The notes beneath the pieces are model-generated. The model had not been told where the DNA came from. It made no database searches and saw only the letters and a list, made by a program, of their open reading frames with translations. A DNA stretch of 60,887 nucleotides from a virus (Duplodnaviria > Caudoviricetes), in IMG/VR virus record IMGVR_UViG_3300042476_000233, positions 1 to 60,887 of that record; one strand, 5' to 3'. The position numbers were made by a program, and so were the translations under genes. Below are positions 1 to 60,887 of this stretch, in pieces. Positions within the stretch are counted from its first letter, which is position 1. The number at the start of each line of letters is the position of its first letter.

Positions 1-19
1 TCCGGCGGCTTCCTGAAAC

Positions 20-514
20 TCATTGCTGTACCTTGTCGAGTAAGTAGTAACCCACCCCAATCAGGGCGACTGCCACGAAGGCAATTGCTGCGCCGTACTT
101 GGCGTTGAGCATGAACTCCTGCTGCCGAAGGCGGTGCTCACGCTCCTTCTTCTCGCGCTCCTTCTTGAGTCGGATGCGCTCCATGATCATCTCGTTGTAG
201 ACGTTCTCACCGTAGTGAGCGACGATCAGAATCTTGAGTTCGTACTCCTGCTTGATCAGCGCCTGCTTGTGCATCGTGATCTGCAAGGCTTCATTCTCAA
301 TGCTGTCGTCGTGCAGCAGCCGCTTGAAGACCGATGGCTTCTTATTGGCCTTCTCGTTGGCTAGGCGGTTGAAGTCACCAAACGCCCCGTACCACTTGCC
401 GATCTGACCGGCAACATCTTGAATCTCGCGCCCGGTGGCGACGAGTTTCTTAACTGCCCCAAACGCGGCATTCGCTGCTGAGACTGCCGCAAGAATGCCG
501 GTTATGGGTTCCAT
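20..514 (-). CDS. hypothetical coiled-coil protein with C-terminal transmembrane helix
   Basis: 164-aa ORF continuing the late operon; charged coiled-coil then hydrophobic GAAIAFVAVALIGVGYYLL. Confidence 0.75.
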   Translation of the reverse strand: MEPITGILAAVSAANAAFGAVKKLVATGREIQDVAGQIGKWYGAFGDFNRLANEKANKKPSVFKRLLHDDSIENEALQITMHKQALIKQEYELKILIVAHYGENVYNEMIMERIRLKKEREKKEREHRLRQQEFMLNAKYGAAIAFVAVALIGVGYYLLDKVQQ

Positions 515-816
515 TACGGCTGTGCGGCGTCGTTTACCTGTCCGCCAAACTTCTTGACTATATTAAATATGCGTGTACTGGGTTCAAGCGCCACAATTTC
601 GTGCGGCTGGTGCGCTGGAAAATTTACAAGTTGCCCCGGAACAGCCTCAATAAGCCAGTCCTCTCCACGAACCTTAATTTTTCCCCGCGCAACAATAGTG
701 ATGTGGGCCGTATCTTCGTCGTGATCATGTTTGGGCAAAACATCGCCAGCGTCCTCAAATGTGTACATGAACACTACCAAATCCCCCACACCTGCTATGG
801 TTTCAACCAACAACAT
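514..816 (-). CDS. cupin-fold protein
   Basis: Cupin metal motifs LPKHDH...AHITIVARG and FPAHQPHEIVALE. Confidence 0.75.
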   Translation of the reverse strand: MLLVETIAGVGDLVVFMYTFEDAGDVLPKHDHDEDTAHITIVARGKIKVRGEDWLIEAVPGQLVNFPAHQPHEIVALEPSTRIFNIVKKFGGQVNDAAQP

Positions 817-1024
817 TTGGACCCGTTCCAGTTGTGGGTTCTTCTAGTACAGGCTCTGGTTCTGGAGGAGGGGCAACAAACTGCGTGCCATCCCAAGTCC
901 AACCGATGCCCGCGCTTCCAGAAAGCGGAACAATAATACAGCCCGGTGGAGGAGCCCAATTAAATCCTTCTTCCAGCACGATGGTGTTTACCACCAAGCC
1001 TTGATCCACAACAGCAAAATACAT
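803..1024 (-). CDS. small tail-associated protein
   Basis: 73 aa with AGIGWTWDGTQFVAP, a motif typical of small genes next to Gly-rich tail proteins. Confidence 0.65.
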   Translation of the reverse strand: MYFAVVDQGLVVNTIVLEEGFNWAPPPGCIIVPLSGSAGIGWTWDGTQFVAPPPEPEPVLEEPTTGTGPNVVG

Positions 1025-1036
1025 TTTGATTCTCCG

Positions 1037-1948
1037 TCAATCAATCACGGTTATGACCACCCGCCCTGCGGCGCCACTACCGCTAAAGCCAGTGCCGCCG
1101 CTAATAGCGCCGCCACCCCCAGAAGGGGCAGTTCCCGACCCAGGAGAAGAGCCAGAGCCGCCGCCCCCAGCACCAGCATAAGAACTAGCGCCGCCTGAAG
1201 TAACGGCGGTATTGACGGAGCCACCGCCACCTCCGCCGCCCCAAACCGACGCACCACCAGCACCACTCATCGTCCCGCAAGAAAACGATACAGAACCACC
1301 ACCTCCGCCGCCCAAGTAGTAGCCTGCATTTCCTGCGACACCGGGGGTCTGGTTGCCGCCTCCGGCACCTTGATTCCCTGCCCGGGGGTCACCCGAATTT
1401 GTTACATTGTTTGCGTTGGCGCCACCATTAACACCTGTGGATAACTGACCCCCGCCTCCGCCTCCAGTACCCCCTGAAAAAACTTGCCCGTTACCCCCAC
1501 CGCCGCCGTAAGCATAAACAGCCGTGCCAAAAGACGTTGTACCCCCTGCGTTCCCAACACTTATTCCGCCTGACGCATCTATCCCCGCACCGCCACTACC
1601 GATGGTTACGCTTACCGTAGAGCCAAGCGAAGAAAGTGCGAGCCACGCATAGTTGTAGCCGCCCCCACCTCCGCCCCCCACAGCACTACCCGCGCCGCCC
1701 GAGCCACCGCCGCCCCAGCACTGAACAAAGACACGCGCGTTTGCGCTAAAACCAGATGGTTTAGTCCAAGTGCCGCTACTATTAAATGTTTGGACGTTAC
1801 TTGCTTGGGAACTACTAGACGCTGCACTTGTCCACGCTGACCCGTTGGAAGTCAGCACATTGCCGCTTGTACCGGGGGCTGGCAACGCCGTGGTTTGTGT
1901 AGTGCTGTCCGGGAATTGAACGCCGGTAGAAACGAGTGAGGTGGGCAT
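1037..1948 (-). CDS. glycine-rich tail-associated protein
   Basis: TFNSSGTWTKP...VQCWGGGGSGG...GSGAAGRVVITV Gly-rich domain; GGAG RBS upstream. Confidence 0.8.
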   Translation of the reverse strand: MPTSLVSTGVQFPDSTTQTTALPAPGTSGNVLTSNGSAWTSAASSSSQASNVQTFNSSGTWTKPSGFSANARVFVQCWGGGGSGGAGSAVGGGGGGGYNYAWLALSSLGSTVSVTIGSGGAGIDASGGISVGNAGGTTSFGTAVYAYGGGGGNGQVFSGGTGGGGGGQLSTGVNGGANANNVTNSGDPRAGNQGAGGGNQTPGVAGNAGYYLGGGGGGSVSFSCGTMSGAGGASVWGGGGGGGSVNTAVTSGGASSYAGAGGGGSGSSPGSGTAPSGGGGAISGGTGFSGSGAAGRVVITVID

Positions 1949-1957
1949 TTGGACTCC

Positions 1958-3238
1958 TTAGACGGTGCCGTTGGCGGTGATGTCACTCAGCGCGGTGAGC
2001 ACGCCAGTGGAACTGATGGACAAAATCGGGGTGCCGTTGTAACTGATCACCAGTTTAGTGCCGGACTGCGCCACTGTGAAGTTGGTCGTGGCCAGCGTGG
2101 TGGCTGCTGCGGCAGTTGTTGCCGTGGTCGCAGATGTGGCGGTAGTGGCTGAAGTTGCGGTGGTCGCGGATGTCGCGGATGTGGCCGTGGCCGCGTTGCC
2201 GCTGATGTTGATGCCCCAGGTGCCGCTTGCGCCCGTGCCGGTATTTGACGGCACCGAAAGGTTTGACCGAGCAGTAGCCGCATCCGAAGCCCCCGTACCG
2301 CCGTTGGCCACGGCCAGCGTGCCGGTGAAACTGATGTTGGGCGTTGCCCCGCCAGACGAGGCCAAGGGTGCCGAAGCAGTAACCGCTGTGATCGTACCGC
2401 CCGAGCCAGAGGCCGACAGCGTGCCACCTGCAAAACTGATGCCCGATCCGATGGTGACGTTGCTGAACCCACCCGCGCCGTTGCCATACAGGATGGCCGT
2501 GCCGGACGTGGCCGGAGCGTAGTCAGTACCCGCCACAGCCGCAGTGAACGCACTCGTCCCGCTGGCCTTGACGATGCCCGTCAGGGTGTTCACCCCCGTA
2601 CCGCCGTTGGCCACAGGCAGGATGCCGGTGACATTTGTCGTCAGGTTGGCAAACTGAGTTGATGTCGTTCCCGTGCCGCCGTTGGCTATAGGCAAAGTAC
2701 CGGAGACTTGGGAGGTCAAACTGACCGCAGACAGCGAGCCGCCAAGCGTCAGAGAGCCGGTGGAGGTGACCGTACCACTGAGCGTCAAGCCCTGAACTGT
2801 GCCGGTGCCGGACACCGAGGTCACCCCGTCTGCCGTCGAGGTGGAGATCGTGACGAAGTCCGTACCGGTCCAAGCCACAAGCGCCCGAGCACCCGCAGCG
2901 ACAGAAGTGCCAGTGGTGGCAGAACCCTTGACGACAACCGCCGCGTCTGACTGGTTGTGGACGATGTAGGCTTTGCTGGTGCTGGGAGCGATGATGTTCC
3001 GCGTGACACCCGGCGAGCCAGTAGGGACGAGGATCGCGCACCGCGCCTGATTGACCGCACCGGAGCCGGTGGTGGTCAGAGTCCAATCGCTCAGAGCGAC
3101 TGTTTGGGTGGCCGTCGCAGCAATGGAGTCTTCGACCAACTCCGTGATGCTGTTGTTGACCGTAGTCCCCCAGGTGCCGTCGAGTTCGCCCTCGACTGGA
3201 AGAGCAAACCCGAGCAGTGAGGTGTACGCGGTGGTCAT
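1958..3238 (-). CDS. tail fibre/tail structural protein
   Basis: 426 aa S/T/G-rich; repeated LPVANGGTG and GTWGINISGNAATAT motifs. Confidence 0.8.
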   Translation of the reverse strand: MTTAYTSLLGFALPVEGELDGTWGTTVNNSITELVEDSIAATATQTVALSDWTLTTTGSGAVNQARCAILVPTGSPGVTRNIIAPSTSKAYIVHNQSDAAVVVKGSATTGTSVAAGARALVAWTGTDFVTISTSTADGVTSVSGTGTVQGLTLSGTVTSTGSLTLGGSLSAVSLTSQVSGTLPIANGGTGTTSTQFANLTTNVTGILPVANGGTGVNTLTGIVKASGTSAFTAAVAGTDYAPATSGTAILYGNGAGGFSNVTIGSGISFAGGTLSASGSGGTITAVTASAPLASSGGATPNISFTGTLAVANGGTGASDAATARSNLSVPSNTGTGASGTWGINISGNAATATSATSATTATSATTATSATTATTAAAATTLATTNFTVAQSGTKLVISYNGTPILSISSTGVLTALSDITANGTV

Positions 3239-3247
3239 CGTGAATCC

Positions 3248-3430
3248 TTACTCTTTGGGCGGAGGCACCGCAACGGGCTGTCCCGCTGCCTTTTGCTGAT
3301 GCTCAACACCGATCTGGCGCATGCGCATGAACAGGTCGATGCACTCGCCCAACTGGCCCATCGCCAATTGTTTCATCAGCAGGTTGTACTCGGCAACAGT
3401 AACTTCACCCAAGTTGATCTTGTCGTTCAT
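3248..3430 (-). CDS. small helical protein, possible fibre assembly factor
   Basis: 60-aa ORF with GGAG RBS in tail cluster. Confidence 0.6.
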   Translation of the reverse strand: MNDKINLGEVTVAEYNLLMKQLAMGQLGECIDLFMRMRQIGVEHQQKAAGQPVAVPPPKE

Positions 3431-3443
3431 TCAAAGCACTCCA

Positions 3444-3797
3444 TTAAGGCGTGGGAGGGGTTGGCGCGGGCGGTGCCCACGGTAGCGGAGGTTCCGTTAC
3501 AGGGTTGACTTTAGCCGCAATTTGCTGCGCGATCTGCTCGTTGACGTGCTCTTCATAACTGCCGGTAACCACCGGCTGAATCCACCCCAGCACAATGGCC
3601 TGAGTGAGTTGGTCGAACGGCACGAAGTCCGGCTGATCCGGGGTAGGCGTGAAAGGCGTGGCGCCGTTGAAGGTGCCGGTGTTGCCGTTCTCGTCCGTGC
3701 CGGTCTTTGTCCAGTACGTCTGCACGACGTAGTTGGTTTCACTGCCGACGTTGGTCACCTTCATGCCGGTGACCGCCCAGGTGTATGTGATTGCCAT
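3444..3797 (-). CDS. tail-fibre-associated protein
   Basis: MAITYTW...FVPFDQLTQAIVLGWI...PPLPW pattern of the small gene commonly following phage fibres. Confidence 0.7.
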   Translation of the reverse strand: MAITYTWAVTGMKVTNVGSETNYVVQTYWTKTGTDENGNTGTFNGATPFTPTPDQPDFVPFDQLTQAIVLGWIQPVVTGSYEEHVNEQIAQQIAAKVNPVTEPPLPWAPPAPTPPTP

Positions 3798-3806
3798 GAT
3801 GTTTCC

Positions 3807-6800
3807 TTAATGTGCCCGCAGGGCGTTGAGTTCTGCCCGGAGGGCGACAACCGATTTTGCCAATTCCACGCATGCTGCCAAGGCTGCGTTGCCATAAGCA
3901 AGCGACAACGTACCGCTCGCGTCTTCACTGACCGCCTCGGGCCCGAAATCGCGGAAGTCCTGAGCAGACACGCCCATCTGACGCTCGCCGGAATCAATCC
4001 GGGTGTAGGTGCCACTCTTAATACGCGCCAGACGCTCAACGAAGTCGTCCGACAGTTCAGCCCAATCCTTCTTCAGCCGCTCATCCGAAAAGGCAGTTAC
4101 GTTACCGGCCATCGTGAGGTTGCCAGACATGTCCATTTGGAAGCGGTTTGCAGGTGCAGACCAGCCTCCGATGCGGAGTACGTTGTCCGAATCCAGACCC
4201 ATGTTGACGGCGTAACTGCCGCCACGATGGAACGACATGAACGCACTATTTCCGCCAGTGGCATAGGCTTGAAGCGGCGGGTTGCTTAATGACCCGGAGG
4301 TGCCGCCCAGGTTTGACTGGAAATACCAAGTGCCGTACACAGTTGCGTTATTAAGCGAAGAACTGCTCGCCGGGTCGAGGTAATAGGAGGTGTTGTTGTA
4401 GTCGTAGAAGATTGTTCCGCGAATATCAGCCGGAGTTACCAGTCTGCCGCCGCCCCACGCGCCTTGGAATCCACCGTTCTCCAAGATAAGCATGCCGTGA
4501 GAGGCAAGGTTTGACGCCACACCACCCGCGTTCGGATGCGACCACGCAATACCGTACAGGTTGCCCGTGCCCGTTCCGTTTGCCGGGAGAATATAGGATT
4601 CCCCCATTGAAAACACGGCTTGGTAGCGGAATGAGTCATACAGTCCAACCTGCCCGATACCGTAGTTTCGGGACACCATGTTGGAGTTGTAGTACACCTT
4701 GTTGAGTTCAGATGTACTTGCCGGGTCTACGTAATACCCGGTGTTATCGCTGTCATAGAAGATGGGGGCGCGGGCACTATTCGCAAAAATACTGTACCCA
4801 CGATCTACGCTGAAGTAAGAGTCATAGTAATAACGCCAGTACCAGCCCACAGCACTGTCATGTATGCCAGTTGTAACTCCACCATTATTGGTGTCGGTCA
4901 TCAATGTTATGCGCGAACCAAGGCCGTACCCAGTCCACGAATTGCGACCGACTGCATAAGTTGTTACGTTGCCGTATTGGTTGCCTCCAGACTGCGGAGC
5001 CCACAATCCATACCCGTAGGTCTGGAAATAAAGACCCGTGTCGCCCTGGGGACGGAACCAGTTGTTTGCAAGAACGTAACTTAATTGCGTAGTGCCCGCC
5101 GGATCAACGTAATACCCGGTGTCGTTGCTGTCGTAGAAGATGGGGGCGCGGAAGGAGCCGCTTGCAAAAACGTTACCGGAGGTATCAATTCCGGCAATTG
5201 TTGCGCCTGCGGCTTCCGAATAGAAGTGGAAATCTGCGGTACTAACCACTTGGTTAGCCGTCCGTTTACCAACATACCAACCACTACCTGATCCGCCGTT
5301 ATAGCGAACCATTGCTTCATAACCATTGCCGGGATTGATATAAAGGTACTTATTGGAAGCACCAATAAGGGTAAGATCAAAAAGAGCGGATGTACTCGCC
5401 GGGTCTACGTAATACCCGGTGTTGTTCAAGTCGTAAAAAATAGGCGCGCGCAAACTACTGGTATGCGACAACAGGCTTGCATTAATATCTACCCACGTGG
5501 CGCTGCTGTCATTACTACGGAGGTAGTAATTTGACGCATTCATGTAAATGGATGCGTTGTTACCTAACCATAATTTTGTAGCCCCACTAGGATCGTAGAA
5601 TTCCGTCCATGTAGCGCCACGGTTTAGAGCGTTTACCCCGCCAAGTTGTAATAGGTTGCCGCTCAGGTTCAGACCAACAAACGTCGGGCTGTTTCCAGTG
5701 CCTAAGTTCTGGTTAATCGTGTACGCCGTGATATTGCTGGACGTACCCGTAATAGAGATGCCCCAAGTACCCGAGGCACCGCCGCCCGTCAGCGTGGGGG
5801 CGTAGGAGTTGTAGTTGCCTGCATGGAGGACTTGGTTGCCGCCTTGTTGCAACGCTCCTGTAGCTACGTTGACTGTGCTGCCTGTAAGCCTTAACGAAGC
5901 GCCGGAAGATTGAAGGTTCAGTGTGCCATAAGTGCTGGTGTTGCGGTCGTAGACAATAATGTAGCCTTCGCCACTGCTCATGCCCACTTCAACTGCTTGC
6001 CCCGTTGCGGCATTCCCGCTATACCAGCCTGTAAAACGCCCCTGCCCCGTGGTGCTAACGTCACCAGAAAAATTACGCTGAGAAGTGGTAGTTGAATTGG
6101 TAGCCGTAGCAGCATTGCCGCTGATTGAAATGCCCCACGTCCCGCTTGCGTTCGCACCGGTTGTGCTTGGCGCGCCGATGGTGTTGTAGGAGACGGTCAG
6201 AGCACCACTGCCGTTGAAGCCGTTACCCGATGCCGCCCCCGCGCCGCTGTTGTTGAACGTGACGGAGTTGCTGACCTGCGTAGCCGTGGTCGAGGTTGTG
6301 GAGGTCGTCGCAGTCGCGGCGTTACCCGTGATGTTGATGTTCCACGTACCAGAAGCACCAGAGCCGGTCACAGACGGGATGTCAGTGCCGATCACTAGAC
6401 CCAGATTGCTGCGGGCTCCAGAAGCATCCGTCGCGCCCGTGCCGCCGTTGACCAACTGAAGCGTGCCGCTGACATGCGTCTGAAGACCAATCTTGCCCCA
6501 GGCAGGAGCCGTGCCCACACCACCCGAAATCAGGGCGTTGCCAGTGGCTACGTCAGCCAGTTTGGCCAGAGAAGTCGCCCCGTCTGCGTACAGCAGATCG
6601 CCCACCGTGTAGGACGTGATACCGGTGCCGCCGTAGGCTACACCAATCGTTGAGGCATTCCATGTACCCGCCGCAAGCGTGCCAACCCCGGTAATGCCGG
6701 TGTAGGAGCCAGACAGCCGCGCCACAGGCAACGTGCCCGAGGTGATGTTCGATGCGTTGGTCGTGTCTGTCGTAGCCGACGCAGCCAATCCTGACACCGC

Positions 6801-7880
6801 ACCCGCGCTGATGGCGATGCCGGTGTTGGTCACGCTCGTGACCTGCCCCTGCGCGTTCGTGACAAACACGGGAACCTGTGAGGCGGTGCCGTATGTGCCA
6901 GCCGTGCCGATGTTGGCAATGTTGAACGTGTAAGACGGAGACTCGCTCAGACCCGTGCCAGCCGTGTAGGTGATTGGCGCGGAGAACTGTTGAAAAACAA
7001 TCGCCGTGGTGCCGATGGTGATCGGAGGGGGAGTCTGCTGGACCCAAGCGGTGTTGACGTTGGCCGTGCCGCCGGTCACCAAGAAGAAGTCGCCCTCGTC
7101 GATCTGATCGACCCCTGTACCAACGGAGTCAAAGTCTGTAGCGCGGGTTAGGATAAAGGGCGCACCGGGCGAGGAGTTACCTGCCTGAGTTAGCGTATAC
7201 ACGCCGTTTTGCGCGCCGTCAGCTTGGTTCTTGATCAGAATCCGCGTGCCGTTGTCCGCAGGTGAAACGAACGTGTAGCCGTCAACCGTCAAAGCGCCGT
7301 TGGCGTTTGCTGTAAGCGTAGCCCCGACACCGCCCGTGCCGTTGTTGTATGTAACAGCAGGCAACGCTGCGGTGGTTGCATATCCCACAGCCTCGTGAAA
7401 GTGAATACCCGATGCAATGGCGTCAGCGTACTGCTTGTTAACGATGTCTGTGTTGTTGGTCGGCGTCGTGGAGATCGTGCCCGCCGTGATGTTGGCAGTC
7501 GTGATGTTGGCCGTGCCCACCCCCAGCGTGCCCACATCCAGCAAAGTAACCGCCGAGCCCGCTGCATCTAGATAGACCGCACGCTCTGCCGGGTAGGTGA
7601 CAAATACATCCTTGGTGCCTGCACCAAAGACCACCTTGCTGCCGGAGTTGCTTGACTCAAAGACCGTGGTGCGGGTCAGGGTAGGGCCAGCGGTCGTGTA
7701 CGTACCGATACCAACTTCCCAGTCACCCGTGGCTGAGTCGTAGATGGCGTAGTAGGTCGTGTTGCCGTTGCCTATGATGGCAAAAGACTGAAACCCGTAG
7801 ACCGCCCCGCCAAGCGTCAAGTCGGCGGTGCCCGTCGTAGTGGTAACTTCCTTGACCCGATCTTTTACGACAAGTGCCAT
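3807..7880 (-). CDS. long tail fibre with C-terminal intramolecular chaperone (peptidase S74-type) domain
   Basis: 1357 aa; N-terminal MALVVKDRVKE anchor; four RAPIFYD..TGYYVDPA-type repeats; C-terminal SDERLKKD...GVSAQD...LAYGN chaperone signature. Confidence 0.88.
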   Translation of the reverse strand: MALVVKDRVKEVTTTTGTADLTLGGAVYGFQSFAIIGNGNTTYYAIYDSATGDWEVGIGTYTTAGPTLTRTTVFESSNSGSKVVFGAGTKDVFVTYPAERAVYLDAAGSAVTLLDVGTLGVGTANITTANITAGTISTTPTNNTDIVNKQYADAIASGIHFHEAVGYATTAALPAVTYNNGTGGVGATLTANANGALTVDGYTFVSPADNGTRILIKNQADGAQNGVYTLTQAGNSSPGAPFILTRATDFDSVGTGVDQIDEGDFFLVTGGTANVNTAWVQQTPPPITIGTTAIVFQQFSAPITYTAGTGLSESPSYTFNIANIGTAGTYGTASQVPVFVTNAQGQVTSVTNTGIAISAGAVSGLAASATTDTTNASNITSGTLPVARLSGSYTGITGVGTLAAGTWNASTIGVAYGGTGITSYTVGDLLYADGATSLAKLADVATGNALISGGVGTAPAWGKIGLQTHVSGTLQLVNGGTGATDASGARSNLGLVIGTDIPSVTGSGASGTWNINITGNAATATTSTTSTTATQVSNSVTFNNSGAGAASGNGFNGSGALTVSYNTIGAPSTTGANASGTWGISISGNAATATNSTTTSQRNFSGDVSTTGQGRFTGWYSGNAATGQAVEVGMSSGEGYIIVYDRNTSTYGTLNLQSSGASLRLTGSTVNVATGALQQGGNQVLHAGNYNSYAPTLTGGGASGTWGISITGTSSNITAYTINQNLGTGNSPTFVGLNLSGNLLQLGGVNALNRGATWTEFYDPSGATKLWLGNNASIYMNASNYYLRSNDSSATWVDINASLLSHTSSLRAPIFYDLNNTGYYVDPASTSALFDLTLIGASNKYLYINPGNGYEAMVRYNGGSGSGWYVGKRTANQVVSTADFHFYSEAAGATIAGIDTSGNVFASGSFRAPIFYDSNDTGYYVDPAGTTQLSYVLANNWFRPQGDTGLYFQTYGYGLWAPQSGGNQYGNVTTYAVGRNSWTGYGLGSRITLMTDTNNGGVTTGIHDSAVGWYWRYYYDSYFSVDRGYSIFANSARAPIFYDSDNTGYYVDPASTSELNKVYYNSNMVSRNYGIGQVGLYDSFRYQAVFSMGESYILPANGTGTGNLYGIAWSHPNAGGVASNLASHGMLILENGGFQGAWGGGRLVTPADIRGTIFYDYNNTSYYLDPASSSSLNNATVYGTWYFQSNLGGTSGSLSNPPLQAYATGGNSAFMSFHRGGSYAVNMGLDSDNVLRIGGWSAPANRFQMDMSGNLTMAGNVTAFSDERLKKDWAELSDDFVERLARIKSGTYTRIDSGERQMGVSAQDFRDFGPEAVSEDASGTLSLAYGNAALAACVELAKSVVALRAELNALRAH

Positions 7881-7890
7881 TTTTGGTATC

Positions 7891-8742
7891 TCACGATTGG
7901 GTTTTCACGACGTTCCAGGGAGTGCTCTGGGCATCGTTAATTGTCGTCCATCCGGGGTTCTGCGGGTTGGATATGGTGCCCCAGTTGGCGTTCTGCGAGT
8001 CGTTGATGATTTCCCACAGAAGCCGCGCAGTGATCACATCCACTGCAACCGCGCCGTCAGTGACGATAGCAAAGAATGTGGCAACCGCCAATACAGAATC
8101 TGCCGCAGTGGCCTGCTCGGCAACCGTCGCGTTAAAGACAGACGGGGCAACAAGCGTGCTGTCCGAAGCCGTCGCCAACTCAGACACCAAAACGGCAAAC
8201 GCCACGGATGCTGCGACAGTTTCCGATGCCGTTGAACTCTCGTCGATGAAGACGTTGTAGGTGAGGGTGGCGACAAACGTGTCGCTGCCGGTGGCTGTCT
8301 CTGCTATGGATGCAAAGAACTGCGCCAACGCCTGCACCGCATCCGATGCCTGGGCAGATTCAGAGATTGTCGGAGCAAAGTCGGCCAGAGCAGAAACCGT
8401 GTCTGCGGAGGATGCGGCCTCAGATACCGACACCGCAAAGTCCACGAGAGCAGACATGGTGTCTGAACCCGAAACAGTGTCGGCCACACTGGCCTGGAAA
8501 TCCACCAAGACTGAAACCTGATCGGCTCCAGTAACCAACTCGCTTACATCTGCCGAGAAGGTGGACTCGGCAACTGCGACCTGATCTGCCGCAGTAATCT
8601 GCTCGTTCAGGTTGTCAAGGAAATCGGCGACGGCTGCAAACGCCGCAGATGCCGAAGCCGAATCCTCTACCGATGCATCAAAGGCAACACCGCCCCCCGC
8701 CGCAGCAAACGGCGCCTCCGCGAAGGCGGTTACCCCAAACAC
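7891..8742 (-). CDS. repetitive virion/tail protein
   Basis: MFGVTAFAEAPFAA start; roughly 21-aa periodic acidic Ala/Ser repeats. Confidence 0.7.
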   Translation of the reverse strand: MFGVTAFAEAPFAAAGGGVAFDASVEDSASASAAFAAVADFLDNLNEQITAADQVAVAESTFSADVSELVTGADQVSVLVDFQASVADTVSGSDTMSALVDFAVSVSEAASSADTVSALADFAPTISESAQASDAVQALAQFFASIAETATGSDTFVATLTYNVFIDESSTASETVAASVAFAVLVSELATASDSTLVAPSVFNATVAEQATAADSVLAVATFFAIVTDGAVAVDVITARLLWEIINDSQNANWGTISNPQNPGWTTINDAQSTPWNVVKTQS

Positions 8743-8754
8743 AAAGCCCTAGCC

Positions 8755-9333
8755 TCAAGCGGCATCGAGGCTGAAGGTGTAGGTCACGTTCAGCGTGTCG
8801 CCTGCCACAACCACGCGGTCGCCGGGAGACTGGAAGTCTGCTTCGGAGAACAGCACACCAGACGTGCCAGAGGCCACCGTGCAGAGGAACGCACCGGCCA
8901 CCGTGCCGCCACCGCCCGTGATGCTGAACTGCGAAGGAGAGGCCGAGTTGCTGATCACCGAAGGATCAGCCGTCGTAGCCGTACCGAACGTCACAGCCTT
9001 GCGCGAGCCAGAGTAGTTGGTGAACTCAGTCCAACCAATGTGCGAAGCCAAAGTGTCACCCGCAGCGTAGGCCGTACCCGAGCCGGGGCCAGTCACCAGA
9101 CCAAGGAAGAATCCAGCCGTGTAAGTGCTGCCCTTGAAGTACTGGGTGTTCATGTCCTGCAAACCTTGGTTGACCACGAGGTTGTGCATCTGGTCTTCCC
9201 ACTTCAGGTTGCCGTCCTTATCGAAGCACTGAACGTGGAAAACGCCGCCGCCCGAAGCACCCGAAGAGAAACCTGTTTTGGCTACCAGTCCTGCGGAAAC
9301 GCTATCCGAGGTGTGTGAGTTTTCGGTAAGCAT
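8755..9333 (-). CDS. tail structural protein
   Basis: KWEDQMHNLVVNQG...GDTLNVTYTFS beta-rich fold in tail cluster. Confidence 0.7.
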   Translation of the reverse strand: MLTENSHTSDSVSAGLVAKTGFSSGASGGGVFHVQCFDKDGNLKWEDQMHNLVVNQGLQDMNTQYFKGSTYTAGFFLGLVTGPGSGTAYAAGDTLASHIGWTEFTNYSGSRKAVTFGTATTADPSVISNSASPSQFSITGGGGTVAGAFLCTVASGTSGVLFSEADFQSPGDRVVVAGDTLNVTYTFSLDAA

Positions 9334-9342
9334 GAATATCTC

Positions 9343-9777
9343 CTATTCAATACGAATGATGGCGTTGGTGCTATCCGCGACGGGAAACTGCACTTGAAAA
9401 GACGTGACAGCGGTTTTGTCACTGCCAAAGTCAAGAACGCAAACAGTGGGGTTGCCCCCACCAACCTTGTAAATCAACGCCCCACGGCAGGTGAATGCCG
9501 CCGGGTTCCACGTAGCGTTGGCAAACGACAAGTACGCCGTCGTGTTGTTGGGGTTGTTACCAGTCGTGGGTGCAACACTGACGGTCAAAACTTCCCCACC
9601 TGCGGTGTAGCCACCACCAGTAGGAACTTCATTGGCAGTCGTGTATGCAGCCGTCGTCGGCCCAAGCGTGGCCCCGCCCGTGTAGAGCGCCATTTTGAAC
9701 GTGTCAGTGCTGAAGTTGAACTGGCCCGAGGCCATGCCCACCTTGAACTGATTGGTTGCACCCTGGTCGATGGGCAT
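9343..9777 (-). CDS. tail structural protein
   Basis: DTFKMALYT...GYTAGG...RGALIY...VLDFGSDK conserved virion pattern. Confidence 0.7.
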   Translation of the reverse strand: MPIDQGATNQFKVGMASGQFNFSTDTFKMALYTGGATLGPTTAAYTTANEVPTGGGYTAGGEVLTVSVAPTTGNNPNNTTAYLSFANATWNPAAFTCRGALIYKVGGGNPTVCVLDFGSDKTAVTSFQVQFPVADSTNAIIRIE

Positions 9778-10481
9778 TACTGGACACCTCTATTCTGAGG
9801 TAGCGGGGGCACACGGGCCTGCCCGCTGCGGTACGCATCGCTGCGCTCCAGACCGTCACCCAGACGCTTGGCCATCGCCAGTGCTTCCATGTACTTCTGG
9901 TTGTAGACGCCCATCATGTCTTGCTCACCCTTCATGTAGGTGTAAGCCTCAACCAGTGAGCCGTACAACAAAACCGTGTCGAAGTTGTCGCCCAACCACG
10001 TACGCCCATCAGCCGCCACAGTGATCGACTCAGGGTAGTAGTAATAGTGCAACTCGACGTTGTAGGTAGCGTCGGGCGTCGGGCCAAGAATGAACGACAA
10101 CTCGTCGGTAATGACAGGCGAAGGGTCGTTGGTCGTCGTAGGCCCAAACAGCGCGTAGTAGCGCGGGATGCCAGTGTCAGTCGTCGGGTTGGGGTACGCC
10201 TGCCGGATGAAGTTCACATCCTTGTTCAGCAAGTACTCGTAGTCACCGTTTGGAGCGATGACAGCCAACGAGTACACCGCCAAGAAGTCTCCAGGGCAGG
10301 AAAGGTACTTATTGGCCGACGACGTGACGCCCGTGACGTTCTTGCGCAGAGACGGAAACTGCACCGAGTTGTAAATGCGCTGCTCAGCCTGACGGACGAA
10401 CACCGGAATCTCCGCCTCGAAGGAGGAGTCTTGGTTCTCCGAATAGGCGATGATCGCCGCTTTCAACTCGTTGTAGGTCAT
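9777..10481 (-). CDS. head-tail adaptor/connector protein
   Basis: MTYNELKAAI...QAEQRI...LGPTPD...LLYGSLVEAY adaptor-like pattern. Confidence 0.7.
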   Translation of the reverse strand: MTYNELKAAIIAYSENQDSSFEAEIPVFVRQAEQRIYNSVQFPSLRKNVTGVTSSANKYLSCPGDFLAVYSLAVIAPNGDYEYLLNKDVNFIRQAYPNPTTDTGIPRYYALFGPTTTNDPSPVITDELSFILGPTPDATYNVELHYYYYPESITVAADGRTWLGDNFDTVLLYGSLVEAYTYMKGEQDMMGVYNQKYMEALAMAKRLGDGLERSDAYRSGQARVPPLPQNRGVQ

Positions 10482-10488
10482 CTCAACC

Positions 10489-10686
10489 TCAAGCCATCGG
10501 GCCGCGAGCCATCACACCTTTGGTAGCGCAACCGGTGCCACGAATCTTGATGCCGCTGGTCTTGGTCGGCTTGTACTCATTGGAGTGCATGTTGGCCACG
10601 GACACGTCCATGCGCAGCGCCTGCTTGATGTCGTCAGCGCCAACAACCGGTGTGGCCACCGGCTTGGGAGTCTTGTAGGTTGCCAT
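10489..10686 (-). CDS. small basic virion-module protein
   Basis: GIKIRGTGCATKG C-terminus; start placed at MATYK just after the upstream stop. Confidence 0.6.
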   Translation of the reverse strand: MATYKTPKPVATPVVGADDIKQALRMDVSVANMHSNEYKPTKTSGIKIRGTGCATKGVMARGPMA

Positions 10687-10687
10687 G

Positions 10688-10870
10688 TCAGACACCTTTC
10701 TGCTTGCGGCCAGGATTCATCTGGTTGGCCACCTTGGCCAGACCGCGACCCATCTTCAGCATGTCGCTGTTGGTCTTGCCACCAGCACGCATGCCTTTTA
10801 CGGCGGGATCAGGGTGTGCACCTTTACCCTTGGCCATGTGCTTCTTCAGCATTTCTTTAACGCCTGCCAT
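10688..10870 (-). CDS. small basic virion-module protein
   Basis: 60 aa Lys/Met-rich, contains MRAGG. Confidence 0.6.
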   Translation of the reverse strand: MAGVKEMLKKHMAKGKGAHPDPAVKGMRAGGKTNSDMLKMGRGLAKVANQMNPGRKQKGV

Positions 10871-10879
10871 TTTTCGCTC

Positions 10880-11308
10880 CTATGCCGTCACAACTGTGAC
10901 TGTACCAATTTGGATGGTTAATACAAGGTTATTGGGTGTCAGCCCAGCATCGGGACCGCGAGAACCACCAACCGGGTTCCAGCCCCACTGGAAGTCCCGA
11001 CTGCCCTCACTCGGGAACCCCACCGCTTCCTGCGTGGTTGCCGTTGTGTCCACAACCTGCAAGCCCGTATTCCCCGACTGCACATAACTCAGATCAGGAC
11101 GCGGGTTGCGCAAGCCTTGCGGGTCATCGACCGGGTACATGCCCAACTGCAACTGCGGTTGGTCGGGGTCCCAGCAAGCTGGGCAGACCAAGAGGTTGTA
11201 GGTCTTGGTCTTGATGACTTCCTTGCGCAGTTGCGTGAGCTTGAACCGAAAGTCGCAGCGGTCACACTGCGCAATCGCATTCTTGCCTGACGCAAACCGG
11301 TTACCCAT
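10880..11308 (-). CDS. Zn-binding phage protein
   Basis: CDRC...CPAC pairs followed by DPDQPQL...DPQGLRNPRPD. Confidence 0.7.
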   Translation of the reverse strand: MGNRFASGKNAIAQCDRCDFRFKLTQLRKEVIKTKTYNLLVCPACWDPDQPQLQLGMYPVDDPQGLRNPRPDLSYVQSGNTGLQVVDTTATTQEAVGFPSEGSRDFQWGWNPVGGSRGPDAGLTPNNLVLTIQIGTVTVVTA

Positions 11309-12256
11309 TTAGGTACCGCTCCCAATGAACATCTGCCGGGGCACGAACCGCACCGCTGCCTTCTCTTGATCCTCGCCTGCAGCAGTCTGCCAAGCCTCGT
11401 CGTACTGTTGCTTCAGAATGTCCAGGCGCTGCAGCCCATCAGGCACCTTCAGCGCGATGTAGTACGCCAGACCGGCCACAAGGCAGGGCAAAAAGCGGAA
11501 CGGCACGTCCATCGTCTTGACGCCACCACCGGCGTCCTGCAGGCGGCGCAGGCGCCAGTACACGAACTGGTAGGTCGTGCCTGGATTGGGCGTTGGCCAG
11601 ACAGTGATGCTGTTCTTCTGCGACAGGATGATGGCCGCACCAGACGAGTGGCCTGCGGCGGTCGTACCGGCTTGACCACGAGCGCAGTTAAGGAGGTAGG
11701 CAGGATTACCGCCACTAGCGGGCTGCACCTCGTTGAACGCAATCAGTTCGCTGCCGATCTTGATGAAACCCGCGTTGGGCACCCCGGCGAGCGAGGTGAT
11801 TGGAATGGATGTGGTGTCAGCCAGTATGTTCGCTTGCAGCGTCCCGGCAAGCACAGAGTCCTGACCCGACAGTTTCTGAATCCAAACCTGAATGGGTCGG
11901 CCCGTGATCAGTTTGTTGGGGATGGTGGCGTAGGTGCTGACGCTGATCCGAGTGATGGTCAGGTCGGCTTGGTTGTTGGGGACGTTGGCGTTGGTGCGGA
12001 TGACGTGGTCGAGCAAATCCACCGTGTCGTCCGGCAGCGCGTAGGTCGGCTGACCAGTAGCCAGGGTGATGACGTTCTGCTCGAACGTCCACATGTTCAC
12101 GCCCCGGTTGCCCCAGTCGGCGAAGAGCAAGTTCAAGCTGCGACGGGCCGTGCGCAAGTCATAGCCGGTGCGCATCTCGCCACCGGCACGCTCAAAGGCT
12201 TCCTCAACAAGCTCATTGAGGTCGAGGTCAAACGCAGCTACGCCTGAAGTTGTCAT
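11309..12256 (-). CDS. head-to-tail adaptor (tail tubular A/P22 gp4-like) with inserted beta domain
   Basis: LNELVEEAFER...ARRSLNLLFADWGNRG...VPFRFLPCLVAGLAYY. Confidence 0.65.
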   Translation of the reverse strand: MTTSGVAAFDLDLNELVEEAFERAGGEMRTGYDLRTARRSLNLLFADWGNRGVNMWTFEQNVITLATGQPTYALPDDTVDLLDHVIRTNANVPNNQADLTITRISVSTYATIPNKLITGRPIQVWIQKLSGQDSVLAGTLQANILADTTSIPITSLAGVPNAGFIKIGSELIAFNEVQPASGGNPAYLLNCARGQAGTTAAGHSSGAAIILSQKNSITVWPTPNPGTTYQFVYWRLRRLQDAGGGVKTMDVPFRFLPCLVAGLAYYIALKVPDGLQRLDILKQQYDEAWQTAAGEDQEKAAVRFVPRQMFIGSGT

Positions 12257-12489
12257 CTGAATCTCGCGGTCTTCTTAGCGATGGCCTTGGGTTGCGCTAC
12301 GAACTGCTTGCCGGAGGCTTTGCCTGCTCGTTTTGCTCGGGTTGAGGCGGCGTACTCTTGGGGCGAGAGAGCTTTGATCGCAGCTTCTGGAAGGTATCGC
12401 TCACCAGTTTTACTAGACGGTTTACCACTTTTGGTTCTCCACTTCTGGTCAGTCCAGTCCTTCAGAGACTGCTGAGACTTCTTAGTCAC
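12253..12489 (-). CDS. small basic protein (DUF5872-like, second half)
   Basis: GTG start overlapping upstream stop; SLKDWTDQKWRTKSGK...ERYLPEAAIK. Confidence 0.6.
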   Translation of the reverse strand: MTKKSQQSLKDWTDQKWRTKSGKPSSKTGERYLPEAAIKALSPQEYAASTRAKRAGKASGKQFVAQPKAIAKKTARFR

Positions 12490-12772
12490 GGTACCCGCCG
12501 CCCTTGGCCTTGTACTGCTTAGCCAGAAGCTGCGCTTTGCGGGCGCTCCACTGACCTGCCGCCGTGCCCTGCGTAGCCTGCCCCTTGATCTTTTCAAAGA
12601 GCGACTTGCGCATACCGGGCTTGGTGTAGTTGCCTGCTTCGTTGACCTTGGACTTGGTAGTCCCGCCTTCGGCGTACATGTCAACGTCGTTCGGGTCATC
12701 TTTGCGTCGGATGACCTTCTTCTTGGGCATCTTGGAGGGGGCGATTGCCCCCATCCCCCGGCTCGGCATCAT
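12482..12772 (-). CDS. small basic protein (DUF5872-like, first half)
   Basis: YTKPGMRK...GQWSARKAQLLAKQYKAKGGGY. Confidence 0.6.
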   Translation of the reverse strand: MMPSRGMGAIAPSKMPKKKVIRRKDDPNDVDMYAEGGTTKSKVNEAGNYTKPGMRKSLFEKIKGQATQGTAAGQWSARKAQLLAKQYKAKGGGYRD

Positions 12773-12773
12773 G

Positions 12774-13187
12774 TCAGCACTTGCCGCCGCGCTTCATGCC
12801 CAGGGGCTTCGATGCGGCCATCTTGACCATCGTGCCCTTGGTCTTGCCCTTGACGGCCATACCATCGCGGCTAGGAGCAGCGGTCTTAACGGTGCCCATC
12901 TTGGCGGTCGTGATGCCGCCGCCAGCCATTTTCTTCATGCCTTTCATTTCGGATTCCTCATGTTTGATCATTGACTTGGGCGCGTTCTTAGCTTTCAAGA
13001 AAGCCAGTTCTTTGCCCACCATTTTCTTGGACTCTTTCATTTCGCCACCTTCTTTGAACTTGCGGCCCTTGTCCGCTTTCAAGAACTCTGCCCCCACCGA
13101 CTGGGGAACGCCTGCCTTCTTGGCGAACTTGGGGTTTGAGGCCACCGCCGCCATGAACCTGTGCTGTTTACCGCTAACTGAGGGCAC
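12774..13187 (-). CDS. basic virion-module protein with repeated xxxGG motifs
   Basis: MPSVSGKQHRFMAAVA start; FKEGG, MAGGG, MKRGG. Confidence 0.7.
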   Translation of the reverse strand: MPSVSGKQHRFMAAVASNPKFAKKAGVPQSVGAEFLKADKGRKFKEGGEMKESKKMVGKELAFLKAKNAPKSMIKHEESEMKGMKKMAGGGITTAKMGTVKTAAPSRDGMAVKGKTKGTMVKMAASKPLGMKRGGKC

Positions 13188-13422
13188 TTCGCTGCTCCTT
13201 CATGTACGCGTCGAGCTTGCCTTCAAGACGATCCAACCGAGCGATCACTCGGTTCATGTCGTCGTGCACATCGCCCTTCGTGACGTACTCCTTGGCGATC
13301 TCCTCCCGCGTACGGTTGAGAAGAATCTGAATACGCTGTACTTCCTCTGTGTGCGACTTGATCACCCACAAGATGATCGCCGACAGGAAGGACAGGATGA
13401 TGTTCCATATCAGCAGTTCCAT
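13174..13422 (-). CDS. membrane-anchored coiled-coil protein (possible holin/lysis accessory)
   Basis: N-terminal TM helix, then coiled coil LNRTREEIAK...RLEGKLD. Confidence 0.6.
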   Translation of the reverse strand: MELLIWNIILSFLSAIILWVIKSHTEEVQRIQILLNRTREEIAKEYVTKGDVHDDMNRVIARLDRLEGKLDAYMKEQRSALS

Positions 13423-13664
13423 GCCCGAAGACTCTTGTTAATCCTCGAATTCGGATCTTTTGCGGTTTTTTCGCTCGTCAACTTCTTTTTCATCCCTTTC
13501 ATACGGGCGCAGAAAGAGTCGCGGCGTGGCCCGCCCTCCGGCTGTGGAGCCTTCAGTCCGGGCTTCCCTGGATTCGCGGCGTTGTAGGAGGCTCGCCCCT
13601 TGGCGTTCAAGCCGCCCTTGGGGTTCTTTCCTTCCTTGCGCTGCCATGCCGGGGTCTTAGCCAT
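13410..13664 (-). CDS. conserved small basic phage protein
   Basis: AWQRKEGKNPKGGLNAKGRASYN...RRDSFCARM...SLRAWNC; ATG overlaps upstream stop region. Confidence 0.7.
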   Translation of the reverse strand: MAKTPAWQRKEGKNPKGGLNAKGRASYNAANPGKPGLKAPQPEGGPRRDSFCARMKGMKKKLTSEKTAKDPNSRINKSLRAWNC

Positions 13665-14157
13665 AAAAGATCGTCGTGGTGACGTTGCTGACCAAGCCAA
13701 CGTAGATACCGTTCTCGGCCAGGATGCCCTCACCGGGAATGATCACGTTGAACGCTGTCGGGTTGTACGAGTCGGCCTCCAACAAGAGATCGGCGTACAT
13801 GGTGACTGCGGGGCTTCCAGTGATGGTGCCCGATGCAGTATCCGTAACCGTGAACGTGTTGGCGTTGGTTACCGTCACAGAGTACACGTTGGTCGTTGCC
13901 GTGCCGCCAGTGCCTGCCGAGAAAGACAACCACACGCGGTCGCCGGTGGCGAGCCCGTGATTTGTGATGGTCACCGTGACTGTATTGGTCGAACGACCGT
14001 ACGTGCCGGTCTGAGCCAGATTGTTGGCGTAAACCGTGTTGCGCGTGGCAGCACTGGCATTGGCCGAAACAATCGCACCCTTGAGACGCGTACGGTAAGT
14101 GACCGCTACACCAGACGCAGCCATGTGCGCTGATTTAACGTCGTATTGCATCGCCAT
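13657..14157 (-). CDS. virion structural protein
   Basis: MAMQYDVKS...IPGEGILAENGIYV with internal beta-rich TITNHGLATGD module. Confidence 0.7.
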   Translation of the reverse strand: MAMQYDVKSAHMAASGVAVTYRTRLKGAIVSANASAATRNTVYANNLAQTGTYGRSTNTVTVTITNHGLATGDRVWLSFSAGTGGTATTNVYSVTVTNANTFTVTDTASGTITGSPAVTMYADLLLEADSYNPTAFNVIIPGEGILAENGIYVGLVSNVTTTIFYG

Positions 14158-14169
14158 GATGCGCTCCTA

Positions 14170-14502
14170 TTAGGTAGCGGTGGTGATGGCAATCCAAGCA
14201 GACGCGCCGCGCACATAGATGCGGTCGTTGGTGGTGGTGCCGTCAGTACGCAGGTAAAGCGAACCCTGAGCAGCCGTCACGGTGGGGGCACCGGAGCCAA
14301 CAAAGACGCCCAAGTTTGCAGTGGAGGACATCAGAACTGCCGACATACCGCCTGCTGCGGGAGCCGTTCCGCTGTCAGCGGTCAGATTGCCCGTGGCAGA
14401 AACAGAAGTTGCAGTAACCGTGGTAGCGGTGACAGCGCCAGTGATAGCACCAACAAAACCATTATTGGATACAACTGGCCCGCTGAAGGTCGTGGTTCCC
14501 AT
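14170..14502 (-). CDS. head-associated structural protein
   Basis: MGTTTFSGPVVS start directly after major capsid; GAGGAG RBS. Confidence 0.7.
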   Translation of the reverse strand: MGTTTFSGPVVSNNGFVGAITGAVTATTVTATSVSATGNLTADSGTAPAAGGMSAVLMSSTANLGVFVGSGAPTVTAAQGSLYLRTDGTTTNDRIYVRGASAWIAITTAT

Positions 14503-14602
14503 GTGGAACGCTCCTCAAATTGCGCTTGCTGTCTCTGAGGTTAGTCCGCCAAGTCGGTCAGCAAGCAGGTTGAAAATCTTGGGACTGTGTTGAATATAGG
14601 GC

Positions 14603-14632
14603 AAAAAGAAAGGGGGCACAAGGCCCCCTTTC
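14603..14632 (-). terminator. rho-independent terminator after major capsid gene
   Basis: GAAAGGGGGC/GCCCCCTTTC inverted repeat followed by a T-tract on the minus strand. Confidence 0.8.
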
Positions 14633-14649
14633 CCGATTTCCGACGCTGA

Positions 14650-15579
14650 TTAGGCGCCAGCAGAACCCCAGATTCCCAGGGGATCAGACCAGCCGAACGA
14701 ATAACGCTCGCGGGCCTTGTAGCGCACGTTGCCGGTGTCGAAGTCACCGTCCATCGAGGTGGACATGGCCACACGCTCGAAGTGCTTCAGACCGTTGGGC
14801 ACGTCCGTGGTCAGGAACCAAGCGTTGACGTCGGTCAAGAAGTGGTTGACGGTGAAGCCACCAGGGATCGCACCCATCTGCTTGATAGCGTTGATGTCGT
14901 TATCAGCAGTGGCCACGCGCAGTTCAGTGTCAAGCAGACGCTTGGCAACGAACATCAGGCTGGGCGGAATGACCAGCTTGACCGGCTTGGCGGCGATCAG
15001 CAGACCGCGTTCGTCCGTCCACGCAGCGATCTGGATCACCGCGTTTTCGAGCGAAGTCTCGTTCAGGTCCACGGCAACAGACGGGCTGTTGTAGTTCACA
15101 CCACCGGAAACCAGGGGGTGACCCACGCGAGCAGCCGAGGAGTTGACGCCGAACAGCGACACGCCATCACCACCGGGGTAAGCGCCGTTGAAGCCGTTGT
15201 TCAGAACGGCAGCGGCCTTAACCTGCTTGGTGTAGGACATCGCACGGGCCAGAGCCTTGGTGTAGCGGGCAGACAGACTGTCATACAGGTTGTCTTCCAC
15301 TGCTTCCTCGGTGATCGAGAAACCAAGGGCGATAGTCTCGTGGTTGTAACGAGCGGTGAAGGCTTCCTGCGCATTGTCATACGCGATGGCCTGACCTTCG
15401 TTCTTCACCGGAGCGGCACTGAAGCCAGCCAGCTTGGTTTCTTCTTCAAAGGAACGCTCGGACTTCTCAGTCTCGTAGATTTCCTTGTGCTCTTCGCCGT
15501 AGCGAGCGTACTCCATACCGAACAGAGCGTTCAGGCCGGGCAGGAGTTCCTTGAGTAGTTGGGCACGAGAAATTGCCAT
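14650..15579 (-). CDS. major capsid protein
   Basis: MAISRAQLLKELLPGLNALFG...GDFDTGNVRYKARERYSFGWSD; follows scaffold and decoration genes; terminator downstream. Confidence 0.9.
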   Translation of the reverse strand: MAISRAQLLKELLPGLNALFGMEYARYGEEHKEIYETEKSERSFEEETKLAGFSAAPVKNEGQAIAYDNAQEAFTARYNHETIALGFSITEEAVEDNLYDSLSARYTKALARAMSYTKQVKAAAVLNNGFNGAYPGGDGVSLFGVNSSAARVGHPLVSGGVNYNSPSVAVDLNETSLENAVIQIAAWTDERGLLIAAKPVKLVIPPSLMFVAKRLLDTELRVATADNDINAIKQMGAIPGGFTVNHFLTDVNAWFLTTDVPNGLKHFERVAMSTSMDGDFDTGNVRYKARERYSFGWSDPLGIWGSAGA

Positions 15580-15595
15580 TTCAGATCACTCCTTA

Positions 15596-16204
15596 TCAGG
15601 CAACGCCAGTTGCATTCGTGTACGAATGCTGGCCGATGTTGAACTTCACCAACACATCGGTCTTAGCATCGCCAACAGCCGAGAACGGGCCTTGTGCGAA
15701 ACCGACCAGACGGAAACCAGCGGTGCCAGCTTGCGTCGTGGCGCTCAGTGCCGACAGCGAATTGCCCGAGGTGGTGGAACCACCAGAGCCGTTCGTGCCG
15801 TTTTGAGCAGCGGCGAAGAGCATGTTTTGACCCAGTTGAGTCTGCGTCACAGGGCCATCGGCCTGGGCTTGGAACACGGCGCGGTCGTCATCGATGACGT
15901 ACGCAACGGCGTTCAGCGAACCCGAGGGATAGTACTGCGAGAAGACCGTCTGGCCTTGCGCGTTGACGTACGAGCAGCCCACGAAGACACCGATGGTGCC
16001 AGCGGGGAATGCGTCGCCGGTGCCACCAGTCTCAGTCACGAGGCGGATGTAACCGTCAGTGTGGATTTTCACCACTTGGCCGTAGAAGAGGTTGCTCGAA
16101 TAGCCGGCGGGGTCAATCAGAAACTGACGCGTTTCGCCTGCGTACGGCAGACCGTCAACTCGGTTTACAGCCCGTAGGCCGTAGGGAGCAGCAGTAGATG
16201 CCAT
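15596..16204 (-). CDS. capsid decoration/minor capsid protein
   Basis: 202 aa beta-rich, immediately upstream of major capsid. Confidence 0.7.
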   Translation of the reverse strand: MASTAAPYGLRAVNRVDGLPYAGETRQFLIDPAGYSSNLFYGQVVKIHTDGYIRLVTETGGTGDAFPAGTIGVFVGCSYVNAQGQTVFSQYYPSGSLNAVAYVIDDDRAVFQAQADGPVTQTQLGQNMLFAAAQNGTNGSGGSTTSGNSLSALSATTQAGTAGFRLVGFAQGPFSAVGDAKTDVLVKFNIGQHSYTNATGVA

Positions 16205-16219
16205 TTAAGGACTCCTAAG

Positions 16220-16678
16220 TTACTTTGAACCAGAACCAAACCCACCTCCGCGCGTCGTGCTGGACTTGCGGTCCGAGAACAACGGCATCCGTGGATCATT
16301 GTTTCGCATGAAGTGGTTGTCCACTGAGTCCATCTGAGCCTGTGCTTGACGACCGTAGTAATCGTCCCGTGAGCGTGCAAGTTCAGCGGGCATCTTGCAG
16401 AGCATGAGGCCGCCAATTTCCACGTTCCCGGTCTTCTCGTTTCCGGCCAGCATAAGTTCAGGATGGTCAACCGCCTTCACCGGCTCCCAACCCTCGCGCA
16501 TCTTTTTGGACACGTTGGTGGGGTCAGACTGTCCCAGGACGTGCGTCGCAACCCAGCGATACACATAACCCGGCTCAGGTGTCGGATCGGGCAGTGAACT
16601 CGAAGGTGTGTACACCATACGAGCAGATTTTTCGCGTGACTGCATGTCACGGGGGATACGGTTTTGAGTTTCAGCCAT
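16220..16678 (-). CDS. conserved head-module protein
   Basis: PEPGYVYRWV...REGWEPV...IGGLMLCKMP. Confidence 0.7.
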   Translation of the reverse strand: MAETQNRIPRDMQSREKSARMVYTPSSSLPDPTPEPGYVYRWVATHVLGQSDPTNVSKKMREGWEPVKAVDHPELMLAGNEKTGNVEIGGLMLCKMPAELARSRDDYYGRQAQAQMDSVDNHFMRNNDPRMPLFSDRKSSTTRGGGFGSGSK

Positions 16679-17624
16679 TTTGGTTCTCCAGTTTTGCCAC
16701 TTGAGCAGCGTATTGCTGCGGGGTCAGGCCCAGCTTTTTCGCCAACGCAACTTGCGTTTGAGTCAGTCGAATTTTTCCGACACCCGTAGTACGAGTGGCG
16801 GGAGCCACGACCGTTGTGGGTTTCTTTTGAACCTCAACCGTCTTCGGCTTGTCTTCGTTCCCGAATAACTCGGGGAACTTCGACTTCATGCGACCATCGA
16901 TCTGGTCGAAATACTCATCGGAGCGGGGATCAGTACCCCCGGTGACTAGCTTTTGATGCAGCCCTAGTGCGTAGCTGGTGTATTCCTCAAACCCCGGTTG
17001 CCCGAACCACTGGTTTTTTGCCTGCCAGCGCAGGGATTTTTCGTCGGGTTGAACCTGAGTTTGCGGTTGTTGTTGAGTTTGTACCGGAATTTCCGTGGGC
17101 TGTAAAGCCTGCGGACGGAATCTTTTTGCTTCTTCGACTCGCCACTTGGCCGCAGCAAGCTCCTCCTGGGCCGCGATGATGGCGTCAGTATCAAACGCCT
17201 CCTGTGCAGCCTTGAGGTTTCGACGGGCAGTTTCCAGTTCTGTCTCAGCTTCCTTGCGGGCGCTTGAAACCAGAACCTCCTGGCCCTCGTTGTAACTCTT
17301 CTTCAGTCGGTTGTTCTCGTCGATCAACTGCTGTGCAAGACGCTCAAGCTCGGCTTTTTCCCGGGCTACAGCCTCTTTTTGACGGCGTTCGTCGTGACGT
17401 GCGTGGGTCAGTTCCTTGATCCGCGACTGCACGTTGGCCGAGTAAGACTCGATCTCTTCGTCGGTCGGGTCAGCGACCTCCCGATCCAGAGGCTTACGGC
17501 CACGATCACGCTCGGGCGTGTCGTCTACGACCTCAATCTCGACGTCGGTTTCACCCGAAGTCTCGACTTTGACTTCGTTCTCCTGCTCGTCAGGGAACTT
17601 GTACTCTTCCTTGTCAATTGCCAT
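16671..17624 (-). CDS. capsid scaffolding protein
   Basis: Acidic N-terminus, long coiled coil, C-terminal LTQTQVALAKKLGLTPQQYA. Confidence 0.75.
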   Translation of the reverse strand: MAIDKEEYKFPDEQENEVKVETSGETDVEIEVVDDTPERDRGRKPLDREVADPTDEEIESYSANVQSRIKELTHARHDERRQKEAVAREKAELERLAQQLIDENNRLKKSYNEGQEVLVSSARKEAETELETARRNLKAAQEAFDTDAIIAAQEELAAAKWRVEEAKRFRPQALQPTEIPVQTQQQPQTQVQPDEKSLRWQAKNQWFGQPGFEEYTSYALGLHQKLVTGGTDPRSDEYFDQIDGRMKSKFPELFGNEDKPKTVEVQKKPTTVVAPATRTTGVGKIRLTQTQVALAKKLGLTPQQYAAQVAKLENQNG

Positions 17625-17635
17625 CTTTCACTCCT

Positions 17636-18076
17636 TCAAGCGCGGGTGAGTCCGCGAGGGTCTTGCACAACAGCATCAACTTGGTCATCGTTGATGAGAC
17701 GGAACTCCTTGCCGAAAATCTTGAACCGGGTACCTGAGTAGGTACGCACCAGCACGAAATCTCCGGGTTTACACCAAGCGCCTGTGGGGAAACGCTCGGG
17801 GTCTTTGTAGGCCGAGGGGCCTTGTTTGAGTACGAACAGCACCGTGGTGGCGTGTTCTTCCTGCTTCATGTACGTGTCGGCCTTGATCAGGCTGGAGTTC
17901 TCGAACGTGTCTGAAACGTCCGGCACGATGCACAGCAGTTTGTGGCCTGCAGGCTCGGGAAGGGCTGTGGCCTTCTCTTCAGGGGCGAGGTTCTCGTCCT
18001 GTTCGTCCTGGGGCTGAATGGTCTTGGGCAGGCTGATGCCTGGGGGGAGGATGATTCCCGCTTCACTCGTCTGCAT
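17636..18076 (-). CDS. GroES-like co-chaperonin
   Basis: PEPAGHKLL...GPSAYKD...WCKPGDFVLVRTYSGTRF...FRLINDDQVDAVV; start placed at MQTSEAG. Confidence 0.8.
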   Translation of the reverse strand: MQTSEAGIILPPGISLPKTIQPQDEQDENLAPEEKATALPEPAGHKLLCIVPDVSDTFENSSLIKADTYMKQEEHATTVLFVLKQGPSAYKDPERFPTGAWCKPGDFVLVRTYSGTRFKIFGKEFRLINDDQVDAVVQDPRGLTRA

Positions 18077-18257
18077 CTTCGGCTTTCTTTGCAAGGTCAA
18101 GGATGTAACGCTCTGCCATCGCCAGACCTTGGATGACGCCGCAGAGCTTCTGGTATTCCTCAAAAGTGCGACACGAACCCCCCGCCAAGTCATCGGCGTA
18201 GTTGTTCATGTCGGTGCGTATTTGTTCGCGCAATACGCGTGCGAAGTCTTGGATCAT
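18063..18257 (-). CDS. small conserved protein between portal and GroES-like gene
   Basis: 64 aa helical, EEYQKLCGVIQGL. Confidence 0.7.
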   Translation of the reverse strand: MIQDFARVLREQIRTDMNNYADDLAGGSCRTFEEYQKLCGVIQGLAMAERYILDLAKKAEDADE

Positions 18258-20716
18258 TTAGTGGGCGTTTCCCTTCGTCGTTGTTGGGCCTCTTGCGCTT
18301 TGGCCTTTGCGATGTCGATGCCCATGCGGACACCTTCACGTTCTTGTTGCGCGACGAGCATCGCCTTGTCCTTCTCGATGTCAGCCTGCGTTTTCATAGC
18401 GCGAAGCTGCAGGTCACCCTTTACCTTCTCCTGCTCAAGCTCTTGCTTGTCGGCCATCGCCGAGGCGTCGAGCATGATCTTCTGCGCCTTAAGTTTGAGT
18501 TCCTCTTGGCGGAGCATCAGTTCTTGCTGCTGCATCTGGATCACCGGGTCTTGCGCTTGCTGCTGGGCCTGCATCATCGCGGCCTGCTGCTGGCTCTGAG
18601 CCACGACCTGATTCGCCGCCTGCGCCATCATGGTGGACAGCGCGATCTCCACCTGCGGCGGGAGCTTCTCGTCCTCGGGAGGCAGCGGCATGCCCAACTG
18701 CGCTTCGATCTGCTTGCGCATCTTGAAGCCGATGTGCTCAGCGATGTGCGCTTGCAAGGCAGCAGCCAACTGCTGCGCCTGTGGGTTCTGACCCAACTGC
18801 GCGGCGATCATCGGGTCTTGCATCATCATGTTGTGCACGGCGATGTGAGCGTCGTGGTCTTGGTGCAAGAACGCCTTGACGGGCTTGAGCTTGAGGATGT
18901 TCTGGTTCTCGGTGACCGGGTCGATGGGCTTCTGGTCTTCCTCCAGCGGCACGATCTTCTCGGCGTTCTTGATGCCCAGCACCTCCAACATCCCACGGTG
19001 AAGCTCAGGCAGGTTGTAAATCTGCGGAGCCATCTGCGCCATCTGGATGGCGGCTTGGAACTGAACGACGCGCTGCGACAGCGTGGCAGCGTTGGGATCG
19101 CTGACGGGGATGACGTCAACGAGGTCGTAGTCGCTCTGCTTGGCACGCTTCGATCCGTACTCGGGATCGTAGGTGTAGTCCGGGTCCGTGTAGTCGCGGA
19201 TCAGGTTCTTCAGGAGCTTGAACTCCTGCTTGAGCGAGAAGTGCGTACGGGCCTGGACGGCGGTGAGAACTTTGAGTTGGCGTTCGAGCAGGGCCAGCGT
19301 TGTACCCACGGGCGCCTGCGCCGACATGTCGGCCACCTTCATGTCTGCGGTGGCAGCGAAGCGACGGCCTTCCTCGACGATATTCCCGAGCAACTGATAC
19401 AGGACGCCGGACGGCTCCTTGTACGGCAGGGGTAGGATGCTGTCGCGGATGTTGCCACTAGCGACGTCCACGTCGCGGAACTCGCCCGGAGCGATGGGGG
19501 TGTCGTCGCCCTTGATCCGCAGCCCTCGGCTCTTCAAACCTCCGGGGAGATTAGAAAGAGTACCAGCGTCCACCAGTTGCCTCATCAGCGACGTGGCGCT
19601 CTTGGCAAAACCGCCAATCAGGTGGAACAGGCCAAAGCCATACGCCCCGAAGCCGGGGACGTACTGGTAGTGCACGAAGTGCTGGCGCTTGAGTTTGAGT
19701 GCGTCGTCTTCCTGCCAGTTCCGGCGGATCGCCAACACATCGTTCGTGCCCTTGATCATGGTCACGACGTACGGCAGCGCGATCTCGGAGTCTTCTCCTT
19801 CGCCGTATTTGTCTTGCTTGATGTTCAGGTCTACGTGAATCTCGTAGAGCGTGAAGCGATCATCGTTGAGGTCGCGGAAGCCAGTCTCTTTGTCCTTGGC
19901 CTGCTGGATGTCGGTCTTGTTCTTGTCGGGCTCGCCAAGCTCGACGTCCCTATAGAACCCAGCTTCCTGCAGCTTGATGATGTCGTTCTTGGTTTTCCGC
20001 ATGACGTGCGTCAAGCGGTAGCAGGTGTCCATGTCGGTGGCGCCGTACGGCAGGATGATGTCCTCCGCAGGCACGAACATGCTGACCTGTCGGCCCAGGT
20101 TCGGGTCGTAGTACACCTTCTTGAAGGCACTGCCAGTGGCCGGGAGGCTCCACAGCATGCGCTCGTGCTCAGGCCGGAACTCCTTCATGACCTCGGTCAA
20201 CTCGAAGTTCATGTCGTCCTCGACGCGGACAGCGGCCTCTTTCACCTCGGGTGTGTCCTTGCCGATGATCTTGGTTTTCACCGGGCCCTGTGCGGGGAAC
20301 GTCTCGGTGATCATCTCGGACTGGAACTTGACCACGGCCTCCGTGATCATCGGGTGGAACACGCCGCATGCGCCGTTCCACGGCTCTGTCCGCTCTTCGA
20401 TCTGCAAGCCCAACAGCTTCAGGCCATCGACGTATGCCTTCTCCCACTCCTTGCGGGAGCCAACGTCTTGCGTGATGTCGGCAGACAGGTCAGAGCCCAG
20501 CCCTTCGATGAAGGATGAGTCAAGCTCCTCAGCCAAGTTGGCATCGAAGCCGCCGCCTTCGGGTTCTTCTGGGGTGAGGCTGATCTCTAGCCCATCGATG
20601 CCGATGTTGACTTCGTCTGGGTTAACGATCTCGATCTCCAACTCAGGCTCAGCCTGCGCCATCTCTTCCAGACCCACGGGCGCGCCGTACAGCGCCTTGT
20701 CGATGTTCGTTGCCAT
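18254..20716 (-). CDS. portal protein
   Basis: 820 aa after terminase; HPMITEAVVKFQ, GSAFKKVYYD, GFGAYGFGL, Gln-rich C-terminal barrel. Confidence 0.88.
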   Translation of the reverse strand: MATNIDKALYGAPVGLEEMAQAEPELEIEIVNPDEVNIGIDGLEISLTPEEPEGGGFDANLAEELDSSFIEGLGSDLSADITQDVGSRKEWEKAYVDGLKLLGLQIEERTEPWNGACGVFHPMITEAVVKFQSEMITETFPAQGPVKTKIIGKDTPEVKEAAVRVEDDMNFELTEVMKEFRPEHERMLWSLPATGSAFKKVYYDPNLGRQVSMFVPAEDIILPYGATDMDTCYRLTHVMRKTKNDIIKLQEAGFYRDVELGEPDKNKTDIQQAKDKETGFRDLNDDRFTLYEIHVDLNIKQDKYGEGEDSEIALPYVVTMIKGTNDVLAIRRNWQEDDALKLKRQHFVHYQYVPGFGAYGFGLFHLIGGFAKSATSLMRQLVDAGTLSNLPGGLKSRGLRIKGDDTPIAPGEFRDVDVASGNIRDSILPLPYKEPSGVLYQLLGNIVEEGRRFAATADMKVADMSAQAPVGTTLALLERQLKVLTAVQARTHFSLKQEFKLLKNLIRDYTDPDYTYDPEYGSKRAKQSDYDLVDVIPVSDPNAATLSQRVVQFQAAIQMAQMAPQIYNLPELHRGMLEVLGIKNAEKIVPLEEDQKPIDPVTENQNILKLKPVKAFLHQDHDAHIAVHNMMMQDPMIAAQLGQNPQAQQLAAALQAHIAEHIGFKMRKQIEAQLGMPLPPEDEKLPPQVEIALSTMMAQAANQVVAQSQQQAAMMQAQQQAQDPVIQMQQQELMLRQEELKLKAQKIMLDASAMADKQELEQEKVKGDLQLRAMKTQADIEKDKAMLVAQQEREGVRMGIDIAKAKAQEAQQRRRETPTK

Positions 20717-20732
20717 GTCTGGCCTTTCCTAA

Positions 20733-22274
20733 TCAGTAGTACGCCGCCTTGCGTGGCGCGAAGTAGCGTTGTTCGTCTTGCTCGTCGGATTCGAGGCTGA
20801 TGAAGCCCCCTTGACGGAAGCGCAGGAGCGCCTGTGTCGTAGTGTCCACGAAGTCGTCGTTCTCGCCTACAGGGAACGCCGCCATCTCCTCGATCACCTC
20901 CCGGGCCCAGCGCGTGTCGGGCGCCCAGACTTTCCCAGAAAAGAACAGGTCAGCCACCGCGTTCATCCGCACCACCTTGTCGTTGCCACGCGACGGTGTG
21001 TACTCAGCCACGGGGATGCCCATATTCCTCAGTTCGTAGATCAGCGGCGCGCCTGCGGCTTTCTTTTCCACGATGAACGCGTCTGGCTCCCACTCCTTGT
21101 AATGCTTGAGCGCGACTTGCTTGAGTTCGGGGAACGCCATCCGGTCTTTGAAGGCATCGAGAAGTATGAGTTGGGGAGAATCCCCTTCCTCTTCGTTGTA
21201 GAACACGCCCCAGGTGGTGCAGGCGCTGAAGTCGGAGGTGGTCTTTGTCTCGAACGCCGTGTCCCAGGACTGGATCACGTACTCGCACCGGGGTGGGTCG
21301 TCTTTTGGCCACATCCGCCAGTGATGCCGCCCCACGATGGCAGACGAGTCTGCCGTAGGCTGCTGCATGTACTGCGCGTTCCAGAACCTGGGGTCAAGGT
21401 TGGCCTTTTTGGACTTGAGTTGGTCCAGTGGCCACTGGTCTGGCCACAGAGATTTCTCTGTGTCGGTGCCTTCGTTCAGGATCGCGGGCAGTTCCACGAT
21501 CTCCCACTGGTCGGCGTCGGGGTTCTTGGTCTGGTAGTCAATGAGACGGCCAGTGAGGTCGAGCAGCGACCACCGCGTCATGATGACGATGATGGCGCCC
21601 CCTGGCATCAAGCGTTGCAGCGGGCCTGTTTGGAACCAGTTCCACGCCGTATCGAAGGCCAGTCTCGAATTTATTTTTACGTCTTGCTCAGAGTGAGGAT
21701 CGTCAATAACAAACAGATCAGCGCCGCGACCAGCCAGAGCACCACCGACACCAGCAGCGTAATACTGGCCTCCCTTGGAGGTTGACCACTTCCCGGCGGC
21801 TTTTTGGTCTTCGGCAACACAGGTTTCGGGGTACAACTCAGCGTATTCGTCGCTGGCGATCAGGTTTCTGATGCGCCGACCAAAGTCTTCGGACAGGCCC
21901 GCCGTGTGCGTGCCCATGATGATCTTCTTCTCTGGGAAGCGCCCCAGAAAGTATGCGGGAAAGAGGTAAGAACTGAACTCGGACTTACCCATACGCGGGG
22001 CGATGTTGATGATCACCCGCTTTTTCTTGCCCGCAAGCACGTCCTCGAAGATGCGCGCCAGCTTTTTGTGGTGTGGGCCCACCTTGAACCCCGGATAGAC
22101 GTGCTTGGCGAACTCAATCAGGCTGGTTTTGGCCAGTTGGCGCGACATCCTGCGCTCGCGCTCTTCGAGCGCCTCAAAAAGCTCGACTTTCTCCTGCAAA
22201 GACAGCGTCGGCAGCGCCGCCTGGAGCGCCGCAAGCTCGCGCGGGGTCAGGCTAGTTAGATTCTGCAGGTTCAT
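20733..22274 (-). CDS. terL: terminase large subunit
   Basis: Walker A APRMGKSE, Walker B FVIDDPH, nuclease SWDTA and DDFVDTTTQAL; start placed at MNLQNL. Confidence 0.95.
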   Translation of the reverse strand: MNLQNLTSLTPRELAALQAALPTLSLQEKVELFEALEERERRMSRQLAKTSLIEFAKHVYPGFKVGPHHKKLARIFEDVLAGKKKRVIINIAPRMGKSEFSSYLFPAYFLGRFPEKKIIMGTHTAGLSEDFGRRIRNLIASDEYAELYPETCVAEDQKAAGKWSTSKGGQYYAAGVGGALAGRGADLFVIDDPHSEQDVKINSRLAFDTAWNWFQTGPLQRLMPGGAIIVIMTRWSLLDLTGRLIDYQTKNPDADQWEIVELPAILNEGTDTEKSLWPDQWPLDQLKSKKANLDPRFWNAQYMQQPTADSSAIVGRHHWRMWPKDDPPRCEYVIQSWDTAFETKTTSDFSACTTWGVFYNEEEGDSPQLILLDAFKDRMAFPELKQVALKHYKEWEPDAFIVEKKAAGAPLIYELRNMGIPVAEYTPSRGNDKVVRMNAVADLFFSGKVWAPDTRWAREVIEEMAAFPVGENDDFVDTTTQALLRFRQGGFISLESDEQDEQRYFAPRKAAYY

Positions 22275-22872
22275 CCGGGGTTTCCGGGGCTTGAGCAGGC
22301 GTGTTTTCGATGTCTTCCACCGGTTCTGCCACATCAATCACGTCCGTGACCTGCATGAAGCGGTTGATCTTGTCCTTTATCTTGGCTTCGATCTCGGCAT
22401 CGGACAGGGTGTTGTTTTTAACTTCGACCCTTTCTGTAAACAACGCCACTTCAGTGACCCGCCCGAGCATGTCGAGCGCCTTCAGCCGGATTTTTGCGTC
22501 GGGGTGCTTGGTTTCCTCAAGGATTTGGCTCACGGCGTAGCCGCGAAGCTCCTTGGCCTGCTCCACAAACTCCCAGTCATAGGCGGTCAGCATCCCCGTC
22601 AGGTGCCGGACGGCAGGCGGGGTCTTCAACTGCATCAGCGCCTTGCGCTGTTCCTCGGGTGTTTGGGTGGTCAGCGCGGAAAACGCTTGCTGCGCCGTTG
22701 AGGCGGCTGCTGATTTCAGGGCGTCGTCCGTGGAGGGGGCGCCCATTTTCTCCAACCAGTCAGCAGTATTTAGCTGAGCGGCGACGATGTCGTCTGGCGT
22801 GGCCTGAGTTAAAGGAACCACGCTCTGCGGCGTAGCCGGTGGAGGGGTGAAATCCAGCAAGTGTTCAAGCAT
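22252..22872 (-). CDS. terminase small subunit (putative); alternative start at 22944
   Basis: Directly upstream of terL; IRLKALDMLGRVTEVALFTERVEV helical motif. Confidence 0.65.
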   Translation of the reverse strand: MLEHLLDFTPPPATPQSVVPLTQATPDDIVAAQLNTADWLEKMGAPSTDDALKSAAASTAQQAFSALTTQTPEEQRKALMQLKTPPAVRHLTGMLTAYDWEFVEQAKELRGYAVSQILEETKHPDAKIRLKALDMLGRVTEVALFTERVEVKNNTLSDAEIEAKIKDKINRFMQVTDVIDVAEPVEDIENTPAQAPETPDEPAESN

Positions 22873-22885
22873 TTCCAAGCGGGGC

Positions 22886-22914
22886 TTGTGACCGAATAGC
22901 GCGGAGTGTATATT
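22886..22914 (+). promoter_or_regulatory. sigma70-like promoter, putative sRNA promoter
   Basis: TTGTGA-17 nt-TATATT. Confidence 0.55.
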
Positions 22915-22920
22915 CGCACC

Positions 22921-23007
22921 CGGCATGTACGCAAGTTGGTTCATGCTTTCTCCTCTCTGTTGCAGGTTGCAACTTCCGCCCCGGCTGAAAAGCGCGGGGC
23001 TTTTTTT
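22921..23007 (+). ncRNA. putative anti-RBS small RNA
   Basis: Bounded by promoter and terminator; contains CATGCTTTCTCCT, the reverse complement of AGGAGAAAGCATG. Confidence 0.45.
22978..23007 (+). terminator. rho-independent terminator
   Basis: GCCCCG...CGGGGC stem followed by T7. Confidence 0.75.
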
Positions 23008-23321
23008 CGCCCGTGTGTGTCAAAGGTTGGACTGTATTTGTGGGAAATTTTTTGGGGTATAGGGGGGTATTTATTTTGAAAATATATGGGGGTGGGGGGT
23101 TATTTGCGGGTTTGAGATGGAGTTTCTGGAAAATGCGGAGTGCGGTTGGGGATTAGTGTTCATGTGACGATGTCGTCGCCGCCTCAATATCGGGGGGTGG
23201 GGGGTAGGTGGGGGTCGAAATACCCCGAAATCGAGTATCCGGCCCGACCCCGCTTAGGGGGGTTGACCCCTTATATGAAGGGGCTCGATTCACAGGGATC
23301 GAGCTAGACCTTCGCAAACCC

Positions 23322-23341
23322 ATTGCGACATTTGTCGCAAT
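23322..23341. promoter_or_regulatory. palindromic operator, copy 1
   Basis: ATTGCGACA-TT-TGTCGCAAT. Confidence 0.75.
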
Positions 23342-23358
23342 CACCCAGGAGAGAAACC

Positions 23359-23784
23359 ATGAGCACAAAGACAATCACCACGATCATCACCGAAGCACTC
23401 GACTCGGTGCATGCCTACGATGCGGCCATCAGTCAGGCCAGGGAACTGCTCAAGGGCAAGGATCGGGACACCATCAAGGTCACGCTGCTGCCCATCGTGG
23501 CCGCGTACCCCAAGTACGCTGTGCCCATCGTGGACGGCGAAGGCAAGGCCAAAGGCAAGAAGGTGATGGACGGCAAGCATGCCAAGTACAAGACGGCAAG
23601 CAAGGCCCTGGAGCGACTCATCGACGACATCATGGGCAAGACGAGCAACAAGGCCGAGCAGTACGAAATCCCCGAGGAGCTTCTCGCTGCTGCGGTGACC
23701 CTGGTCAAGCGCGCCCGTGGCTACGACGAAAAGGTCATGCGCACCCTGGCCGCTCAAGCCCTGGCCCATGCTTGGACGCTGTGA
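23359..23784 (+). CDS. early hypothetical protein
   Basis: AGGAGAGAAACC-ATG; first gene of plus-strand module. Confidence 0.8.
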   Translation: MSTKTITTIITEALDSVHAYDAAISQARELLKGKDRDTIKVTLLPIVAAYPKYAVPIVDGEGKAKGKKVMDGKHAKYKTASKALERLIDDIMGKTSNKAEQYEIPEELLAAAVTLVKRARGYDEKVMRTLAAQALAHAWTL

Positions 23785-23804
23785 TTGCGACAAGTGTCGC
23801 AATC
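23783..23804. promoter_or_regulatory. palindromic operator, copy 2
   Basis: GATTGCGACA-AG-TGTCGCAATC. Confidence 0.75.
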
Positions 23805-23888
23805 GAATTTTCCTGGCGCAACCCCGAACGCGAGGGGGGTTGCGTTATTCCGACCCTTTCCTCGCCGCTTTTGACACTGGAGGATTCC

Positions 23889-24080
23889 ATGCAAACCATT
23901 CCCCTTCGCCGCGTCAAGCCCGGAGACTTCATCAAGCGCAAGCCTGAAGCCAAAACCGTCTACCGCAGGGGCGACTATGACCGGGCCACCAAGACCTACA
24001 CCCTGGTGGACACCGACGACATCAGCCGCGCCATCTATCTCAAAGCCACCACGCTCGTGGTGGTCGGCTTCACCTACTGA
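23889..24080 (+). CDS. small early protein
   Basis: GGAGG RBS; MQTIPLRRVKPGDFIKRK...VVVGFTY. Confidence 0.75.
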   Translation: MQTIPLRRVKPGDFIKRKPEAKTVYRRGDYDRATKTYTLVDTDDISRAIYLKATTLVVVGFTY

Positions 24081-24090
24081 GGAGTGAACC

Positions 24091-24261
24091 ATGCTTGAAC
24101 TCAAGCAAACCATAGGCAAGGCCGCGCTGTACCGGCGCGAAACCTACAACCACCGAACCACGCCGCTCATCGAGTGGATCGTCAAGGTGGGCGACCGCAC
24201 CGTACGCGAGTGCTCCACCCGCAAGGAAGCACTGACTTGGCTCAACATCTACAAGGACTAG
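24091..24261 (+). CDS. small early protein (56 aa, below ORF-track cutoff)
   Basis: GAGGAG RBS; MLELKQTIGK...WLNIYKD read by hand. Confidence 0.65.
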   Translation: MLELKQTIGKAALYRRETYNHRTTPLIEWIVKVGDRTVRECSTRKEALTWLNIYKD

Positions 24262-24264
24262 ACC

Positions 24265-24438
24265 ATGCCCCACACCAACCGCCACCAACAGCGTGCCCTG
24301 CGCGGCATGCACCCAAACCCCAAGGCCAAGGAGGAACTCAACAGGATCAGGGAACGCCTAATCCGCGAGATCGAGGAGCGCGAAGGCAAGGAGGAGATCA
24401 AGTACTGGGAGCGCAGGACTTGGCTGCGCACCCCTTGA
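24265..24438 (+). CDS. small early protein (57 aa)
   Basis: MPHTNRHQQR...RTWLRTP read by hand; coupled to upstream gene. Confidence 0.6.
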   Translation: MPHTNRHQQRALRGMHPNPKAKEELNRIRERLIREIEEREGKEEIKYWERRTWLRTP

Positions 24439-24458
24439 TTGCGACATTTGTCGCAATC
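24437..24458. promoter_or_regulatory. palindromic operator, copy 3
   Basis: GATTGCGACA-TT-TGTCGCAATC. Confidence 0.75.
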
Positions 24459-24515
24459 GCCGCCTTTGTCGCCCGACCCTGGGATCGGGCGACATTTTGT
24501 AAGGTTCCTGGTACT

Positions 24516-24800
24516 TGGCCGGGGTGCGAGCAACCGTGGACGCACAAGTGGGTAGCGTAAGTCCTTGATTTGCAAAAACATACACACTACTACTACCACC
24601 TAACCTTTATTTATATATATGTAGTGGTAGGTAAATATTTATGTGTATGTGTGTGACTTCCTTCTGTCCTTCCTTTCCTCCTTTCCCTTTGCTACACTTT
24701 CTGCGCCGAGGGTAGGGTGGTAGTCAACCCCCTTTTCCCTATGCAAATCAACAACTTGCTCTACCCACTTTTGCGTCCACGGTTGCTCGTACCCGGGCCA
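24516..24800. repeat. 59-bp inverted repeat around an AT-rich core; probable replication origin
   Basis: 24516-24574 vs 24742-24800, 52/59 identical by hand alignment; IHF-like WATCAANNNNTTR in each arm. Confidence 0.7.
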
Positions 24801-24835
24801 TTTCCTGTGAAACTACCACCAAACAAGGGTAAACC

Positions 24836-25486
24836 ATGACCTCTGAGATCGACCTTTCCCCCGTCTTCAAGCGGTGTTTGTACTGCGGCAACGAGTACCC
24901 GATCCGCTTCTTCCGACGTTGGCACATGATGAAGTTCCGCGTGATGCCCACCTGCAGTGGCTGCACACCGGCCAAGACACTCAAGCAGATGACCCCGGCG
25001 GAGCGCAAGCGGGCGCTCGAAACATCCCACCGCACCCACTCGGTTGCGTTCATCAATGAGATGAACCAGCGCGAGAAGGATCACAACTACAACAGCAAGC
25101 TCGCCGACCTGCAGTACACGAGGCATGCCCGCAAGCGGCGGGCGAACTGGCGCTTGGCCATCCTTGAGCAGGCGTACACCGAGGTGCGGTGGGCCAGGGC
25201 TGCGCTTGCTCGGTATGGCAAGGCTGTCGAAGGCAGGCCCGAACGAAAACCCTACATCGAGTTTTTCGAGGAGTACATCAAGGTATTGGAAAGCCTTATT
25301 GAATCCGCTGAAGTACGCGCCAATGAAATGGGCGCCCCATTAAAACCAACCGCCGAGGAGAGTAACCCGATTACTTATATCGACCCGTTGATTTTTAGTT
25401 ATTTGAAGGAGTTGTACAACAAATGCCCGGTAATACCGGGAACACGCGCACCACGCGACCCGTGGATTCTGTATTGGAAGAAGTAA
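24836..25486 (+). CDS. Zn-finger hypothetical protein
   Basis: CLYC...CSGC followed by helical region. Confidence 0.7.
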   Translation: MTSEIDLSPVFKRCLYCGNEYPIRFFRRWHMMKFRVMPTCSGCTPAKTLKQMTPAERKRALETSHRTHSVAFINEMNQREKDHNYNSKLADLQYTRHARKRRANWRLAILEQAYTEVRWARAALARYGKAVEGRPERKPYIEFFEEYIKVLESLIESAEVRANEMGAPLKPTAEESNPITYIDPLIFSYLKELYNKCPVIPGTRAPRDPWILYWKK

Positions 25487-25489
25487 AAC

Positions 25490-25511
25490 GATTGCGACAA
25501 ATGTCGCAATC
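25490..25511. promoter_or_regulatory. palindromic operator, copy 4
   Basis: GATTGCGACA-AA-TGTCGCAATC. Confidence 0.75.
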
Positions 25512-25533
25512 ACAACCAACGAAGGAGAAAGCC

Positions 25534-25740
25534 ATGACCAAACCTGAAACCAACTACACCTTTTGGATCGAGACAACCACCGGTGAGGAAACCTACTGGG
25601 ACAGGCTGACCAAGCGCCAAGCCGAGGCGATGTACAACGCCACCCAAAAGAGCGTGCCCGTCAACCTCAAGCGTTGGGGGTGGGGCGCAGTCGAGGAGTT
25701 GAAGCTGGGATATCTGCCGCTGACGGGAGAGACAGCATGA
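25534..25740 (+). CDS. small early protein
   Basis: AAGGAGAAAGCC-ATG. Confidence 0.75.
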   Translation: MTKPETNYTFWIETTTGEETYWDRLTKRQAEAMYNATQKSVPVNLKRWGWGAVEELKLGYLPLTGETA

Positions 25741-25919
25741 AGGTACGAGACTGGGAGTGCGGGTGTGGCCACGCGTGGACTGCCCCGGTAGTGCTCGCCA
25801 AGCACACGCCCAACCTGTCGGGTGAGGCCACGCAGTGGTGTCCTCGGTGTGGCCAGCGCCCAGTGATGGGCTCGCCTGTGAGAGAAGTTCAACCAACCGA
25901 AGAAGGAGAAAGCAAATGA
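25737..25919 (+). CDS. small Zn-ribbon protein
   Basis: ATGA overlap; CGCG...CPRC. Confidence 0.65.
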   Translation: MKVRDWECGCGHAWTAPVVLAKHTPNLSGEATQWCPRCGQRPVMGSPVREVQPTEEGESK

Positions 25920-26557
25920 AGATCAGTGTGACGAGCAAGCTCGACGGCATCAAGTCGTGGTCGCTTGAGGCGTTGGATACGTGTCCTGGTTCGATTGGTT
26001 CTGATGGCGCGCTTGTCCCCGCCTGCAGCGGGTGCTACGCCACAACGGGGAGATACCTCACACCTTCGGTCAAACAACCAAGACAACATAATCGCGAAGA
26101 CTGGCGCCGTCCCGCGTGGACCACGGACATGGTGGCTGCGCTGCAGGGTGAGCGGTTCTTCCGATGGTTCGACAGCGGCGACATGTACGCGCTGCCGCTG
26201 GCCAAGAAAATCCTGGCGGTGATGCGCCAGACGCCCGACACCAAGCACTGGCTACCCACCCGGATGGCGAAGTTCCCGAAGTTCGAGGCGGTGTTGAGTG
26301 AGATGCGGGCGCTTCCTAACGTGGCCGTTCGTTTCTCTTCCGACTCGGTGTCGGGGGACTTCACCCCTGGCGTGCACGGCAGCACGATAGCGCCGTCGGG
26401 GGTAAAGCCCAAACACACCTTCATCTGCGGCGCCTACAACCGCGAAGGCAAGTGCGACGGGTGCCGCGCCTGTTGGGACAAGTCCATCAACGTCATCACC
26501 TACCCCGCACACGGCAGGAAGATGGCCAAGGTCATTCAGATTTCCGGGTCACGGTGA
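25916..26557 (+). CDS. gp88-family protein
   Basis: TSKL..SWSL..CPGS...CSGCYA, FRWFDSGD, HWLPTR, C-terminal CDGCRACW. Confidence 0.8.
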   Translation: MKISVTSKLDGIKSWSLEALDTCPGSIGSDGALVPACSGCYATTGRYLTPSVKQPRQHNREDWRRPAWTTDMVAALQGERFFRWFDSGDMYALPLAKKILAVMRQTPDTKHWLPTRMAKFPKFEAVLSEMRALPNVAVRFSSDSVSGDFTPGVHGSTIAPSGVKPKHTFICGAYNREGKCDGCRACWDKSINVITYPAHGRKMAKVIQISGSR

Positions 26558-26613
26558 CCCGGTTTTGTCGGGGCTTCGGCCCCTTGTTTAACTGCAACTA
26601 GGAGAAACCAACC

Positions 26614-27135
26614 ATGAACAAGATTCAAGCAGCACAACGCAACGCCACCATCAATGCTCATCAGAGCGCCATGCGGGTCGAGCTTGCTCGCCACCCCGAG
26701 GTCAAGAAGATCCTCGCCATGTTCCCCCCTGCCCTGCGCAAGGAGGTGCGCTTCAGCGTCAGTGACTACAGCGACAGCGCCACCTTCATCCTGCGCCTGA
26801 TCGGCCTGGAGTCCTTCAAGGACAAGCAACTGGTCAAGCTGCTCGCCAAGTTCGCAGGGGATGAGTGGGCGTCGCAGACTTCTGACTATGCCAACAGCGA
26901 CACGCCCAATCGGGACTTCAGCTTCAACCGCGAGATCCCCTGGACGCCCAAGCCGAGCAAGCACACGCGTTGGATTGAGAAGAACTGCGGCGCGTACCAC
27001 ATCCCCACCACCTTCAAGATCAGCGTCATGCTGTTCACCTACGTGAAGAGCGACTCGCCGACCTGCCGCATAGTGGTCGAGGGCTACGAGGAAGAAGTCG
27101 TGCGCAAGGAGATCAAGAAGATCGTCTGCGCCTGA
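26614..27135 (+). CDS. hypothetical protein
   Basis: AGGAGAAACCAACC-ATG; 173 aa. Confidence 0.8.
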   Translation: MNKIQAAQRNATINAHQSAMRVELARHPEVKKILAMFPPALRKEVRFSVSDYSDSATFILRLIGLESFKDKQLVKLLAKFAGDEWASQTSDYANSDTPNRDFSFNREIPWTPKPSKHTRWIEKNCGAYHIPTTFKISVMLFTYVKSDSPTCRIVVEGYEEEVVRKEIKKIVCA

Positions 27136-27201
27136 TGAGTGGGGGGCTTCGGCCCCCTTGTTTGGGGACACATGTCCCCGTTTGACTAGGAGAAACCAAC
27201 C

Positions 27202-27420
27202 ATGAACCGTTTCATATTGATCGTTGGCGACGCCGCCACCTACGAGGAGGACGGCGAGCACCACGCCGACTTCCAACGTATTGACTTCATCAAGACCTTC
27301 TTCACATTCGAGGAAGCCGAAGCACGTGGTGAATGGGCCATTACGCATGGCCACGACACGTATGCCATCGCGCAGAACTTGTGCAACGTAGTGACCTACA
27401 ACCCCAAGCAAGGAGAGTAA
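27202..27420 (+). CDS. hypothetical protein
   Basis: Same leader as the 26614 gene. Confidence 0.75.
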   Translation: MNRFILIVGDAATYEEDGEHHADFQRIDFIKTFFTFEEAEARGEWAITHGHDTYAIAQNLCNVVTYNPKQGE

Positions 27421-27422
27421 CC

Positions 27423-27575
27423 ATGAAAGTGAAAGACCTGATCGAAGCACTGAAGAACCTGCCGCCTGAGTGTGATGTGTACCTGTGGTGGCAAGGCACA
27501 CGCCTGCCCGTGACCGAAGTCGATACTGACTTCGTCGAGGAGCAGTTCATTGACCTGATGATTACGGAGGACTGA
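27423..27575 (+). CDS. small hypothetical protein
   Basis: MKVKDLIEALKNLPP with AGGAG RBS. Confidence 0.7.
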   Translation: MKVKDLIEALKNLPPECDVYLWWQGTRLPVTEVDTDFVEEQFIDLMITED

Positions 27576-27578
27576 ACC

Positions 27579-27851
27579 ATGAAGCTAGTCAAGCACCCCC
27601 AACCCACCTTCCACTTCCTGCTCACATCCGTGTTCCGGTGGCACACGAGCGAAGACCTGCACGAAGCCATGAAGTACATGGACAAGCAGAAGGAAACCTA
27701 CTGGGTGTGGTACGTGCCGTGTGAGAAGAGCGCGGCGTACGACATCGAGTGGTATCGCCCTCAAGTCGAGGGCAGTTTCGTCCTGGCCCAGGTCGAGTTC
27801 GACAAGCGTGGTCGGGTGGTTAAGCACAAGGAAGAGGAGGCAACAGCGTGA
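27579..27851 (+). CDS. hypothetical protein
   Basis: GGAGG RBS, tightly packed. Confidence 0.7.
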   Translation: MKLVKHPQPTFHFLLTSVFRWHTSEDLHEAMKYMDKQKETYWVWYVPCEKSAAYDIEWYRPQVEGSFVLAQVEFDKRGRVVKHKEEEATA

Positions 27852-28066
27852 AAGACAACCTCGAATACATCCGGCGCAAGCCCAAGACCGACGACGACCA
27901 CCTGCATGCAGCGCACCTGATGCGCACGGGTGGGAGTTTCGCCAAGCACATCGCCGAGGCGTACATGTGCGCAGACCGCAGCAACAAGGAGCGACTCAAG
28001 GCTGCGTTCCCTGACCTGTTCACGCGCTTCTACGACGAGTACTTCCGTAGTACGCACGGCATTTGA
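27848..28066 (+). CDS. hypothetical protein
   Basis: GTGA overlap; GGSFAKHIAEAY..AD..NKERLKAAFP. Confidence 0.7.
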   Translation: MKDNLEYIRRKPKTDDDHLHAAHLMRTGGSFAKHIAEAYMCADRSNKERLKAAFPDLFTRFYDEYFRSTHGI

Positions 28067-28134
28067 GATCGGGGACGCCTGTCCCCATCCGTGGCCACTG
28101 CGGTTCAGTGGCACATCAACTAGGAGAAAGCAAC

Positions 28135-28488
28135 ATGAATGAAACCAACAACCCTATCCTCAACGCTATCCTGGCTGCACTCAACGAGCACATCGACGCG
28201 CGGATCAAGGCGGCACTGGAGGCGCAGCCCAAGCCGGAGACGAACGTCACCGTAGACATGGACGCCCTGCGTGAACTGGTCACCCCACTGGTGGGCAGCA
28301 TGGTCGAGGCCAAGATCGAGGAAGCCATCAACGCCCACTGCGAGGAGTACGACCATGACCGCTACGACAACATCGCCAACGAGGTGGACGACCTGCCCGA
28401 CTTCGATGACTTCGTGAGGGGCGATGAGTTGGATAGCAACGTGCGGGACGCAGTGCGCGACCTGTCCTTCGAGGTCAGCGTCAGCTAA
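28135..28488 (+). CDS. acidic helical protein
   Basis: AGGAGAAAGCAAC-ATG. Confidence 0.75.
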   Translation: MNETNNPILNAILAALNEHIDARIKAALEAQPKPETNVTVDMDALRELVTPLVGSMVEAKIEEAINAHCEEYDHDRYDNIANEVDDLPDFDDFVRGDELDSNVRDAVRDLSFEVSVS

Positions 28489-28499
28489 GGAGAAAGCAA

Positions 28500-28715
28500 A
28501 TGACCAACGGAGTAACCAAAGACTTCATCGACTCACTCACTGCGAACGAGCGCACCGACCTGCTTGCGGGACTCACGAACCTGCATCTGAAGCGCACCGC
28601 AAGCGACGCGCTGATGGCGTCGAGCCTGCTCACGCACTACCTCAGGGCGCTAGGCATGAACGAAGAGGCGGAGTACATGGCCAACCTTCAGCACCGCTTG
28701 TTCGACCTGACCTGA
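28500..28715 (+). CDS. hypothetical protein
   Basis: AAGGAGAAAGCAA-ATG. Confidence 0.7.
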   Translation: MTNGVTKDFIDSLTANERTDLLAGLTNLHLKRTASDALMASSLLTHYLRALGMNEEAEYMANLQHRLFDLT

Positions 28716-28826
28716 AATTTTTTTCACCCAACCCTTCCCACAACCGTGGGAAGGGGTTACACTGTCCACTTCTGGACAACCGTAGCCGCTGCGGATCAGC
28801 GGCAATCTCAACTAGGAGAAAGCAAC

Positions 28827-29801
28827 ATGGCTCATCAAATCATGATCAAAAACAACGTCGCTCAATACGCAAGTACGCAGAGGGAATGGCACGGCCTGGG
28901 GCAACTGATGCTGCCCGGTCAGTCCATTGAGAAATGGCAAGAGGAAGCCGGTATGAACTATGAAGTGCAGCGCGGTTATGTTCGCTACGCCACCGAGCGT
29001 GGCCAGTCGGCTGACGCCATGAAGGTAGTGAAGGACAAGGTGGTGCTGTTCCGCAGCGACACCAAGGATGCCCTGGGCGTGGTGTCTGATTCCTACAAGG
29101 TGGTGCAGCCCCGTGAGGTGCTGGAGTTCTTCCGCGACTGGGCCACGGCAGGTGGCATGACGATTGAAAGTGCGGGGGTCTTGTTTGGTGGCAAGCGGTA
29201 CTTCGCCACAGCGAAGATGGCAGCGGGGGTTTGTGTTGACGGGTACTCCGACAGGATCGTGCCCTACGCTCTCCTGTCTACCTCCGCCGATGGCTCCCTG
29301 GCCACCGAGGCACGGTGGACTACCGTCCGGGTTGTGTGCAACAACACCCTGAGCATGGCACGCGAGGGCAAGGCAGCAGTGCGGGTGACGCACCGTAGTG
29401 AGTTCAAGCCTGAAGATGTGCGCGATGTGTTGGAGAACGCCAACGCTGAGTTCCATGCCTTCATGGAGATGAGCCGCCAACTGGCGGGCATCAAGGTCGC
29501 ACGCCCCTTGGCAGAAGACCTGACTATGCACCTCTTCAAGACCGGCACAACCAAGGACGCCGACAAGGTCAAGGAGTCGCGTGGCTTCATTCGCGTGATG
29601 GAGTTGTTCAACGGCGCAGCCAAGGGCGCGATGCTTGAGACAGCGCAGGAAACTGCATGGGGTTGGCTCAACGCGGTCACCGAGTACGCTGACCACCACA
29701 TCCGCGCTCACTCGGATGAGAACCGCACCGCCTCTGCTCTGTGGGGCCAGGGCGACACGCTCAAGAACCGCGCAGTTGAGTTGGCTCTGGCTGCAGCGTG
29801 A
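28827..29801 (+). CDS. DUF932 / TIGR03299-type phage-plasmid protein
   Basis: MAHQI...WHGLG, LGVVSDSYKVVQP, TTVRVVCNNTL, TAWGWLNAVTEYADH. Confidence 0.88.
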   Translation: MAHQIMIKNNVAQYASTQREWHGLGQLMLPGQSIEKWQEEAGMNYEVQRGYVRYATERGQSADAMKVVKDKVVLFRSDTKDALGVVSDSYKVVQPREVLEFFRDWATAGGMTIESAGVLFGGKRYFATAKMAAGVCVDGYSDRIVPYALLSTSADGSLATEARWTTVRVVCNNTLSMAREGKAAVRVTHRSEFKPEDVRDVLENANAEFHAFMEMSRQLAGIKVARPLAEDLTMHLFKTGTTKDADKVKESRGFIRVMELFNGAAKGAMLETAQETAWGWLNAVTEYADHHIRAHSDENRTASALWGQGDTLKNRAVELALAAA

Positions 29802-29902
29802 AGACCGTCTCTTTCACTATCAACATCTCTTCTTCCGAGGGCTTGCGCCCTCGGTTGCTTCTGTCTAAACTTGGACTTCCCACAACCACAAAGGAGAAAG
29901 CA

Positions 29903-30292
29903 ATGACCGAAACCGTAACAACCCCAACCAAGATTAACAAGGCGGAACTCATCCGCACCCTGCTCAAAGACAAAACCAAATCCAAGAGCGACATCGCCGA
30001 GGAGGTCGGCTGCAAAGTGCAGTACGTCTTCAGCGTGCAGAACCATGACCGGGTGAGGGCCAGGAAAGCCAGGGCCAAGCGCAAGCTGGAGCGTCAGGCA
30101 GAACTGCGCAACGGCGCGCCCAAGCGCAAGTACACCAAGAGCGGAAAGTATGCGAAGCAGGTTCCCGCGCCCACCACGCCGATGGTGGAGCCGGTTGTGA
30201 AGACGCAGTACATCGAGATCGAGGTACCGCAGCCGCACTACAACCTGACATGGCGTCAGCGTTTCACTGCGCTGTTTTTCGGGAGGGTCTGA
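29903..30292 (+). CDS. HTH-containing protein
   Basis: SKSDIAEEVGCKVQYV helix-turn-helix; AAGGAGAAAGC RBS. Confidence 0.7.
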   Translation: MTETVTTPTKINKAELIRTLLKDKTKSKSDIAEEVGCKVQYVFSVQNHDRVRARKARAKRKLERQAELRNGAPKRKYTKSGKYAKQVPAPTTPMVEPVVKTQYIEIEVPQPHYNLTWRQRFTALFFGRV

Positions 30293-30294
30293 GC

Positions 30295-30489
30295 ATGAAG
30301 TTCTACGAGATCGAACTCAGGCGCGAGTCCTACATCACCGTTGTCGTCAGCGGCACCTCTGCGGAAGAAGCAGCGGAAAAGCTCCTCAACAACTTGGAGG
30401 AGTACGTCGATGGCGACCCCGATGAAGCCGACTGGGACATCACCGATATCAACGAAGCGGAAAGAACCGAGGAGGACAGAGCAGAATGA
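30295..30489 (+). CDS. small acidic protein
   Basis: MKFYEIELRRESYITVVV..SAEEA. Confidence 0.7.
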   Translation: MKFYEIELRRESYITVVVSGTSAEEAAEKLLNNLEEYVDGDPDEADWDITDINEAERTEEDRAE

Positions 30490-30647
30490 AAACACGCGCA
30501 TTGAAACTGGTACGTGAGTTGTTCGCCGTGGACTATGTGCCGCTGCACACGCAGCGCCACAACCAACGGCAGTGGGTCAAGAGCGTTCGTCAACTGGGTG
30601 ACCGATGGCTACTCGCAAAACCACTCGACCTGCCCAAGAAGCACTAG
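30486..30647 (+). CDS. small hypothetical protein (53 aa)
   Basis: ATGA overlap; MKTRALKLVR...LGDRWLLAK read by hand. Confidence 0.6.
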   Translation: MKTRALKLVRELFAVDYVPLHTQRHNQRQWVKSVRQLGDRWLLAKPLDLPKKH

Positions 30648-30766
30648 ACCCACCACCCAAGGTCTGGCCCTTCCCAACGTGGAAGGGCCGACCGTACAAG
30701 CAACCAAAACAACAAAAACCCGATCCGGTGGCGGGACTACCACCAGCACTGTTCTAGGAGAAAGCA

Positions 30767-31423
30767 ATGATCAAAGAAGAAACCTGCATCATCAGCCCGC
30801 CGAAGTTCGGCGTCACCGACTTCTACATCGAGGGCGCTGCGCCCCTGGTGGTGGAGCGGTTCAGCAAGAAGGCTGAACTCATGGCCAAGATGGCCGAGGG
30901 CCAGTCAGCCAAGAACAAGAAGGCCCGCGACGCACGGGACTACGACAAGGAAGCCGAAGAGGCGCGCTATCGCAGCATCGATGGGTGGGAGGGCATGAAC
31001 GCCGCCGCGTTCCGTGCCGCCATGATCAGCGCCTGCCGACTCGTGGGGTTCAAGATGACGCTGGCCAAGTTGTCTGCGTTCATCGAGGCCGATGGGTTCG
31101 ACAAGAACGATGGCGTCCCCCTCGTGCGCATCTACGGCGAGAGTCAGGTTTACACGGCGCATACTCGTAACGCTACGGGTGTGGTCGATGTGCGTTCCCG
31201 TCCCATGTATCGCAACTGGGCCGCGCGTCTGCGTGTCCGGTACGACATGGATCAGTTCAAGATGGCCGATGTCTTGAACCTTGTCTCCCGGTGTGGGATG
31301 CAAGTGGGTATCGGTGCAGGCCGTCCCGACAGCAAGGCTTCTGCCGGATGCGGGTTCGGTCTGTTCAACGTAGTCCCGAGTGATCGGGAGAAGGAAGTGG
31401 TCGCCAAGTACGGCATCCAATAA
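30767..31423 (+). CDS. solo RAMP/Cas7-like RNA-binding protein (candidate guide-RNA effector)
   Basis: N-terminal strand FYIEGAAPLVV, helix AAAFRAAMISA, C-terminal Gly-rich loop VGIGAGRPDSKASAGCGFGLF; stop codon abuts the pentamer array. Confidence 0.7.
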   Translation: MIKEETCIISPPKFGVTDFYIEGAAPLVVERFSKKAELMAKMAEGQSAKNKKARDARDYDKEAEEARYRSIDGWEGMNAAAFRAAMISACRLVGFKMTLAKLSAFIEADGFDKNDGVPLVRIYGESQVYTAHTRNATGVVDVRSRPMYRNWAARLRVRYDMDQFKMADVLNLVSRCGMQVGIGAGRPDSKASAGCGFGLFNVVPSDREKEVVAKYGIQ

Positions 31424-31942
31424 GGCAGGCTAGGCTCGTCTTGGTATCGACAGGCCCGTCCCGGTTAGGCAGGTTCGGCTCGTCCTGGCTAGGCGCGGTG
31501 CAGTACGGTTCAGCAAGGCAGGCGGGGCTAGGCGCGAATAGGCGCGTTTCGGCAGCGCGTGGCGAGGCAAGGCAGGTGCGTCAAGGCGGCGCGGGGCTTG
31601 GATCGACCCGGACAGGCAAGGCAGGTCTGGCGTGGACAGGCGGGTTCGGGCGAGGCACGGTTGGGTACGGCAAGGCAGGCGGGGCTGGGCTAGTCTAGTT
31701 CTGGTAGGGCAGAGCATGTTTCGGCAAGGCAGGCTTGGCAGGGCTCGGAGCGGCAGCGTCGGGCTAGGTATGGCACATCACGGCAGGCAAGGCTAGGCGG
31801 GTTCCAGTGCGGTCAGGTAAGGCTAGGCGAGGCAGGTCAGGAAAGGCCCGGCTTGGACGGGCGAGGTGCGGCGAAGCGAGGCAACGCACGGCAGGTAAGG
31901 CAAGGAAAGGCATCGCAGGGCCGGGCGCGGTGTGGTACCGCA
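31424..31942 (+). repeat. non-coding GGY-NN pentamer array, ten units (candidate guide-RNA array)
   Basis: Units start with GGCA at 31424, 31468, 31517, 31571, 31620, 31674, 31728, 31782, 31831 and 31890, each followed by 8-11 in-phase pentamers. Confidence 0.9.
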
Positions 31943-31968
31943 GGCATTTAACTTTTTAAGGAGAAAGC

Positions 31969-32424
31969 ATGAAAGAGGAACGGAAACTTTTGACTGACAT
32001 GGCACGGCGCAACGGCGGCGTGCTCAAGGTAGAGGACGTGATCGCTGAGGCAAGCAGTGCCGACAGCATCCTGCACAAACACTTTGAGTGGGACGACACG
32101 AAGGCTGCTGAGAACTACCGCAGGGAGCAGGCACGCTCGCTGATTCAGCGGTGCAAGATCACGCTGGTGGAGGGCGAGCCCGTATCCGTGCGGGCGTTCG
32201 TCAGTCTGCCGACTGATCGAGAGAGTGGCGGAGGCTACCGCCTCACGTCGGAGGTCATAAGCAACGAATCCCAGAAGGAGGAACTGCTGCGCGACATCCA
32301 GTTGACCATCGCCCGCTGGTCGCAGAAGCTGCACCTGCTCGATCAGGACATCGCTGAACTGCTCGAAGAGGTGGATAACCGAATCAATAGTAAACAGGCA
32401 GACGCTACGCGGGTAGCGGCCTGA
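31969..32424 (+). CDS. array-associated accessory protein
   Basis: NGGVLKVEDVIAEA...LHKHFEWDDTKAAENYRREQARSLI; AAGGAGAAAGC RBS right after the array. Confidence 0.8.
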   Translation: MKEERKLLTDMARRNGGVLKVEDVIAEASSADSILHKHFEWDDTKAAENYRREQARSLIQRCKITLVEGEPVSVRAFVSLPTDRESGGGYRLTSEVISNESQKEELLRDIQLTIARWSQKLHLLDQDIAELLEEVDNRINSKQADATRVAA

Positions 32425-32441
32425 ACCCATAGGAGCAAACC

Positions 32442-32567
32442 ATGCAGAGACTCAACGAAGATGACGGACTCGACGAACTGGGCTGGCTCGCCGCCATGCT
32501 GGGCGCCCTTGGCTTCCTGTTCTTCGCCCTGGTGTACTTCCTGCACTGGGCGGGGTGGCTTACATGA
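32442..32567 (+). CDS. small membrane protein (41 aa)
   Basis: AGGAG RBS; one hydrophobic helix. Confidence 0.6.
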   Translation: MQRLNEDDGLDELGWLAAMLGALGFLFFALVYFLHWAGWLT

Positions 32568-32683
32568 AATGGCTTGGTGAATTCATCGTCCTGTACTGGC
32601 TGATCACCGTCTTGGTCGTGGTGTTCCTCGCCCCGTTCGTGACGCTGATGATGTTGATCAGTTATTTGTGGGGGTTGGTATGA
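32564..32683 (+). CDS. small membrane protein (39 aa)
   Basis: ATGA overlaps at both ends; almost entirely hydrophobic. Confidence 0.55.
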   Translation: MKWLGEFIVLYWLITVLVVVFLAPFVTLMMLISYLWGLV

Positions 32684-33090
32684 GTGAAGCGTTGAGATTG
32701 GCTGAATTGATTGACAACGACCTGAAGAAATCCGCGCATCACGAAGAAGCCGCTGCTGAACTGCGCCGCCTTCATGCGGAGAACAAACGCCTGGAGACGC
32801 TCTGCTACGACTACCTTGGTGAACTGACAGCCATGCGTGCAGTGGAGCACATGCGAAAGCAGACCTTCATGGCTGAGTACAAGTTCCGCACTTACGGCTA
32901 CTACCAAGACGCCGACGGCAAGATGCAGGTGGGCGAGATACCGGAAGAGATGTTGACCGTGAGCGTAGAGGAGTTGATTGAGAAGGCTGTACTGGCCGAA
33001 CGTGAGGCGTGTGCGGAGTTGATTGAAGACATGGCTGTGCAGCACCCGAAGTACATCGCCGCCGCCATCAGAGCAAGGGGGCGGGAATGA
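32680..33090 (+). CDS. hypothetical protein
   Basis: EAAAELRRLHAEN and AEREACA...AAAIRARG motifs. Confidence 0.75.
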   Translation: MSEALRLAELIDNDLKKSAHHEEAAAELRRLHAENKRLETLCYDYLGELTAMRAVEHMRKQTFMAEYKFRTYGYYQDADGKMQVGEIPEEMLTVSVEELIEKAVLAEREACAELIEDMAVQHPKYIAAAIRARGRE

Positions 33091-33311
33091 GCGGCGACCA
33101 CAACGCAAACCAGAAAGGGGCCAAGGTACTGGCGCAGATCGATGCGGAGCCAAAGCCAAAACAAAAAGTGTCTGAGAGATCAGCGCGGGTGACCATCGGC
33201 ATGATGAGAACCCTCGCACGCGCCATCCCCATCAGCCCGTTCCATTTACACGCCGCAGATCAGATGGAGCGGATGCTTGACGAACTGATTCGATTAAGGA
33301 AAAAAACTTGA
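33087..33311 (+). CDS. hypothetical protein
   Basis: ATGA overlap. Confidence 0.65.
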   Translation: MSGDHNANQKGAKVLAQIDAEPKPKQKVSERSARVTIGMMRTLARAIPISPFHLHAADQMERMLDELIRLRKKT

Positions 33312-33718
33312 ACCCACCAAGCCCCAAAGGCAAGCGCCAGATCAAGATCAACGCGATCATGCAGGCGCAGTTGATCAAGCTCCTCCTCGAAGGCACCTAC
33401 ACGTGTACCGAACTGGCTGAGATGACGGGCCTTCACTACGTGACCGTGTGCCAATACACCAGGGAGTTGCATCGCGCGGGTGCCGCCCATATTGCTGCCT
33501 GGGAGAAAGACCCACGTGGCCGTGATCTGGCGAAAATCTACAAACTTGGTGTGGGCAACGACAAGCGGCGTCAGAAGAAGACGCAGGCCGAGCGGCAGCG
33601 TGCCTACCGCACCAAGAAGAAGCAGATCAAACTCATGGAGATGTTGACATCATGCAGTGCCCCGAGTGTGGAGCGAGAGCCCACGCCCTTGAAGTTAGAG
33701 CCACAACTGGTGGCCTGA
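33308..33718 (+). CDS. winged-HTH protein
   Basis: TCTELAEMTGLHYVTVCQYTRELH. Confidence 0.7.
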   Translation: MNPPSPKGKRQIKINAIMQAQLIKLLLEGTYTCTELAEMTGLHYVTVCQYTRELHRAGAAHIAAWEKDPRGRDLAKIYKLGVGNDKRRQKKTQAERQRAYRTKKKQIKLMEMLTSCSAPSVEREPTPLKLEPQLVA

Positions 33719-33963
33719 AGAGAAGGAGATATGAATGCTCACAGTGCAAACAAAGGTTCACGACAGTGGGGACGCCGAAAGACCTGCGGCTGGACCTGCA
33801 CAACAACCCCCACCGCCACGAGCAAACGATACGCAAGTCGCGGGCAACCACTACAAGCAGTTCCAAATCGAACCCTGGGACGCCATCATTGACTGGAATC
33901 TTGGCTACTTGGATGGCAACGCCGTCAAGTACCTCAGTCGATGGCGACACAAGAACGGAATAG
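33652..33963 (+). CDS. NrdR N-terminal-like Zn-ribbon protein
   Basis: MQCPECG...KRRRYECSQCKQRFTT; GGAG upstream; overlaps both neighbours. Confidence 0.6.
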   Translation: MQCPECGARAHALEVRATTGGLKRRRYECSQCKQRFTTVGTPKDLRLDLHNNPHRHEQTIRKSRATTTSSSKSNPGTPSLTGILATWMATPSSTSVDGDTRTE

Positions 33964-34031
33964 AAGACCTCAAGAAGGCGCGCCACTACATCGACAAGCT
34001 GCTTGAGGTAGAGCAGGCAAAGAAATCATAG
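33735..34031 (+). CDS. DUF3310 (SaV-like) protein
   Basis: QVAGNHY..IEPWD...GNAVKYLSRW..KNGIEDLKKARHY. Confidence 0.8.
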   Translation: MLTVQTKVHDSGDAERPAAGPAQQPPPPRANDTQVAGNHYKQFQIEPWDAIIDWNLGYLDGNAVKYLSRWRHKNGIEDLKKARHYIDKLLEVEQAKKS

Positions 34032-34196
34032 GCGGCGCGTTGGTTTGGTAACGGTGGCAAGCCTTGCAGATGCGACCCACTTTTACCGCTTGCACAGTGC
34101 CGCCTGAAAGTACTTGCTGCGCAAGCATCCGTTTACCTAGACCGAGGGGGCTAGGAATCTGCATCACCCCCTCACCCACAACCAAAGGAGAAAGCA

Positions 34197-34514
34197 ATGG
34201 GCTTATTTGGCGGGGTCACCTACGACCCAGAGAAAGACAAGGATAGGCTGCTCACGCAGCTAGGCCGTGTTCGAGATGTGATGTTCGATGGCCAGTGGCA
34301 CACGCTGGCCGAGTTGGTGGTTCGATGTGGCGGCTCCGATGCCTCGGTCAGCGCCCGCATACGCGACCTTCGCAAGAAGAAGTTCGGTGAATACACCGTC
34401 CACAGGAAGCGCATACGCGATGGCTTGTGGGTCTACAAACTGGAGTTGCCCGATGGCTACAACCCCCGAAGTCAAGGTCAAGAAGCAGTGCGTGACACTG
34501 CTCAATGCCCATAA
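34197..34514 (+). CDS. HTH-like protein
   Basis: DGQWHTLAEL...SDASVSARIRDLRK; AAGGAGAAAGC RBS. Confidence 0.7.
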   Translation: MGLFGGVTYDPEKDKDRLLTQLGRVRDVMFDGQWHTLAELVVRCGGSDASVSARIRDLRKKKFGEYTVHRKRIRDGLWVYKLELPDGYNPRSQGQEAVRDTAQCP

Positions 34515-34761
34515 GGTTTACTACTTCTTCCCCGTGGCCTCGGGCTACGGTAGGGTGGGCATCCCCGACATCATCGCCTGCTGCGATGGCCACTTCCTGG
34601 CCATCGAGTGCAAGGCAGGCAAGAACAAACCAACCGCCCTGCAGGAAGCCGAGATGCTCAAGATACGCACGGCAGGCGGCACGACCCTCGTGATCAACGA
34701 GGACAACATCAACGAACTACAGGGGTGGTTAGATGCTAGGAGTCAACTACATGAACAATGA
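34453..34761 (+). CDS. VRR-NUC nuclease (putative Holliday junction resolvase)
   Basis: TPEVKVK...GIPDII...FLAIECKAG..PTALQ. Confidence 0.85.
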   Translation: MATTPEVKVKKQCVTLLNAHKVYYFFPVASGYGRVGIPDIIACCDGHFLAIECKAGKNKPTALQEAEMLKIRTAGGTTLVINEDNINELQGWLDARSQLHEQ

Positions 34762-35023
34762 AGATTACGGGCGCTACATGGAGGCGGAGGTCGCCAACAT
34801 GGAGCCGGAGAAGAAGGAGGCGCTGATCCACGCCATCAAGACGCTGTTCCGCGCCTTCTCGGAAGACAACACGCAAGGCGTGCTCATACTGCTTGAGAAG
34901 GGCGAGTGCATGACGACGATGGGGCTGAACGCCTCATACGACGAGTCGGTGCGCATAGTCAACACGGCGCTCAACGTCTTCATCGAGGACGCGATCACGA
35001 CTGAGACAGAAACAAAACACTAA
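34751..35023 (+). CDS. hypothetical protein
   Basis: AGGAG RBS. Confidence 0.7.
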   Translation: MNNEDYGRYMEAEVANMEPEKKEALIHAIKTLFRAFSEDNTQGVLILLEKGECMTTMGLNASYDESVRIVNTALNVFIEDAITTETETKH

Positions 35024-35031
35024 GGAGAAGC

Positions 35032-37008
35032 ATGAGCCTACCTTTCACGCGAGTGATCGCGCTTGACTTTGAGACTGCCTGGGACAGGAAGGAATACACC
35101 CTGTCCAAGATGACCACCGAGGAGTACGTCCGCGACCCGCGCTTCAAGGCTTGGGGGTTGTGCTGGAAAGAGGTGGGGGAAGAAGGTGCTGCCGTCTGGG
35201 TGCGCGGCAAGGACATCCAGGCGTGGGCCGATGGAATAAATTGGAACGAGACGGCAGTCCTGGCACACAACGCCCAGTTCGACGTGACGATCCTGTCCTG
35301 GCGCTTCGGGGTTCAACCCGCCTTCATCTTCGACACGCTCAGCATGGCCCGCGCGCTGCGCGGCATCGAGGTGGGTAATAGTCTGGCTACGCTTGCTGCC
35401 GAGTTTGAACTCCCACCCAAGGGTCAGGCGGTGCACAGCACGGACGGGATGTTGGAGTCCATCTCCTTCGAGGTGGAGCAGGAACTGGCTGACTACTGCA
35501 AGCACGACGTGGCGTTGTGCGAAGCGATCTTTGATCGCTTGATGCCCGGGTTCCCGCCCAAGGAACTGCGCCTCATCGACATCACGCTCAAGATGTACAC
35601 GAGGCCGCTGCTGGAACTCGACCGGGGGATGCTGAAAGCGGCCATCGTAGAAGAAAGGGAAGCCCGTGAAGGACTGCTACAGAGGCTCGGCGTGGATGAG
35701 GCTGCGCTTGCTTCAAACGACCAGTTTGCTGCGCTCCTCGAACAAATCGGAGTTCCTCCGCCGATCAAAACCAGCAAGACCACGGGGCTTGAAACGTACG
35801 CGCTTGCGAAAAATGACGCCCTCTTTCAGGCGCTGCTCAACAGCGACAACGAAGACGTGATGCTGCTGTGCCAAGCAAGGCTGAAGGTCAAGTCCACCAG
35901 TGAGCGCACGCGTGCACAACGCTTCCTCGACATCGCGCACCGTGGCCGGTTGCCGGTCCCGCTGAGTTACTTCGGCGCAGGCACCGGGCGGTGGACGGCG
36001 AGCAAGGGGTCGGCCATCAACATGCAGAACCTCAAGCGTGGCAGCTTCCTGCGCAACGCCATCATGGCCCCGCAGGGTAGTCTTTTAGTTGCAGGGGACT
36101 TGGCGCAGATCGAGCCACGTGTGCTCGGCGTGCTGTCGGACAACGACGCGCTGTTGGATATTTTTAGATCAGGGAGTGATGCCTACGCCCAGTTCGGCGC
36201 ACAGATGTTCGGCATCCCGGGCCTGACCAAGGACACGCACCCCGTGGAGCGGCAAGCAGCCAAGAGCGCGCTGATCGGGGCGGGCTATCAGTTGGGCTGG
36301 GCGTCGTTCGCCGCGCAGCTTCTGGTGGGGTTCCTGGGCGCCAAGCCGCTGCGCTACACCAAGGAGGACGCCAAGGTTCTGGGCGTCACGGGCGAGGATG
36401 TCAGGCGCTTCCTAGAGTGGGACGAGAACCTCAAGAAGCTGGAGGCCATCCCGCACACCTGCTCTACCCTGGAGTTGGCCATCCACTGCCTAGCGGCCAA
36501 GGCCATTATCGACAAGTACCGCGCCGCCTCGCAGCCCGTGGTGGAGTTCTGGAACCTGTGCCAGGAACTGATCGAGTACAGCCTGTACCGGGGCAAGGAA
36601 TACAAGCACAAGTGCATCACGTTCCGCAAGGAACAAATCGTCTTGCCAAGTGGCATGGCGATGCGGTATCCTGATCTCCGCCAGGACAAGGACGAGGGTG
36701 GTCGATCCCAGTGGTCGTACGCTGACGGCAAGAAGCGCATCAAGCTGTACGCCGGGAAGATCACCAACAACATTGTTCAAGGCACGGCGCGCTGCGTCAT
36801 GACAGACGGGATGCTAAGGGTTGCGAAGAAGTACCCTTTGGTAGGCACGGTGCATGACGAATTGATCGCCGTGATACCGGAAGGAGACGAAGATTACGCT
36901 AAGACTTGGGTCTTGGCGCAGATGACTATGGAGCCGCCATATTTACCGGGCATCCCGCTTGATGCGGGGGTCGGTGTTCACAAGCGGTATGGAATGACCA
37001 AAGACTAA
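35032..37008 (+). CDS. polA: family A DNA polymerase with 3'-5' exonuclease domain
   Basis: ExoI LDFET, ExoII AHNAQFD, motif A DLAQIEPR, motif B RQAAKSALIGAGY, motif C VHDE. Confidence 0.93.
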   Translation: MSLPFTRVIALDFETAWDRKEYTLSKMTTEEYVRDPRFKAWGLCWKEVGEEGAAVWVRGKDIQAWADGINWNETAVLAHNAQFDVTILSWRFGVQPAFIFDTLSMARALRGIEVGNSLATLAAEFELPPKGQAVHSTDGMLESISFEVEQELADYCKHDVALCEAIFDRLMPGFPPKELRLIDITLKMYTRPLLELDRGMLKAAIVEEREAREGLLQRLGVDEAALASNDQFAALLEQIGVPPPIKTSKTTGLETYALAKNDALFQALLNSDNEDVMLLCQARLKVKSTSERTRAQRFLDIAHRGRLPVPLSYFGAGTGRWTASKGSAINMQNLKRGSFLRNAIMAPQGSLLVAGDLAQIEPRVLGVLSDNDALLDIFRSGSDAYAQFGAQMFGIPGLTKDTHPVERQAAKSALIGAGYQLGWASFAAQLLVGFLGAKPLRYTKEDAKVLGVTGEDVRRFLEWDENLKKLEAIPHTCSTLELAIHCLAAKAIIDKYRAASQPVVEFWNLCQELIEYSLYRGKEYKHKCITFRKEQIVLPSGMAMRYPDLRQDKDEGGRSQWSYADGKKRIKLYAGKITNNIVQGTARCVMTDGMLRVAKKYPLVGTVHDELIAVIPEGDEDYAKTWVLAQMTMEPPYLPGIPLDAGVGVHKRYGMTKD

Positions 37009-37022
37009 ACAAAGGAGAAAGC

Positions 37023-37328
37023 ATGCCAAACATCCCCGTCCGCATCCGCGTAGGTAAGCAAATGTATTCCGTTGACGTAGTCGAGTCCATGCGCCGCAAG
37101 GCGACGATGGGCCGCACCTACTACGACCTGGGTCGCATCGAGATCGGCGCCAGCAGCAACCTCACAGGGCGCAAGTTCACGGACGCTGAGATCGACGACA
37201 CCTTCTGGCACGAGGTCACACACGCCATCCTCTACGACATGGGTCACCGCCTGCACGACAACGAGCACTTCGTCACCGAGTTCTCAGGGCGCCTTGCCAA
37301 GGCCATCAAGTCAGCCAAATTCAAATGA
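37023..37328 (+). CDS. HExxH metallopeptidase-like protein
   Basis: TFWHEVTHAIL. Confidence 0.7.
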   Translation: MPNIPVRIRVGKQMYSVDVVESMRRKATMGRTYYDLGRIEIGASSNLTGRKFTDAEIDDTFWHEVTHAILYDMGHRLHDNEHFVTEFSGRLAKAIKSAKFK

Positions 37329-37996
37329 GCGAAACAAACATCACGTGGAGCCACAGCGGCCTGAAGGACTTCGAGGGTTGCGCTCGGCGCTACCACGAGG
37401 TCAAGGTTCTCAAGAACTACCCGTTCCAAGAGACGACGCACACCATCTACGGCAAGGATGTGCACAAGGCCATCGAGGACTACGGCAAGGACGGCACGCC
37501 CATTCCCGAGAAGTACGCGCAGTTCAAGCCGGTGGTGGACGCGGTGTTGAACAAGCCGGGGAGGAAGTTGTTCGAGCACGAGATGGGTGTCACGCGTGAC
37601 CTGCAGCCTTGCGGCTTCAACGATCCCAACCGTTGGGTACGCGGCATCGCCGACCTGCTGATCATTGACGACGACAACCTGTCGGCCAAGGTGGTTGACT
37701 GGAAGACGGGCAACAACAAGTACCCCGACCGGGATCAACTGATCCTCATGTCCCTCATGGTGTTCACGCACTTCCCCCACATCAGGCAAGTGAAGTCGGC
37801 GCTTTTCTTCCTGGTCAAGGAGTCGATGACCACCCACGCCATGCTGCGCGGTGAGGCCGAGGAAGCATGGTGGCGCTACCGTGAGCGTGTGGCCAAGCTC
37901 GAAGCAGCGCACGCCACGGACGTGTGGAACCCATCACAGTCCCCTCTGTGCGGATGGTGCCCCGTGGCCACCTGCACGTTCAACCCCAAGCACTAG
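37325..37996 (+). CDS. Cas4-like PD-(D/E)XK exonuclease
   Basis: WSHS..FEGC, RGIADL, VVDWKTG, QLILM, LCGWCPVATC. Confidence 0.85.
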   Translation: MSETNITWSHSGLKDFEGCARRYHEVKVLKNYPFQETTHTIYGKDVHKAIEDYGKDGTPIPEKYAQFKPVVDAVLNKPGRKLFEHEMGVTRDLQPCGFNDPNRWVRGIADLLIIDDDNLSAKVVDWKTGNNKYPDRDQLILMSLMVFTHFPHIRQVKSALFFLVKESMTTHAMLRGEAEEAWWRYRERVAKLEAAHATDVWNPSQSPLCGWCPVATCTFNPKH

Positions 37997-38005
37997 GAGC
38001 CAAGC

Positions 38006-38236
38006 ATGGCCACGCGTGACTACAAGAAGGAATACGCCGAGTACCACGGCAAGCCCGAACAGATCGCCAACCGAGCCGAGCGCGTCAAGGCGCGGCGCGT
38101 GATGGAGAAGACGGGTGCAGCCAAGAAGGGTGACGGCAAGGACGTAGATCACATCAGACCGCTCAGCAAGGGCGGCACCTCCGCGAAGACCAACCTGCGC
38201 ATGCGCAGCGTCAAGGCCAATCGCGGGGACAAGTAA
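38006..38236 (+). CDS. small HNH endonuclease-like protein
   Basis: DVDHIRPLSKGG...NLR...NR. Confidence 0.8.
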   Translation: MATRDYKKEYAEYHGKPEQIANRAERVKARRVMEKTGAAKKGDGKDVDHIRPLSKGGTSAKTNLRMRSVKANRGDK

Positions 38237-38250
38237 CAACAGGAGAAAGC

Positions 38251-39819
38251 ATGGAAGTCGTTGAGAACCGGTTGCTCGTCTTCAAGACGCGCAACCCGGA
38301 TAAGTATTCCCTCATCCCCAAGAGCAAGGCGCTGCCCCGTGAAGGTGGCGGCTACGACGTAGCCGTGTACTGGGGCCTGGATGAAGCGCGTGTGCTGCGC
38401 AACCTGGGGGTGAAGAACGTACCGTCTCCCATCTACGGGCGCTACGAGTGGCCCGGGCGCTACACGCCGATGTCCCACCAGAAGGAGACTGCCTCCTTCC
38501 TCACGCTGCACCGCCGTGCGTTCGTCTTCAACGATCCCGGTACGGGCAAGACGCTGTCTGCCCTGTGGGCGGCTGACTACCTGATGAAGCGTGGCGACGT
38601 TAGGAGGGTTTTGATTTTGTGTCCGCTGTCGATCATGCACAGCGCCTGGATGCAGGACTTGGGTAACAGCGTCATCCACCGCAGCGCGGTGGTGGCGCAC
38701 CATGCCCAGGCCGCACGGCGGATTGAACTGATCCAAGAGAACTACGAGTTCGTCATCATCAACTACGAGGGCCTGAGCCTGATTGCGAACGAAGTTCGCG
38801 CTGATGGGCGTTTTGATTTAGTTATTGTTGATGAGGCCAACGCCTACAAAAACCCGCAGACCAAGCGGTGGAAGGCGCTGAACTCCATCATCAAGCCCGA
38901 CACCTACCTGTGGATGATGACCGGCACGCCTGCTTCGCAGAGTCCTGTGGACGCCTACGGTCTGGCCAAGCTGGTCAACCCCAACGGGGTGCCCAAGTTC
39001 TACACCGCTTGGCGCGATGCCGTGATGAACAAGATCACGATGTTCAAGTGGGCGCCCAAGCTCGACGCTGCCGACAAGGTGTTCGAGGCGCTGCAGCCTG
39101 CCATCCGCTACAGCAAGGCGCAGTGCCTTGACCTGCCGCCCGTGGTGACGATGACCCGCGAGGTGCCGCTCACGCCGCAGCAGGCCAAGTACTACAACCT
39201 GCTCAAGACCCAGATGCTGGTCATGGCCGCAGGCGAGACGATCACGGCAGTCAACGCTGCCGCTGCGTTAAATAAACTCCTGCAAATCTCAGCAGGCGTG
39301 GCCTACACCGACAACAAGGAGGTGGTTGAGTTCGACGCTACCCCGCGCCTGAACGTCCTGATGGAAGCACTCGAACAAACGGACAGGAAGGTGATCATCT
39401 TCGCCCTGTTCCGCTCCGCCATCGACGCCATCAGCGAGTACCTCAACAAAAACGGGATCGCCAACGAACAGATTCACGGCGGCGTGACAGCCACCAAGCG
39501 CGGCGACATCATCAAGCGTTTCCAGACGCAGCCCAACCCGAGGGTGCTCGTCATGCAACCTGCGGCTACAGCGCACGGCATCACGCTGACCGCTGCCGAC
39601 ACGGTTATTTTTTACGGGCCGCTCATGAGCGTGGAGCAGTACACCCAGTGCATCGCACGGGCTGACCGCAAGGGACAGAACGCCGACAAGGTGACCGTCA
39701 TCCACATCGAGGGCTCGCCCGTGGAGAAGAAGATGTTCAAGGCGCTCACCGCCAAGGTGGACGACAACGCACTGCTCGTTGACCTGTTCAACAGCGAAAT
39801 TCAAGAAAGGGGGTTGTAA
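38251..39819 (+). CDS. SNF2-family helicase
   Basis: DPGTGKT, IVDEA, MTGTP, GITLT, QCIARADRKGQ. Confidence 0.9.
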   Translation: MEVVENRLLVFKTRNPDKYSLIPKSKALPREGGGYDVAVYWGLDEARVLRNLGVKNVPSPIYGRYEWPGRYTPMSHQKETASFLTLHRRAFVFNDPGTGKTLSALWAADYLMKRGDVRRVLILCPLSIMHSAWMQDLGNSVIHRSAVVAHHAQAARRIELIQENYEFVIINYEGLSLIANEVRADGRFDLVIVDEANAYKNPQTKRWKALNSIIKPDTYLWMMTGTPASQSPVDAYGLAKLVNPNGVPKFYTAWRDAVMNKITMFKWAPKLDAADKVFEALQPAIRYSKAQCLDLPPVVTMTREVPLTPQQAKYYNLLKTQMLVMAAGETITAVNAAAALNKLLQISAGVAYTDNKEVVEFDATPRLNVLMEALEQTDRKVIIFALFRSAIDAISEYLNKNGIANEQIHGGVTATKRGDIIKRFQTQPNPRVLVMQPAATAHGITLTAADTVIFYGPLMSVEQYTQCIARADRKGQNADKVTVIHIEGSPVEKKMFKALTAKVDDNALLVDLFNSEIQERGL

Positions 39820-39841
39820 TCGACTCTGGACACTGTATACT
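39814..39841 (+). promoter_or_regulatory. sigma70-like promoter
   Basis: TTGTAA-16 nt-TATACT upstream of the SSB operon. Confidence 0.55.
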
Positions 39842-39868
39842 CTTAGACACAAAGATAAGGAGAAAGCA

Positions 39869-40258
39869 ATGACCGAAGAAACCATCCCGATGGACAAGCT
39901 CGTGCGCATGTACACCAAGATGCGCACGGCTATCCAAGACCTCGACAAGCAGATCGAGAACATCAAGGAGCAGCAGCAAGAGGTGAAGAACGCCATGAAG
40001 GATCAGATGATGGCGCTCGGTACCAAGTCTGTTCGCACCGACTTCGGCACGATCACGCTCAAGGAGAAGACCCGGTACTACACCCAGGACTGGGACAGCT
40101 TCAAGAAGTTTGTGATCGAGCACGACGCTGTCGATCTGCTTGAGAAGCGCATCGCGCAAACCAACATGCAGACGTTCTTGGAAGAGAACCCCAGCCTGCA
40201 TCCCCCTGGACTCAGCAACACTGCCGAGTTCGATATCGCTGTTACCAAGCCTCGTTAA
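39869..40258 (+). CDS. coiled-coil replication-module protein
   Basis: SVRTDFGTI...DWDSF...LLEKRI...PPGL. Confidence 0.75.
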   Translation: MTEETIPMDKLVRMYTKMRTAIQDLDKQIENIKEQQQEVKNAMKDQMMALGTKSVRTDFGTITLKEKTRYYTQDWDSFKKFVIEHDAVDLLEKRIAQTNMQTFLEENPSLHPPGLSNTAEFDIAVTKPR

Positions 40259-40270
40259 GGAGAAAGCACT

Positions 40271-41179
40271 ATGAGCAACATCGCTCTTTTTTCTGGTTCA
40301 AATGTTCCCGCCTTCGCCAAGAAAGGCGAACTGTCCGACCTCGCCAAGTCCCTCGCAGGTGGCGTTGGTGGTGGCGGCGGCAAGCGGGTGTCGATCAAAG
40401 GCGGCGTCTTCCGTCTACTCGTAGGTGGCAAGGAGGTCGCTGCAATTGATGAACGCTATCTGGACGTGGTTGTCGTCAACGCTGCCCCCAAGATCGGTCG
40501 TACCTTCTACGCCAAGGCGTACGACGGTGAGACGCTCTCTGGCCCGGACTGCTGGTCTGCGGATGGCGAGACGCCTAGCCCCGAGTCTGCGAACAAGCAG
40601 TCGGATCGCTGCGCGACCTGCCCCCAGAACGTCAAGGGCTCCGGTATGGGCGAGTCTCGTGCCTGCCGGTTTAGTCAGCGCCTCGCTGTTGTTCTTGCTA
40701 ATGATATTGACGGCGATGTGATGCAGCTTCAACTGCCCGCCACGTCGATCTTCGGCAAGGAGGAAGGCGACAAGCGCCCGCTGCAAGCCTACGCTCGCTA
40801 CCTCGCCGCCCAAGGCGTGAGCCCCGAGACGTTGGTCACCCGCATGCAGTTCGACACCAAGGCCGAGGCGCCCAAGCTCTTCTTCAAGCCGATGCGTTGG
40901 CTGACCGAGGAGGAGTACGAAAGCTCCGTGCGCCAGGGCCAGACCGAAGACGCCAAGCGCGCCGTTACCATGACGGTAGCAAAGACGGACAAGGTCGCGG
41001 CTCCCCTGGCCCTGGAGGGCACCAAGCCCAAGGCCAAGGCTGCACCCAAGGCTGAAGAGCCTGCAGCCGAGGAGGAAGAGAACGCCCCGCCGACCAAGCG
41101 CAAGAGCAAGTCGGAAGAACCCGCAACCGCAGGCAAGCCAAATCTGGCTAAGCTCGCGGCTCAGTGGGACGATGAGTAA
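40271..41179 (+). CDS. single-stranded DNA-binding protein (putative)
   Basis: RVSIKGGVF, PDCWS..G, CATCPQNVKGS, ACRFSQRLAV; acidic tail ending WDDE. Confidence 0.7.
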   Translation: MSNIALFSGSNVPAFAKKGELSDLAKSLAGGVGGGGGKRVSIKGGVFRLLVGGKEVAAIDERYLDVVVVNAAPKIGRTFYAKAYDGETLSGPDCWSADGETPSPESANKQSDRCATCPQNVKGSGMGESRACRFSQRLAVVLANDIDGDVMQLQLPATSIFGKEEGDKRPLQAYARYLAAQGVSPETLVTRMQFDTKAEAPKLFFKPMRWLTEEEYESSVRQGQTEDAKRAVTMTVAKTDKVAAPLALEGTKPKAKAAPKAEEPAAEEEENAPPTKRKSKSEEPATAGKPNLAKLAAQWDDE

Positions 41180-41185
41180 TCAACC

Positions 41186-41201
41186 GGGGGCTTCGGCCCC
41201 C
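41186..41201 (+). terminator. cUUCGg hairpin, possible terminator/processing site
   Basis: GGGGGC-TTCG-GCCCCC, also at 26570 and 27142. Confidence 0.5.
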
Positions 41202-41208
41202 TTCCACC

Positions 41209-41490
41209 ATGTCCTATTCAGTCAAGACTGTTAAGGCCGTAAAGGCATCACCCAAAACGCTCGGGAGTCAACTCGGGCGTTGGGCCGTACATTTGGACTT
41301 CTCGGTCATCCGCATCGCCCAGGTTACGGGCGCATCGCGTCAGACTGTATACAACTGGATCACTGGCAAGAACACCGTGCTCGCGCCTTATCGGCCTGCC
41401 GTTGAGCAACTGCTGGAGATTCTGATGAAGTCCAACGATAACGAACAAGCATGGAGCAAAGCATGTCAGGAATTCAGTATCAAAGCCTGA
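41209..41490 (+). CDS. Cro/XRE-like HTH regulator
   Basis: VIRIAQVTGASRQTVYNWITG. Confidence 0.8.
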   Translation: MSYSVKTVKAVKASPKTLGSQLGRWAVHLDFSVIRIAQVTGASRQTVYNWITGKNTVLAPYRPAVEQLLEILMKSNDNEQAWSKACQEFSIKA

Positions 41491-41660
41491 GCGACGACGA
41501 GTTCGCTCGGCAGATTCAATCCATCATCGACAAGGCGGGCGTGTTGCCGTCTGAAGCCATTGTGGAACTGGCCTACCGTGTGGACAACGGCGGGCGAGAC
41601 AAAGAGCACGAACGGGCGCGTACCAACCCCAACCAACTGCCGCTGCCCTTCAACGAATAA
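41463..41660 (+). CDS. small hypothetical protein
   Basis: GGAG RBS; ends NPNQLPLPF, a beta-clamp-binding-like QLxLF motif. Confidence 0.6.
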   Translation: MSGIQYQSLSDDEFARQIQSIIDKAGVLPSEAIVELAYRVDNGGRDKEHERARTNPNQLPLPFNE

Positions 41661-41672
41661 CTCGGGACATTC

Positions 41673-44552
41673 ATGGAACCGCTAGATTTCTTAGCGGCGG
41701 TTTTGCCGTCTCCGGGTCACGGGTATTACTGTGCGGCAGAACTCTCCTCACCCAAGAAACAGCACGTCTTCACCGAAGACTTGGCTGAGATACCCACACA
41801 CGCACGAAGCTGGCTTGAGGGGCAGCAGGATGTGTATTTCGCGCTTGCTACGTTTGCGGATCGGGGTAAGCGCACCGCCGACAACGCCGAGTACATCAAG
41901 TCCCTGTTCATCGACATGGACGGGTACGAGAGCCGCGAAGCGGCACAAAAGGCGCTAGATAATTTTCTTGCTGACACAGGGCTGGACGCCTATGGCAACC
42001 CGTGGATCGTCGCCTCTGGCGGCGGGCTGCACTGCTACTGGCCGTTCGACAAGCCCCTGACTGTGGCCCAGTGGAAGCCCATCGCGGAGGCGTTCAAGCG
42101 CCTGTGCAAGCAGCGCGAACTGGCCATCGACAACACGGTCACGGCGGACGCCGCCCGGGTGCTGCGCATCCCTGGCACCAAGAACTTCAAGAAGAAATAC
42201 GGCGAGCCCAGGCCGGTGGAAGTCCTGTCGCAAGGCGCGGCTGTCCTCGATGCTGACGAGTTCTTCGCCAAGCTCAGCAGCCTGTTGGGCACAGCCGTGC
42301 CTACCCCCGCACCCCTGCTTGAGCTTCCCGGCAAGCGCCCGATCAACGCCACCAAGACGGGCGTGCAGATGCTGGCCAACAGCGTCGTGCGTTTCGGCAC
42401 GATCATGAAGCGCACCAGTAGCGGGGACGGCTGCGCGCAGTTGGCCCACTACGTGGAGAACGCCGAGGACGACGGCATGGAGCCGCTGTGGCGCGGGCTG
42501 CTAAGTCAGGCCAAGTACTGCGCGGACGGGGACAAGGCGGCGATCATGCTCAGCCAACTGCACCCGTACGACGAAGACCGGATGCACGCCAAGCTGCGGG
42601 ATATTAAAGGCCCCTATCCCTGCATCAAGTTCGATAGCGAGAACCCAGGCGTTTGCCAGAACTGCAAGCACTTCGGCAAGATCACCAACCCCCTGGCCCT
42701 GGGCCGGGAGGTCATGGCCGACACGTCGGAGAAGGAACTGGAGATCACCCCGGCTGACCCGGACGATCCCGATGCGCCCACCATCAAGGTGGTACGACCT
42801 ACGCCCCCCAGGGGATACGCCTACGGGGTCAACGGCGGCGTGTACGTGGAGAAGATGGTCGAGGACGCGGACGGGAACAAGCGCAAGCAGCAGGTCATGA
42901 TCCTGCCCTACGACATGTTCGTGGTGGACATCCTGAACAAGGAGAACGAGCACACCGTCCACATGATCGCGCACCGCCCAGGCAAGCCTGCGGATGTCCT
43001 GTTCCCACAGAAAGCGTCGGTCAGCAAGGACGAGTTGATCAAGGCCCTGGCTGCGCAGAACATCATGGCCTCGTACGGGTCAGGCAACGACAAGAACCTG
43101 TTCGAGTACGTCCGGGCCTGCGTCGAGGAGGCCAGCGTCAACAAGAAGACCGTCAAGATTCCCGGCCAGTACGGATGGCAAGAGGACGGCACCTTCGTCT
43201 ACAGCGGCAAGATTTACCTGCCAGACGGCACCACCCGCACGGTGCCCATGCCCGACCTGCAGAACATCACCCGCATCACGCGCTCGGCGGGTAACCTGGA
43301 GAAATGGCGGCGCTTCCCTCAGATGCTGATCAAGCGGGAGTTGTACGACCTGTTGGCGATCTCGTGCATCTCCTTCGGCGCACCGCTCATGCGCTTTACC
43401 CAGATGCCCTGCCTGACGTTCCATGCAGGCTCAACCCAGTCGGGTACGGGTAAATCCTTGGCGCTGTCGCTGCTCAATTCGGTGTGGGGTCACCCGGTGC
43501 GATATCGCACAGGCAAAAGCACCTCCCCCGTTACGATGCAGCAGCGGATTGGCAATCTTAACTCACTCCCCTTCACATCGGACGAAATCACGCACAAGTC
43601 GCGTCACGACATGGAGTGGTTCCCGGGCATGGTGTTCGACCTGTCCGAGGGCCAGGGCAAGGAGAAGTCAGAGGTTCACCACAACCGCGAGCGCATCAAC
43701 CTCGTGTCGTGGGCAACCCTGGCGCTCTTCACGTCCAACACCCACATGCAGGACTACATGGCCGGTGTGCGAGCGCACACTTCTCAAGGCGAGTTGCTGC
43801 GGATGCTGGAGTGGACGCCCGAGGAGAAGCTGAACTGGACGCCCGAGGAAGAGCAGACCATCCGCGTCCTGCAGGAGAACTACGGTGTGGCTGGTGAAGC
43901 CTACGTGCGTTGGCTTGTGCAGAACCAAGAGACGGCTGAGCGCGTGACCCGGGAAACCATCGCCATGATCAAGCGCGATTGGCAGATGACTGGTGATGAG
44001 CGTTTCTGGGCTGGTGGCTGCGGCGCAATGATTGCCAGCGCCATCCTCGTCTCGTCCAAGTACGCAGGCATCATCGACCTGCCTGTCGCGGAGATCATCA
44101 AGAGTCTCAAGCGCATGGTAGACAAGGCCCGCCGCGTGGTGCGCAACGGCGTGCGCACGGCAGAGGATGTGCTCAACGCTTTCACCCGTGACAGCTACGG
44201 CCAGTTCGTCGTGATCAAGAAGAGCGACGGCAAGGTGTTGGCTGCACTGGGCAGCGGGGAGATCATCGACCAGACGATAACGCGCAACAAGGTCTTGGGG
44301 CGCGTGGAGCACGAGATCGAGGTAGCCGGGTACGTGGACTACTTCATCGAGGAGCAGGTCATCCGCTCACACTGCGTGGCGATGTCGTTCGGTTACGAGG
44401 ACTTCAAGAAGCAACTAGAGCAGATCGATGGCTACACTGTGTCGTACATGCGCAAGGACATGATGGCCCGCACCAGGGGGCCACAGATGCGCATCCGAGC
44501 CATGTGCATCAGGCGCAGGGTTGAGCGTGAAGCTGCCGTGGACGACGCTTGA
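41673..44552 (+). CDS. primase-helicase (AEP/RepB-like primase plus DUF927-type helicase)
   Basis: FIDMD, SGGGLHCYW, ARVLRIPGT, CQNC, Walker A SGTGKS. Confidence 0.85.
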   Translation: MEPLDFLAAVLPSPGHGYYCAAELSSPKKQHVFTEDLAEIPTHARSWLEGQQDVYFALATFADRGKRTADNAEYIKSLFIDMDGYESREAAQKALDNFLADTGLDAYGNPWIVASGGGLHCYWPFDKPLTVAQWKPIAEAFKRLCKQRELAIDNTVTADAARVLRIPGTKNFKKKYGEPRPVEVLSQGAAVLDADEFFAKLSSLLGTAVPTPAPLLELPGKRPINATKTGVQMLANSVVRFGTIMKRTSSGDGCAQLAHYVENAEDDGMEPLWRGLLSQAKYCADGDKAAIMLSQLHPYDEDRMHAKLRDIKGPYPCIKFDSENPGVCQNCKHFGKITNPLALGREVMADTSEKELEITPADPDDPDAPTIKVVRPTPPRGYAYGVNGGVYVEKMVEDADGNKRKQQVMILPYDMFVVDILNKENEHTVHMIAHRPGKPADVLFPQKASVSKDELIKALAAQNIMASYGSGNDKNLFEYVRACVEEASVNKKTVKIPGQYGWQEDGTFVYSGKIYLPDGTTRTVPMPDLQNITRITRSAGNLEKWRRFPQMLIKRELYDLLAISCISFGAPLMRFTQMPCLTFHAGSTQSGTGKSLALSLLNSVWGHPVRYRTGKSTSPVTMQQRIGNLNSLPFTSDEITHKSRHDMEWFPGMVFDLSEGQGKEKSEVHHNRERINLVSWATLALFTSNTHMQDYMAGVRAHTSQGELLRMLEWTPEEKLNWTPEEEQTIRVLQENYGVAGEAYVRWLVQNQETAERVTRETIAMIKRDWQMTGDERFWAGGCGAMIASAILVSSKYAGIIDLPVAEIIKSLKRMVDKARRVVRNGVRTAEDVLNAFTRDSYGQFVVIKKSDGKVLAALGSGEIIDQTITRNKVLGRVEHEIEVAGYVDYFIEEQVIRSHCVAMSFGYEDFKKQLEQIDGYTVSYMRKDMMARTRGPQMRIRAMCIRRRVEREAAVDDA

Positions 44553-44757
44553 GAAGGGGCAGGGGTTCTTCATCCCTGCCCTAGACCTCGACGCCACGCG
44601 TGAGGCGGGGCTAGTGGACGCTGTCAGGCAGCGGGTGGTGGACGCGCACGCTATGTACGCTATCCACCAGGGCATGCAGGGTGTGCTGTTTTACCGGCAC
44701 ACCAAGCACGTCACATCTCCCTCAACTTCGCGGCGTCCGAAGCATCCCGCACCATAG
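44521..44757 (+). CDS. small hypothetical protein
   Basis: LPWTTLEKGQGFFIPALD; last plus-strand gene before convergence; start uncertain. Confidence 0.55.
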   Translation: MSVKLPWTTLEKGQGFFIPALDLDATREAGLVDAVRQRVVDAHAMYAIHQGMQGVLFYRHTKHVTSPSTSRRPKHPAP

Positions 44758-47700
44758 ACGACAGCTTGATCTTCACCTGCTGAATCCGATCCAACAGCGC
44801 GCGCTTCTCGTCTGGCGTCTTGCTTGATGCCCGGATGGCGCCTTCGACCTTGGTCAACTCGCCCATCTCCTGCCGGTAGTAGCCCGCCAGTTCAGCCCGG
44901 GCGTACTCGTTGGCACGGGCGTCGAGCAGCGCACGGGCCTCAGCCTTGTCGCCCCGGTTGACCAACTCGTTGAACGACGACTGAACCTTGCGGGAGTCGT
45001 CCAGGGCGTCGTAGGTGCTGTTGATGACCCACCGGGCATCGTTGGGCTGGAAGGCGCTGCCAACCACCGGCATGTCGGACAGGCGCTTGGTGGCCTTCTC
45101 CGGCGTGTCCTTTGTGGGGATCGGCAGGCTTGCCGCCTGCAGCAGCGCCATACCCATCGTGCTGAAGTAGCCGCTGATGAGCGCCTCCAGTTTGATGGGG
45201 CTGACGCCCGCCGCACCACCGAAGAGCTTGGCCAGTTCGGTCGTCTTCTCGCGGTACTGATACTCCGGCAGCAGTGCCTGCTCCTTGGCCGACAGCAGCG
45301 GGCGCTCGGTAAACATCGAGTAGTTGGTCATCACCTCGATGGCAGGCTTCATGGCTTGCGGGATGAAGTAAGCAGAGCCGCCAGGGATGGTGTTGCGCAA
45401 AATGCCGAGCAACGCTTCCTTGGCTTCCTCACCCCCGCGCTCGTTGACGATGCTGTTGTAGATCGCCTCGGGCAACGCCTTGAAGATGTAGCCGATTTCA
45501 AACGGGATAGGAATGCGCAGAGGCTCCGACACGCCAGGAAGGCGGATGAACCAGTTGCCGTACTTCTCAGCAGGCAGCGCGTTCTTGTACGCCTCGTCGT
45601 CCTGCATCGCGTGGGCGTAGGCCAGGGTAGCCGCCATCAGCATGGCGCCGCGCGTGATGAGCTTGGCCTTGATCCGAGCACGCTCGCCTGCCGTAATCTG
45701 GCCAAACATTGCCCGGTACAGCACGTTCAGACCTTGCACCTGCGCGTTGAAGAACGGGTACAAGGAGTTCGCCATGTGGGCACTGGGCGACGCACCGCGC
45801 TTGTTGAAGTTCATCGACTCCAACGAGAGCATCGTGGCCTCCATCTCGGACATGCCCTGCTTGATGTAGCTGTTGTACTGAGCGCGGCGAGTCAAAGCGT
45901 CGGCTTCCATACCCGCCCACTCCAGCGCGCCGAGGGTCTTGGTAATGGCTGACCGGCCCCCGACAAGATCACGCATGATCTTGCTGAGGTCTTCCTGCGT
46001 ACCCGTGAACATCTGCCCACCGGTGATGCCGCGCCGCTCAAGCGTGCCCTTGGCAGAACTCTCGATCTCACGGAGCGCACCCAGCACGGGCGGGAAATCG
46101 GCACCAGACGCAATCGAAGCGGCCAGTGAGTCACGCATCAACTGACGCACCATGTACAGCGGGTTCAGTGTCACAGCGCGGCGCAGCAACTGCGTCGGAA
46201 CCGTAAGCGCACGCATGATGCCGGTGGTCTGGAGCGGGATGCCCTCCATGCCCTTGACCAGGATGTCCGCGTTGACGCCCGTGTTGACCTTCTTACCGCC
46301 GACTTCGACAGTATCGGTTTCAAGAACCGCGTAGCGGTCTTCGCCGTTGTGCTTGAACCGCACAACCTCCGGGCCGTCAACAGGCTTGGCTGTGATCTTG
46401 GCCATGCCCAGATCAAGCAACTCGAACATCGCGTTGCGGGTGGCCAGATTGCGCAGCGCCAAGTCCACCATCATATTGGTGTTCTGCACCGAACTGATCA
46501 TGAAGTCGAGGATCGGCTTATCGCCGCCCACCAACTCCTGCAGGTGCGGCATGTCCTTGACATTGCCCAGCTTGATCGGAGTCAGCCCACCGAGCGCCAG
46601 TTCAGCAACGCCGTTGCGCTCGCGGTACCAGGGAATGTAGTCCTTGGATGCGAGCAGTGCGTCTGCGTCTTTCTTGCTCAGCACGCCTGCCTTCTGGGCG
46701 AAGCGCACGAGGTTCTCGTTGTACTGGTTGTAGATGTCCCGAGCGTTGTCGAAAATGTCCTGCAGCCCCTCGACAGACCTAACCTGGGCCACGGTATCCC
46801 GCAGCTTCTGCTCAGTGATCTTGGGGTCGCGCAGATTGAGCTTGTCGAAGCCCACACGCTCAGCGCGCTTTGCGGCCAGATACAGGGTGAACAGACGGCT
46901 CGTAGCATCGACATCGCCGACAAGGCGTGCTGCGCCCTTGAGCGTAACGGCCACTTGCCGCAGGCTTGGGCCGGTCTGGCTCTCAACAATGAACTCGCGC
47001 TCACCGTCCCTACGCTGGACTTCGCGGACGTCCAGTGCGCCGTTGGCCACAGACTGCGCCGTGAAGTTCATGCGCTGGTCGTACATGCGCAGGTAGTACA
47101 TCATCTGCGTGCCCTTGAGCTTATCCATGTACTTGGACAGGCGCTCGAACCCGGCAAAACGATCTACCAGACCCGTCTCCATCGCCAGACCGCTGGACTT
47201 GGCGCGGATGGGTTGCCACCAAGATTGGTTGCCCGCAACGATGCTGCGCCCAAACGCATCCGCCTCGGCCAGGGCCGGGTTCAGATTGCGCGGCTGATTG
47301 AGTACCTTCGGGGCCAACAGCGCGTTGTCAGCCTGGGTCGGACGCGGCACCTTCGTCATCAGGTTATCGACCGCAGCCAACGTGGCTTCGAGCATGTTCT
47401 CCGGCGTCTTGATGCCAAGCATCCGCAAGAGCGCGCTCTTGAACGAGTCCCACATGTGGCGCAGCGTCCACTTCTGCTGCCGCATCTCTGCCTGCATCAC
47501 GTCGTCGGACAGCGCCTCAGACGCAAACTCACTCAAAGATGTTTTGGCGTTCTCGTTTGTCGCACCCTTTAACTTCTTATACGCCTCAAAAAGTTCTTCC
47601 AGTTCCCGCTTGGCACGGCGCTGATCATCCGTAAGCTGATCCTCGGGCATTTGAATGACGCGCTCGGTAGCGGCGTGCACACCTTCGTGGACAGCCGTGC

Positions 47701-50700
47701 GCTCGTTCAAACCGTACTTGGCATCCAGGCGGATAAAGGAACCGTCAGCCGCAGCCTGACCGTATGCTGCCTGCCCGTCCGGGTCACGCAGATCATTGAC
47801 AATCTCAACGCGGGTGTTGCCCAGGAGCAGCTTCAGGCGGTCTGCCACTGCGCGGGTGAGGTCGTTAGTGGTGGACTCAGCGATGTTGCTCATGACAACC
47901 GCTGCGCTCTTCTCACTATCAACTTCTTCTTTCAACGCAGGCCCTTGCGACGCAGTCGCAGCCAGTTGCTGCAGCGTTTCGGGCTTATCAAACAGTGCGT
48001 CGAGGTCTTCGGTTCCGGTTTTCAAAATGCCGGTGTCCGCAACTTCTTCAGCGTCAAACTCAGCGCGCTCCTGCTCAAGCGCCTTCTCTGCCAGTTCTTC
48101 ACTAGTGAGTTCTTCTTCGCCCTCTTCTTCGCGGCGCTGACGCTCGACTTCGCTTTCTTTGGTGGGCTTGCGGCTGCGACGGTAATCCGTCAGCAGCATC
48201 TGCTCCAGTTCAGTCAGCGGCTCCTTGCGCTCCTGCTTGTCGCGGGCCTGTTCAACAATGGTCAGTTCGGCAAGACGCGCCTTCTCTTCAGCAGTCGGCG
48301 TCTCCTTCAGCAGCGCCTGCTTTTCTCTCTTGATCCGAGCGGCCTCTGCCGTGATGGCTGTCTCTTGCCCAACACCCTTGCTGCTGTAGCGCGTGCCCTT
48401 GGGCTTGCGCTCCTTCTCAATCTCCGACTTAGTTGTGGCGGTGATATCCAGCTTGGGTGCGCCTTCACGTGCCGCAGCCTCGGCAAGTTCTTTCTGATTC
48501 AGGACGTCCTGAATCTCCTTAAGTTCGGCTTCGGTCTTGCGCTTGCGCGGCTTGGGCGGCTCAGCGACTTCTACTTCGCCACGATCAATCAGCCCCTTCA
48601 GCCACGCCTCACGACGCAACATCTCAGACAGTGCTGCTTGGTAACCAACCAGACCCTTGGGCATTACCCGGGCGTTGAGCGCGTTGGTGACCGCGTCGTT
48701 GTATGCCTTCTCAAGCGCATTAACAATAGGCATCAAGTTGGCGCGGGCCTGTGATGTCTTAGCTGCACTGTATGCACGCAACGCAGCTTCGTAGGGCGCT
48801 CGCTCCTTCACCCCTTCAACGGTCTGCGCACGAGCCTTGTCGTAGGCTTCCTTCAAAGCCTTGGTGATCGTGGTGATGTAGGCGCGATAGCCCTTGAGCA
48901 CTTGCTGAGGATTGCCCCGCACCTGCCGCATCTCGTCGGCCAGGATGGTAGGCGTGTCGTCTTCCCGTGCCGCGCGCTGTGCGTCGGTAATGGGGTCGTA
49001 CGCCATTGATCGCAGGGGCTGACCAAACCGATCAACGCCTTCGGGCGCTTTCTGCTGACGCTCAAGCGCAGCTTGCTGCGCAAGGTAACCTTCGGTGCGC
49101 TTGAGATCGGCTTTGGCTCTGTCGGCGGCGTTTGCTGCGCGGCGCGCCGCCGCCTCTTGCGCGGCTGTACGCCCCTCGATGGCGCCAATCTCTTTGGTCA
49201 GCTTGGATGCCGCCGCTTGGGCAGAACGCAGTTCTTTCTTGGCTGCGGCAAGCGCAGCGCGATCCACCGCTTCCTGGCTCTCGTATTGGTAGGCTTTGAG
49301 TTCGGCGTTAGTCAAACGCGCTATTGCGTCAACACGCGCCAGTGCCGCACCAATTGCGTCGAACTGTTGGGTCAGCGCGTTGATGTGTTTGCCGACAGCG
49401 GTCTTGCCCTCTTCCGCAACAAGCTGCTCCTTGAGCAGCGACTTGTCTTTGTCAGAAATGTTGAACTTGTCGATGAAGTCCGACGCTTGGTTGCGCGGAA
49501 TCTTGAGTTCAACAAGCGCGGCACCCAGTTCACCCTGGCGCGCCACTGCGGTCAGCACGCTGCCAAAGTTTTCCTGCACGTTAGCCAGTTCTCTGCGCAG
49601 CGAATCGGGGTCAAGCCCGGCGCTGCCAAACTGTTTCTCGGCTGCACGCAGTTTTGCCTGCTGCTCCTCGGCAACTTTCAAGTACTCGCGGATTGCAGCG
49701 ATGCGGTCGGTAATACCCGTCGTTCCTGAAACTGTAGCCGTCTCAGGAATCTCAAGGGACTCAAGCGCACTCAATTCTTTCTTGAGCGCCCGAATCTGCG
49801 TGGCAGGCAGCATCTCTGCCCGCACGGCTTCAATATCGGCAATGACCGCGTTGAGCTTGGCGATCTTCTCGTTCAGTTCGTCAAGCTGCTTGCGCGCCCG
49901 CTCCAGCTTCTTAGCGTCGGGTTCAAACTGTTTGCGCAGACGATCAGCCTCTGCGCTGTCGAGGAATCGCTGGAACCGACCAGGGGTAGCGCGCTCGGTA
50001 ACGAGCTTTGCCTGCTCTTCGGGGAACAGGCTCGTCTGCCCCATTTCGCCTTCGCGTACACGTTCAGCCTGCTCCACAAACGGCTCAAGCTCAGCCTGAA
50101 GAGACAGCGGCAGCGCCTTGGTGCTGGGGCCGCGAAGAGTGCCGGGAACAAGTTGATCGCCCTCAACGCGAGTGGGCGTAAAGTCACGTGCGGGGCGCTT
50201 TGTTACTGCCGCCTTGGCTTGCGCCATTTTGCGCAAGTTCTCGGGCACTCGGCCTTCTTCAAAGTCAGCAAAAGACTCAGCACGCGCCTGCTCGGGCTTC
50301 ATGCCTGCGTTGACCTTCTGCTGATACAGCGCCTGCTTGATGATGTCTTCTGCCGTGGCACTTTCAGTAGCGGCCACGTCCGCGCGGCCCTCAGCGGGAA
50401 ATGCCTGCAGCGTAGTCTTGCGACCCGCGCCTGGACGTGCCATGCCCTCTTCGCCGCTTTCGATGCGACGAAGCTGCTCATCAAGGAGGCTATACAAACT
50501 ACGGGCAGGTGCAGCGCCTGTACCTTCAGGCGATATCTTCTTCGGGCGGTCTACCTTCGCAACCTGCTCAGTATCCACGAGCATTTTGAGAATCTGCTCG
50601 TCGGTTTGTTTTCCTTGCTTGCCAAAACTTGCCAGGGGGATGTTTTTGCCTTGCCGCAAACGCACATCAGCCACATCAGGCTTAATGTTTCTCTGCTCAT

Positions 50701-53173
50701 CAACAGGGCGAAAGACTTCTACCGTAACTTCGCTGCCGTCTTCCAAGCGCGCAGGGTAGGAAATTTTTGCTTCTTTCCCACTTTTGGTAATTACATATCC
50801 TGGCGTAGTGGCACCAGTCGTGTATGTAACGCCCGGTTTGAACGCGCCGGGAACCTGCTCTAGTTCTGCAACCTCACGGTCTTTCTCAGGGAGCGAACGC
50901 TCCATCCGGCTCAGGAACTCGTATGCCTCGTCAGACAGGCGGTTACTGGCCATCGCCCGGGTAAGGCGCTCTTGCAGTTCCTCGCGGGTGACTTCACGCG
51001 CAGCAGGCTCAGCCTCGCCAAACAAACGGAACTCACCCTTGGCGCGGCGGGCTTCGCCCGTGGGCTTGAGGACGTTGCGCGGGACAAGTCCCTGCTCCCC
51101 GAGATCGGTGGTGATGTCGAACAGCCTGCGGTTGACCTCTTTGCCAAGCGCGTTCTGTGCACGCTCAAGTTGAGTAGCGCGGCGCTCAAGGCGAACCTTC
51201 TCGTCGCCTTCGGCAGTCTTGGCCTTCTCCTGCACATCGCGCAGGAGTGCCGTCGCGCGGTCGTAGCGCATGGTGGCCGGAGCCATTGAAAGCTGTTGCG
51301 TCAGACTGGCCATCACGCGGTTCTGCTGCGCAGGCTCCGTCGCTGCCATCATCCTATCGATGAGGTTTTCAGCTTCCTTGGGCAGCGCAAACTCAGGGCG
51401 GGGGACAACATCGCCCATGCTGCGCTGGAAGCCCGCAACGTCTTGCTGCGGGGCAGTACTGGCTTCAAACGCTTTGCGTGCCTGCTCTTGTTGTGCAGTG
51501 CGCGCCGCCGCTTTCTCTTGTCGTTCTGCCTCGTCAGCCTTCTTCTGCTCTTCAAGTGCGTCGAGTTGCAGCTTCAACCCACCAAGAATTGCGTTGCTCT
51601 CACGCTTCTTAAGACCGGGGATTGGCTCGTTCGCTTCTACAAGCGCCTTTGCCATAGCCGGGTCTTGCATCAGGTAGGCCACATAGAACGCAGGGCGCTC
51701 ATTGGCTTCTCTTGAGTCTACGTACGCCTGTTCGTTTGCAAGATTGATGCGCGACTGTGCGTACGTCAATGCCGGTGAGGGGGGTAGCCCGAAGTCTTCT
51801 TCGCCCGTAAACACCCGCTGTTGTGCGAGGGGGGACGTAAGGTCAACACCGGCCTGCTCCATCTGGTATTCCAGAGGGCTGAGCGCAGCAATACGCTTTT
51901 GTTCGTCGGTCAGTTCAGGCGGCTTCGGCGGTGCCGGGGGCACAAGCGACTTAACTCGGTTGTACTCGGGCGCCTGTTCCTTCAGTTGCGTCGCCAGTTC
52001 GTTGCGGCGCTTCTTCTGGGCCTCATAGGTCTGCTTCTCAGCAAACGAAGCGCCGGGAGGCAGCTTCTGCTTGAGCAGTTCGCCAAGGTCGTTGTACTCT
52101 TTCTGCAGCGCGTCGTGCTGCTGCATGAAGTTGAGCGCGTACTCAGGCGTCTGTTTCTCCGCCGCAGCCTTTTCTTCGGCCAGACGCTCCTGCTCGCGCT
52201 GCTCTTTCAGCGCCTTGCCACGCTCAAGTTCTTCCCTGACCTCGACCCGCTCGCGGGCTGCACCACGCTCGGCCACACGACCGGCAGCACCGATAGGTGC
52301 AAGCAGACTGGTCTGGTACGCCGTCTCACCATACTCCTTGAGCGCGTCCTCACTGAGCAGCGGCAGGCCTGCCTGCACACGCTCCAGCATCTGTTGCGTG
52401 ACTTCAGTGGGGATCTCCGCCATCGCGCCAACCGCCGTGCCCTTGGCCAACGTCTTGAGCAGCGTCTCCTTGGCGAGCTTCTCAGCGCCTTCTTCGGCGC
52501 CTTTCTCCAGCATCTTGGCAACACCAGGGCCAAGCGCCTTACCGGCCAGGGTGCGGCCTAGCGGAACAAAAGTAGCAGCGACGTCCAGGGCGGCTTGCGG
52601 AGCGGCTGCACCATAGGCAGCAGCACGACTGATGGGTTGGCCCTCAGCGGCTTGGCGCTGAATGTTGCCTCCAGCCTGTTGGAAGAACGATGGCGCAACA
52701 GCACCGGCAAGACCGCCGACAACACCGCCCACGGGGCCAAAAGCAGCACCGGCCATAGCGCCAAGGCGCGCGCCTGCAAGCGTGGTAGCAATATTGGGAG
52801 CCTGCTCAGCCAAGGCGTAGGGCACTTGGCTAATGACCTCTCCGGCAGCGGGCAGCAGCCCGCGCTCTTGGTAGGCTTTCTTGACCCGGTCAAGGCTGAC
52901 TTGCTCAGCGTAACGGCGCTGAATGTCTTCTTCCCGAAGACGCGCTTCTCTTGCCGCCTCCTCGGGGGCGACGACGCCTTTGACACCTGCGCGCAGGGCG
53001 CTCAGTGCAGATTCTGCACCCTTGCCGACAGCGGCAAGAACACCTTCTGAGGGCTTAGGCTGCTGCGCGATCTGCTGCTTGACTACAGCAATGATCTGTT
53101 CTTCGGAAGCGCCTGCTGGCCCCTCCACATCGTAAATTCTCCCGTCCGGGCCTTGTACGCTGTAAATGGGCAT
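44711..53173 (-). CDS. giant polyvalent internal virion/ejection protein (metallopeptidase motif, LPD38-like C-terminus)
   Basis: 2820 aa; long coiled coils; AVHEGVHA; C-terminal PFFNAQVQG...RIPIPFEIGYIFKALPE. Confidence 0.8.
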   Translation of the reverse strand: MPIYSVQGPDGRIYDVEGPAGASEEQIIAVVKQQIAQQPKPSEGVLAAVGKGAESALSALRAGVKGVVAPEEAAREARLREEDIQRRYAEQVSLDRVKKAYQERGLLPAAGEVISQVPYALAEQAPNIATTLAGARLGAMAGAAFGPVGGVVGGLAGAVAPSFFQQAGGNIQRQAAEGQPISRAAAYGAAAPQAALDVAATFVPLGRTLAGKALGPGVAKMLEKGAEEGAEKLAKETLLKTLAKGTAVGAMAEIPTEVTQQMLERVQAGLPLLSEDALKEYGETAYQTSLLAPIGAAGRVAERGAARERVEVREELERGKALKEQREQERLAEEKAAAEKQTPEYALNFMQQHDALQKEYNDLGELLKQKLPPGASFAEKQTYEAQKKRRNELATQLKEQAPEYNRVKSLVPPAPPKPPELTDEQKRIAALSPLEYQMEQAGVDLTSPLAQQRVFTGEEDFGLPPSPALTYAQSRINLANEQAYVDSREANERPAFYVAYLMQDPAMAKALVEANEPIPGLKKRESNAILGGLKLQLDALEEQKKADEAERQEKAAARTAQQEQARKAFEASTAPQQDVAGFQRSMGDVVPRPEFALPKEAENLIDRMMAATEPAQQNRVMASLTQQLSMAPATMRYDRATALLRDVQEKAKTAEGDEKVRLERRATQLERAQNALGKEVNRRLFDITTDLGEQGLVPRNVLKPTGEARRAKGEFRLFGEAEPAAREVTREELQERLTRAMASNRLSDEAYEFLSRMERSLPEKDREVAELEQVPGAFKPGVTYTTGATTPGYVITKSGKEAKISYPARLEDGSEVTVEVFRPVDEQRNIKPDVADVRLRQGKNIPLASFGKQGKQTDEQILKMLVDTEQVAKVDRPKKISPEGTGAAPARSLYSLLDEQLRRIESGEEGMARPGAGRKTTLQAFPAEGRADVAATESATAEDIIKQALYQQKVNAGMKPEQARAESFADFEEGRVPENLRKMAQAKAAVTKRPARDFTPTRVEGDQLVPGTLRGPSTKALPLSLQAELEPFVEQAERVREGEMGQTSLFPEEQAKLVTERATPGRFQRFLDSAEADRLRKQFEPDAKKLERARKQLDELNEKIAKLNAVIADIEAVRAEMLPATQIRALKKELSALESLEIPETATVSGTTGITDRIAAIREYLKVAEEQQAKLRAAEKQFGSAGLDPDSLRRELANVQENFGSVLTAVARQGELGAALVELKIPRNQASDFIDKFNISDKDKSLLKEQLVAEEGKTAVGKHINALTQQFDAIGAALARVDAIARLTNAELKAYQYESQEAVDRAALAAAKKELRSAQAAASKLTKEIGAIEGRTAAQEAAARRAANAADRAKADLKRTEGYLAQQAALERQQKAPEGVDRFGQPLRSMAYDPITDAQRAAREDDTPTILADEMRQVRGNPQQVLKGYRAYITTITKALKEAYDKARAQTVEGVKERAPYEAALRAYSAAKTSQARANLMPIVNALEKAYNDAVTNALNARVMPKGLVGYQAALSEMLRREAWLKGLIDRGEVEVAEPPKPRKRKTEAELKEIQDVLNQKELAEAAAREGAPKLDITATTKSEIEKERKPKGTRYSSKGVGQETAITAEAARIKREKQALLKETPTAEEKARLAELTIVEQARDKQERKEPLTELEQMLLTDYRRSRKPTKESEVERQRREEEGEEELTSEELAEKALEQERAEFDAEEVADTGILKTGTEDLDALFDKPETLQQLAATASQGPALKEEVDSEKSAAVVMSNIAESTTNDLTRAVADRLKLLLGNTRVEIVNDLRDPDGQAAYGQAAADGSFIRLDAKYGLNERTAVHEGVHAATERVIQMPEDQLTDDQRRAKRELEELFEAYKKLKGATNENAKTSLSEFASEALSDDVMQAEMRQQKWTLRHMWDSFKSALLRMLGIKTPENMLEATLAAVDNLMTKVPRPTQADNALLAPKVLNQPRNLNPALAEADAFGRSIVAGNQSWWQPIRAKSSGLAMETGLVDRFAGFERLSKYMDKLKGTQMMYYLRMYDQRMNFTAQSVANGALDVREVQRRDGEREFIVESQTGPSLRQVAVTLKGAARLVGDVDATSRLFTLYLAAKRAERVGFDKLNLRDPKITEQKLRDTVAQVRSVEGLQDIFDNARDIYNQYNENLVRFAQKAGVLSKKDADALLASKDYIPWYRERNGVAELALGGLTPIKLGNVKDMPHLQELVGGDKPILDFMISSVQNTNMMVDLALRNLATRNAMFELLDLGMAKITAKPVDGPEVVRFKHNGEDRYAVLETDTVEVGGKKVNTGVNADILVKGMEGIPLQTTGIMRALTVPTQLLRRAVTLNPLYMVRQLMRDSLAASIASGADFPPVLGALREIESSAKGTLERRGITGGQMFTGTQEDLSKIMRDLVGGRSAITKTLGALEWAGMEADALTRRAQYNSYIKQGMSEMEATMLSLESMNFNKRGASPSAHMANSLYPFFNAQVQGLNVLYRAMFGQITAGERARIKAKLITRGAMLMAATLAYAHAMQDDEAYKNALPAEKYGNWFIRLPGVSEPLRIPIPFEIGYIFKALPEAIYNSIVNERGGEEAKEALLGILRNTIPGGSAYFIPQAMKPAIEVMTNYSMFTERPLLSAKEQALLPEYQYREKTTELAKLFGGAAGVSPIKLEALISGYFSTMGMALLQAASLPIPTKDTPEKATKRLSDMPVVGSAFQPNDARWVINSTYDALDDSRKVQSSFNELVNRGDKAEARALLDARANEYARAELAGYYRQEMGELTKVEGAIRASSKTPDEKRALLDRIQQVKIKLSSMVRDASDAAKLREM

Positions 53174-53191
53174 TGCTGCGCTTCCTAATTT

Positions 53192-55240
53192 TTAGGGGTT
53201 ACGTACCCCCAGAACTCTGAAACCGGTTGTATCAACGGACGCCCCGGCTGGCTGAGATGATACTCCAGCAGGGGCTTCCAGGCCAAGCGCCGCAAAGGTC
53301 TGCCGCAGGATTTCGTCGTACTTAGCCTTGCGCTGTTCCTCGGTCATCTCCAGCTTCTGCAGGGCTGACAGACCCTTCTCCCAGTTGGCAAACGCCACGT
53401 TGGCTTGCTGCAGTGCAGCAGTCTTGCCCCGGGTACCTTCCTCGTACATCGCAGCCTTGCCTTCGGCTTCACGCGTGAGGGCTGCACGGTACTTCTCTTC
53501 AGACAGCGCCTTGGCTTCCTCACGCTCGACCTTCTCGCGCTCCTTGCGTGCGGCCAGGGCACCAAGACCAGCACGTCCTGCAGAACCCAAGAACCCGGCA
53601 AACCCTTCTCCGCTTCGGCCCGGATCAGCCATCATGCGCAGACCAAGTTCAACCAAGTCGTCGTTCGTAAGCCCCTTGCGGTCTTTCTTGGGAAGCTCTT
53701 CCTTGGCGGTAGCAATTGCTTCTTTCTTGACGTCCTTGGGCAACGCGGCAGGGTACTCTTCCCCAAGCCATGCGCCTTGACCTTGAACGCGGTCATATGC
53801 GGGCATCGCACTTCCCGCCGGTTTCTTCTCATCAGCGCCCGCAACCGCAGCAGCGGTAAGGTTCTTGGCGGTTTGCGCCGCAGCAACCCTCGGCGACGCC
53901 ACAGTAGCTGCCCGGGCAGCTTCCCGCGCACGTTCTGCCTGCTGAAGAAGTTGAATGCGCTCAGCCGCTGACGGGGCCTTGGCTGCTTGCTCGGCAAGAC
54001 GCTCTGCCATGACTGCCTGCGAAACCGTTTGCGCTTCACCAGACATAGCGCCTGCCATGCGCGCAGCCTCTGCGGCGTCCTCTGCGGCTTTGGTGTTTCT
54101 ACCGGCGGCAGCGGCAACCTGCATAGCCTGAATCTCTTCCGGCGTAAGCGTGCGTGCAGCAGACGGCGATCCAAAGAATCGACGCGTGCCTTCGTAAAGC
54201 CGTTGAAGCCCCGACGCGCTTTGTACACCTTTGCCCGGAGCGGTCACCGCCGCCATAGGCGTGGGCGCCATCAGAATGTTGCCGATGTTGCGCTTGGTTT
54301 CCTCGGACATGCCGAGGCCGGAGCCAACCCGGCTGAAGAAGCCTTCGGGCACGGCAGGAGGTGCCTGAACCGCTTGGCCAGGGATTTGTGCACCGGAAAC
54401 CGCTTGTGCAGGAGCCGCCTGCGCAGCCTGGGCTGAACTGACGGGAACCAAATTGGTCAGCGTAGCGGCCAGCTTTTTGCCGTAATCCGGGTCAGTGGCG
54501 TACGTGCCGATCCTGCCCGAAGAAAGTCCCTCAGTAAACGCGCCAACATCTCGGCCTGAACCGACAGCCTTGGGGAAGTTGCGCTTAACCAAGTCCGTGT
54601 AGTCACGAGCAAAATCTTCAGGCGACTTGTAGCTCTTGTAGGCGGCTTCGCTGCCCTCCAGTTTGTCAAAGGCTTTCTTGCCCTTACCGGTCACGTCCTT
54701 GATGTTGCCCAGGTTGTACTGTCCAACCGTCTTGGTGCCCCAGCCAGACTCAAGGCCCCACTGGGACAGGATGATGTCGGCGTCAACGCCAAGCTCAGCG
54801 CCTACCTTCTCTGCCACGTCGCGGTACTGCTCGACAAAGCGAGACTTAACGTCCCCGCCGCGTTGATAACGCGCCACACCACCATCGGCCATGCGCACGA
54901 CGGGCTCGCTGCGATTGGCAAAGTCCATGTCGCCACCATCGGCGTAGCCCGCGATTCCGCCATCAGCCATGCCCTGCATGTTGGGTGCCTGGAGTTGCGC
55001 AATACCAACTTCTTCGGGCGTGTAGCCCAGGGAGGCTACGGCCTGATCCGCTACCTTGGGCTGGGGCTGCGCCATCTGCGCTTGCGAGGCCGCACGCATC
55101 TTTTTGCGCGCCATGCCCTCAGACACAACCAACGGCAGGATGTACGGGTCTTGCTTGTACATCATCGCCACACGCTGCAGGGCTTGATCCGGCAGCATGC
55201 GCAGTTGGGTGGTGAGTTGGTTGATGTTGATCATGTTCAA
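53192..55240 (-). CDS. internal virion protein with GH73 (FlgJ-like) peptidoglycan hydrolase domain
   Basis: SQWGLESGWG, YNLGNIK, YATDPDY. Confidence 0.85.
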   Translation of the reverse strand: MNMININQLTTQLRMLPDQALQRVAMMYKQDPYILPLVVSEGMARKKMRAASQAQMAQPQPKVADQAVASLGYTPEEVGIAQLQAPNMQGMADGGIAGYADGGDMDFANRSEPVVRMADGGVARYQRGGDVKSRFVEQYRDVAEKVGAELGVDADIILSQWGLESGWGTKTVGQYNLGNIKDVTGKGKKAFDKLEGSEAAYKSYKSPEDFARDYTDLVKRNFPKAVGSGRDVGAFTEGLSSGRIGTYATDPDYGKKLAATLTNLVPVSSAQAAQAAPAQAVSGAQIPGQAVQAPPAVPEGFFSRVGSGLGMSEETKRNIGNILMAPTPMAAVTAPGKGVQSASGLQRLYEGTRRFFGSPSAARTLTPEEIQAMQVAAAAGRNTKAAEDAAEAARMAGAMSGEAQTVSQAVMAERLAEQAAKAPSAAERIQLLQQAERAREAARAATVASPRVAAAQTAKNLTAAAVAGADEKKPAGSAMPAYDRVQGQGAWLGEEYPAALPKDVKKEAIATAKEELPKKDRKGLTNDDLVELGLRMMADPGRSGEGFAGFLGSAGRAGLGALAARKEREKVEREEAKALSEEKYRAALTREAEGKAAMYEEGTRGKTAALQQANVAFANWEKGLSALQKLEMTEEQRKAKYDEILRQTFAALGLEAPAGVSSQPAGASVDTTGFRVLGVRNP

Positions 55241-56604
55241 ACACCCATGTTGTAGATTGCCAGATCAGCCAGACCGGCGGGCTTGTCTCGATATTCGACG
55301 TCTTCCACCGCGCCGCCCTTGGCGAACAGCCCCAGACCCTTGGCCGCGATGCCCGCACCTGCAAGCTGGCCCAGCATAGAAGGCGGCTGCTGATACACAG
55401 CCGCGCCAGTCTGCGACAGGGGCGCGCCGCGCAGGATGTCGGACATGAAGCCCAACTGCTTGTACGGGTAGTTTTGGTAGTTCAGGAAGTCTTGGTACTG
55501 AGCGCCCAAGATGTTCTGCGCCTGTTGCTGTTGAAGGCCCCCATATTGCTGTTGCAACTGGTTGATCGCCATGTTCTGACCGAACTGGCTCTGGCCCAAC
55601 TGACCCAGTTGACCGGCGGCACCCATCGCTGCCTGAAGACCCTGAAGCCCCAGACCGGCGCCATACTGACGTGACTGCTCGCCAAGCTGCGCAGCGGCTT
55701 GACCGTACTGAGCGCCAAGACCTGCCTGTTGCATCAGGTTGCCGTAGCCAAACTGACGCGACTGCTCAGCCTGCTGCTGTGCTTGCATCTGGGCTTGCTG
55801 ATTGGCCAGTTGTGCTTGCAACCCCTGCTGTGCGCCCAGTTGCTGTACACCAAGCGCCGCACCCAAGTTCTGGCCGCCAACCGTAATGCCTGCTTGCTGA
55901 TTGGCCAACTGTGCTTGGAGACGCGCCTGCTGCTCAGCGTTGAACTGCTGCTGTGCTTGCTGATAAGCCTGTTGCAATCCGCGAGACTGGATGTCTCCCA
56001 TTTGCGTGCCCAAATTCCGTGCACGTTCGGCTTCAACAATCGCCTGACGAGAACCACCAAATGCGCCTGCCCGAGCAAACCTGCCCGCTTCTTGCTGGCC
56101 TGCAATTGCGGACTGTCGCGCAGCTTCTCGCTTCTCGATATCCACCACATTCTGCATGTATGGGGACATGAAGGACTCAGCAGACCCAGGGCGGGCAAAG
56201 GACTGCGTGCGCACACGCTCAGCAGGCCCCATCTGGAAGGTGGACAAGTCCCTGGCCGCAACGCTAGGCGCGGTGAACGCCGTAGGTTGATACGCGCCGG
56301 GAGCGCGGTAGAAGTTGGAAAACTGTCCCGGCTGATACTGGTTGTAGGCCAGAGCCTGAAGACCGGCGGTACCGGCAAGGGCTGACGCGTCGCGCAACTG
56401 CGGCGCTGCCTCCATCGCTTGAGCGCCCGTGAACGCCTGCTGCTGCAGAGGGGTGAATTGCGCAAAACGCTCACCCTGGTACTGCATGTACGGGTCTTCA
56501 AACATCGCCTCCGCACGGCCAAGCAGTCGCTCGGCATAAGGCGCAATAACTGGCGCAAAGCCAGTCTGGTACTCGGTAACTTGGGTCGGTACGGGATTAG
56601 CCAT
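55237..56604 (-). CDS. Gln/Ala/Gly-rich DNA ejection (pilot) protein
   Basis: FMSPYMQNVV, GAFGGSRQAI, AQLANQQA repeats. Confidence 0.75.
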   Translation of the reverse strand: MANPVPTQVTEYQTGFAPVIAPYAERLLGRAEAMFEDPYMQYQGERFAQFTPLQQQAFTGAQAMEAAPQLRDASALAGTAGLQALAYNQYQPGQFSNFYRAPGAYQPTAFTAPSVAARDLSTFQMGPAERVRTQSFARPGSAESFMSPYMQNVVDIEKREAARQSAIAGQQEAGRFARAGAFGGSRQAIVEAERARNLGTQMGDIQSRGLQQAYQQAQQQFNAEQQARLQAQLANQQAGITVGGQNLGAALGVQQLGAQQGLQAQLANQQAQMQAQQQAEQSRQFGYGNLMQQAGLGAQYGQAAAQLGEQSRQYGAGLGLQGLQAAMGAAGQLGQLGQSQFGQNMAINQLQQQYGGLQQQQAQNILGAQYQDFLNYQNYPYKQLGFMSDILRGAPLSQTGAAVYQQPPSMLGQLAGAGIAAKGLGLFAKGGAVEDVEYRDKPAGLADLAIYNMGV

Positions 56605-56613
56605 GATGCGTCC

Positions 56614-59600
56614 TTATGCGGGGAGGTACTTGTCGGCGCGGGTGTTCTTAGCCACCTTACCCTTACCGGTTGTCTTAGCGCGGGCGCGCTGCACCCGGTC
56701 CATCATTGCATACAGCTTGCGTGCACCGGCTTCGGTAGACCCATTCCCTATTTCACTCACAATCCTCGCCGGGATCACAAACTCACCATCGGCCAGTCGC
56801 GCGGGTTGACGGTTGCCAATAGTTGCCGGGATGCTGTCAGAGACGCCATCACCAGGGCCGCGCAGCAGGCGCCCACCATCGGAGTAGCCGCCGAGGTTGA
56901 ATTGGCCACCCCGAGCAGCACCGGCTGCAATAGCCGCAAGCCCGCCTTTGCGCATGCCCGCCAACAAGTCTAATTCTTCATCAGTGTAGTTGGGGCCACC
57001 AGCATCGTATTCAGAATCAAACGGGCCAAAGTCTTCAGCCGCACGCGCTATCTCCAGTTGGCGCTGGAGATAGGCTTCTTCTTGATCTCGCAAAATGTCA
57101 CGCTGAATCTGCTCGACGTTAAGCACGTCTTCTACTTCGGCTCGACTCGCATTCAGCGCCGCCTCGTTGGCCAGCAGTTCGCGCATAGCGGCATCTGTGT
57201 AGAACCCGCGATCCACCACAGGCACTTTGCTTGCGTCTTGCGTACCAAACAAGAAGTCCGTGATGGGGGTGCCGCTGAGTGCGGTGTACTCAGTACCGGT
57301 TTCTGGATTGATGCGTGTTGTACCGCCGGTTGTGGTGCCGCCGGTTGTGGTGCCACCAACAGTAGAACCGCCAACAAGCCTTGCGCCTGCGCCACCTCCG
57401 GTCATACCGCCGCCCGTAACGCTGCTGGCCACACCGCCGCCTGTGGTCGTGGTGCCTCCGGTAGTAGTACCACCTGTGGTTGTCTTTGTTTCGCTAGTAT
57501 CGGCGCCCTGTGCAGTCTGACGTGAAGGCGCAGGAGGAACATAGCGGCGAATTGCGCTTTCACGCGCCGCGCCACCAACAACTTCGCTGTAAGGACGCAT
57601 CAGCGCCCCACCGCCAGGAACAAACGGCGTAGCAGAGTACGGACCCCGACCCATCAGGTAGTCGTAAGCACTCTTGCTGCCGCCGGTCAACATGTTAAAC
57701 CGGCGCTCGTTGACGGCAGCGCGCAGTTGGTAATCCGGCACGCCGTTGGCGCGGCCCCAAGCGGTGATCTCCGTGGCCGTCGCGTTCGGGTTGTTTGCCA
57801 AGTAGGCTTGCAGGTCATTAACCACCGCGTTCTGCGTCATCGGGCGCTCGTTCGGGCCGAGACGCGTAACCGTGGGCATCTCCGTAGCACCACCACCCTG
57901 CTCGTATGCCGTGCGCACCTGCTCCATAGTTTGAGGAGTGAACTGCGTAGCAGGAGCCAGCGTCGGCGTAGTCGGCGCAAAGTCGGGTAGCCCTGGCAGT
58001 GGCGCCGGAGTGACGGTTGTGCCAGTGTCGGTGCCGGTAAACGTGGGGGATACAGCGGTAACGGGAGCAGGGCGGGTTATGTTGTTAGCCCGCATAAAGT
58101 CAGCTACGTTCTGCGCACTGAACGACTTGCCGTAGGTTTCATTTACTAGGTTGGCGATTTGCTGGTCACTCAGACCTTGGGCTACACCGCTTCTTGCAAT
58201 ACCGATAGCTGCGGCTTGCGGGTCTTTAAGGATGCTCTGCTGTGCGGCGAGTTGACCAGCGGTGGGTGTGGCCAGTTGCGTCGGGTCTACATTGACACCG
58301 ATGTTGGAGCCAATGCTTTGAATCTGCCGCTTAATCTCCGGCATGCCCAAGTCAGTGTTTGCCCAATAACTGAGTCCTTCCCGCTCGGCCTCACGCCCCA
58401 ACACATCCCTATAAATCTGGTTGATTTCCTTTTCACGATCCGTCTGCGGAGTGGCGGCGGCGTAGTTGTACCCAGGACCGGCGGTGCCGGAAATAACGGT
58501 CTGACCCCCAGGTTGTCCTGCGGCTACGGCGTTAAGCCCAAGATAGTTGGGCAGTGTGTTTGCGGGCGTAGCAAACTGTTGTGTAGTTGCGGCTGTACGG
58601 GCGGCGTCAATTTGTTGAGCCAGTGCAGGGTTGGCCGCACGAGTCTGGTTGACTACATCGGTGAAAGACCCCAAGCCCTGCTTCATCCAGTAGTTGATGG
58701 CCTCTTCGTTGGGGTTAAGCTCCGCGCCGGGATTAGCTCTGTAGGCTTGCAGCACCTGCTCGCGGGTAGCACCGCCGTCAGCAAGCGCCACGATGCCGCC
58801 GCCTGCCATGCCTCCAGGCGGTTGTTCTTCTTGCTGTGCGGGTGCAGCAGACGCTGTGTTAACAGGCATCGCCGGGTAGGTCGGCTGCGCCGTCCACCGC
58901 TTGGTGAACGGATCAAACTTGTAGGGGCGGATGGTGCCTTGATACTGGCCACCCGGCATTGGCGTGGACGTCTGCACGGCCTGATCGGCCATAACTGGAA
59001 GCGCCGCAGCCATACCGGCTTTGTAAAGACCGGAAGCGCCGCCAACACCTTGAAGCGCCGCAGTACGCCCAATGTCAGAACCAAGTGCAGAAATACCTGC
59101 GCCCGCCCGCTCAAAAATACCTTTGCTTAGGTAATCTTTGGTAGCTTGCTCAGCCAACAAGTTCTTGTAGCCTTGTTCAGACAAGCCCTCAAATGCCGCA
59201 CGACCGGCAATTTGCTCCGCAGTTAGGCCACTAACAGCGTTTTGTTGTGCCGCCGCCATGCCTGCCGACTGAAGACCTGCGCCAAGACTGGCGCCACCAT
59301 AAGCGCCCAGACCGGCCATGATGCCCTTCTGCAGACTGCCGGTGGCCAGAGCCGTCGCACCACCGACCAGTGCCCCCGCGCCCAGCGCGCTGCTGACCAC
59401 GCCGAATCCGGCAGGGCCAAGGGCAAAACCCGCGATCATGGGCAGTGCCGACTTGAGCAGCTTCTTGAACGAGAAGGCTTCCGGCAGACCCGTGTGGGGG
59501 TTGATCGTCATGGTGATTCCATGACTCAGGCCAAGCGCCTGCAGACCCGCAACTTCGCTGGGGGCCATGTGCACCAGCATCGAGTCGCCGTTGCGACCCT

Positions 59601-59637
59601 TGGACGCCATGTGGTTGGCTAGTACGGCAAGGCTCAT
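56614..59637 (-). CDS. large internal virion protein
   Basis: 1007 aa; GRNGDSMLVHM...INPHTGLPEA start; GPGDGVSDSIPA...LADGEFVIPA end. Confidence 0.75.
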   Translation of the reverse strand: MSLAVLANHMASKGRNGDSMLVHMAPSEVAGLQALGLSHGITMTINPHTGLPEAFSFKKLLKSALPMIAGFALGPAGFGVVSSALGAGALVGGATALATGSLQKGIMAGLGAYGGASLGAGLQSAGMAAAQQNAVSGLTAEQIAGRAAFEGLSEQGYKNLLAEQATKDYLSKGIFERAGAGISALGSDIGRTAALQGVGGASGLYKAGMAAALPVMADQAVQTSTPMPGGQYQGTIRPYKFDPFTKRWTAQPTYPAMPVNTASAAPAQQEEQPPGGMAGGGIVALADGGATREQVLQAYRANPGAELNPNEEAINYWMKQGLGSFTDVVNQTRAANPALAQQIDAARTAATTQQFATPANTLPNYLGLNAVAAGQPGGQTVISGTAGPGYNYAAATPQTDREKEINQIYRDVLGREAEREGLSYWANTDLGMPEIKRQIQSIGSNIGVNVDPTQLATPTAGQLAAQQSILKDPQAAAIGIARSGVAQGLSDQQIANLVNETYGKSFSAQNVADFMRANNITRPAPVTAVSPTFTGTDTGTTVTPAPLPGLPDFAPTTPTLAPATQFTPQTMEQVRTAYEQGGGATEMPTVTRLGPNERPMTQNAVVNDLQAYLANNPNATATEITAWGRANGVPDYQLRAAVNERRFNMLTGGSKSAYDYLMGRGPYSATPFVPGGGALMRPYSEVVGGAARESAIRRYVPPAPSRQTAQGADTSETKTTTGGTTTGGTTTTGGGVASSVTGGGMTGGGAGARLVGGSTVGGTTTGGTTTGGTTRINPETGTEYTALSGTPITDFLFGTQDASKVPVVDRGFYTDAAMRELLANEAALNASRAEVEDVLNVEQIQRDILRDQEEAYLQRQLEIARAAEDFGPFDSEYDAGGPNYTDEELDLLAGMRKGGLAAIAAGAARGGQFNLGGYSDGGRLLRGPGDGVSDSIPATIGNRQPARLADGEFVIPARIVSEIGNGSTEAGARKLYAMMDRVQRARAKTTGKGKVAKNTRADKYLPA

Positions 59638-59684
59638 GTGCGCCCCTTGGAATTGATTGGGTTCATTTTAGGTCGTTTGGGTGC

Positions 59685-60887
59685 TTAGCGGCTAATCTCT
59701 TCCCAGTCCAGAGAGCCAAGCACCTGATCCCCGTTGGATGCCGCCGTGCAAGCAAGCGTCAGTTCATACGCAGTGGCGGTGAACGGATCGCGCTCCAGTT
59801 GAGAAGCGAACAACGCTTCCTTCAAAATGTCCACGCTATTGGAACCCTGATTGGAGCCCTGAAAGAAACCCGTTGCCAGAATCCGACCGGTGCCCACGGT
59901 GAACGCCGTGCCGGTGATGTTGTACTCAACTGCGGAGTTTGTGCCTGCACTGACCCAAGTGCCGCCCGTTGTGGTGCCAGACGCCACAACTTCCCACTTG
60001 TAGTTGGCGTTGTTGGTAATGCCCAAAATAGATATAGCCGTCAGGATGGCAATCGCGTCAAGGCGGGCTGTCTTCAAACGAATCGACACTACAGGGTAGA
60101 ACGTCCCGGCAGTGGTCAGTGTGCGGGGACTTGTGATGGTGTTACCGGCAGACAACTGCGCACCGCGCAACTCGTAGCCGCCTTCAGAAATCACGGTCGA
60201 GCACACCTGTTTGAGCGTACTTGCGCCGGTGGTCGCCGCCATATTGGTCATCTCATACCGCAGCGGCAAAGAAGCGGTGGTGATGTAGGTCGTGGTGATA
60301 AGGTTGGCGTGGTCAAAGTTGTGGCACGGAACAAATGTCCCGTTGATGATGAACCCGGTGCGAACCGTACCGAGGCCAAGCCACTCAACATCAATGTACA
60401 AAATCTGCGCCTTGGAGGAGTCCAGTGTCAGGCCAGACGGGCCGGTGCCGTCCAGTGGGTCTTGATTCCAATCTGCCTGCGCCACACGGGTGTTGATCGG
60501 AGCGCCTGTCACGCTGCTGCGCTCGACCATGTAGTTGTTTGAGCCTTCGCGTTCAAAGTAAATGCCGTTGGCCGCACCGTAATAGCCCGCACGTTGGCGC
60601 AGGTTGGCCTTGGCAGTGCCAAACACAAACGTGTTCATCACCAACAGGCTCTTACCCGGCTGATACGAAAAGACTTTGATGGTTTCCCGAATGATCTGGT
60701 CGCCACTGGCCGAGCCAACCGTCAGGTCCATCAGACCTTCATTGGCGTTAAACGTTGCCGCTGCGGTGCCGGTTATGCTGTTGACCCACAGGTTGTTGTC
60801 CGCATAGCGGTGGGATGAGTCGAACAAGGTCAGCGGGTTGCTGACCCGCAGCCGCCCAAAGGCGTCTACGTTGGTGCCGCCGATGGA
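59685..60887 (-). CDS. beta-rich virion structural protein, 5'-truncated by window edge
   Basis: Frame stays open to the edge (SIGGTNVDAFGRLRVSNPLTLFDS...); YQPGKS and EWLGLGTVR motifs. Confidence 0.75.
   Translation of the reverse strand, partial: SIGGTNVDAFGRLRVSNPLTLFDSSHRYADNNLWVNSITGTAAATFNANEGLMDLTVGSASGDQIIRETIKVFSYQPGKSLLVMNTFVFGTAKANLRQRAGYYGAANGIYFEREGSNNYMVERSSVTGAPINTRVAQADWNQDPLDGTGPSGLTLDSSKAQILYIDVEWLGLGTVRTGFIINGTFVPCHNFDHANLITTTYITTASLPLRYEMTNMAATTGASTLKQVCSTVISEGGYELRGAQLSAGNTITSPRTLTTAGTFYPVVSIRLKTARLDAIAILTAISILGITNNANYKWEVVASGTTTGGTWVSAGTNSAVEYNITGTAFTVGTGRILATGFFQGSNQGSNSVDILKEALFASQLERDPFTATAYELTLACTAASNGDQVLGSLDWEEISR

Follow-up and report, generated by a model that had tools for sequence, protein, structure and literature searches.

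The window analyzed here, a stretch of 60,887 nucleotides from a virus of the Caudoviricetes (IMG/VR record IMGVR_UViG_3300042476_000233), carries on its minus strand a terS-like gene that lies directly upstream of the gene encoding TerL (PHROG 38, E = 5e-102). The TerS product matched the terminase small subunit profile PHROG 51 weakly (E = 0.005) and matched no Pfam terminase family; the profile match together with the place upstream of terL identifies the gene as the terminase small subunit. Beyond the predicted 5’ end of terS, the plus strand shows a short element composed of a putative promoter, a predicted small RNA and an intrinsic terminator, followed by the early genes (Table 1). Searched at the DNA level, the records of cultured phages gave five weak TerL matches and nothing else, and the TerS protein had no match among these records. 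A scan of genome contigs gave only two MAG contigs (labels, Limnohabitans and Lysinibacter), both too short for a call on lysogeny or host; one of them includes the small-RNA module, and the other has a variant that lacks UCUCCU. As a separate matter, an ORF of 2820 aa in this genome was considered as a virion RNA polymerase acting on N4-like hairpin promoters, an idea rejected because the ORF is an LPD38 polyvalent protein.

Table 1. Features of the small-RNA locus and its candidate targets in the window
Feature	Positions	Strand	Description
terS-like gene	22252-22872	-	likeliest start Met25 at 22872
sRNA promoter (P_sRNA)	22886-22914	+	-35 TTGTGA 22886-22891, 17-nt spacer, -10 TATATT 22909-22914
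terS (late) promoter, inferred	22905-22934	-	-35 TTGCGT 22934-22929, 18-nt spacer, -10 TACACT 22910-22905
Predicted small RNA, ~87 nt	22921-23007	+	start within ~3 nt, inferred from the -10 element
Stem-loop 1	22922-22947	+	5’-terminal GGCAUG, base-paired to CAUGCU (anti-start/spacer segment)
Anti-RBS 15-mer	22940-22954	+	TTCATGCTTTCTCCT, from the sequence
Minus-strand copy of the tag	22945-22954	-	AGGAGAAAGC, inside the small-RNA element
Anti-Shine-Dalgarno seed	22948-22958	+	single-stranded linker UUCUCCUCUCU, from the folds
Stem-loop 2	22959-22973	+	GUUGCA/UGCAAC, from the folds
Intrinsic terminator	22978-23007	+	stem 22978-23000, then T7 23001-23007
Palindrome	23018-23032	+	TGTCAAAGGTTGGAC; adjoins the 3’ side of the terminator; right half = -35 of the main early promoter of the relatives
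Candidate target sites of the tag	25523-40267	+	AGGAGAAAGC, 0-3 nt before the ATG of early/replication ORFs; sites start at 25523, 25904, 28122, 28488, 28814, 29892, 30756, 31959, 34186, 37013, 38241, 39858 and 40258

The promoter and the T7-ended terminator described in the original prediction are both present. In a promoter scan P_sRNA scored 9/12 against the consensus, and taken alone it is at chance level, given that the scan found one promoter-like site in 3 kb and 0.8 were expected from shuffles. The terminator hairpin, with arms GCCCCGGC/GC(G)CGGGGC and a ΔG of -22.9, is the strongest intrinsic-terminator-like site of the window; it was overlooked by the initial terminator scan because of the bulge in its stem, and was found from the sequence and by folding. 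The claim that the enclosed ~87 nt hold no useful ORF also stood, since the two plus-strand ORFs over the element (22906-23079 and 22925-23062) both read through the terminator, no ORF is conserved in the small RNA, and the start codons of both ORFs are missing in relatives, the ATG at 22925 in most of them. An Rfam search covering both strands of positions 22000-24500 at E values of up to 1 gave no family at the gathering threshold, and the best match, RF02837 (anti-hemB), scored 19.7 bits where the gathering threshold is 49.5 (E = 0.16); on this sequence evidence the predicted RNA belongs to a family that is not in Rfam. Downstream of the terminator, the main early promoter of the relatives, TTGACA-18-TATAAT, agrees with the consensus in 12 of 12 positions in L022 and L034 and in 11 of 12 in L016 and L077. 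The -10 element of the early promoter of the window itself looks degenerate.

The conservation of the element was followed through TerS. In viral contigs 194 TerS relatives were found, of which the best 80 were kept; 74 sequences extended 170 nt or more upstream, and they gave 61 unique upstream sequences. A promoter-like site, TTNNNN-16/18-NANNNT, is present in the same register in 59 of the 61, and among 33 non-redundant sequences the conservation peaks correspond to the TTG of the -35 and to AGTGTA.A.T, with the sRNA -10 conserved as TAnAnT. All 61 relatives carry a GC hairpin followed by a run of at least five T, with ΔG values from -16.3 to -25.9 and unrelated stem sequences, whereas the base rate of comparable hairpins before T-runs is 40/946 (4.2%) in 11 genomes. 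The unit thus has its own promoter and its own Rho-independent terminator, both conserved, which are the features by which an independent small-RNA gene of the bacterial type is recognized. Insertions of other DNA have occurred in six relatives (L039, L046, L060, L068, L070 and L080), and in all of them the unit stays joined to the terS promoter. Based on these comparisons, a lineage of uncultured phages, most of them from freshwater, has kept the unit, and the predicted small-RNA gene at 22886-23007 is very likely real.

The predicted RNA of the window folds with a minimum free energy of -32.8 kcal/mol (z = -2.98), and the RNAs of the relatives, 73-130 nt long, have the same architecture. The motif UCUCCU, kept in 61/61 unique relatives, is present once, in a linker between hairpins, with one hairpin on its 5’ side and two on its 3’ side in 55/61; these hairpins vary in sequence by clade, and the position of stem-loop 2 holds a hairpin in 55/61 relatives with unrelated sequences. 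Over the 61 relatives the mean unpaired probability of UCUCCU is 0.94, compared with 0.36 for the remainder of the RNA. The CAUGC part of the anti-RBS segment is sequestered inside stem-loop 1 and, as read from the folds, the pairing of this stem shifts in step among clades (GGCAUG/CAUGCU, GGUAGUG/CAUUGCU, GGUAAGUG/CAUUUGCU and GUAGUGCC/GGCAUUGC). In 20 non-redundant members the fold z-scores range from -1.66 to -5.82, with 18 of them below -2. RNAalifold returned no consensus pairs on a MAFFT alignment, and a second alignment was likewise out of register, because hairpins of unequal length had lost their register; the conservation of the structure consequently rests on independent single-sequence folds.

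The original prediction allowed that the motif might simply be the ribosome-binding site of terS, with translation starting at 22944. In this case no plus-strand RNA would be made, the hairpin would serve to stabilize the late mRNA at its 5’ end, and the match to a promoter would be due to chance. The ORF 22252-22944 is indeed uninterrupted, with a perfect RBS, and a start at its ATG would lengthen TerS by 24 residues; the promoter match of the window is at chance level as mentioned above. The minus-strand AGGAGA is universal (61/61), but it is not followed by a conserved ORF: no start codon is present within 3-10 nt in 12/61 relatives, an ORF of only 2-29 codons follows in 32/61, and the frame is open into terS in 17/61, which is about the one-third chance expectation among the 49 relatives that have a start codon. 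Between the two ATGs there is a frameshift in the close relatives L018-L020 and an in-frame TAG in L022, most clades either interrupt or lack the terS frame beyond the motif, and ten relatives begin the ORF at the codon equivalent to Met25, which is immediately preceded by a stop codon. In addition, the A-run always precedes the hairpin in the terS orientation (61/61), hence the hairpin is a terminator for the opposite strand, and the promoter is conserved in 59/61. From these comparisons the minus-strand SD is not a conserved RBS of terS, and we consider it very improbable that the element reflects only a terS start at 22944.

Among 12 sequencing runs, none contained half of the sampled words; four were compared, all of them as assembled contigs. 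Contigs of three RNA libraries cover terS and none covers 22886-23400, but given that the data are assembled contigs and that libraries of this kind are not expected to keep RNAs of ~90 nt, the absence of plus-strand coverage is uninformative rather than negative. RNA-library contigs from three studies end at 22871, 22873 and 22885, which may be taken as a weak hint that the 5’ boundary of the terS mRNA lies there.

A putative terS promoter is recognized on the minus strand, with a -10 element that overlaps that of the sRNA promoter by 2 bp and a transcript start predicted near 22898. By hand count it agrees with the consensus in only 7 of 12 positions; no block of the region is more conserved than AGTGTA, which reads TACACT on the minus strand, and conservation is also seen in GCAAG, corresponding to the TTGC of the -35. 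Most likely, terS starts at 22872 and is expressed from this promoter of its own. The overlap of the -10 hexamers also fits an explanation in which the promoter and the terminator matter and the RNA product does not; that is, the divergent promoter would occlude the terS promoter and thereby set the timing of the late genes, while the terminator would insulate the early promoter. The terminator is located directly upstream of the consensus early promoter, and the permanence of the unit beside the terS promoter despite the insertions would be expected as well. Nevertheless, this explanation accounts neither for an invariant and always unpaired UCUCCU, nor for a three-hairpin layout that is kept while its sequence changes, nor for the match between the flanks of the seed and the RBS tag of the early genes described below, and we judge it distinctly improbable.

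Another possibility is that the RNA is real and acts in cis as an antisense, pairing with the leaders of leftward late transcripts that begin upstream of the terminator and run across the element, and holding back the late genes, either by blocking an upstream SD/AUG (of a leader ORF or of an N-terminal extension of TerS) or through RNase III cleavage, in the manner of sar/ant of P22 or RNA-OUT/RNA-IN of IS10. Complementarity to any minus-strand transcript is perfect by construction, a start codon follows the minus-strand SD in 49/61 relatives, and in 17 of them the frame continues into terS. Moreover, in the clade of the window the SD before Met25 is weak (TTGGAAATG), so that the ATG at 22944 could be used there, and in L039 a minus-strand gene ends at the hairpin, so that in some genomes the element is within reach of leftward transcription. 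However, the conserved minus-strand promoter TTGCNN-18-TACACT would start the terS mRNA near 22898, outside the small RNA, and in the window a search of the 420 nt upstream gave no promoter-like site on the minus strand. The 12 relatives without a start codon after the SD and the variable ORF lengths also argue against a cis action, which moreover leaves unexplained why the minus-strand motif copies a tag of the early genes that is absent from other late genes. We hold a cis-acting antisense to be unlikely.

This tag, AGGAGAAAGC, occurs exactly 14 times in the window, 13 times on the plus strand and once on the minus strand, the latter copy within the small-RNA element. Allowing up to one mismatch there are 20 sites, against 3.75 ± 2.08 expected, and none of 100 shuffles reached 20. 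The shared RBS motif of the original prediction was borne out, with 13 exact sites on the early strand and none in the ~35 virion genes of the window. The 13 tagged ORFs encode products of 68-522 aa that include SNF2 helicase, DUF932, GP88-like, SprT-like and Gp157/Pam3 gp33-like proteins; a Pfam search of 20 early proteins revealed no integrase, repressor or RNA chaperone. Complementarity between the tagged TIRs and the small RNA extends over 10-15 nt. Using a crude gene list that omits the tagged gene at 25534, contiguous complementarity of at least 9 nt (actually 11-15 nt) was observed in 12/48 early-strand ORFs and in 0/35 late-strand ORFs, once an artefact ORF at the sRNA locus was excluded, a comparison made with strand-restricted gene calls on this GC-rich DNA. 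The median predicted energy of the seed:TIR duplex, -23.4 kcal/mol for the 13 tagged genes, is less favorable in other early genes (-17.6, n = 20) and least so in late genes (-10.8, n = 28), and control duplexes with the reversed seed gave values of about -10 to -12 kcal/mol. Any purine-rich RBS will pair with a CU-rich strand. A conserved single-stranded seed complementary to several SD regions, which is the mark of the trans-acting anti-SD class, is present in the predicted RNA.

If the seed recognizes the tag, both should vary together among relatives, a check put forward with the original prediction. The commonest early-strand SD 10-mer is a 10/10 complement of the seed of the same genome in four of 11 genomes (G000, G001, G002 and G007), and the four dominant 10-mers differ from each other (AGGAGAAAGC, ATCAGGAGAA, GGAGAAGCAA and AGGAGAAACA). 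In G003 the seed and the RBS pair over 15-16 bp with a one-base bulge, in G004 the seed matches the dominant RBS over 8 nt, and in G006 it is one base off, with no TIR reaching 9 nt of complementarity; G005 and G008 show one or two matches, and G009 and G010 are fragments. The co-variation is partial: the agreement is exact in four genomes and near in three, while in the other four it is absent or uninformative, and the genomes are related, so that shared ancestry inflates it. In SD-filtered lists, TIRs with at least 9 nt of complementarity to the seed of their own genome are biased toward the strand of the small RNA as compared with the other strand in six genomes (G000, 11 vs 1; G001, 9 vs 0; G002, 6 vs 1; G003, 15 vs 3; G004, 9 vs 0; G007, 8 vs 0).

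These comparisons also bear on the possibility that the RNA acts in trans on something else, either host mRNAs with AGGAGA-type sites, bringing about host shut-off, or as a decoy for Hfq, ProQ, a CsrA-like protein, S1 or a nuclease, in which case the match to the phage tag would be a side effect of its likeness to a strong SD. The only invariant part of the RNA is UCUCCU, which resembles the anti-SD of 16S rRNA; the extended seeds of G005, G006 and G008 match few TIRs of their own genomes, and the more distant relative L117 has CCCUUC in place of UCUCCU, although its promoter, GCAAGCAGTTGC block and terminator are all retained. Against this, the flanks of the seed track the tag of the same phage, exactly in four genomes and nearly in two or three, which a host target does not predict, and neither is the early-gene strand bias in six genomes accounted for. 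A different target in trans seems to us quite unlikely.

Given that the exposed stretch of a conserved RNA mirrors the shared RBS tag, the RNA probably turns off the translation of replication genes, and repression of the tagged genes in trans is, as judged from sequence, plausible. According to this proposal, a σ70-like host-type promoter would start the RNA near 22921 and the terminator would end it at 23007. The exposed UCUCCU would pair first with the SD AGGAG(A) of mRNAs tagged AGGAGAAAGC(N0-3)AUG, and the pairing would then take in CAUGC, the 3’ arm of stem-loop 1, to cover the SD, the spacer and the start codon with 10-15 bp; the resulting duplex would bar 30S subunits and shut down the translation of 13 middle/replication genes. 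The whole explanation, that is, that the RNA is made and governs the 13 tagged genes through anti-RBS pairing, has in our opinion an even chance of being right. The original prediction went further and proposed the shut-off of the whole early/middle regulon; this could hold for the 13 tagged genes between 25.5 and 40.3 kb, but many other genes, including the first early ones (23359-25486), lack the tag.

The sRNA and terS promoters would be disposed back to back with overlapping -10 hexamers, and RNA polymerase would probably occupy only one of them at a time, which would tie the synthesis of the small RNA to the decision between early and late expression. Both the late-switch timing and the role in superinfection control that were originally suggested are purely conjectural. 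With a constitutive host-type promoter, synthesis of the repressor would coincide with that of its targets, and an additional assumption such as slow accumulation is needed here. A broader proposal can be outlined, in which the middle/replication genes of this lineage all bear a private extended RBS tag, a single small RNA that mimics the anti-SD governs them, and the shared -10 region (the 10-bp palindrome-like AGTGTAYACT) makes the polymerase choose between this RNA and the packaging genes, thus constituting an RNA-based early-to-late switch; we advance it tentatively, as possible but well short of even probability.

Phage small RNAs that block translation near the RBS have been described, namely the c4 antisense RNA of P1 and P7 and the sar RNA of P22, and in the available part of that account they share with the predicted RNA the exposed complementary segments in a folded phage RNA that pair around an RBS (PMC12197685). 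As far as that account goes, c4 and sar each act on one operon (ant) in the immunity region of a temperate phage, whereas here the candidate target is the tag of ~13 unrelated replication genes and the RNA is encoded beside the terminase promoter. The Rfam search of 22000-24500 found no sequence or Rfam relationship to c4 or sar.

In Alphaproteobacteria, the chromosomal cuckoo/CcsR anti-SD sRNAs carry CCUCCUCCC in the loops of two to four adjacent hairpins and, in the text of that report available to us, they resemble the predicted RNA in having a fixed unpaired pyrimidine-rich anti-SD motif amid variable stems, with SD pairing to multiple targets (PMC4615179). Compared with that partial description, the RNA reported here does not show CCUCCUCCC in loops of two to four hairpins; it has instead a single UCUCCU in a linker between hairpins, is encoded by a phage, and its complementarity reaches into the spacer and the start codon of phage genes. 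The Firmicutes sRNAs with C-rich loops, such as RsaE and RNAIII, are similar to the cuckoo/CcsR type.

In T4, RegA is a translational repressor of a set of early mRNAs that have a signature at or near the SD. The T4 endoribonuclease RegB inactivates early mRNAs through a GGAG signature at or near the SD, from which later genes escape, as stated in the part of the source consulted (PMC1702504). On this partial basis, RegA and RegB are functional analogues but they are proteins, and here the recognizer would be an RNA and the signature a 10-nt tag, with no homology involved. In IS10, RNA-OUT and RNA-IN are expressed from facing promoters and their transcripts overlap by ~35 nt. The small RNA proposed here would likewise be expressed from a promoter interlocked with that of its neighbor and carries the complement of an SD and an AUG, but the putative promoters are back to back, and consequently the transcripts would not overlap.

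As of the PAK_P3 study of 2016, only a few phage sRNAs had been described, and those of PAK_P3 itself showed tRNA-loop-like and single-gene matches, according to the available text (PMC4933390); a review from 2025, in the portion available, describes single-target antisense RNAs such as c4 (PMC12197685). In the openly licensed literature we found no paper on a phage sRNA in which the seed corresponds to an RBS tag common to a block of genes of the same phage. For small RNAs of virulent or uncultured phages, a role is known in very few cases. If the proposal presented here is true, a whole class of genes would be timed post-transcriptionally by ~90 nt of RNA, and the oddly uniform 10-nt RBS found on only some of the genes would be explained. 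The system would then represent an RNA counterpart of RegA and RegB of T4, and the tag together with the small RNA would constitute a compact and portable translational off-switch.

The window record (60,887 bp, about 95% complete) has a divergent organization, in which the early block encodes a family A DNA polymerase, an SNF2 helicase and a DUF927 primase-helicase, and further minus-strand genes lie beyond it, including that of a 2820-aa protein. For this protein an N4-type virion RNA polymerase was considered and rejected, its C-terminal domain being LPD38. The putative sRNA element is placed where the leftward packaging operon begins, adjoining a 415-bp divergent intergenic region. A plus-strand promoter, a motif complementary to the RBSs of the phage and a terminator had been claimed in the original prediction, and all three are present. 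The hairpin and its T-run form the strongest intrinsic-terminator-like site in the entire window, the predicted RNA folds with z = -2.98 relative to dinucleotide shuffles, and no Rfam family matched the element. The promoter match by itself is at chance level (1 site vs 0.8 expected per 3 kb); therefore, the case for an sRNA must rest on the relatives of this phage.

Coordinates of the features of the window
Feature	Position	Strand	Description
Virion and packaging genes	1-22944	-	
Portal	18254-20716	-	
TerL	20733-22337	-	
TerS-like ORF	22252-22944	-	
sRNA promoter	22886-22914	+	TTGTGA-17-TATATT
Complementary 15-mer	22940-22954		TTCATGCTTTCTCCT
Terminator hairpin	22978-23000		bulged, GC
Terminator T-run	23001-23007		T7
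Palindrome	23018-23032		TGTCAAAGGTT(T/G)GACA
G-rich boxes	23088-23101, 23192-23215		ATAT(A/C)GGGGG(G)TGGGGGG
Leader block	about 23146-23160		GATTAGTGTTCA
Inverted repeats	23323-23343, 23785-23805, 24439-24459, 25492-25512		ATTGCGACA-N3-TGTCGCAAT
Early and replication genes	23359-44552	+	
2820-aa ORF	44711-53173	-	C-terminal LPD38 'large polyvalent protein' domain

A TerS protein query of viral contigs gave 194 related stretches, of which the best 80 (52-94% identity) were retained; an upstream stretch of 170 nt or more before terS was available for 73 loci and for the window, and the 74 sequences reduced to 61 unique ones. Read in the plus-strand orientation of the window, all 61 show one common layout. 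A promoter-like TTNNNN-16/18-NANNNT occurs at a matching position in 59, all but L041 and L076; when 33 non-redundant sequences are lined up by their -10, the information content peaks at the TTG of the -35 and at an AGTGTA.A.T block, declining on either side. A GC-rich hairpin (ΔG -16.3 to -25.9) directly followed by at least five T is found in 61/61, its stem being wholly different from clade to clade; 11 genomes of the group hold 946 T-runs of this kind, of which just 40 (4.2%) come with a comparable hairpin. The sequence UCUCCU, the anti-SD core of the seed, is also present in every one of the 61, with a mean unpaired probability of 0.94 (minimum 0.62) vs 0.36 in the remaining RNA, and is flanked by one 5' and two 3' hairpins in 55. 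Among 20 non-redundant members the folds are more stable than dinucleotide shuffles (z -1.66 to -5.82; 18 below -2). The base pairs of stem-loop 1 change in step across clades (GGCAUG/CAUGCU in the window, GGUAGUG/CAUUGCU or GGUAAGUG/CAUUUGCU elsewhere), as read from individual folds; MAFFT alignments had the unequal-length hairpins out of register. We consider it highly probable that an sRNA gene exists at this locus.

In cultured phages, a DNA search gave five weak TerL matches only and a TerS protein search gave no match. A more distant relative, the MAG contig L117 labelled Lysinibacter (48% TerS identity), retains upstream of terS the -10, the GCAAGCAGTTGC block and a hairpin with a T9 terminator, and has CCCUUC in place of the UCUCCU of the other relatives.

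The motif could instead be merely the RBS of terS, read from 22944, an alternative contemplated in the original prediction that the relatives make unlikely. The minus-strand AGGAGA is kept in 61/61, but a start codon follows 3-10 nt downstream in only 49 and is wholly absent in 12; the ensuing ORF has 2-29 codons in 32 of the 49, and its frame continues into terS in 17, about the one-third expected for an arbitrary reading frame. Within the clade of the window, the stretch between the upstream ATG and Met25 (22872) lacks 1 nt in three independent contigs (L018-L020) and has an in-frame TAG in L022 and L023. In 10 loci the ORF of the TerS homologue begins at the equivalent of Met25, straight after a stop codon and with its own SD. 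From these comparisons, terS most likely starts at 22872; 22944 is still a possible start in this particular phage because the SD before 22872 is weak in its clade. Assembled contigs of three RNA-library studies cover terS, with ends at 22871, 22873 and 22885. All three ends are at most 15 nt from Met25, and no loose ends were seen at that flank; this is a weak hint that fits a terS mRNA start nearby or, equally, an assembly break.

Conservation in the region is highest at AGTGTA, or TACACT on the minus strand, where TTGC(A/G)N, seen as a GCAAG block, is conserved 18 nt upstream. This looks like a weak sigma-70-type terS promoter (7/12 matches to consensus) that would start near 22898. Its putative -10 shares two bases with that of the sRNA, so that the promoters stand back to back and probably exclude each other. 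In relatives, a consensus early promoter, TTGACA-18-TATAAT, comes right after the sRNA terminator with its -35 within the palindrome TGTCAAAGGTTTGACA, and foreign DNA separates terminator and early promoter in L039, L046, L060, L068, L070 and L080; thus, the sRNA unit stays with the terS promoter. Two of the main rival explanations belong here: the RNA could control the late leader as a cis-antisense, or the locus could act through its promoter and as an insulator, the RNA that it yields being of no consequence.

The palindrome of the window is directly 3' of the sRNA terminator; its right half forms the -35 of the promoter facing the early genes in L016, L022, L034 and L077, and the -10 of the window's own early promoter appears degenerate. 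The palindrome is triplicated in L066, in tandem, and in L069, with spacing between the copies. The insert of L068, just downstream of the sRNA terminator, is tRNA gene-like on the opposite strand, and that of L039 holds a minus-strand ORF with an end at the hairpin. G-rich boxes similar to those of the terS/early intergenic region occur in many relatives at the matching relative position, and the block within the long early leader is kept across distant relatives, as ACAGTGTTCAT in other clades. Each of the four inverted repeats comes just before the RBS of an early gene, within the opening 2 kb of the early region; they may act as operators, as processing sites or as weak terminators.

As originally noted, the complementary motif precedes at least 13 early and replication genes: AGGAGAAAGC has 14 exact copies, one on the reverse strand within the sRNA element and 13 on the plus strand (25.5-40.3 kb), each 0-3 nt ahead of the start ATG of a 68-522-aa ORF. 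Allowing up to one mismatch raises this to 20 sites vs 3.75 expected, a number reached in 0/100 shuffles. Contiguous complementarity of 11-15 nt to the putative RNA was found in 12/48 early ORFs of a strand-restricted gene list, which left out the thirteenth tagged gene, at 25534. The claim that virion genes use other RBSs also held, given that none of about 35 late genes shows such complementarity and their SDs are AGGAG followed by T or C. The predicted median ΔG of the duplex between seed and translation-initiation region (TIR) is -23.4 kcal/mol for tagged early genes (n=13), -17.6 for other early genes (n=20) and -10.8 for late genes (n=28); a reversed-seed control gave about -10 to -12 in all classes. 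The first early genes (23359-27848) share another spacer, ..AACCATG (e.g. AGGAGAGAAACCATG, and TAGGAGAAACCAACCATG twice), and not the AAAGC tag, so the early strand seems to have two RBS classes.

Co-variation between seed and dominant RBS, proposed at the outset as a check, was analyzed in ten related records by counting SD-bearing TIRs with at least 9 nt complementary to the genome's own seed.

Seed-complementary TIRs in each genome, and the commonest early-strand SD-containing 10-mer where it is the exact complement of the seed
Genome	Early strand	Late strand	10-mer
G000	11	1 (sRNA locus itself)	AGGAGAAAGC
G001	9	0	ATCAGGAGAA
G002	6	1	GGAGAAGCAA
G003	15	3	
G004	9	0	
G005	1	1	
G006	0	0	
G007	8	0	AGGAGAAACA
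G008	2	0	
G009 (fragment)	2	1	
G010 (fragment)	0	0	

The complementary TIRs fall on the early strand, that of the sRNA, and not on the late strand, where no genome compared has an enriched RBS word. The expected match is exact in four genomes, the word differing in each; in G003 the seed pairs with eight AAGGAGAAAGCAAATG sites across 15-16 bp, one base being bulged, in G004 the match is 8 nt, and in G006 it is one base off. G005 and G008 have few matches. The co-variation thus appears real but partial and, the genomes being related, is supportive rather than decisive. The third main rival is that the sRNA acts elsewhere, on a host target or on a protein.

T4 RegA and RegB come closest in biological logic. 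RegA reportedly inactivates early mRNAs through their SD regions, and RegB disables them in the same way (PMC1702504). Nearest in mechanism are two kinds of RNA: antisense RNAs of phages, namely c4 and sar (PMC12197685), and anti-SD sRNAs of bacteria, among them the cuckoo family (PMC4615179). The element belongs to none of these systems and differs in motif, linker placement, many-gene tag and position beside terS. In the open-access literature, no description was found of a phage sRNA matched to an RBS tag common to the phage's own genes.

In the mechanism that appears most likely, host polymerase would make the small RNA, whose displayed anti-SD seed would pair with the tagged RBSs of middle and replication mRNAs; stem-loop 1 would then open, pairing would spread into the spacer and AUG, and initiation would be blocked, the overlapping promoters coupling sRNA synthesis to the firing of the late packaging operon. 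We give this anti-RBS function even odds. The first observation is thus confirmed and its interpretation borne out in part: the sequences point to a new, conserved family of phage sRNAs with a plausible regulon-wide anti-RBS role.

Follow-up and report, generated by a model that had tools for sequence, protein, structure and literature searches.

A gene for a 218-aa protein, an array of GGY-NN pentamers and a gene for a 151-aa protein follow one another on the + strand of a phage genome, and the question raised by this locus is which kind of system, if any, the three elements form together. The window, by which we mean the whole stretch of 60,887 nucleotides analyzed, is the IMG/VR virus contig IMGVR_UViG_3300042476_000233, estimated to be 95% complete by CheckV. 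The genes for the terminase, the portal and the major head protein lie on the - strand of the record; downstream of the locus, the + strand encodes a DNA polymerase A, a helicase and a primase. No integrase was found among the 48 record proteins scanned, and a search for tRNA genes found none. The source of the locus is a nearly complete tailed phage of about 61 kb from lake water. Its host is probably a member of Burkholderiales, since the prophage relatives described below, in Azohydromonas aeria and in a gammaproteobacterial MAG, point there.

An earlier reading, made from the sequence only, had placed the 218-aa ORF, the array, a ribosome-binding site and the 151-aa ORF on one strand, and had noted the lack of cas1/cas2 and of a canonical repeat-spacer array. 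The present analysis agrees on all these points. No Cas family was represented among the 48 proteins scanned, the tandem-repeat scan of the 60.9-kb record detected no CRISPR-like repeats, and Cas10 or other type III effector subunits together with a repeat-spacer array are absent from the record. Within 29700-33400 no promoter-like site was detected, and no terminator-like site was found on the + strand from the start of vipr to the end of the 151-aa gene. These absences are compatible with a single operon but do not show it. None of the listed sequencing runs is recorded as RNA; the one that bears the label RNA-Seq probably consists of DNA, and nothing on expression follows from its contigs.

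A system with this combination of parts has been described in 2026 preprints under the name VIPR (Viral Interference Programmable Repeat), a CRISPR-like RNA-guided DNA silencer (10.64898/2026.04.26.720920), with a further paper (10.64898/2026.10.15.759431) and a cryo-EM companion (10.64898/2026.04.26.720927). In the parts of the first preprint considered here (10.64898/2026.04.26.720920), Vipr is described as a stand-alone ancestral RAMP, the guide RNAs (vrRNAs) consist of 9-16 YNNGG repeats and were searched for by the rule of at least 4 YNNGG repeats, double-stranded DNA is recognized through the NN positions with one base skipped, and transcription of rival phages and satellites is silenced. 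The same parts distinguish seven VIPR types and mention 'staggered arrays' (10.64898/2026.04.26.720920). There, sRNA-seq is stated to have confirmed the hammerhead-interspersed and single-vrRNA architectures, with no such statement for the staggered arrays (10.64898/2026.04.26.720920).

The identity of the 218-aa protein was examined by sequence and by structure. No match was obtained in Pfam, NCBIfam or PADLOC, and PHROG 4652 (unknown function) matched at E 6.7e-19. The protein has 4,636 homologues at E <= 1e-3 in a collection clustered at 90%, or 2,106 representatives after clustering at 50%, and the identical sequence is found on 35 contigs. When a profile of the 63-member family was compared with the PDB sequences, the sole match at E <= 10 was the 'SUSP1 Vipr protein', 36pp_D, over query residues 147-198 (E 2.4e-7). 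An alignment of the same family by hhalign against the 195-aa ORF of Escherichia phage SUSP1, picked from the two-gene locus with long intergenic flanks in record KT454805.2, gave a probability of 95.8 (E 7.8e-9) over 55 columns. In both comparisons the part that aligns at the sequence level is limited to the C-terminal quarter of the 218-aa protein. The structure predicted by AF2 was confident (pLDDT 92.1, pTM 0.87), and a Foldseek search with this model returned 22 PDB matches at E <= 0.001, headed by RAMP chains of type III Csm, type VII and type III-D/E, in agreement with the RAMP/Cas7-like nature that the sequence-only reading had assigned to the protein. The protein motifs cited in that reading are also present: its Gly-rich stretch carries all six columns that are invariant in the 63-sequence alignment, G177, G181, G185, R186, G194 and G198, each within the C-terminal Gly-rich loop. 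The 218-aa protein belongs to the Vipr-family RAMPs, and the suggested likeness to phage VIPR (GGY/NN) systems is borne out by the match to 36pp_D together with the array, the accessory gene and the phage context.

The GGY-NN array occupies 31424-31946 on the + strand between vipr and the 151-aa gene, beginning with GGCA at 31424 directly after the TAA of vipr with no gap. It was previously taken as 519 bp long; the start stands, whereas the end has to be moved from 31942 to 31946. Between a leading and a closing GGCA, the array has ten guide units, each with 8-11 pentamers (Table 1). Self-identity at lag 5 is 0.523 for 31424-31942, compared with a record-wide mean of 0.251 (sd 0.028; 519-nt windows over all 60,887 nt), and each of the 15 top-ranked windows overlaps the array or lies directly next to it. 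A detector that demands GG at the start of 7 or more among 9 consecutive pentamers fired on the + strand at 31619-31683 and 31727-31943 only, and gave no match on the - strand of the record.

Table 1. Features of the locus, with positions in the window.
Feature	Position	Strand	Description and basis
vipr	30767..31423	+	218-aa stand-alone RAMP/Cas7-like protein, stop TAA; RBS GGAG at 30757-30760
Leading GGCA junction	31424..31427	+	Sequence and segmentation; same TAA-GGCA leader in L006, L007, L016, L036, L048
Guide U1	31428..31471	+	8 pentamers + GGCA; NN = TA TC TT AT CA CC CC TA
Guide U2	31472..31520	+	9 pentamers + GGCA; identical in L048, 98% in L006
Guide U3	31521..31574	+	10 pentamers + GGCA; unrelated unit in its place in L006, L048
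Guide U4	31575..31623	+	9 pentamers + GGCA; identical in L006, L048
Guide U5	31624..31677	+	10 pentamers + GGCA; unrelated unit in its place in L006, L048
Guide U6	31678..31731	+	10 pentamers + GGCA
Guide U7	31732..31785	+	10 pentamers + GGCA
Guide U8	31786..31834	+	9 pentamers + GGCA; identical in L006, L048
Guide U9	31835..31893	+	11 pentamers + GGCA; first nine NN kept in L006, L048, L016, L036
Guide U10	31894..31942	+	9 pentamers + CGCA (31939-31942); identical in L048
Terminal GGCA	31943..31946	+	Sequence; followed by TTTAACTTTTT and RBS AAGGAG
vap-like accessory gene	31969..32424	+	151 aa; RBS AAGGAG upstream; PHROG 15946, E 1.4e-18

The period of five is not strict, contrary to the first description of the array. 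The GGY phase slips by -1 ten times, at 31428, 31472, 31521, 31575, 31624, 31678, 31732, 31786, 31835 and 31894, each time right after a four-base GGCA that stands in place of the expected five-base unit. Since each unit closes on this four-base GGCA, found at nine of the ten unit ends with CGCA at the last, the phase is shifted by one base per unit. The GGY-NN pattern itself is present, but in a degenerate form: of the 95 full pentamers, 71 start with GG and 86 carry Y as the third base, but only 64 conform to canonical GGY, leaving 31 that do not. The G content of the stretch is 44%, and the fold predicted for the array RNA was no better than that of shuffled sequences (z -0.31). Rfam gave no family above threshold in the array and one sub-threshold match outside it. 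No structured 3' tail was found on the guide units, which abut through GGCA.

The association between vipr and the array was then compared across relatives. A tblastn search with Vipr detected 30 phage records, Cyanophage Cy-LDV1 (57% identity), 25 of Mycobacterium and four of Gordonia, and all four isolate-phage loci examined carry a GGY-NN array on the same strand beside vipr with the same GGCA|GG junctions; both arrays of Cy-LDV1 end with GGCA-GGCA, as here. An array on the same strand directly follows vipr in 65 of the 67 related IMG/VR loci, the other two contigs stopping 2-3 nt past vipr, and none of the 67 has an array on the minus strand. The two prophage relatives, in Azohydromonas aeria and the gammaproteobacterial MAG, both have the array. 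Constant adjacency of the array to vipr homologues, proposed earlier as a check, was therefore observed in 65 of 67 IMG/VR loci, where the other two end at that point, and in six of six other loci.

In the window and its 65 relatives, 66 loci in all, the unit end marked by the register slip is GGCA in 571 of 624 cases, and unit lengths cluster at 39-64 bases. In the 394 distinct units, G occupies positions 1-2 in 86-90% and C/T position 3 in 82%, positions 4-5 are near-uniform, and the last full pentamer tends to GGCAA. GGCA followed by GG thus provides a clean guide-boundary rule for tail-less arrays. Depositors have annotated such arrays as coding sequences, gp48 of Mycobacterium phage Donkeykong and gp40 of Gordonia phage UmaThurman, indicating that deposited actinophage genomes carry VIPR arrays mislabelled as protein genes.

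Comparison of close relatives indicated that the NN content of the array turns over far faster than the genes on either side. Between the window and locus L007, the vipr DNA is 97.9% and the accessory gene 95.2% identical, whereas the array is only 54.9% identical, and L007, with a Vipr 99% identical, has none of the ten units of the window. Two loci with a 100% identical Vipr, L006 and L048, have 6 and 7 of the ten units in common with the window at 90% identity or more, and the order of all units with a window counterpart is the same. Unrelated units take the place of U3 and U5 in both, and of the last unit in one of them; the counterpart of U1, a unit in which several GGY motifs are degenerate, is 86% identical in both. 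All other loci have no units in common with the window. The locus therefore shows cassette-like replacement of guides between phages with identical Vipr, the turnover pattern that is expected of programmable guides under diversifying selection.

The 151-aa accessory protein has 371 homologues. A homologue follows the array in 63 of the 67 IMG/VR loci, the other four being without that DNA, and is the neighbor of vipr in Cy-LDV1, Donkeykong, ODay and UmaThurman, so that this gene family is common to phages of proteobacteria, cyanobacteria and actinobacteria. The three parts, vipr, the array and this conserved partner gene, are always found together and on one strand. The homologues have in common the block LHxxFEWDDxxAAxxYRxxQARxLI. 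No match was obtained in Pfam, NCBIfam or PADLOC, nothing meaningful was found among PDB sequences (best E 0.054), and a search of the Atlas returned only viral clusters without names. The AF2 model was poor (pLDDT 66.4), and a fold search with it returned generic helical hairpins only. Alignment with SUSP1 vap1, the ORF beside vipr, gave an hhalign probability of 0.5, that is, no detectable likeness. By analogy with the published vap genes, the accessory protein may bind DNA or aid silencing.

Taken together, the locus is a real VIPR system, of a kind already published, and very probably one in which an operon-encoded Vipr acts on GGY-NN guides to silence competing mobile elements, with a tail-less array of ten guides. 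By analogy with the work on SUSP1 and P. fulva, vipr, the array and the accessory gene would be transcribed as one operon, and Vipr protomers would coat the G-rich transcript, one per pentamer, gripping GGY and exposing NN. Each ribonucleoprotein would then read double-stranded DNA as NN-x-NN-x and block transcription of a competing mobile element, and the accessory protein would enhance the silencing, as suggested by the same two systems. We suppose that the four-base GGCA, by breaking the five-base register, may end one filament and start the next, or mark a cut, in which case one transcript would give rise to ten guides without tails, each of 8-11 dinucleotides. A minimal 3' handle that replaces the structured tail of type II vrRNAs might be provided by the semi-conserved GGCAA-GGCA end.

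Possible targets were sought by several pattern searches. When 388 distinct guides (the window and 65 relatives) were compared with all loci obtained under skips of 0-3, the skip rules gave no different results, and matching at 0.9 or above yielded 6 real matches as against 1-7 in ten shuffles. The exact NN-x (1-nt-skip) patterns of U4, U5, U7, U8 and the U9 core had no match in IMG/VR, and the U9 core read with skip 0 or skip 2 had none either. In metagenome contigs the U9 core gave 36 exact matches, heterogeneous in frame and gene, among them a set of 10 identical copies and smaller sets of three and two, each set apparently from a single organism; this number is about what chance gives. The genomes of the two prophage hosts contained no match to U9. 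No natural target was established by these searches.

The best natural match found concerns U9, whose 22-letter NN-x pattern agrees at 20 of 22 positions with rpoN, the gene for sigma-54. On this basis the VIPR system could be as proposed above but with at least one guide aimed at the host rpoN, serving host takeover by a lytic phage instead of conflict between mobile elements. At two mismatches, rpoN was matched in 3 of 401 sampled genomes from the family to which the Azohydromonas prophage host belongs, and in 5 of 30 genomes of one genus, making seven distinct matches (L112 being in both searches) in 430 distinct genomes; the reversed U9 pattern, used as control, gave none. All the matches fall on one site in the 5' part of the gene, at about codons 43-53 and in frame, the skipped bases there are codon third positions, which are the bases that vary between genomes, and relatives with an 88% identical Vipr retain the first nine NN of U9. 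On the other side, about 0.4 matches per 401-genome search are expected by chance (our own arithmetic, assuming uniform composition), which is of the order of one such event, and a single chance event is repeated across homologous genes. All seven have the same two mismatches, with no better match in the 430 genomes, and the central one, where the guide has CG and rpoN has CT, persists in all three U9 variants. No other guide in the set of 394 converges on rpoN, and U5 and U7 each matched 0 of 30 genomes in the genus concerned. Positions 1-60000 of the window gave only short, weak DNA matches to three of the rpoN-match genomes, and none of the four loci checked for repeats lies in a CRISPR array. 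The rpoN site is accordingly a lead only, of doubtful significance as a natural target of U9, and a guide directed at the host gene is considered improbable. A related proposal joins this target to the array: the register itself would set the guide boundaries, the four-base GGCA stopping one Vipr filament and starting the next, so that a single transcript would be divided into ten guides with no ribozyme, hairpin or dedicated nuclease, and at least U9 would be aimed at host sigma-54 instead of a rival element; if true, it would give VIPR a new processing logic and a role in host takeover, but we regard it as unlikely.

The degenerate pentamers also raise the question of whether the guides still work. 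Some guides may be decaying because 31 of the 95 pentamers are non-canonical, and the whole locus could be an inactive remnant with intact genes, in which drifting guides no longer program silencing. The low share of canonical GGY (64/95), the lack of a target in the guide searches and the loss of several G's in U1 relative to its counterpart in L006 and L048 agree with such a decay. Both ORFs are intact, however, the identical Vipr is maintained on 35 contigs, the junction GGCA is kept at nine of ten unit ends with CGCA at the tenth, and degenerate pentamers are common in the relatives as well (G in 86-90% at positions 1-2), so that a remnant is very improbable. Still farther from the data, with a probability close to nil, is an array that codes for protein, or one that has no relation to the neighboring genes and is a structural DNA repeat, either iterons or a G-rich element. 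The array is indeed crossed by open frames, of 85 aa on the + strand and 95 aa on the - strand, and the equivalent arrays of Donkeykong (gp48) and UmaThurman (gp40) stand in the databases as coding sequences. Yet a reading frame cannot be preserved because the 5-nt period slips by -1 every 44-59 nt, and phages with flanking genes 95-98% identical have arrays of unrelated content. The array strand is always that of vipr, with no minus-strand case among 67 loci, and the partner protein is related to a solved RNA-binding Vipr.

The VIPR reading is thus retained, and the locus changes nothing in what VIPR is understood to be. Its contribution is descriptive: a rule for guide boundaries, the way in which guides turn over, a family of accessory genes and cases of wrong annotation in deposited genomes. 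As the VIPR class is months old, each well-dissected locus helps to map its diversity.

Compared with the known systems, the locus has the small single-domain Vipr RAMP with its Gly-rich loop, the adjacent array, the accessory gene without cas or CRISPR and the viral context of VIPR, while both features of type II VIPR, the structured 3' tail and vap1, are absent. With type II of SUSP1 (PDB 36pp, KT454805.2) it shares GGY-NN guides on the vipr strand, a two-gene locus and a lytic phage, and a Vipr homologous by sequence over the C-terminal G-loop region (only 52-55 residues or columns). In SUSP1, however, the order is vrRNA, vipr, vap1 and three vrRNAs, whereas in this locus vipr and the accessory gene flank the array; a 3' tail with a hairpin, together with spacer sequence, accompanies each SUSP1 vrRNA, in contrast to the ten tail-less guides here; and the accessory protein is not detectably related to SUSP1 vap1. 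The Csm3/Cmr4/Cas7 backbone subunits of type III and type VII CRISPR-Cas effectors are similar in RAMP fold by Foldseek at a sequence identity of 6-14%. Type III and type VII CRISPR-Cas proceed with a 6-nt step, unlike the 5-nt step and gapped read-out of this locus, and the record has no CRISPR repeat-spacer array and, among the 48 proteins scanned, no cas gene. The closest likeness is to the 'staggered vrRNA arrays' of VIPR, which, in the Results and the legend of fig. S18, have a stand-alone Vipr, GGY/NN guides, a small accessory gene, a phage location and no cas. According to that description, by which alone the two are compared, guides of staggered arrays abut without spacer or tail, in agreement with the GGCA|GG slip observed here, and it is this staggered-array VIPR, as given in the figure legend, that the locus best fits.

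In two actinophages, a deposited coding sequence annotated as 'hypothetical protein' occupies the same place as the GGY-NN pentamer array adjoining the Vipr homologue, namely gp48 of Mycobacterium phage Donkeykong (L002:2438-2824) and gp40 of Gordonia phage UmaThurman (L004:3583-3906). Both gp48 and gp40 are probably guide arrays mistakenly annotated as genes.

In one contig each of two lake-water DNA runs, X6 and X10, window position 30717 is joined to 32455, and the entire vipr-array-accessory module (1,737 bases) is omitted. These junction contigs hint that the module is absent from related phages, or that these have another kind of module.

When U9, the ninth guide unit, was read as NN-x, with one skipped base, 20 of 22 letters matched rpoN at L112:1501-1532, and seven other loci were matched likewise, all in Burkholderiales-type genomes. 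The matched sigma-54 codons encode QNPFLEA(D/E)E(D/E)T, the skipped bases falling on wobble positions. The significance of this match is doubtful.

The arrays of two related loci and other genes of the window are listed in the table. The 2,820-aa ORF, on the minus strand, encodes a putative giant virion-type protein.

Positions of arrays in two related loci and of other genes in the window
Feature	Location	Strand	Placement or match
Cyanophage Cy-LDV1 array	L001:4620-4806		between vipr and accessory gene
Cyanophage Cy-LDV1 array	L001:5417-5550		after accessory gene
L074 array	L074:3751-3892		upstream of vipr
L074 array	L074:5176-5487		downstream of accessory gene
ORF, 2,820 aa	window 44711-53173	-	sole PHROG match, an unknown-function family, over last ~370 residues
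DUF932 protein gene	window 28746-29801		early region, near vipr locus
DUF3310 protein gene	window 33735-34031		early region, near vipr locus
Hjc-like Holliday-junction resolvase gene	window 34288-34761		early region, near vipr locus

Some relatives, Cy-LDV1 and L074 among them, carry two arrays per locus. The clade of the window carries one array only, located between vipr and the accessory gene.

What the first reader, a model, noticed from the sequence alone, without database searches (positions are those of the whole stretch)
31424..31942. Array grammar: ten units, each a 4-nt GGCA phase-break plus 8-11 pentamers, with distinct NN strings
Hand parsing gives unit lengths 44, 49, 54, 49, 54, 54, 54, 49, 59 and 49 nt (95 pentamers), closed by a CGCA variant at 31939. 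NN strings: U1 TA TC TT AT CA CC CC TA; U2 TC TC CT TA GC GC AC TC AA; U3 GG TA GC TA GC TC AG GT GA AA; U4 GC AA GG GG TT TC CC CA AA; U5 CT GT CA GG CG GA AC TG AC AA; U6 GG TG TA TA CT AG AG AT TC AA; U7 TT AG TC GC AG CG TA AT AC AC; U8 AA TA GG CC GC CA AA TA GA; U9 CA AA CC TT CG GA GC GA GA AA AC; U10 AA AA AA AT AG CG GC GT AC. Positions 1-3 are mostly GGC/GGT, with variants such as GTC, GGA, CGC and AGY. Positions 4-5 are near-random, and no indel breaks the phase inside a unit. A slippage microsatellite would homogenise, so this looks like information carried on a scaffold. Five units end in AA (four as GGCAA), making GGCAAGGCAGG a likely processing or boundary signal.
Basis: seen in the sequence. 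Interest (0 to 1): 0.9.

Follow-up and report, generated by a model that had tools for sequence, protein, structure and literature searches.

The report
Phage VIPR guide-RNA array, staggered type

Summary
Window 31424-31942 holds ten units of a 4-nt GGCA followed by 8-11 GGYNN pentamers (95 pentamers), with the NN strings as listed. Lag-5 G autocorrelation is z=11.5 against 1000 shuffles and is unique in the window.

The array lies between a 218-aa gene and a 151-aa gene. The 218-aa protein is a Vipr-family RAMP. Its family profile hits the solved SUSP1 Vipr at E=1.5e-7. Its AF2 model (pLDDT 92) best matches Csm3/Cas7.

VIPR was described in three 2026 bioRxiv preprints. One Vipr protomer binds each GGY, and the NN bases pair with DNA, skipping every third base. 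The legend of Fig. S18 in the first preprint describes "staggered vrRNA arrays" whose vrRNAs overlap by 1 nt, which is the GGCA junction seen here.

The same grammar follows the vipr gene in 64 of 67 related contigs. It also occurs in Cyanophage Cy-LDV1 and Mycobacterium phage Saal. Near-identical phages swap whole units, and NN bases change more slowly than the Y base.

I found no target above chance, and no RNA data exist. Verdict: a new member of a known kind.

The parts
30767..31423 (+). vipr gene: 218-aa Vipr-family RAMP (RRM core, thumb, G-loop GIGAGRP at residues 181-187)
   Evidence: phmmer against PDB sequences: 36pp_D 'SUSP1 Vipr protein', E=0.016. A 52-sequence profile gives E=1.5e-7 over the thumb to G-loop. 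AF2 model pLDDT 92.1. Foldseek pdb top rows are Csm3/Cas7 subunits, E=2.9e-5 and weaker. phrog_4652, no Pfam family. 2106 representatives at E<=1e-3.
31424..31467 (+). vrRNA unit U1: GGCA + 8 pentamers
31468..31516 (+). vrRNA unit U2: GGCA + 9 pentamers
   Evidence: identical in L001/L043
31517..31570 (+). vrRNA unit U3: GGCA + 10 pentamers; replaced by a different cassette in L001/L043
   Evidence: 30/50 nt identity at 31517-31566, against 50/50 in vipr
31571..31619 (+). vrRNA unit U4: GGCA + 9 pentamers
31620..31673 (+). vrRNA unit U5: GGCA + 10 pentamers; replaced by a 9-pentamer cassette in L001/L043
31674..31727 (+). vrRNA unit U6: GGCA + 10 pentamers
31728..31781 (+). vrRNA unit U7: GGCA + 10 pentamers (last pentamer ATCAC is degenerate)
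31782..31830 (+). vrRNA unit U8: GGCA + 9 pentamers
31831..31889 (+). vrRNA unit U9: GGCA + 11 pentamers
31890..31938 (+). vrRNA unit U10: GGCA + 9 pentamers; differs in L001
31939..31949 (+). array terminus CGCA-GGCA-TTT; the form GGCAGGCA followed by an A/T run closes the arrays of relatives too
31959..31968 (+). ribosome-binding decamer AGGAGAAAGC ahead of vap
31969..32424 (+). vap-like accessory gene, 151 aa; N-terminal part possibly winged-helix-like
   Evidence: phrog_15946. Follows the array in 38 related loci. Homologues next to vipr in phage Saal (29% identity, E=2e-13) and Cy-LDV1 (35%, E=1e-15). AF2 pLDDT 88. Fold matches are weak only.

Best explanation
The stretch is the guide-RNA (vrRNA) array of a phage-encoded VIPR system of the 'staggered array' architecture. 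It is read left to right with the flanking genes. The RNA is a string of ten guides.

Within each guide, one Vipr protomer (product of 30767-31423) binds each pentamer. The protomer sequesters GGY and presents the two N bases. The concatenated NN bases then pair with a DNA strand that reads NNxNNx..., so a guide of n pentamers covers a target of 3n-1 bp, 23-32 bp here. The filament silences transcription of that DNA, most likely in a competing phage, satellite or prophage.

Guides are delimited by a one-base register slip, not by a structured tail or a ribozyme. The terminal pentamer GGCAG shares its last G with the first GGY of the next guide, which reads as a 4-nt GGCA.

Shown here: the grammar and its conservation, the Vipr homology and RAMP fold, cassette exchange between near-identical phages, and constraint on the NN bases. 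Inferred from published work on other VIPR members: RNP filament formation, the 1-nt skip rule and silencing. Not shown for any staggered array in what I could read: where the RNA is cut, or whether it is cut at all.
For: Grammar:
- Ten units with exact phase were confirmed, z=11.5.

Vipr membership:
- The family profile hits the solved SUSP1 Vipr at E=1.5e-7.
- The alignment places family-conserved R145 and invariant R186 opposite SUSP1 R138 and R179. The cryo-EM preprint names these two residues as contacts to G2 and Y3.
- The top Foldseek rows for the model are Csm3/Cas7 RAMPs.

Published definition:
- vrRNAs are 9-16 GGY/NN repeats. One protomer binds each repeat and the NN bases pair with a 1-nt skip.
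- The Fig. [quoted passage not shown]

Family conservation:
- 64 of 67 loci carrying a vipr homologue have the period-5 array directly downstream. The other 3 hold 60 nt or less of downstream sequence.
- 475 of 479 junctions between well-formed units are exactly 4 nt, and 297 of 344 unique junctions read GGCA.
- Units hold mostly 7-14 pentamers, with a mode of 9.
- NN entropy is 3.8-3.9 of 4 bits at internal positions.
- The same grammar sits next to vipr homologues in Cyanophage Cy-LDV1 and Mycobacterium phage Saal.

Information content:
- U3, U5 and U10 are replaced as cassettes in phages whose vipr is 654/657 nt identical.
- In 56 nearest-neighbour unit pairs, substitutions per position were 19, 15, 50, 15 and 28 of 523. 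The NN bases are as constrained as the GG bases (p=0.35) and more constrained than Y (p=3.5e-5).

Other:
- No self-target was found in the phage's own genome. The best match is 13/16, which is at shuffle level. The published systems also lack self-targets.
- The array RNA is not more structured than shuffles (z=-0.6), as expected for a protein-bound single strand without a tail.
Against: No natural target was found above chance.
- Exact IMG/VR scans of U9 and of U5 (first 9 NN) gave 0 hits.
- U3 (first 9 NN) hit one lineage only, 15 copies of a P4-type integrase gene in prophages resembling Burkholderia phages. The tenth NN was mismatched, and by my own rough estimate this is about the number of lineages expected by chance for 18 specified bases.
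- 280 guides of the family were scanned against 16 whole related phage records. Hits at 0-3 mismatches were 0, 4, 28 and 422, against shuffle means of 0, 1.0, 23.0 and 367. The 1-nt skip rule did no better than 0-nt or 2-nt skips.

There is no RNA evidence for transcription, processing or unit-length RNAs.

The G-loop differs from SUSP1. SUSP1 D177 and W178, which contact G1 and G2, align with A184 and G185 here, so GGY recognition may differ in detail.

The preprint states that only the hammerhead and single-vrRNA architectures were confirmed by sRNA-seq. The staggered model itself is therefore unverified in what I could read.
Confidence: 0.88

Rival explanations
1. The array is bound by Vipr but is not a set of independent guides. 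It acts as one long unprocessed RNA, either a scaffold or sponge that titrates Vipr or a competitor's Vipr, or as a cis-regulator of vap translation.
For: There is no tail, ribozyme or structure between units, no promoter or terminator consensus inside or around the array, and no target was found. Satellites are reported to use solo vrRNAs to redirect a phage's Vipr (abstract of 10.64898/2026.10.15.759431).
Against: Cassette-wise exchange of single units and constraint on the NN bases would not be expected of a mere sponge, for which any NN would serve. The cognate vipr gene is adjacent.
Confidence: 0.06
2. A DNA-level or generic nucleic-acid element: a G-rich R-loop or replication-origin element, or an array of two-tetrad G-quadruplexes (GGNNN repeats) in the replication module.
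For: The + strand is 43% G, and GC skew is +0.21 at 31001-32000. The array lies among early and replication genes: DUF932, DNA polymerase A, an SNF2 helicase and DUF927.
Against: Neither model needs a pyrimidine at position 3, a strict 5-nt register, or a junction that is 4 nt in 475 of 479 cases. Neither explains the obligatory linkage to a RAMP gene across proteobacterial, cyanobacterial and actinobacterial phages.
Confidence: 0.03
3. A slippage microsatellite or neutral low-complexity spacer.
For: The sequence has a short period and is G-rich.
Against: TRF finds no array. NN entropy is near maximal while GG is about 90% conserved over 4780 pentamers. The grammar is conserved in position at 67-100% protein identity of the neighbouring gene.
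Confidence: 0.01
4. The region is translated as a glycine/arginine-rich peptide.
For: ORFs of 85 aa (+, 31441-31698) and 95 aa (-, 31430-31717) exist.
Against: No ORF spans the array. Unit lengths of 5n+4 and cassette exchange shift every frame between relatives. The periodicity is 5, not 3.
Confidence: 0.01

Closest known systems
VIPR 'staggered vrRNA arrays' (legend of Fig. S18 in bioRxiv 10.64898/2026.04.26.720920)
   Same: Tandem GGY/NN tracts abut with a 1-nt overlap, so the end of one vrRNA is the start of the next. A vipr gene is adjacent, together with a small accessory gene. The system is phage-borne.
   Different: None that I can establish. The figure itself, data S4 and the type assignment are in images and supplements I could not see. 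I therefore cannot say which of types I-VII this clade belongs to, or whether Saal-like or Cy-LDV1-like loci were among the 667 representatives. The preprint text says this architecture was not among those confirmed by sRNA-seq.
Type II VIPR of Escherichia phage SUSP1 and the Pseudomonas fulva prophage (experimentally characterised)
   Same: Vipr RAMP with the thumb arginine and the G-loop GxGxxRP arginine conserved. Guides are GGYNN pentamers. A vap gene lies downstream. No self-target.
   Different: SUSP1 vrRNAs are about 100 nt, each with an invariable 3' tail of about 40 nt that forms a pseudoknot capping the filament. Here units of 44-59 nt follow each other with no tail. There are ten guides in one array, and up to about 20 in relatives L006 and L007, against one upstream plus three downstream in SUSP1. 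SUSP1 D177 and W178 are A and G here.
CRISPR arrays with class 1 Cas7/Csm3 backbones
   Same: The protein has a RAMP fold. One protomer binds per fixed RNA step. The array holds variable, exchangeable guides beside the effector gene.
   Different: The step is 5 nt with 2 informative bases rather than 6 nt with 5. There is no 28-37-nt repeat, no cas1/cas2 and no other cas genes. The system is carried by a phage.
TRAP (trp RNA-binding attenuation protein) binding sites: 11 (G/U)AG triplets with 2-nt spacers (recalled, no call)
   Same: A 5-nt step with a conserved triplet plus two free bases, in about 11 repeats.
   Different: This was only my first working analogy. The neighbouring protein is a RAMP, not a TRAP-like beta-wheel, and the free bases here are constrained.

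Membership tests
VIPR system | Vipr protein: minimal RAMP with RRM core, thumb and glycine-rich loop | tested here: met
   The profile of 52 homologues hits SUSP1 Vipr (PDB 36pp) at E=1.5e-7; the single sequence gives E=0.016. The AF2 model has pLDDT 92. The best Foldseek rows are Csm3/Cas7, E=2.9e-5 to 1e-3 with TM only 0.33-0.49.
VIPR system | vrRNA region of tandem GGY/NN pentamers (published range 9-16 repeats) next to vipr | tested here: met
   95 pentamers in ten tracts of 8-11 start at the base after the vipr stop codon. In the family the range is mostly 7-14.
VIPR system | Accessory vap gene in the locus | tested here: inconclusive
   A conserved 151-aa gene follows the array, and its homologues sit beside vipr in Saal and Cy-LDV1. 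I could not compare it with vap1-6 because those sequences are in the supplements. The fold is winged-helix-like only at Z 5-6.5, and there is no Foldseek hit at E<=1e-3.
VIPR system | vrRNAs are expressed and co-purify with Vipr | not testable with these tools
   No RNA run holds the locus.
VIPR system | NN bases match natural targets under the 1-nt skip rule better than shuffles or other skips | tested here: inconclusive
   There is no enrichment in 16 related phage genomes or in the phage's own genome. Three exact IMG/VR scans gave 0, 0 and one lineage at about chance level. The search space was small and only exact matching was possible in the large collections.
VIPR system | Carried by a phage or provirus | tested here: met
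   The record is a virus contig with a CheckV completeness of 95%. It encodes a terminase, a tail-fibre chaperone domain, DNA polymerase A and other phage genes.
Staggered vrRNA array architecture | Adjacent vrRNAs overlap by 1 nt, with no tail or ribozyme between them | tested here: met
   All nine internal junctions of the window are 4 nt in the coordinate parse. In the family 475 of 479 junctions are 4 nt. Rfam finds no ribozyme.
Type II VIPR (SUSP1 clade) | Invariable structured 3' tail (pseudoknot) after each repeat tract | tested here: not met
   Units abut directly, and the array folds no better than shuffles (z=-0.6).
CRISPR array | Direct repeats of about 28-37 nt separating spacers, with cas genes | tested here: not met
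   There is no such repeat and no Cas family among the neighbours.

The most novel reading that the evidence does not exclude
In this clade the boundary of a guide is written only as a one-base register slip (GCA|GG). The length of the Vipr filament would then be set by the phase of the RNA itself, not by a capping pseudoknot or a ribozyme, and possibly without any cleavage: ten to twenty filaments strung on one transcript. The same invariant junction would serve as the recombination handle by which whole guides are exchanged between co-infecting phages. That would be a primitive, Cas1-free way of acquiring guides.
Probability: 0.25. Interest if true: 0.65.

Novelty: new member of a known kind. 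Interest (0 to 1): 0.4.

Why it matters
VIPR is a newly described class of RNA-guided DNA recognition, proposed to predate CRISPR. This window adds a nearly complete lake phage, probably of a Burkholderiales-like host, with a ten-guide array of the one architecture that the preprint did not confirm by RNA sequencing. I also gathered about 65 relatives with 4 to about 20 guides each.

The family data give three things of use:
- A precise junction logo (GCA|GG).
- Evidence that guides turn over as cassettes while their NN bases are held constant.
- Cultured, tractable carriers of the same grammar (mycobacteriophage Saal and relatives, Gordonia phages, Cy-LDV1).

Together these make the question of how a guide is delimited without a tail directly testable. 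For annotation, such arrays are at risk of being called as ORFs: the annotated start of Saal gp51 abuts the array.

Tried and rejected
Structure and repeat searches:
- Tandem Repeats Finder found no array.
- Rfam at E<=1 gave only a chance CyVA-1 row outside the array.

Working ideas dropped once the neighbouring protein proved to be a RAMP:
- A site for a TRAP-like ring protein.
- G-quadruplexes.
- An R-loop origin.
- A CsrA or Hfq sponge.

Transcription signals and folding:
- The sigma-70 and terminator consensus scan of 30400-32600 found 0 promoters and 3 terminator-like sites, none in the array, against 1.6 in shuffles.
- RNA folding of the array gave z=-0.6.

Target searches:
- Self-target scan under skips of 0-3: nothing beyond the array's own skip-3 image.
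- Local all-against-all scan of 268 guides against the window plus loci: 4 hits at 1 mismatch and 41 at 2, against 0 and 12 in one shuffle. The counts are inflated by redundant loci.
- The cleaner repeat on 16 whole records showed no enrichment.
- The best single lead is a 9-NN guide of L029/L030 that matches window 47682-47707 (minus strand) at 17/18 positions. The match lies inside the 2820-aa gene, with the NN bases on codon positions 1-2. I expect about 0.2 such hits by chance in that search (my arithmetic), so it is only a lead.
- The U3 match to an integrase is also in wobble register, but it is 18/20 and at about chance level.

RNA and read data:
- No RNA holder is listed for the locus.
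- Laying lake-water DNA contigs X5-X8 at 85% likeness gave three joints inside the array: 31685->31789, skipping 103 nt (the summed length of U7+U8) with 9 other letters between; 31431->31649; and 31718->31940. All three were seen in X6-X8.
- Joint sides were 29-70 nt and the likeness threshold was low. I read this only as a weak hint of array-length variants.

Vap:
- No PDB sequence hit.
- No Foldseek hit at E<=1e-3.
- VIA-wide gave Z 5-6.5 on winged-helix domains, within the tool's stated noise range.

Supplements:
- Supplements and figures of the three preprints could not be seen. They may hold the type assignment, vap families and target lists for this clade.
Full report
OBSERVATION

The stretch 31424-31968 is the whole intergenic space between a 218-aa ORF (30767-31423, +) and a 151-aa ORF (31969-32424, +).
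- Ten units, each a 4-nt GGCA followed by 8-11 pentamers.
- Lengths of 44, 49, 54, 49, 54, 54, 54, 49, 59 and 49 nt, with 95 pentamers in all.
- The NN strings exactly as listed.
- A closing CGCA at 31939, followed by GGCATTT.

Pentamer positions 1-3 are G (83/95), G (82/95) and C/T (86/95). Positions 4-5 are close to even. The lag-5 autocorrelation of G is 0.503, against 0.00 +/- 0.044 in 1000 dinucleotide-preserving shuffles (z=11.5). No other part of the window reaches the threshold. Tandem Repeats Finder does not see the array and Rfam has nothing for it.

WHAT IT IS

My first working idea was a site for an oligomeric RNA-binding protein with a 5-nt step. A search of PDB sequences with the 218-aa protein then returned a single hit, 36pp 'SUSP1 Vipr protein' (E=0.016). 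With a profile of 52 homologues taken from 2106 representatives, the same hit reached E=1.5e-7 over the thumb-to-G-loop segment. The AlphaFold model (pLDDT 92.1) finds Csm3/Cas7 backbone subunits of type III CRISPR complexes as its best solved relatives (E from 2.9e-5; TM only 0.33-0.49). That Foldseek copy ends on 2026-04-08 and returned no Vipr structure.

THE LITERATURE

- From the first (PMC13142463 and the longer bioRxiv copy) I read the Results, the Discussion, the figure legends, two methods sections and the supplementary-figure legends printed in the text.
- From the cryo-EM paper (10.64898/2026.04.26.720927) I read the first part of the Results and some passages.
- From the satellite paper (10.64898/2026.10.15.759431) I read the outline, one methods section and some passages.
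- A full-text search for vrRNA found no further paper on the system, apart from one mention in a language-model preprint that I did not open.

According to these papers, a vrRNA is a run of 9-16 GGY/NN pentamers. One Vipr protomer binds each pentamer, hides GGY and presents NN. The NN bases pair with DNA that is read with one base skipped after every two. The complex silences transcription of competing phages, satellites or prophages.

The characterised type II systems have an invariable 3' tail with a pseudoknot. The first paper also mentions 'staggered arrays with overlapping vrRNAs'. The legend of its Fig. S18 says that individual vrRNAs derive from 1-nt overlapping positions, so that the end of one marks the start of the next. 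The text adds that only the hammerhead and single-vrRNA architectures were confirmed by small-RNA sequencing.

THE FAMILY

Homologues of the 218-aa gene at 67-100% identity were found on 67 IMG/VR loci. Of these, 64 carry a period-5 G array directly downstream. The other three hold at most 60 nt after the gene. The 151-aa gene follows the array on 38 loci.

Across these arrays I parsed 514 internal units:
- They hold mostly 7-14 pentamers, with a mode of 9.
- Over 4780 pentamers, positions 1-3 are G 90%, G 88% and C/T 84%.

Of 479 junctions between well-formed units, 475 are exactly 4 nt. Of 344 unique junction contexts, 297 read GGCA. The core is nearly invariant: C 98%, A 97%, then G 97% and G 100%.

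NN entropy is 3.8-3.9 of 4 bits inside units, 3.4 bits at the first pentamer and 3.1 bits at the last. Arrays range from about 4 units to about 20 (L006, L007), and they end in GGCAGGCA plus an A/T run.

The grammar is not confined to this lineage. tblastn found vipr homologues in 30 phage records: 25 Mycobacterium, 4 Gordonia and 1 cyanophage.
- Cyanophage Cy-LDV1 has two GGCA-punctuated arrays flanking the vap homologue.
- Mycobacterium phage Saal has one array upstream of its vipr homologue.
- The Saal and Cy-LDV1 neighbours are homologues of the 151-aa protein.

More distant loci (L096, L097, L099) show looser versions, with TGCA, AGCA or GGCT junctions.

DO THE NN BASES CARRY INFORMATION?

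First, the phages behind L001 and L043 have a vipr gene that is 654/657 nt identical to the window's. Units U3 and U5 are nevertheless replaced by unrelated cassettes, and the last unit differs in L001. The other units are identical or differ by one base.

Second, I compared 56 nearest-neighbour pairs of units that are at most 15% diverged. Substitutions at pentamer positions 1-5 number 19, 15, 50, 15 and 28 of 523 each. Of the 50 changes at position 3, 35 are C/T exchanges.
- NN sites change as rarely as the GG sites (43/1046 against 34/1046, p=0.35).
- NN sites change less often than the Y site (50/523, p=3.5e-5).

Within a guide the NN bases are therefore conserved, and diversity arises by replacing guides. 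That is what stored specificity predicts, and the opposite of what a neutral spacer predicts.

TARGETS

Here the evidence is negative or inconclusive.
- The window's guides have no match in their own genome beyond shuffle level under skips of 0-2 nt.
- Exact IMG/VR scans found nothing for U9 (22 specified bases) or for U5 (18 bases).
- U3 (18 bases) hit 15 contigs. All are the same P4-type integrase gene of prophages about 85% identical to Burkholderia phages PE067 and vB_E436.
  - The tenth NN is mismatched, and the skipped bases fall on codon third positions.
  - One lineage is about what I would expect by chance for 18 specified bases in a collection of that size (my rough estimate, not a measured control).
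- I then fetched 15 whole related phage records and scanned 280 family guides against 16 genomes:

| Skip rule | Hits at 0, 1, 2, 3 mismatches | Shuffle means |
|---|---|---|
| 1 nt | 0, 4, 28, 422 | 0, 1.0, 23.0, 367 |
| 0 nt | 0, 1, 32, 359 | 0, 1.75, 26.6, 371.5 |
| 2 nt | 0, 0, 30, 415 | 0.125, 1.6, 26.6, 360 |

- The best single hit is a guide of L029/L030 matching 17/18 inside the window's 2820-aa gene in codon register. It is not significant on its own.

The phages of this family therefore do not obviously target one another, and the true targets remain unknown. Five of the ten guides were therefore never scanned against the large collections.

OTHER CONTEXT

The record is a tailed phage about 95% complete, with a terminase, a tail-fibre chaperone domain, DNA polymerase A, an SNF2 helicase and a DUF927 protein. 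Relatives occur as prophages in Azohydromonas aeria (71% Vipr identity) and in a gammaproteobacterial MAG (68%). The DNA is held by lake-water metagenomes.

Contigs from other lake samples show joints inside the array, one of them skipping exactly the summed length of two units. I count that only as a weak hint. The array RNA folds no better than shuffles, and there is no promoter or terminator consensus around it. It is therefore probably transcribed with its neighbours. The 151-aa protein models well (pLDDT 88) but has only weak winged-helix-like structural matches.

VERDICT

The system has been in print since April 2026, including this tail-less, 1-nt-overlap architecture. I therefore file it as a new member of a known kind. 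Two questions remain open. How are guides delimited and processed without a tail? The one-base slip is the only punctuation. And what do they target?

Noticed in passing
L105 (NC_023580.1, Mycobacterium phage Saal) 2550-2795 and CDS gp51 at 2791-3537: A GGCA-punctuated pentamer array of at least four units lies upstream of the vipr homologue gp51. The annotated gp51 start abuts the array, whereas similarity to the window's Vipr begins at locus 3001 (query residue 21). The annotated N-terminus may therefore be too long.
   Followed up: partly
L104 (BK059895.1, Cyanophage Cy-LDV1) 3613-3800 and 4400-4565: Two separate staggered arrays flank the vap homologue g33, so array position relative to vipr and vap varies between lineages.
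   Followed up: partly
L006 1340-1375 and L007 5165-5200: The longest arrays (about 20 units) are two arrays in tandem. The first ends in the usual GGCAGGCATT, and a spacer of about 30 nt without pentamers then precedes the second. This may be an internal promoter or a duplication scar.
   Followed up: no
window 47682-47707 (minus strand), inside ORF 44711-53173: A 9-NN guide carried by relatives L029/L030 matches 17 of 18 informative bases under the 1-nt skip rule, with the NN bases on codon positions 1-2 of the 2820-aa gene. About 0.2 such hits are expected by chance in that search.
   Followed up: partly
L106-L120 (IMG/VR proviruses), e.g. L106 8768-8793: The first nine NN of window unit U3 match a P4-type integrase gene conserved in 15 proviruses that resemble Burkholderia phages PE067 and vB_E436. 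All differences among the 15 copies within the match fall on the skipped, third-codon positions. The tenth NN does not match.
   Followed up: partly
window 30767-31423, residues 181-187: The G-loop reads GIGAGRP, whereas most family members have GIGEGRP and SUSP1 has GVGDWRP. The acidic residue reported to bind G1 in SUSP1 is alanine in this phage.
   Followed up: no
L096 4450-4890, L099 4440-5000: Distant vap-linked arrays use looser scaffolds (NGC rather than GGY at many pentamers) and other junction tetramers (TGCA, AGCA, GGCT, AGCT).
   Followed up: no
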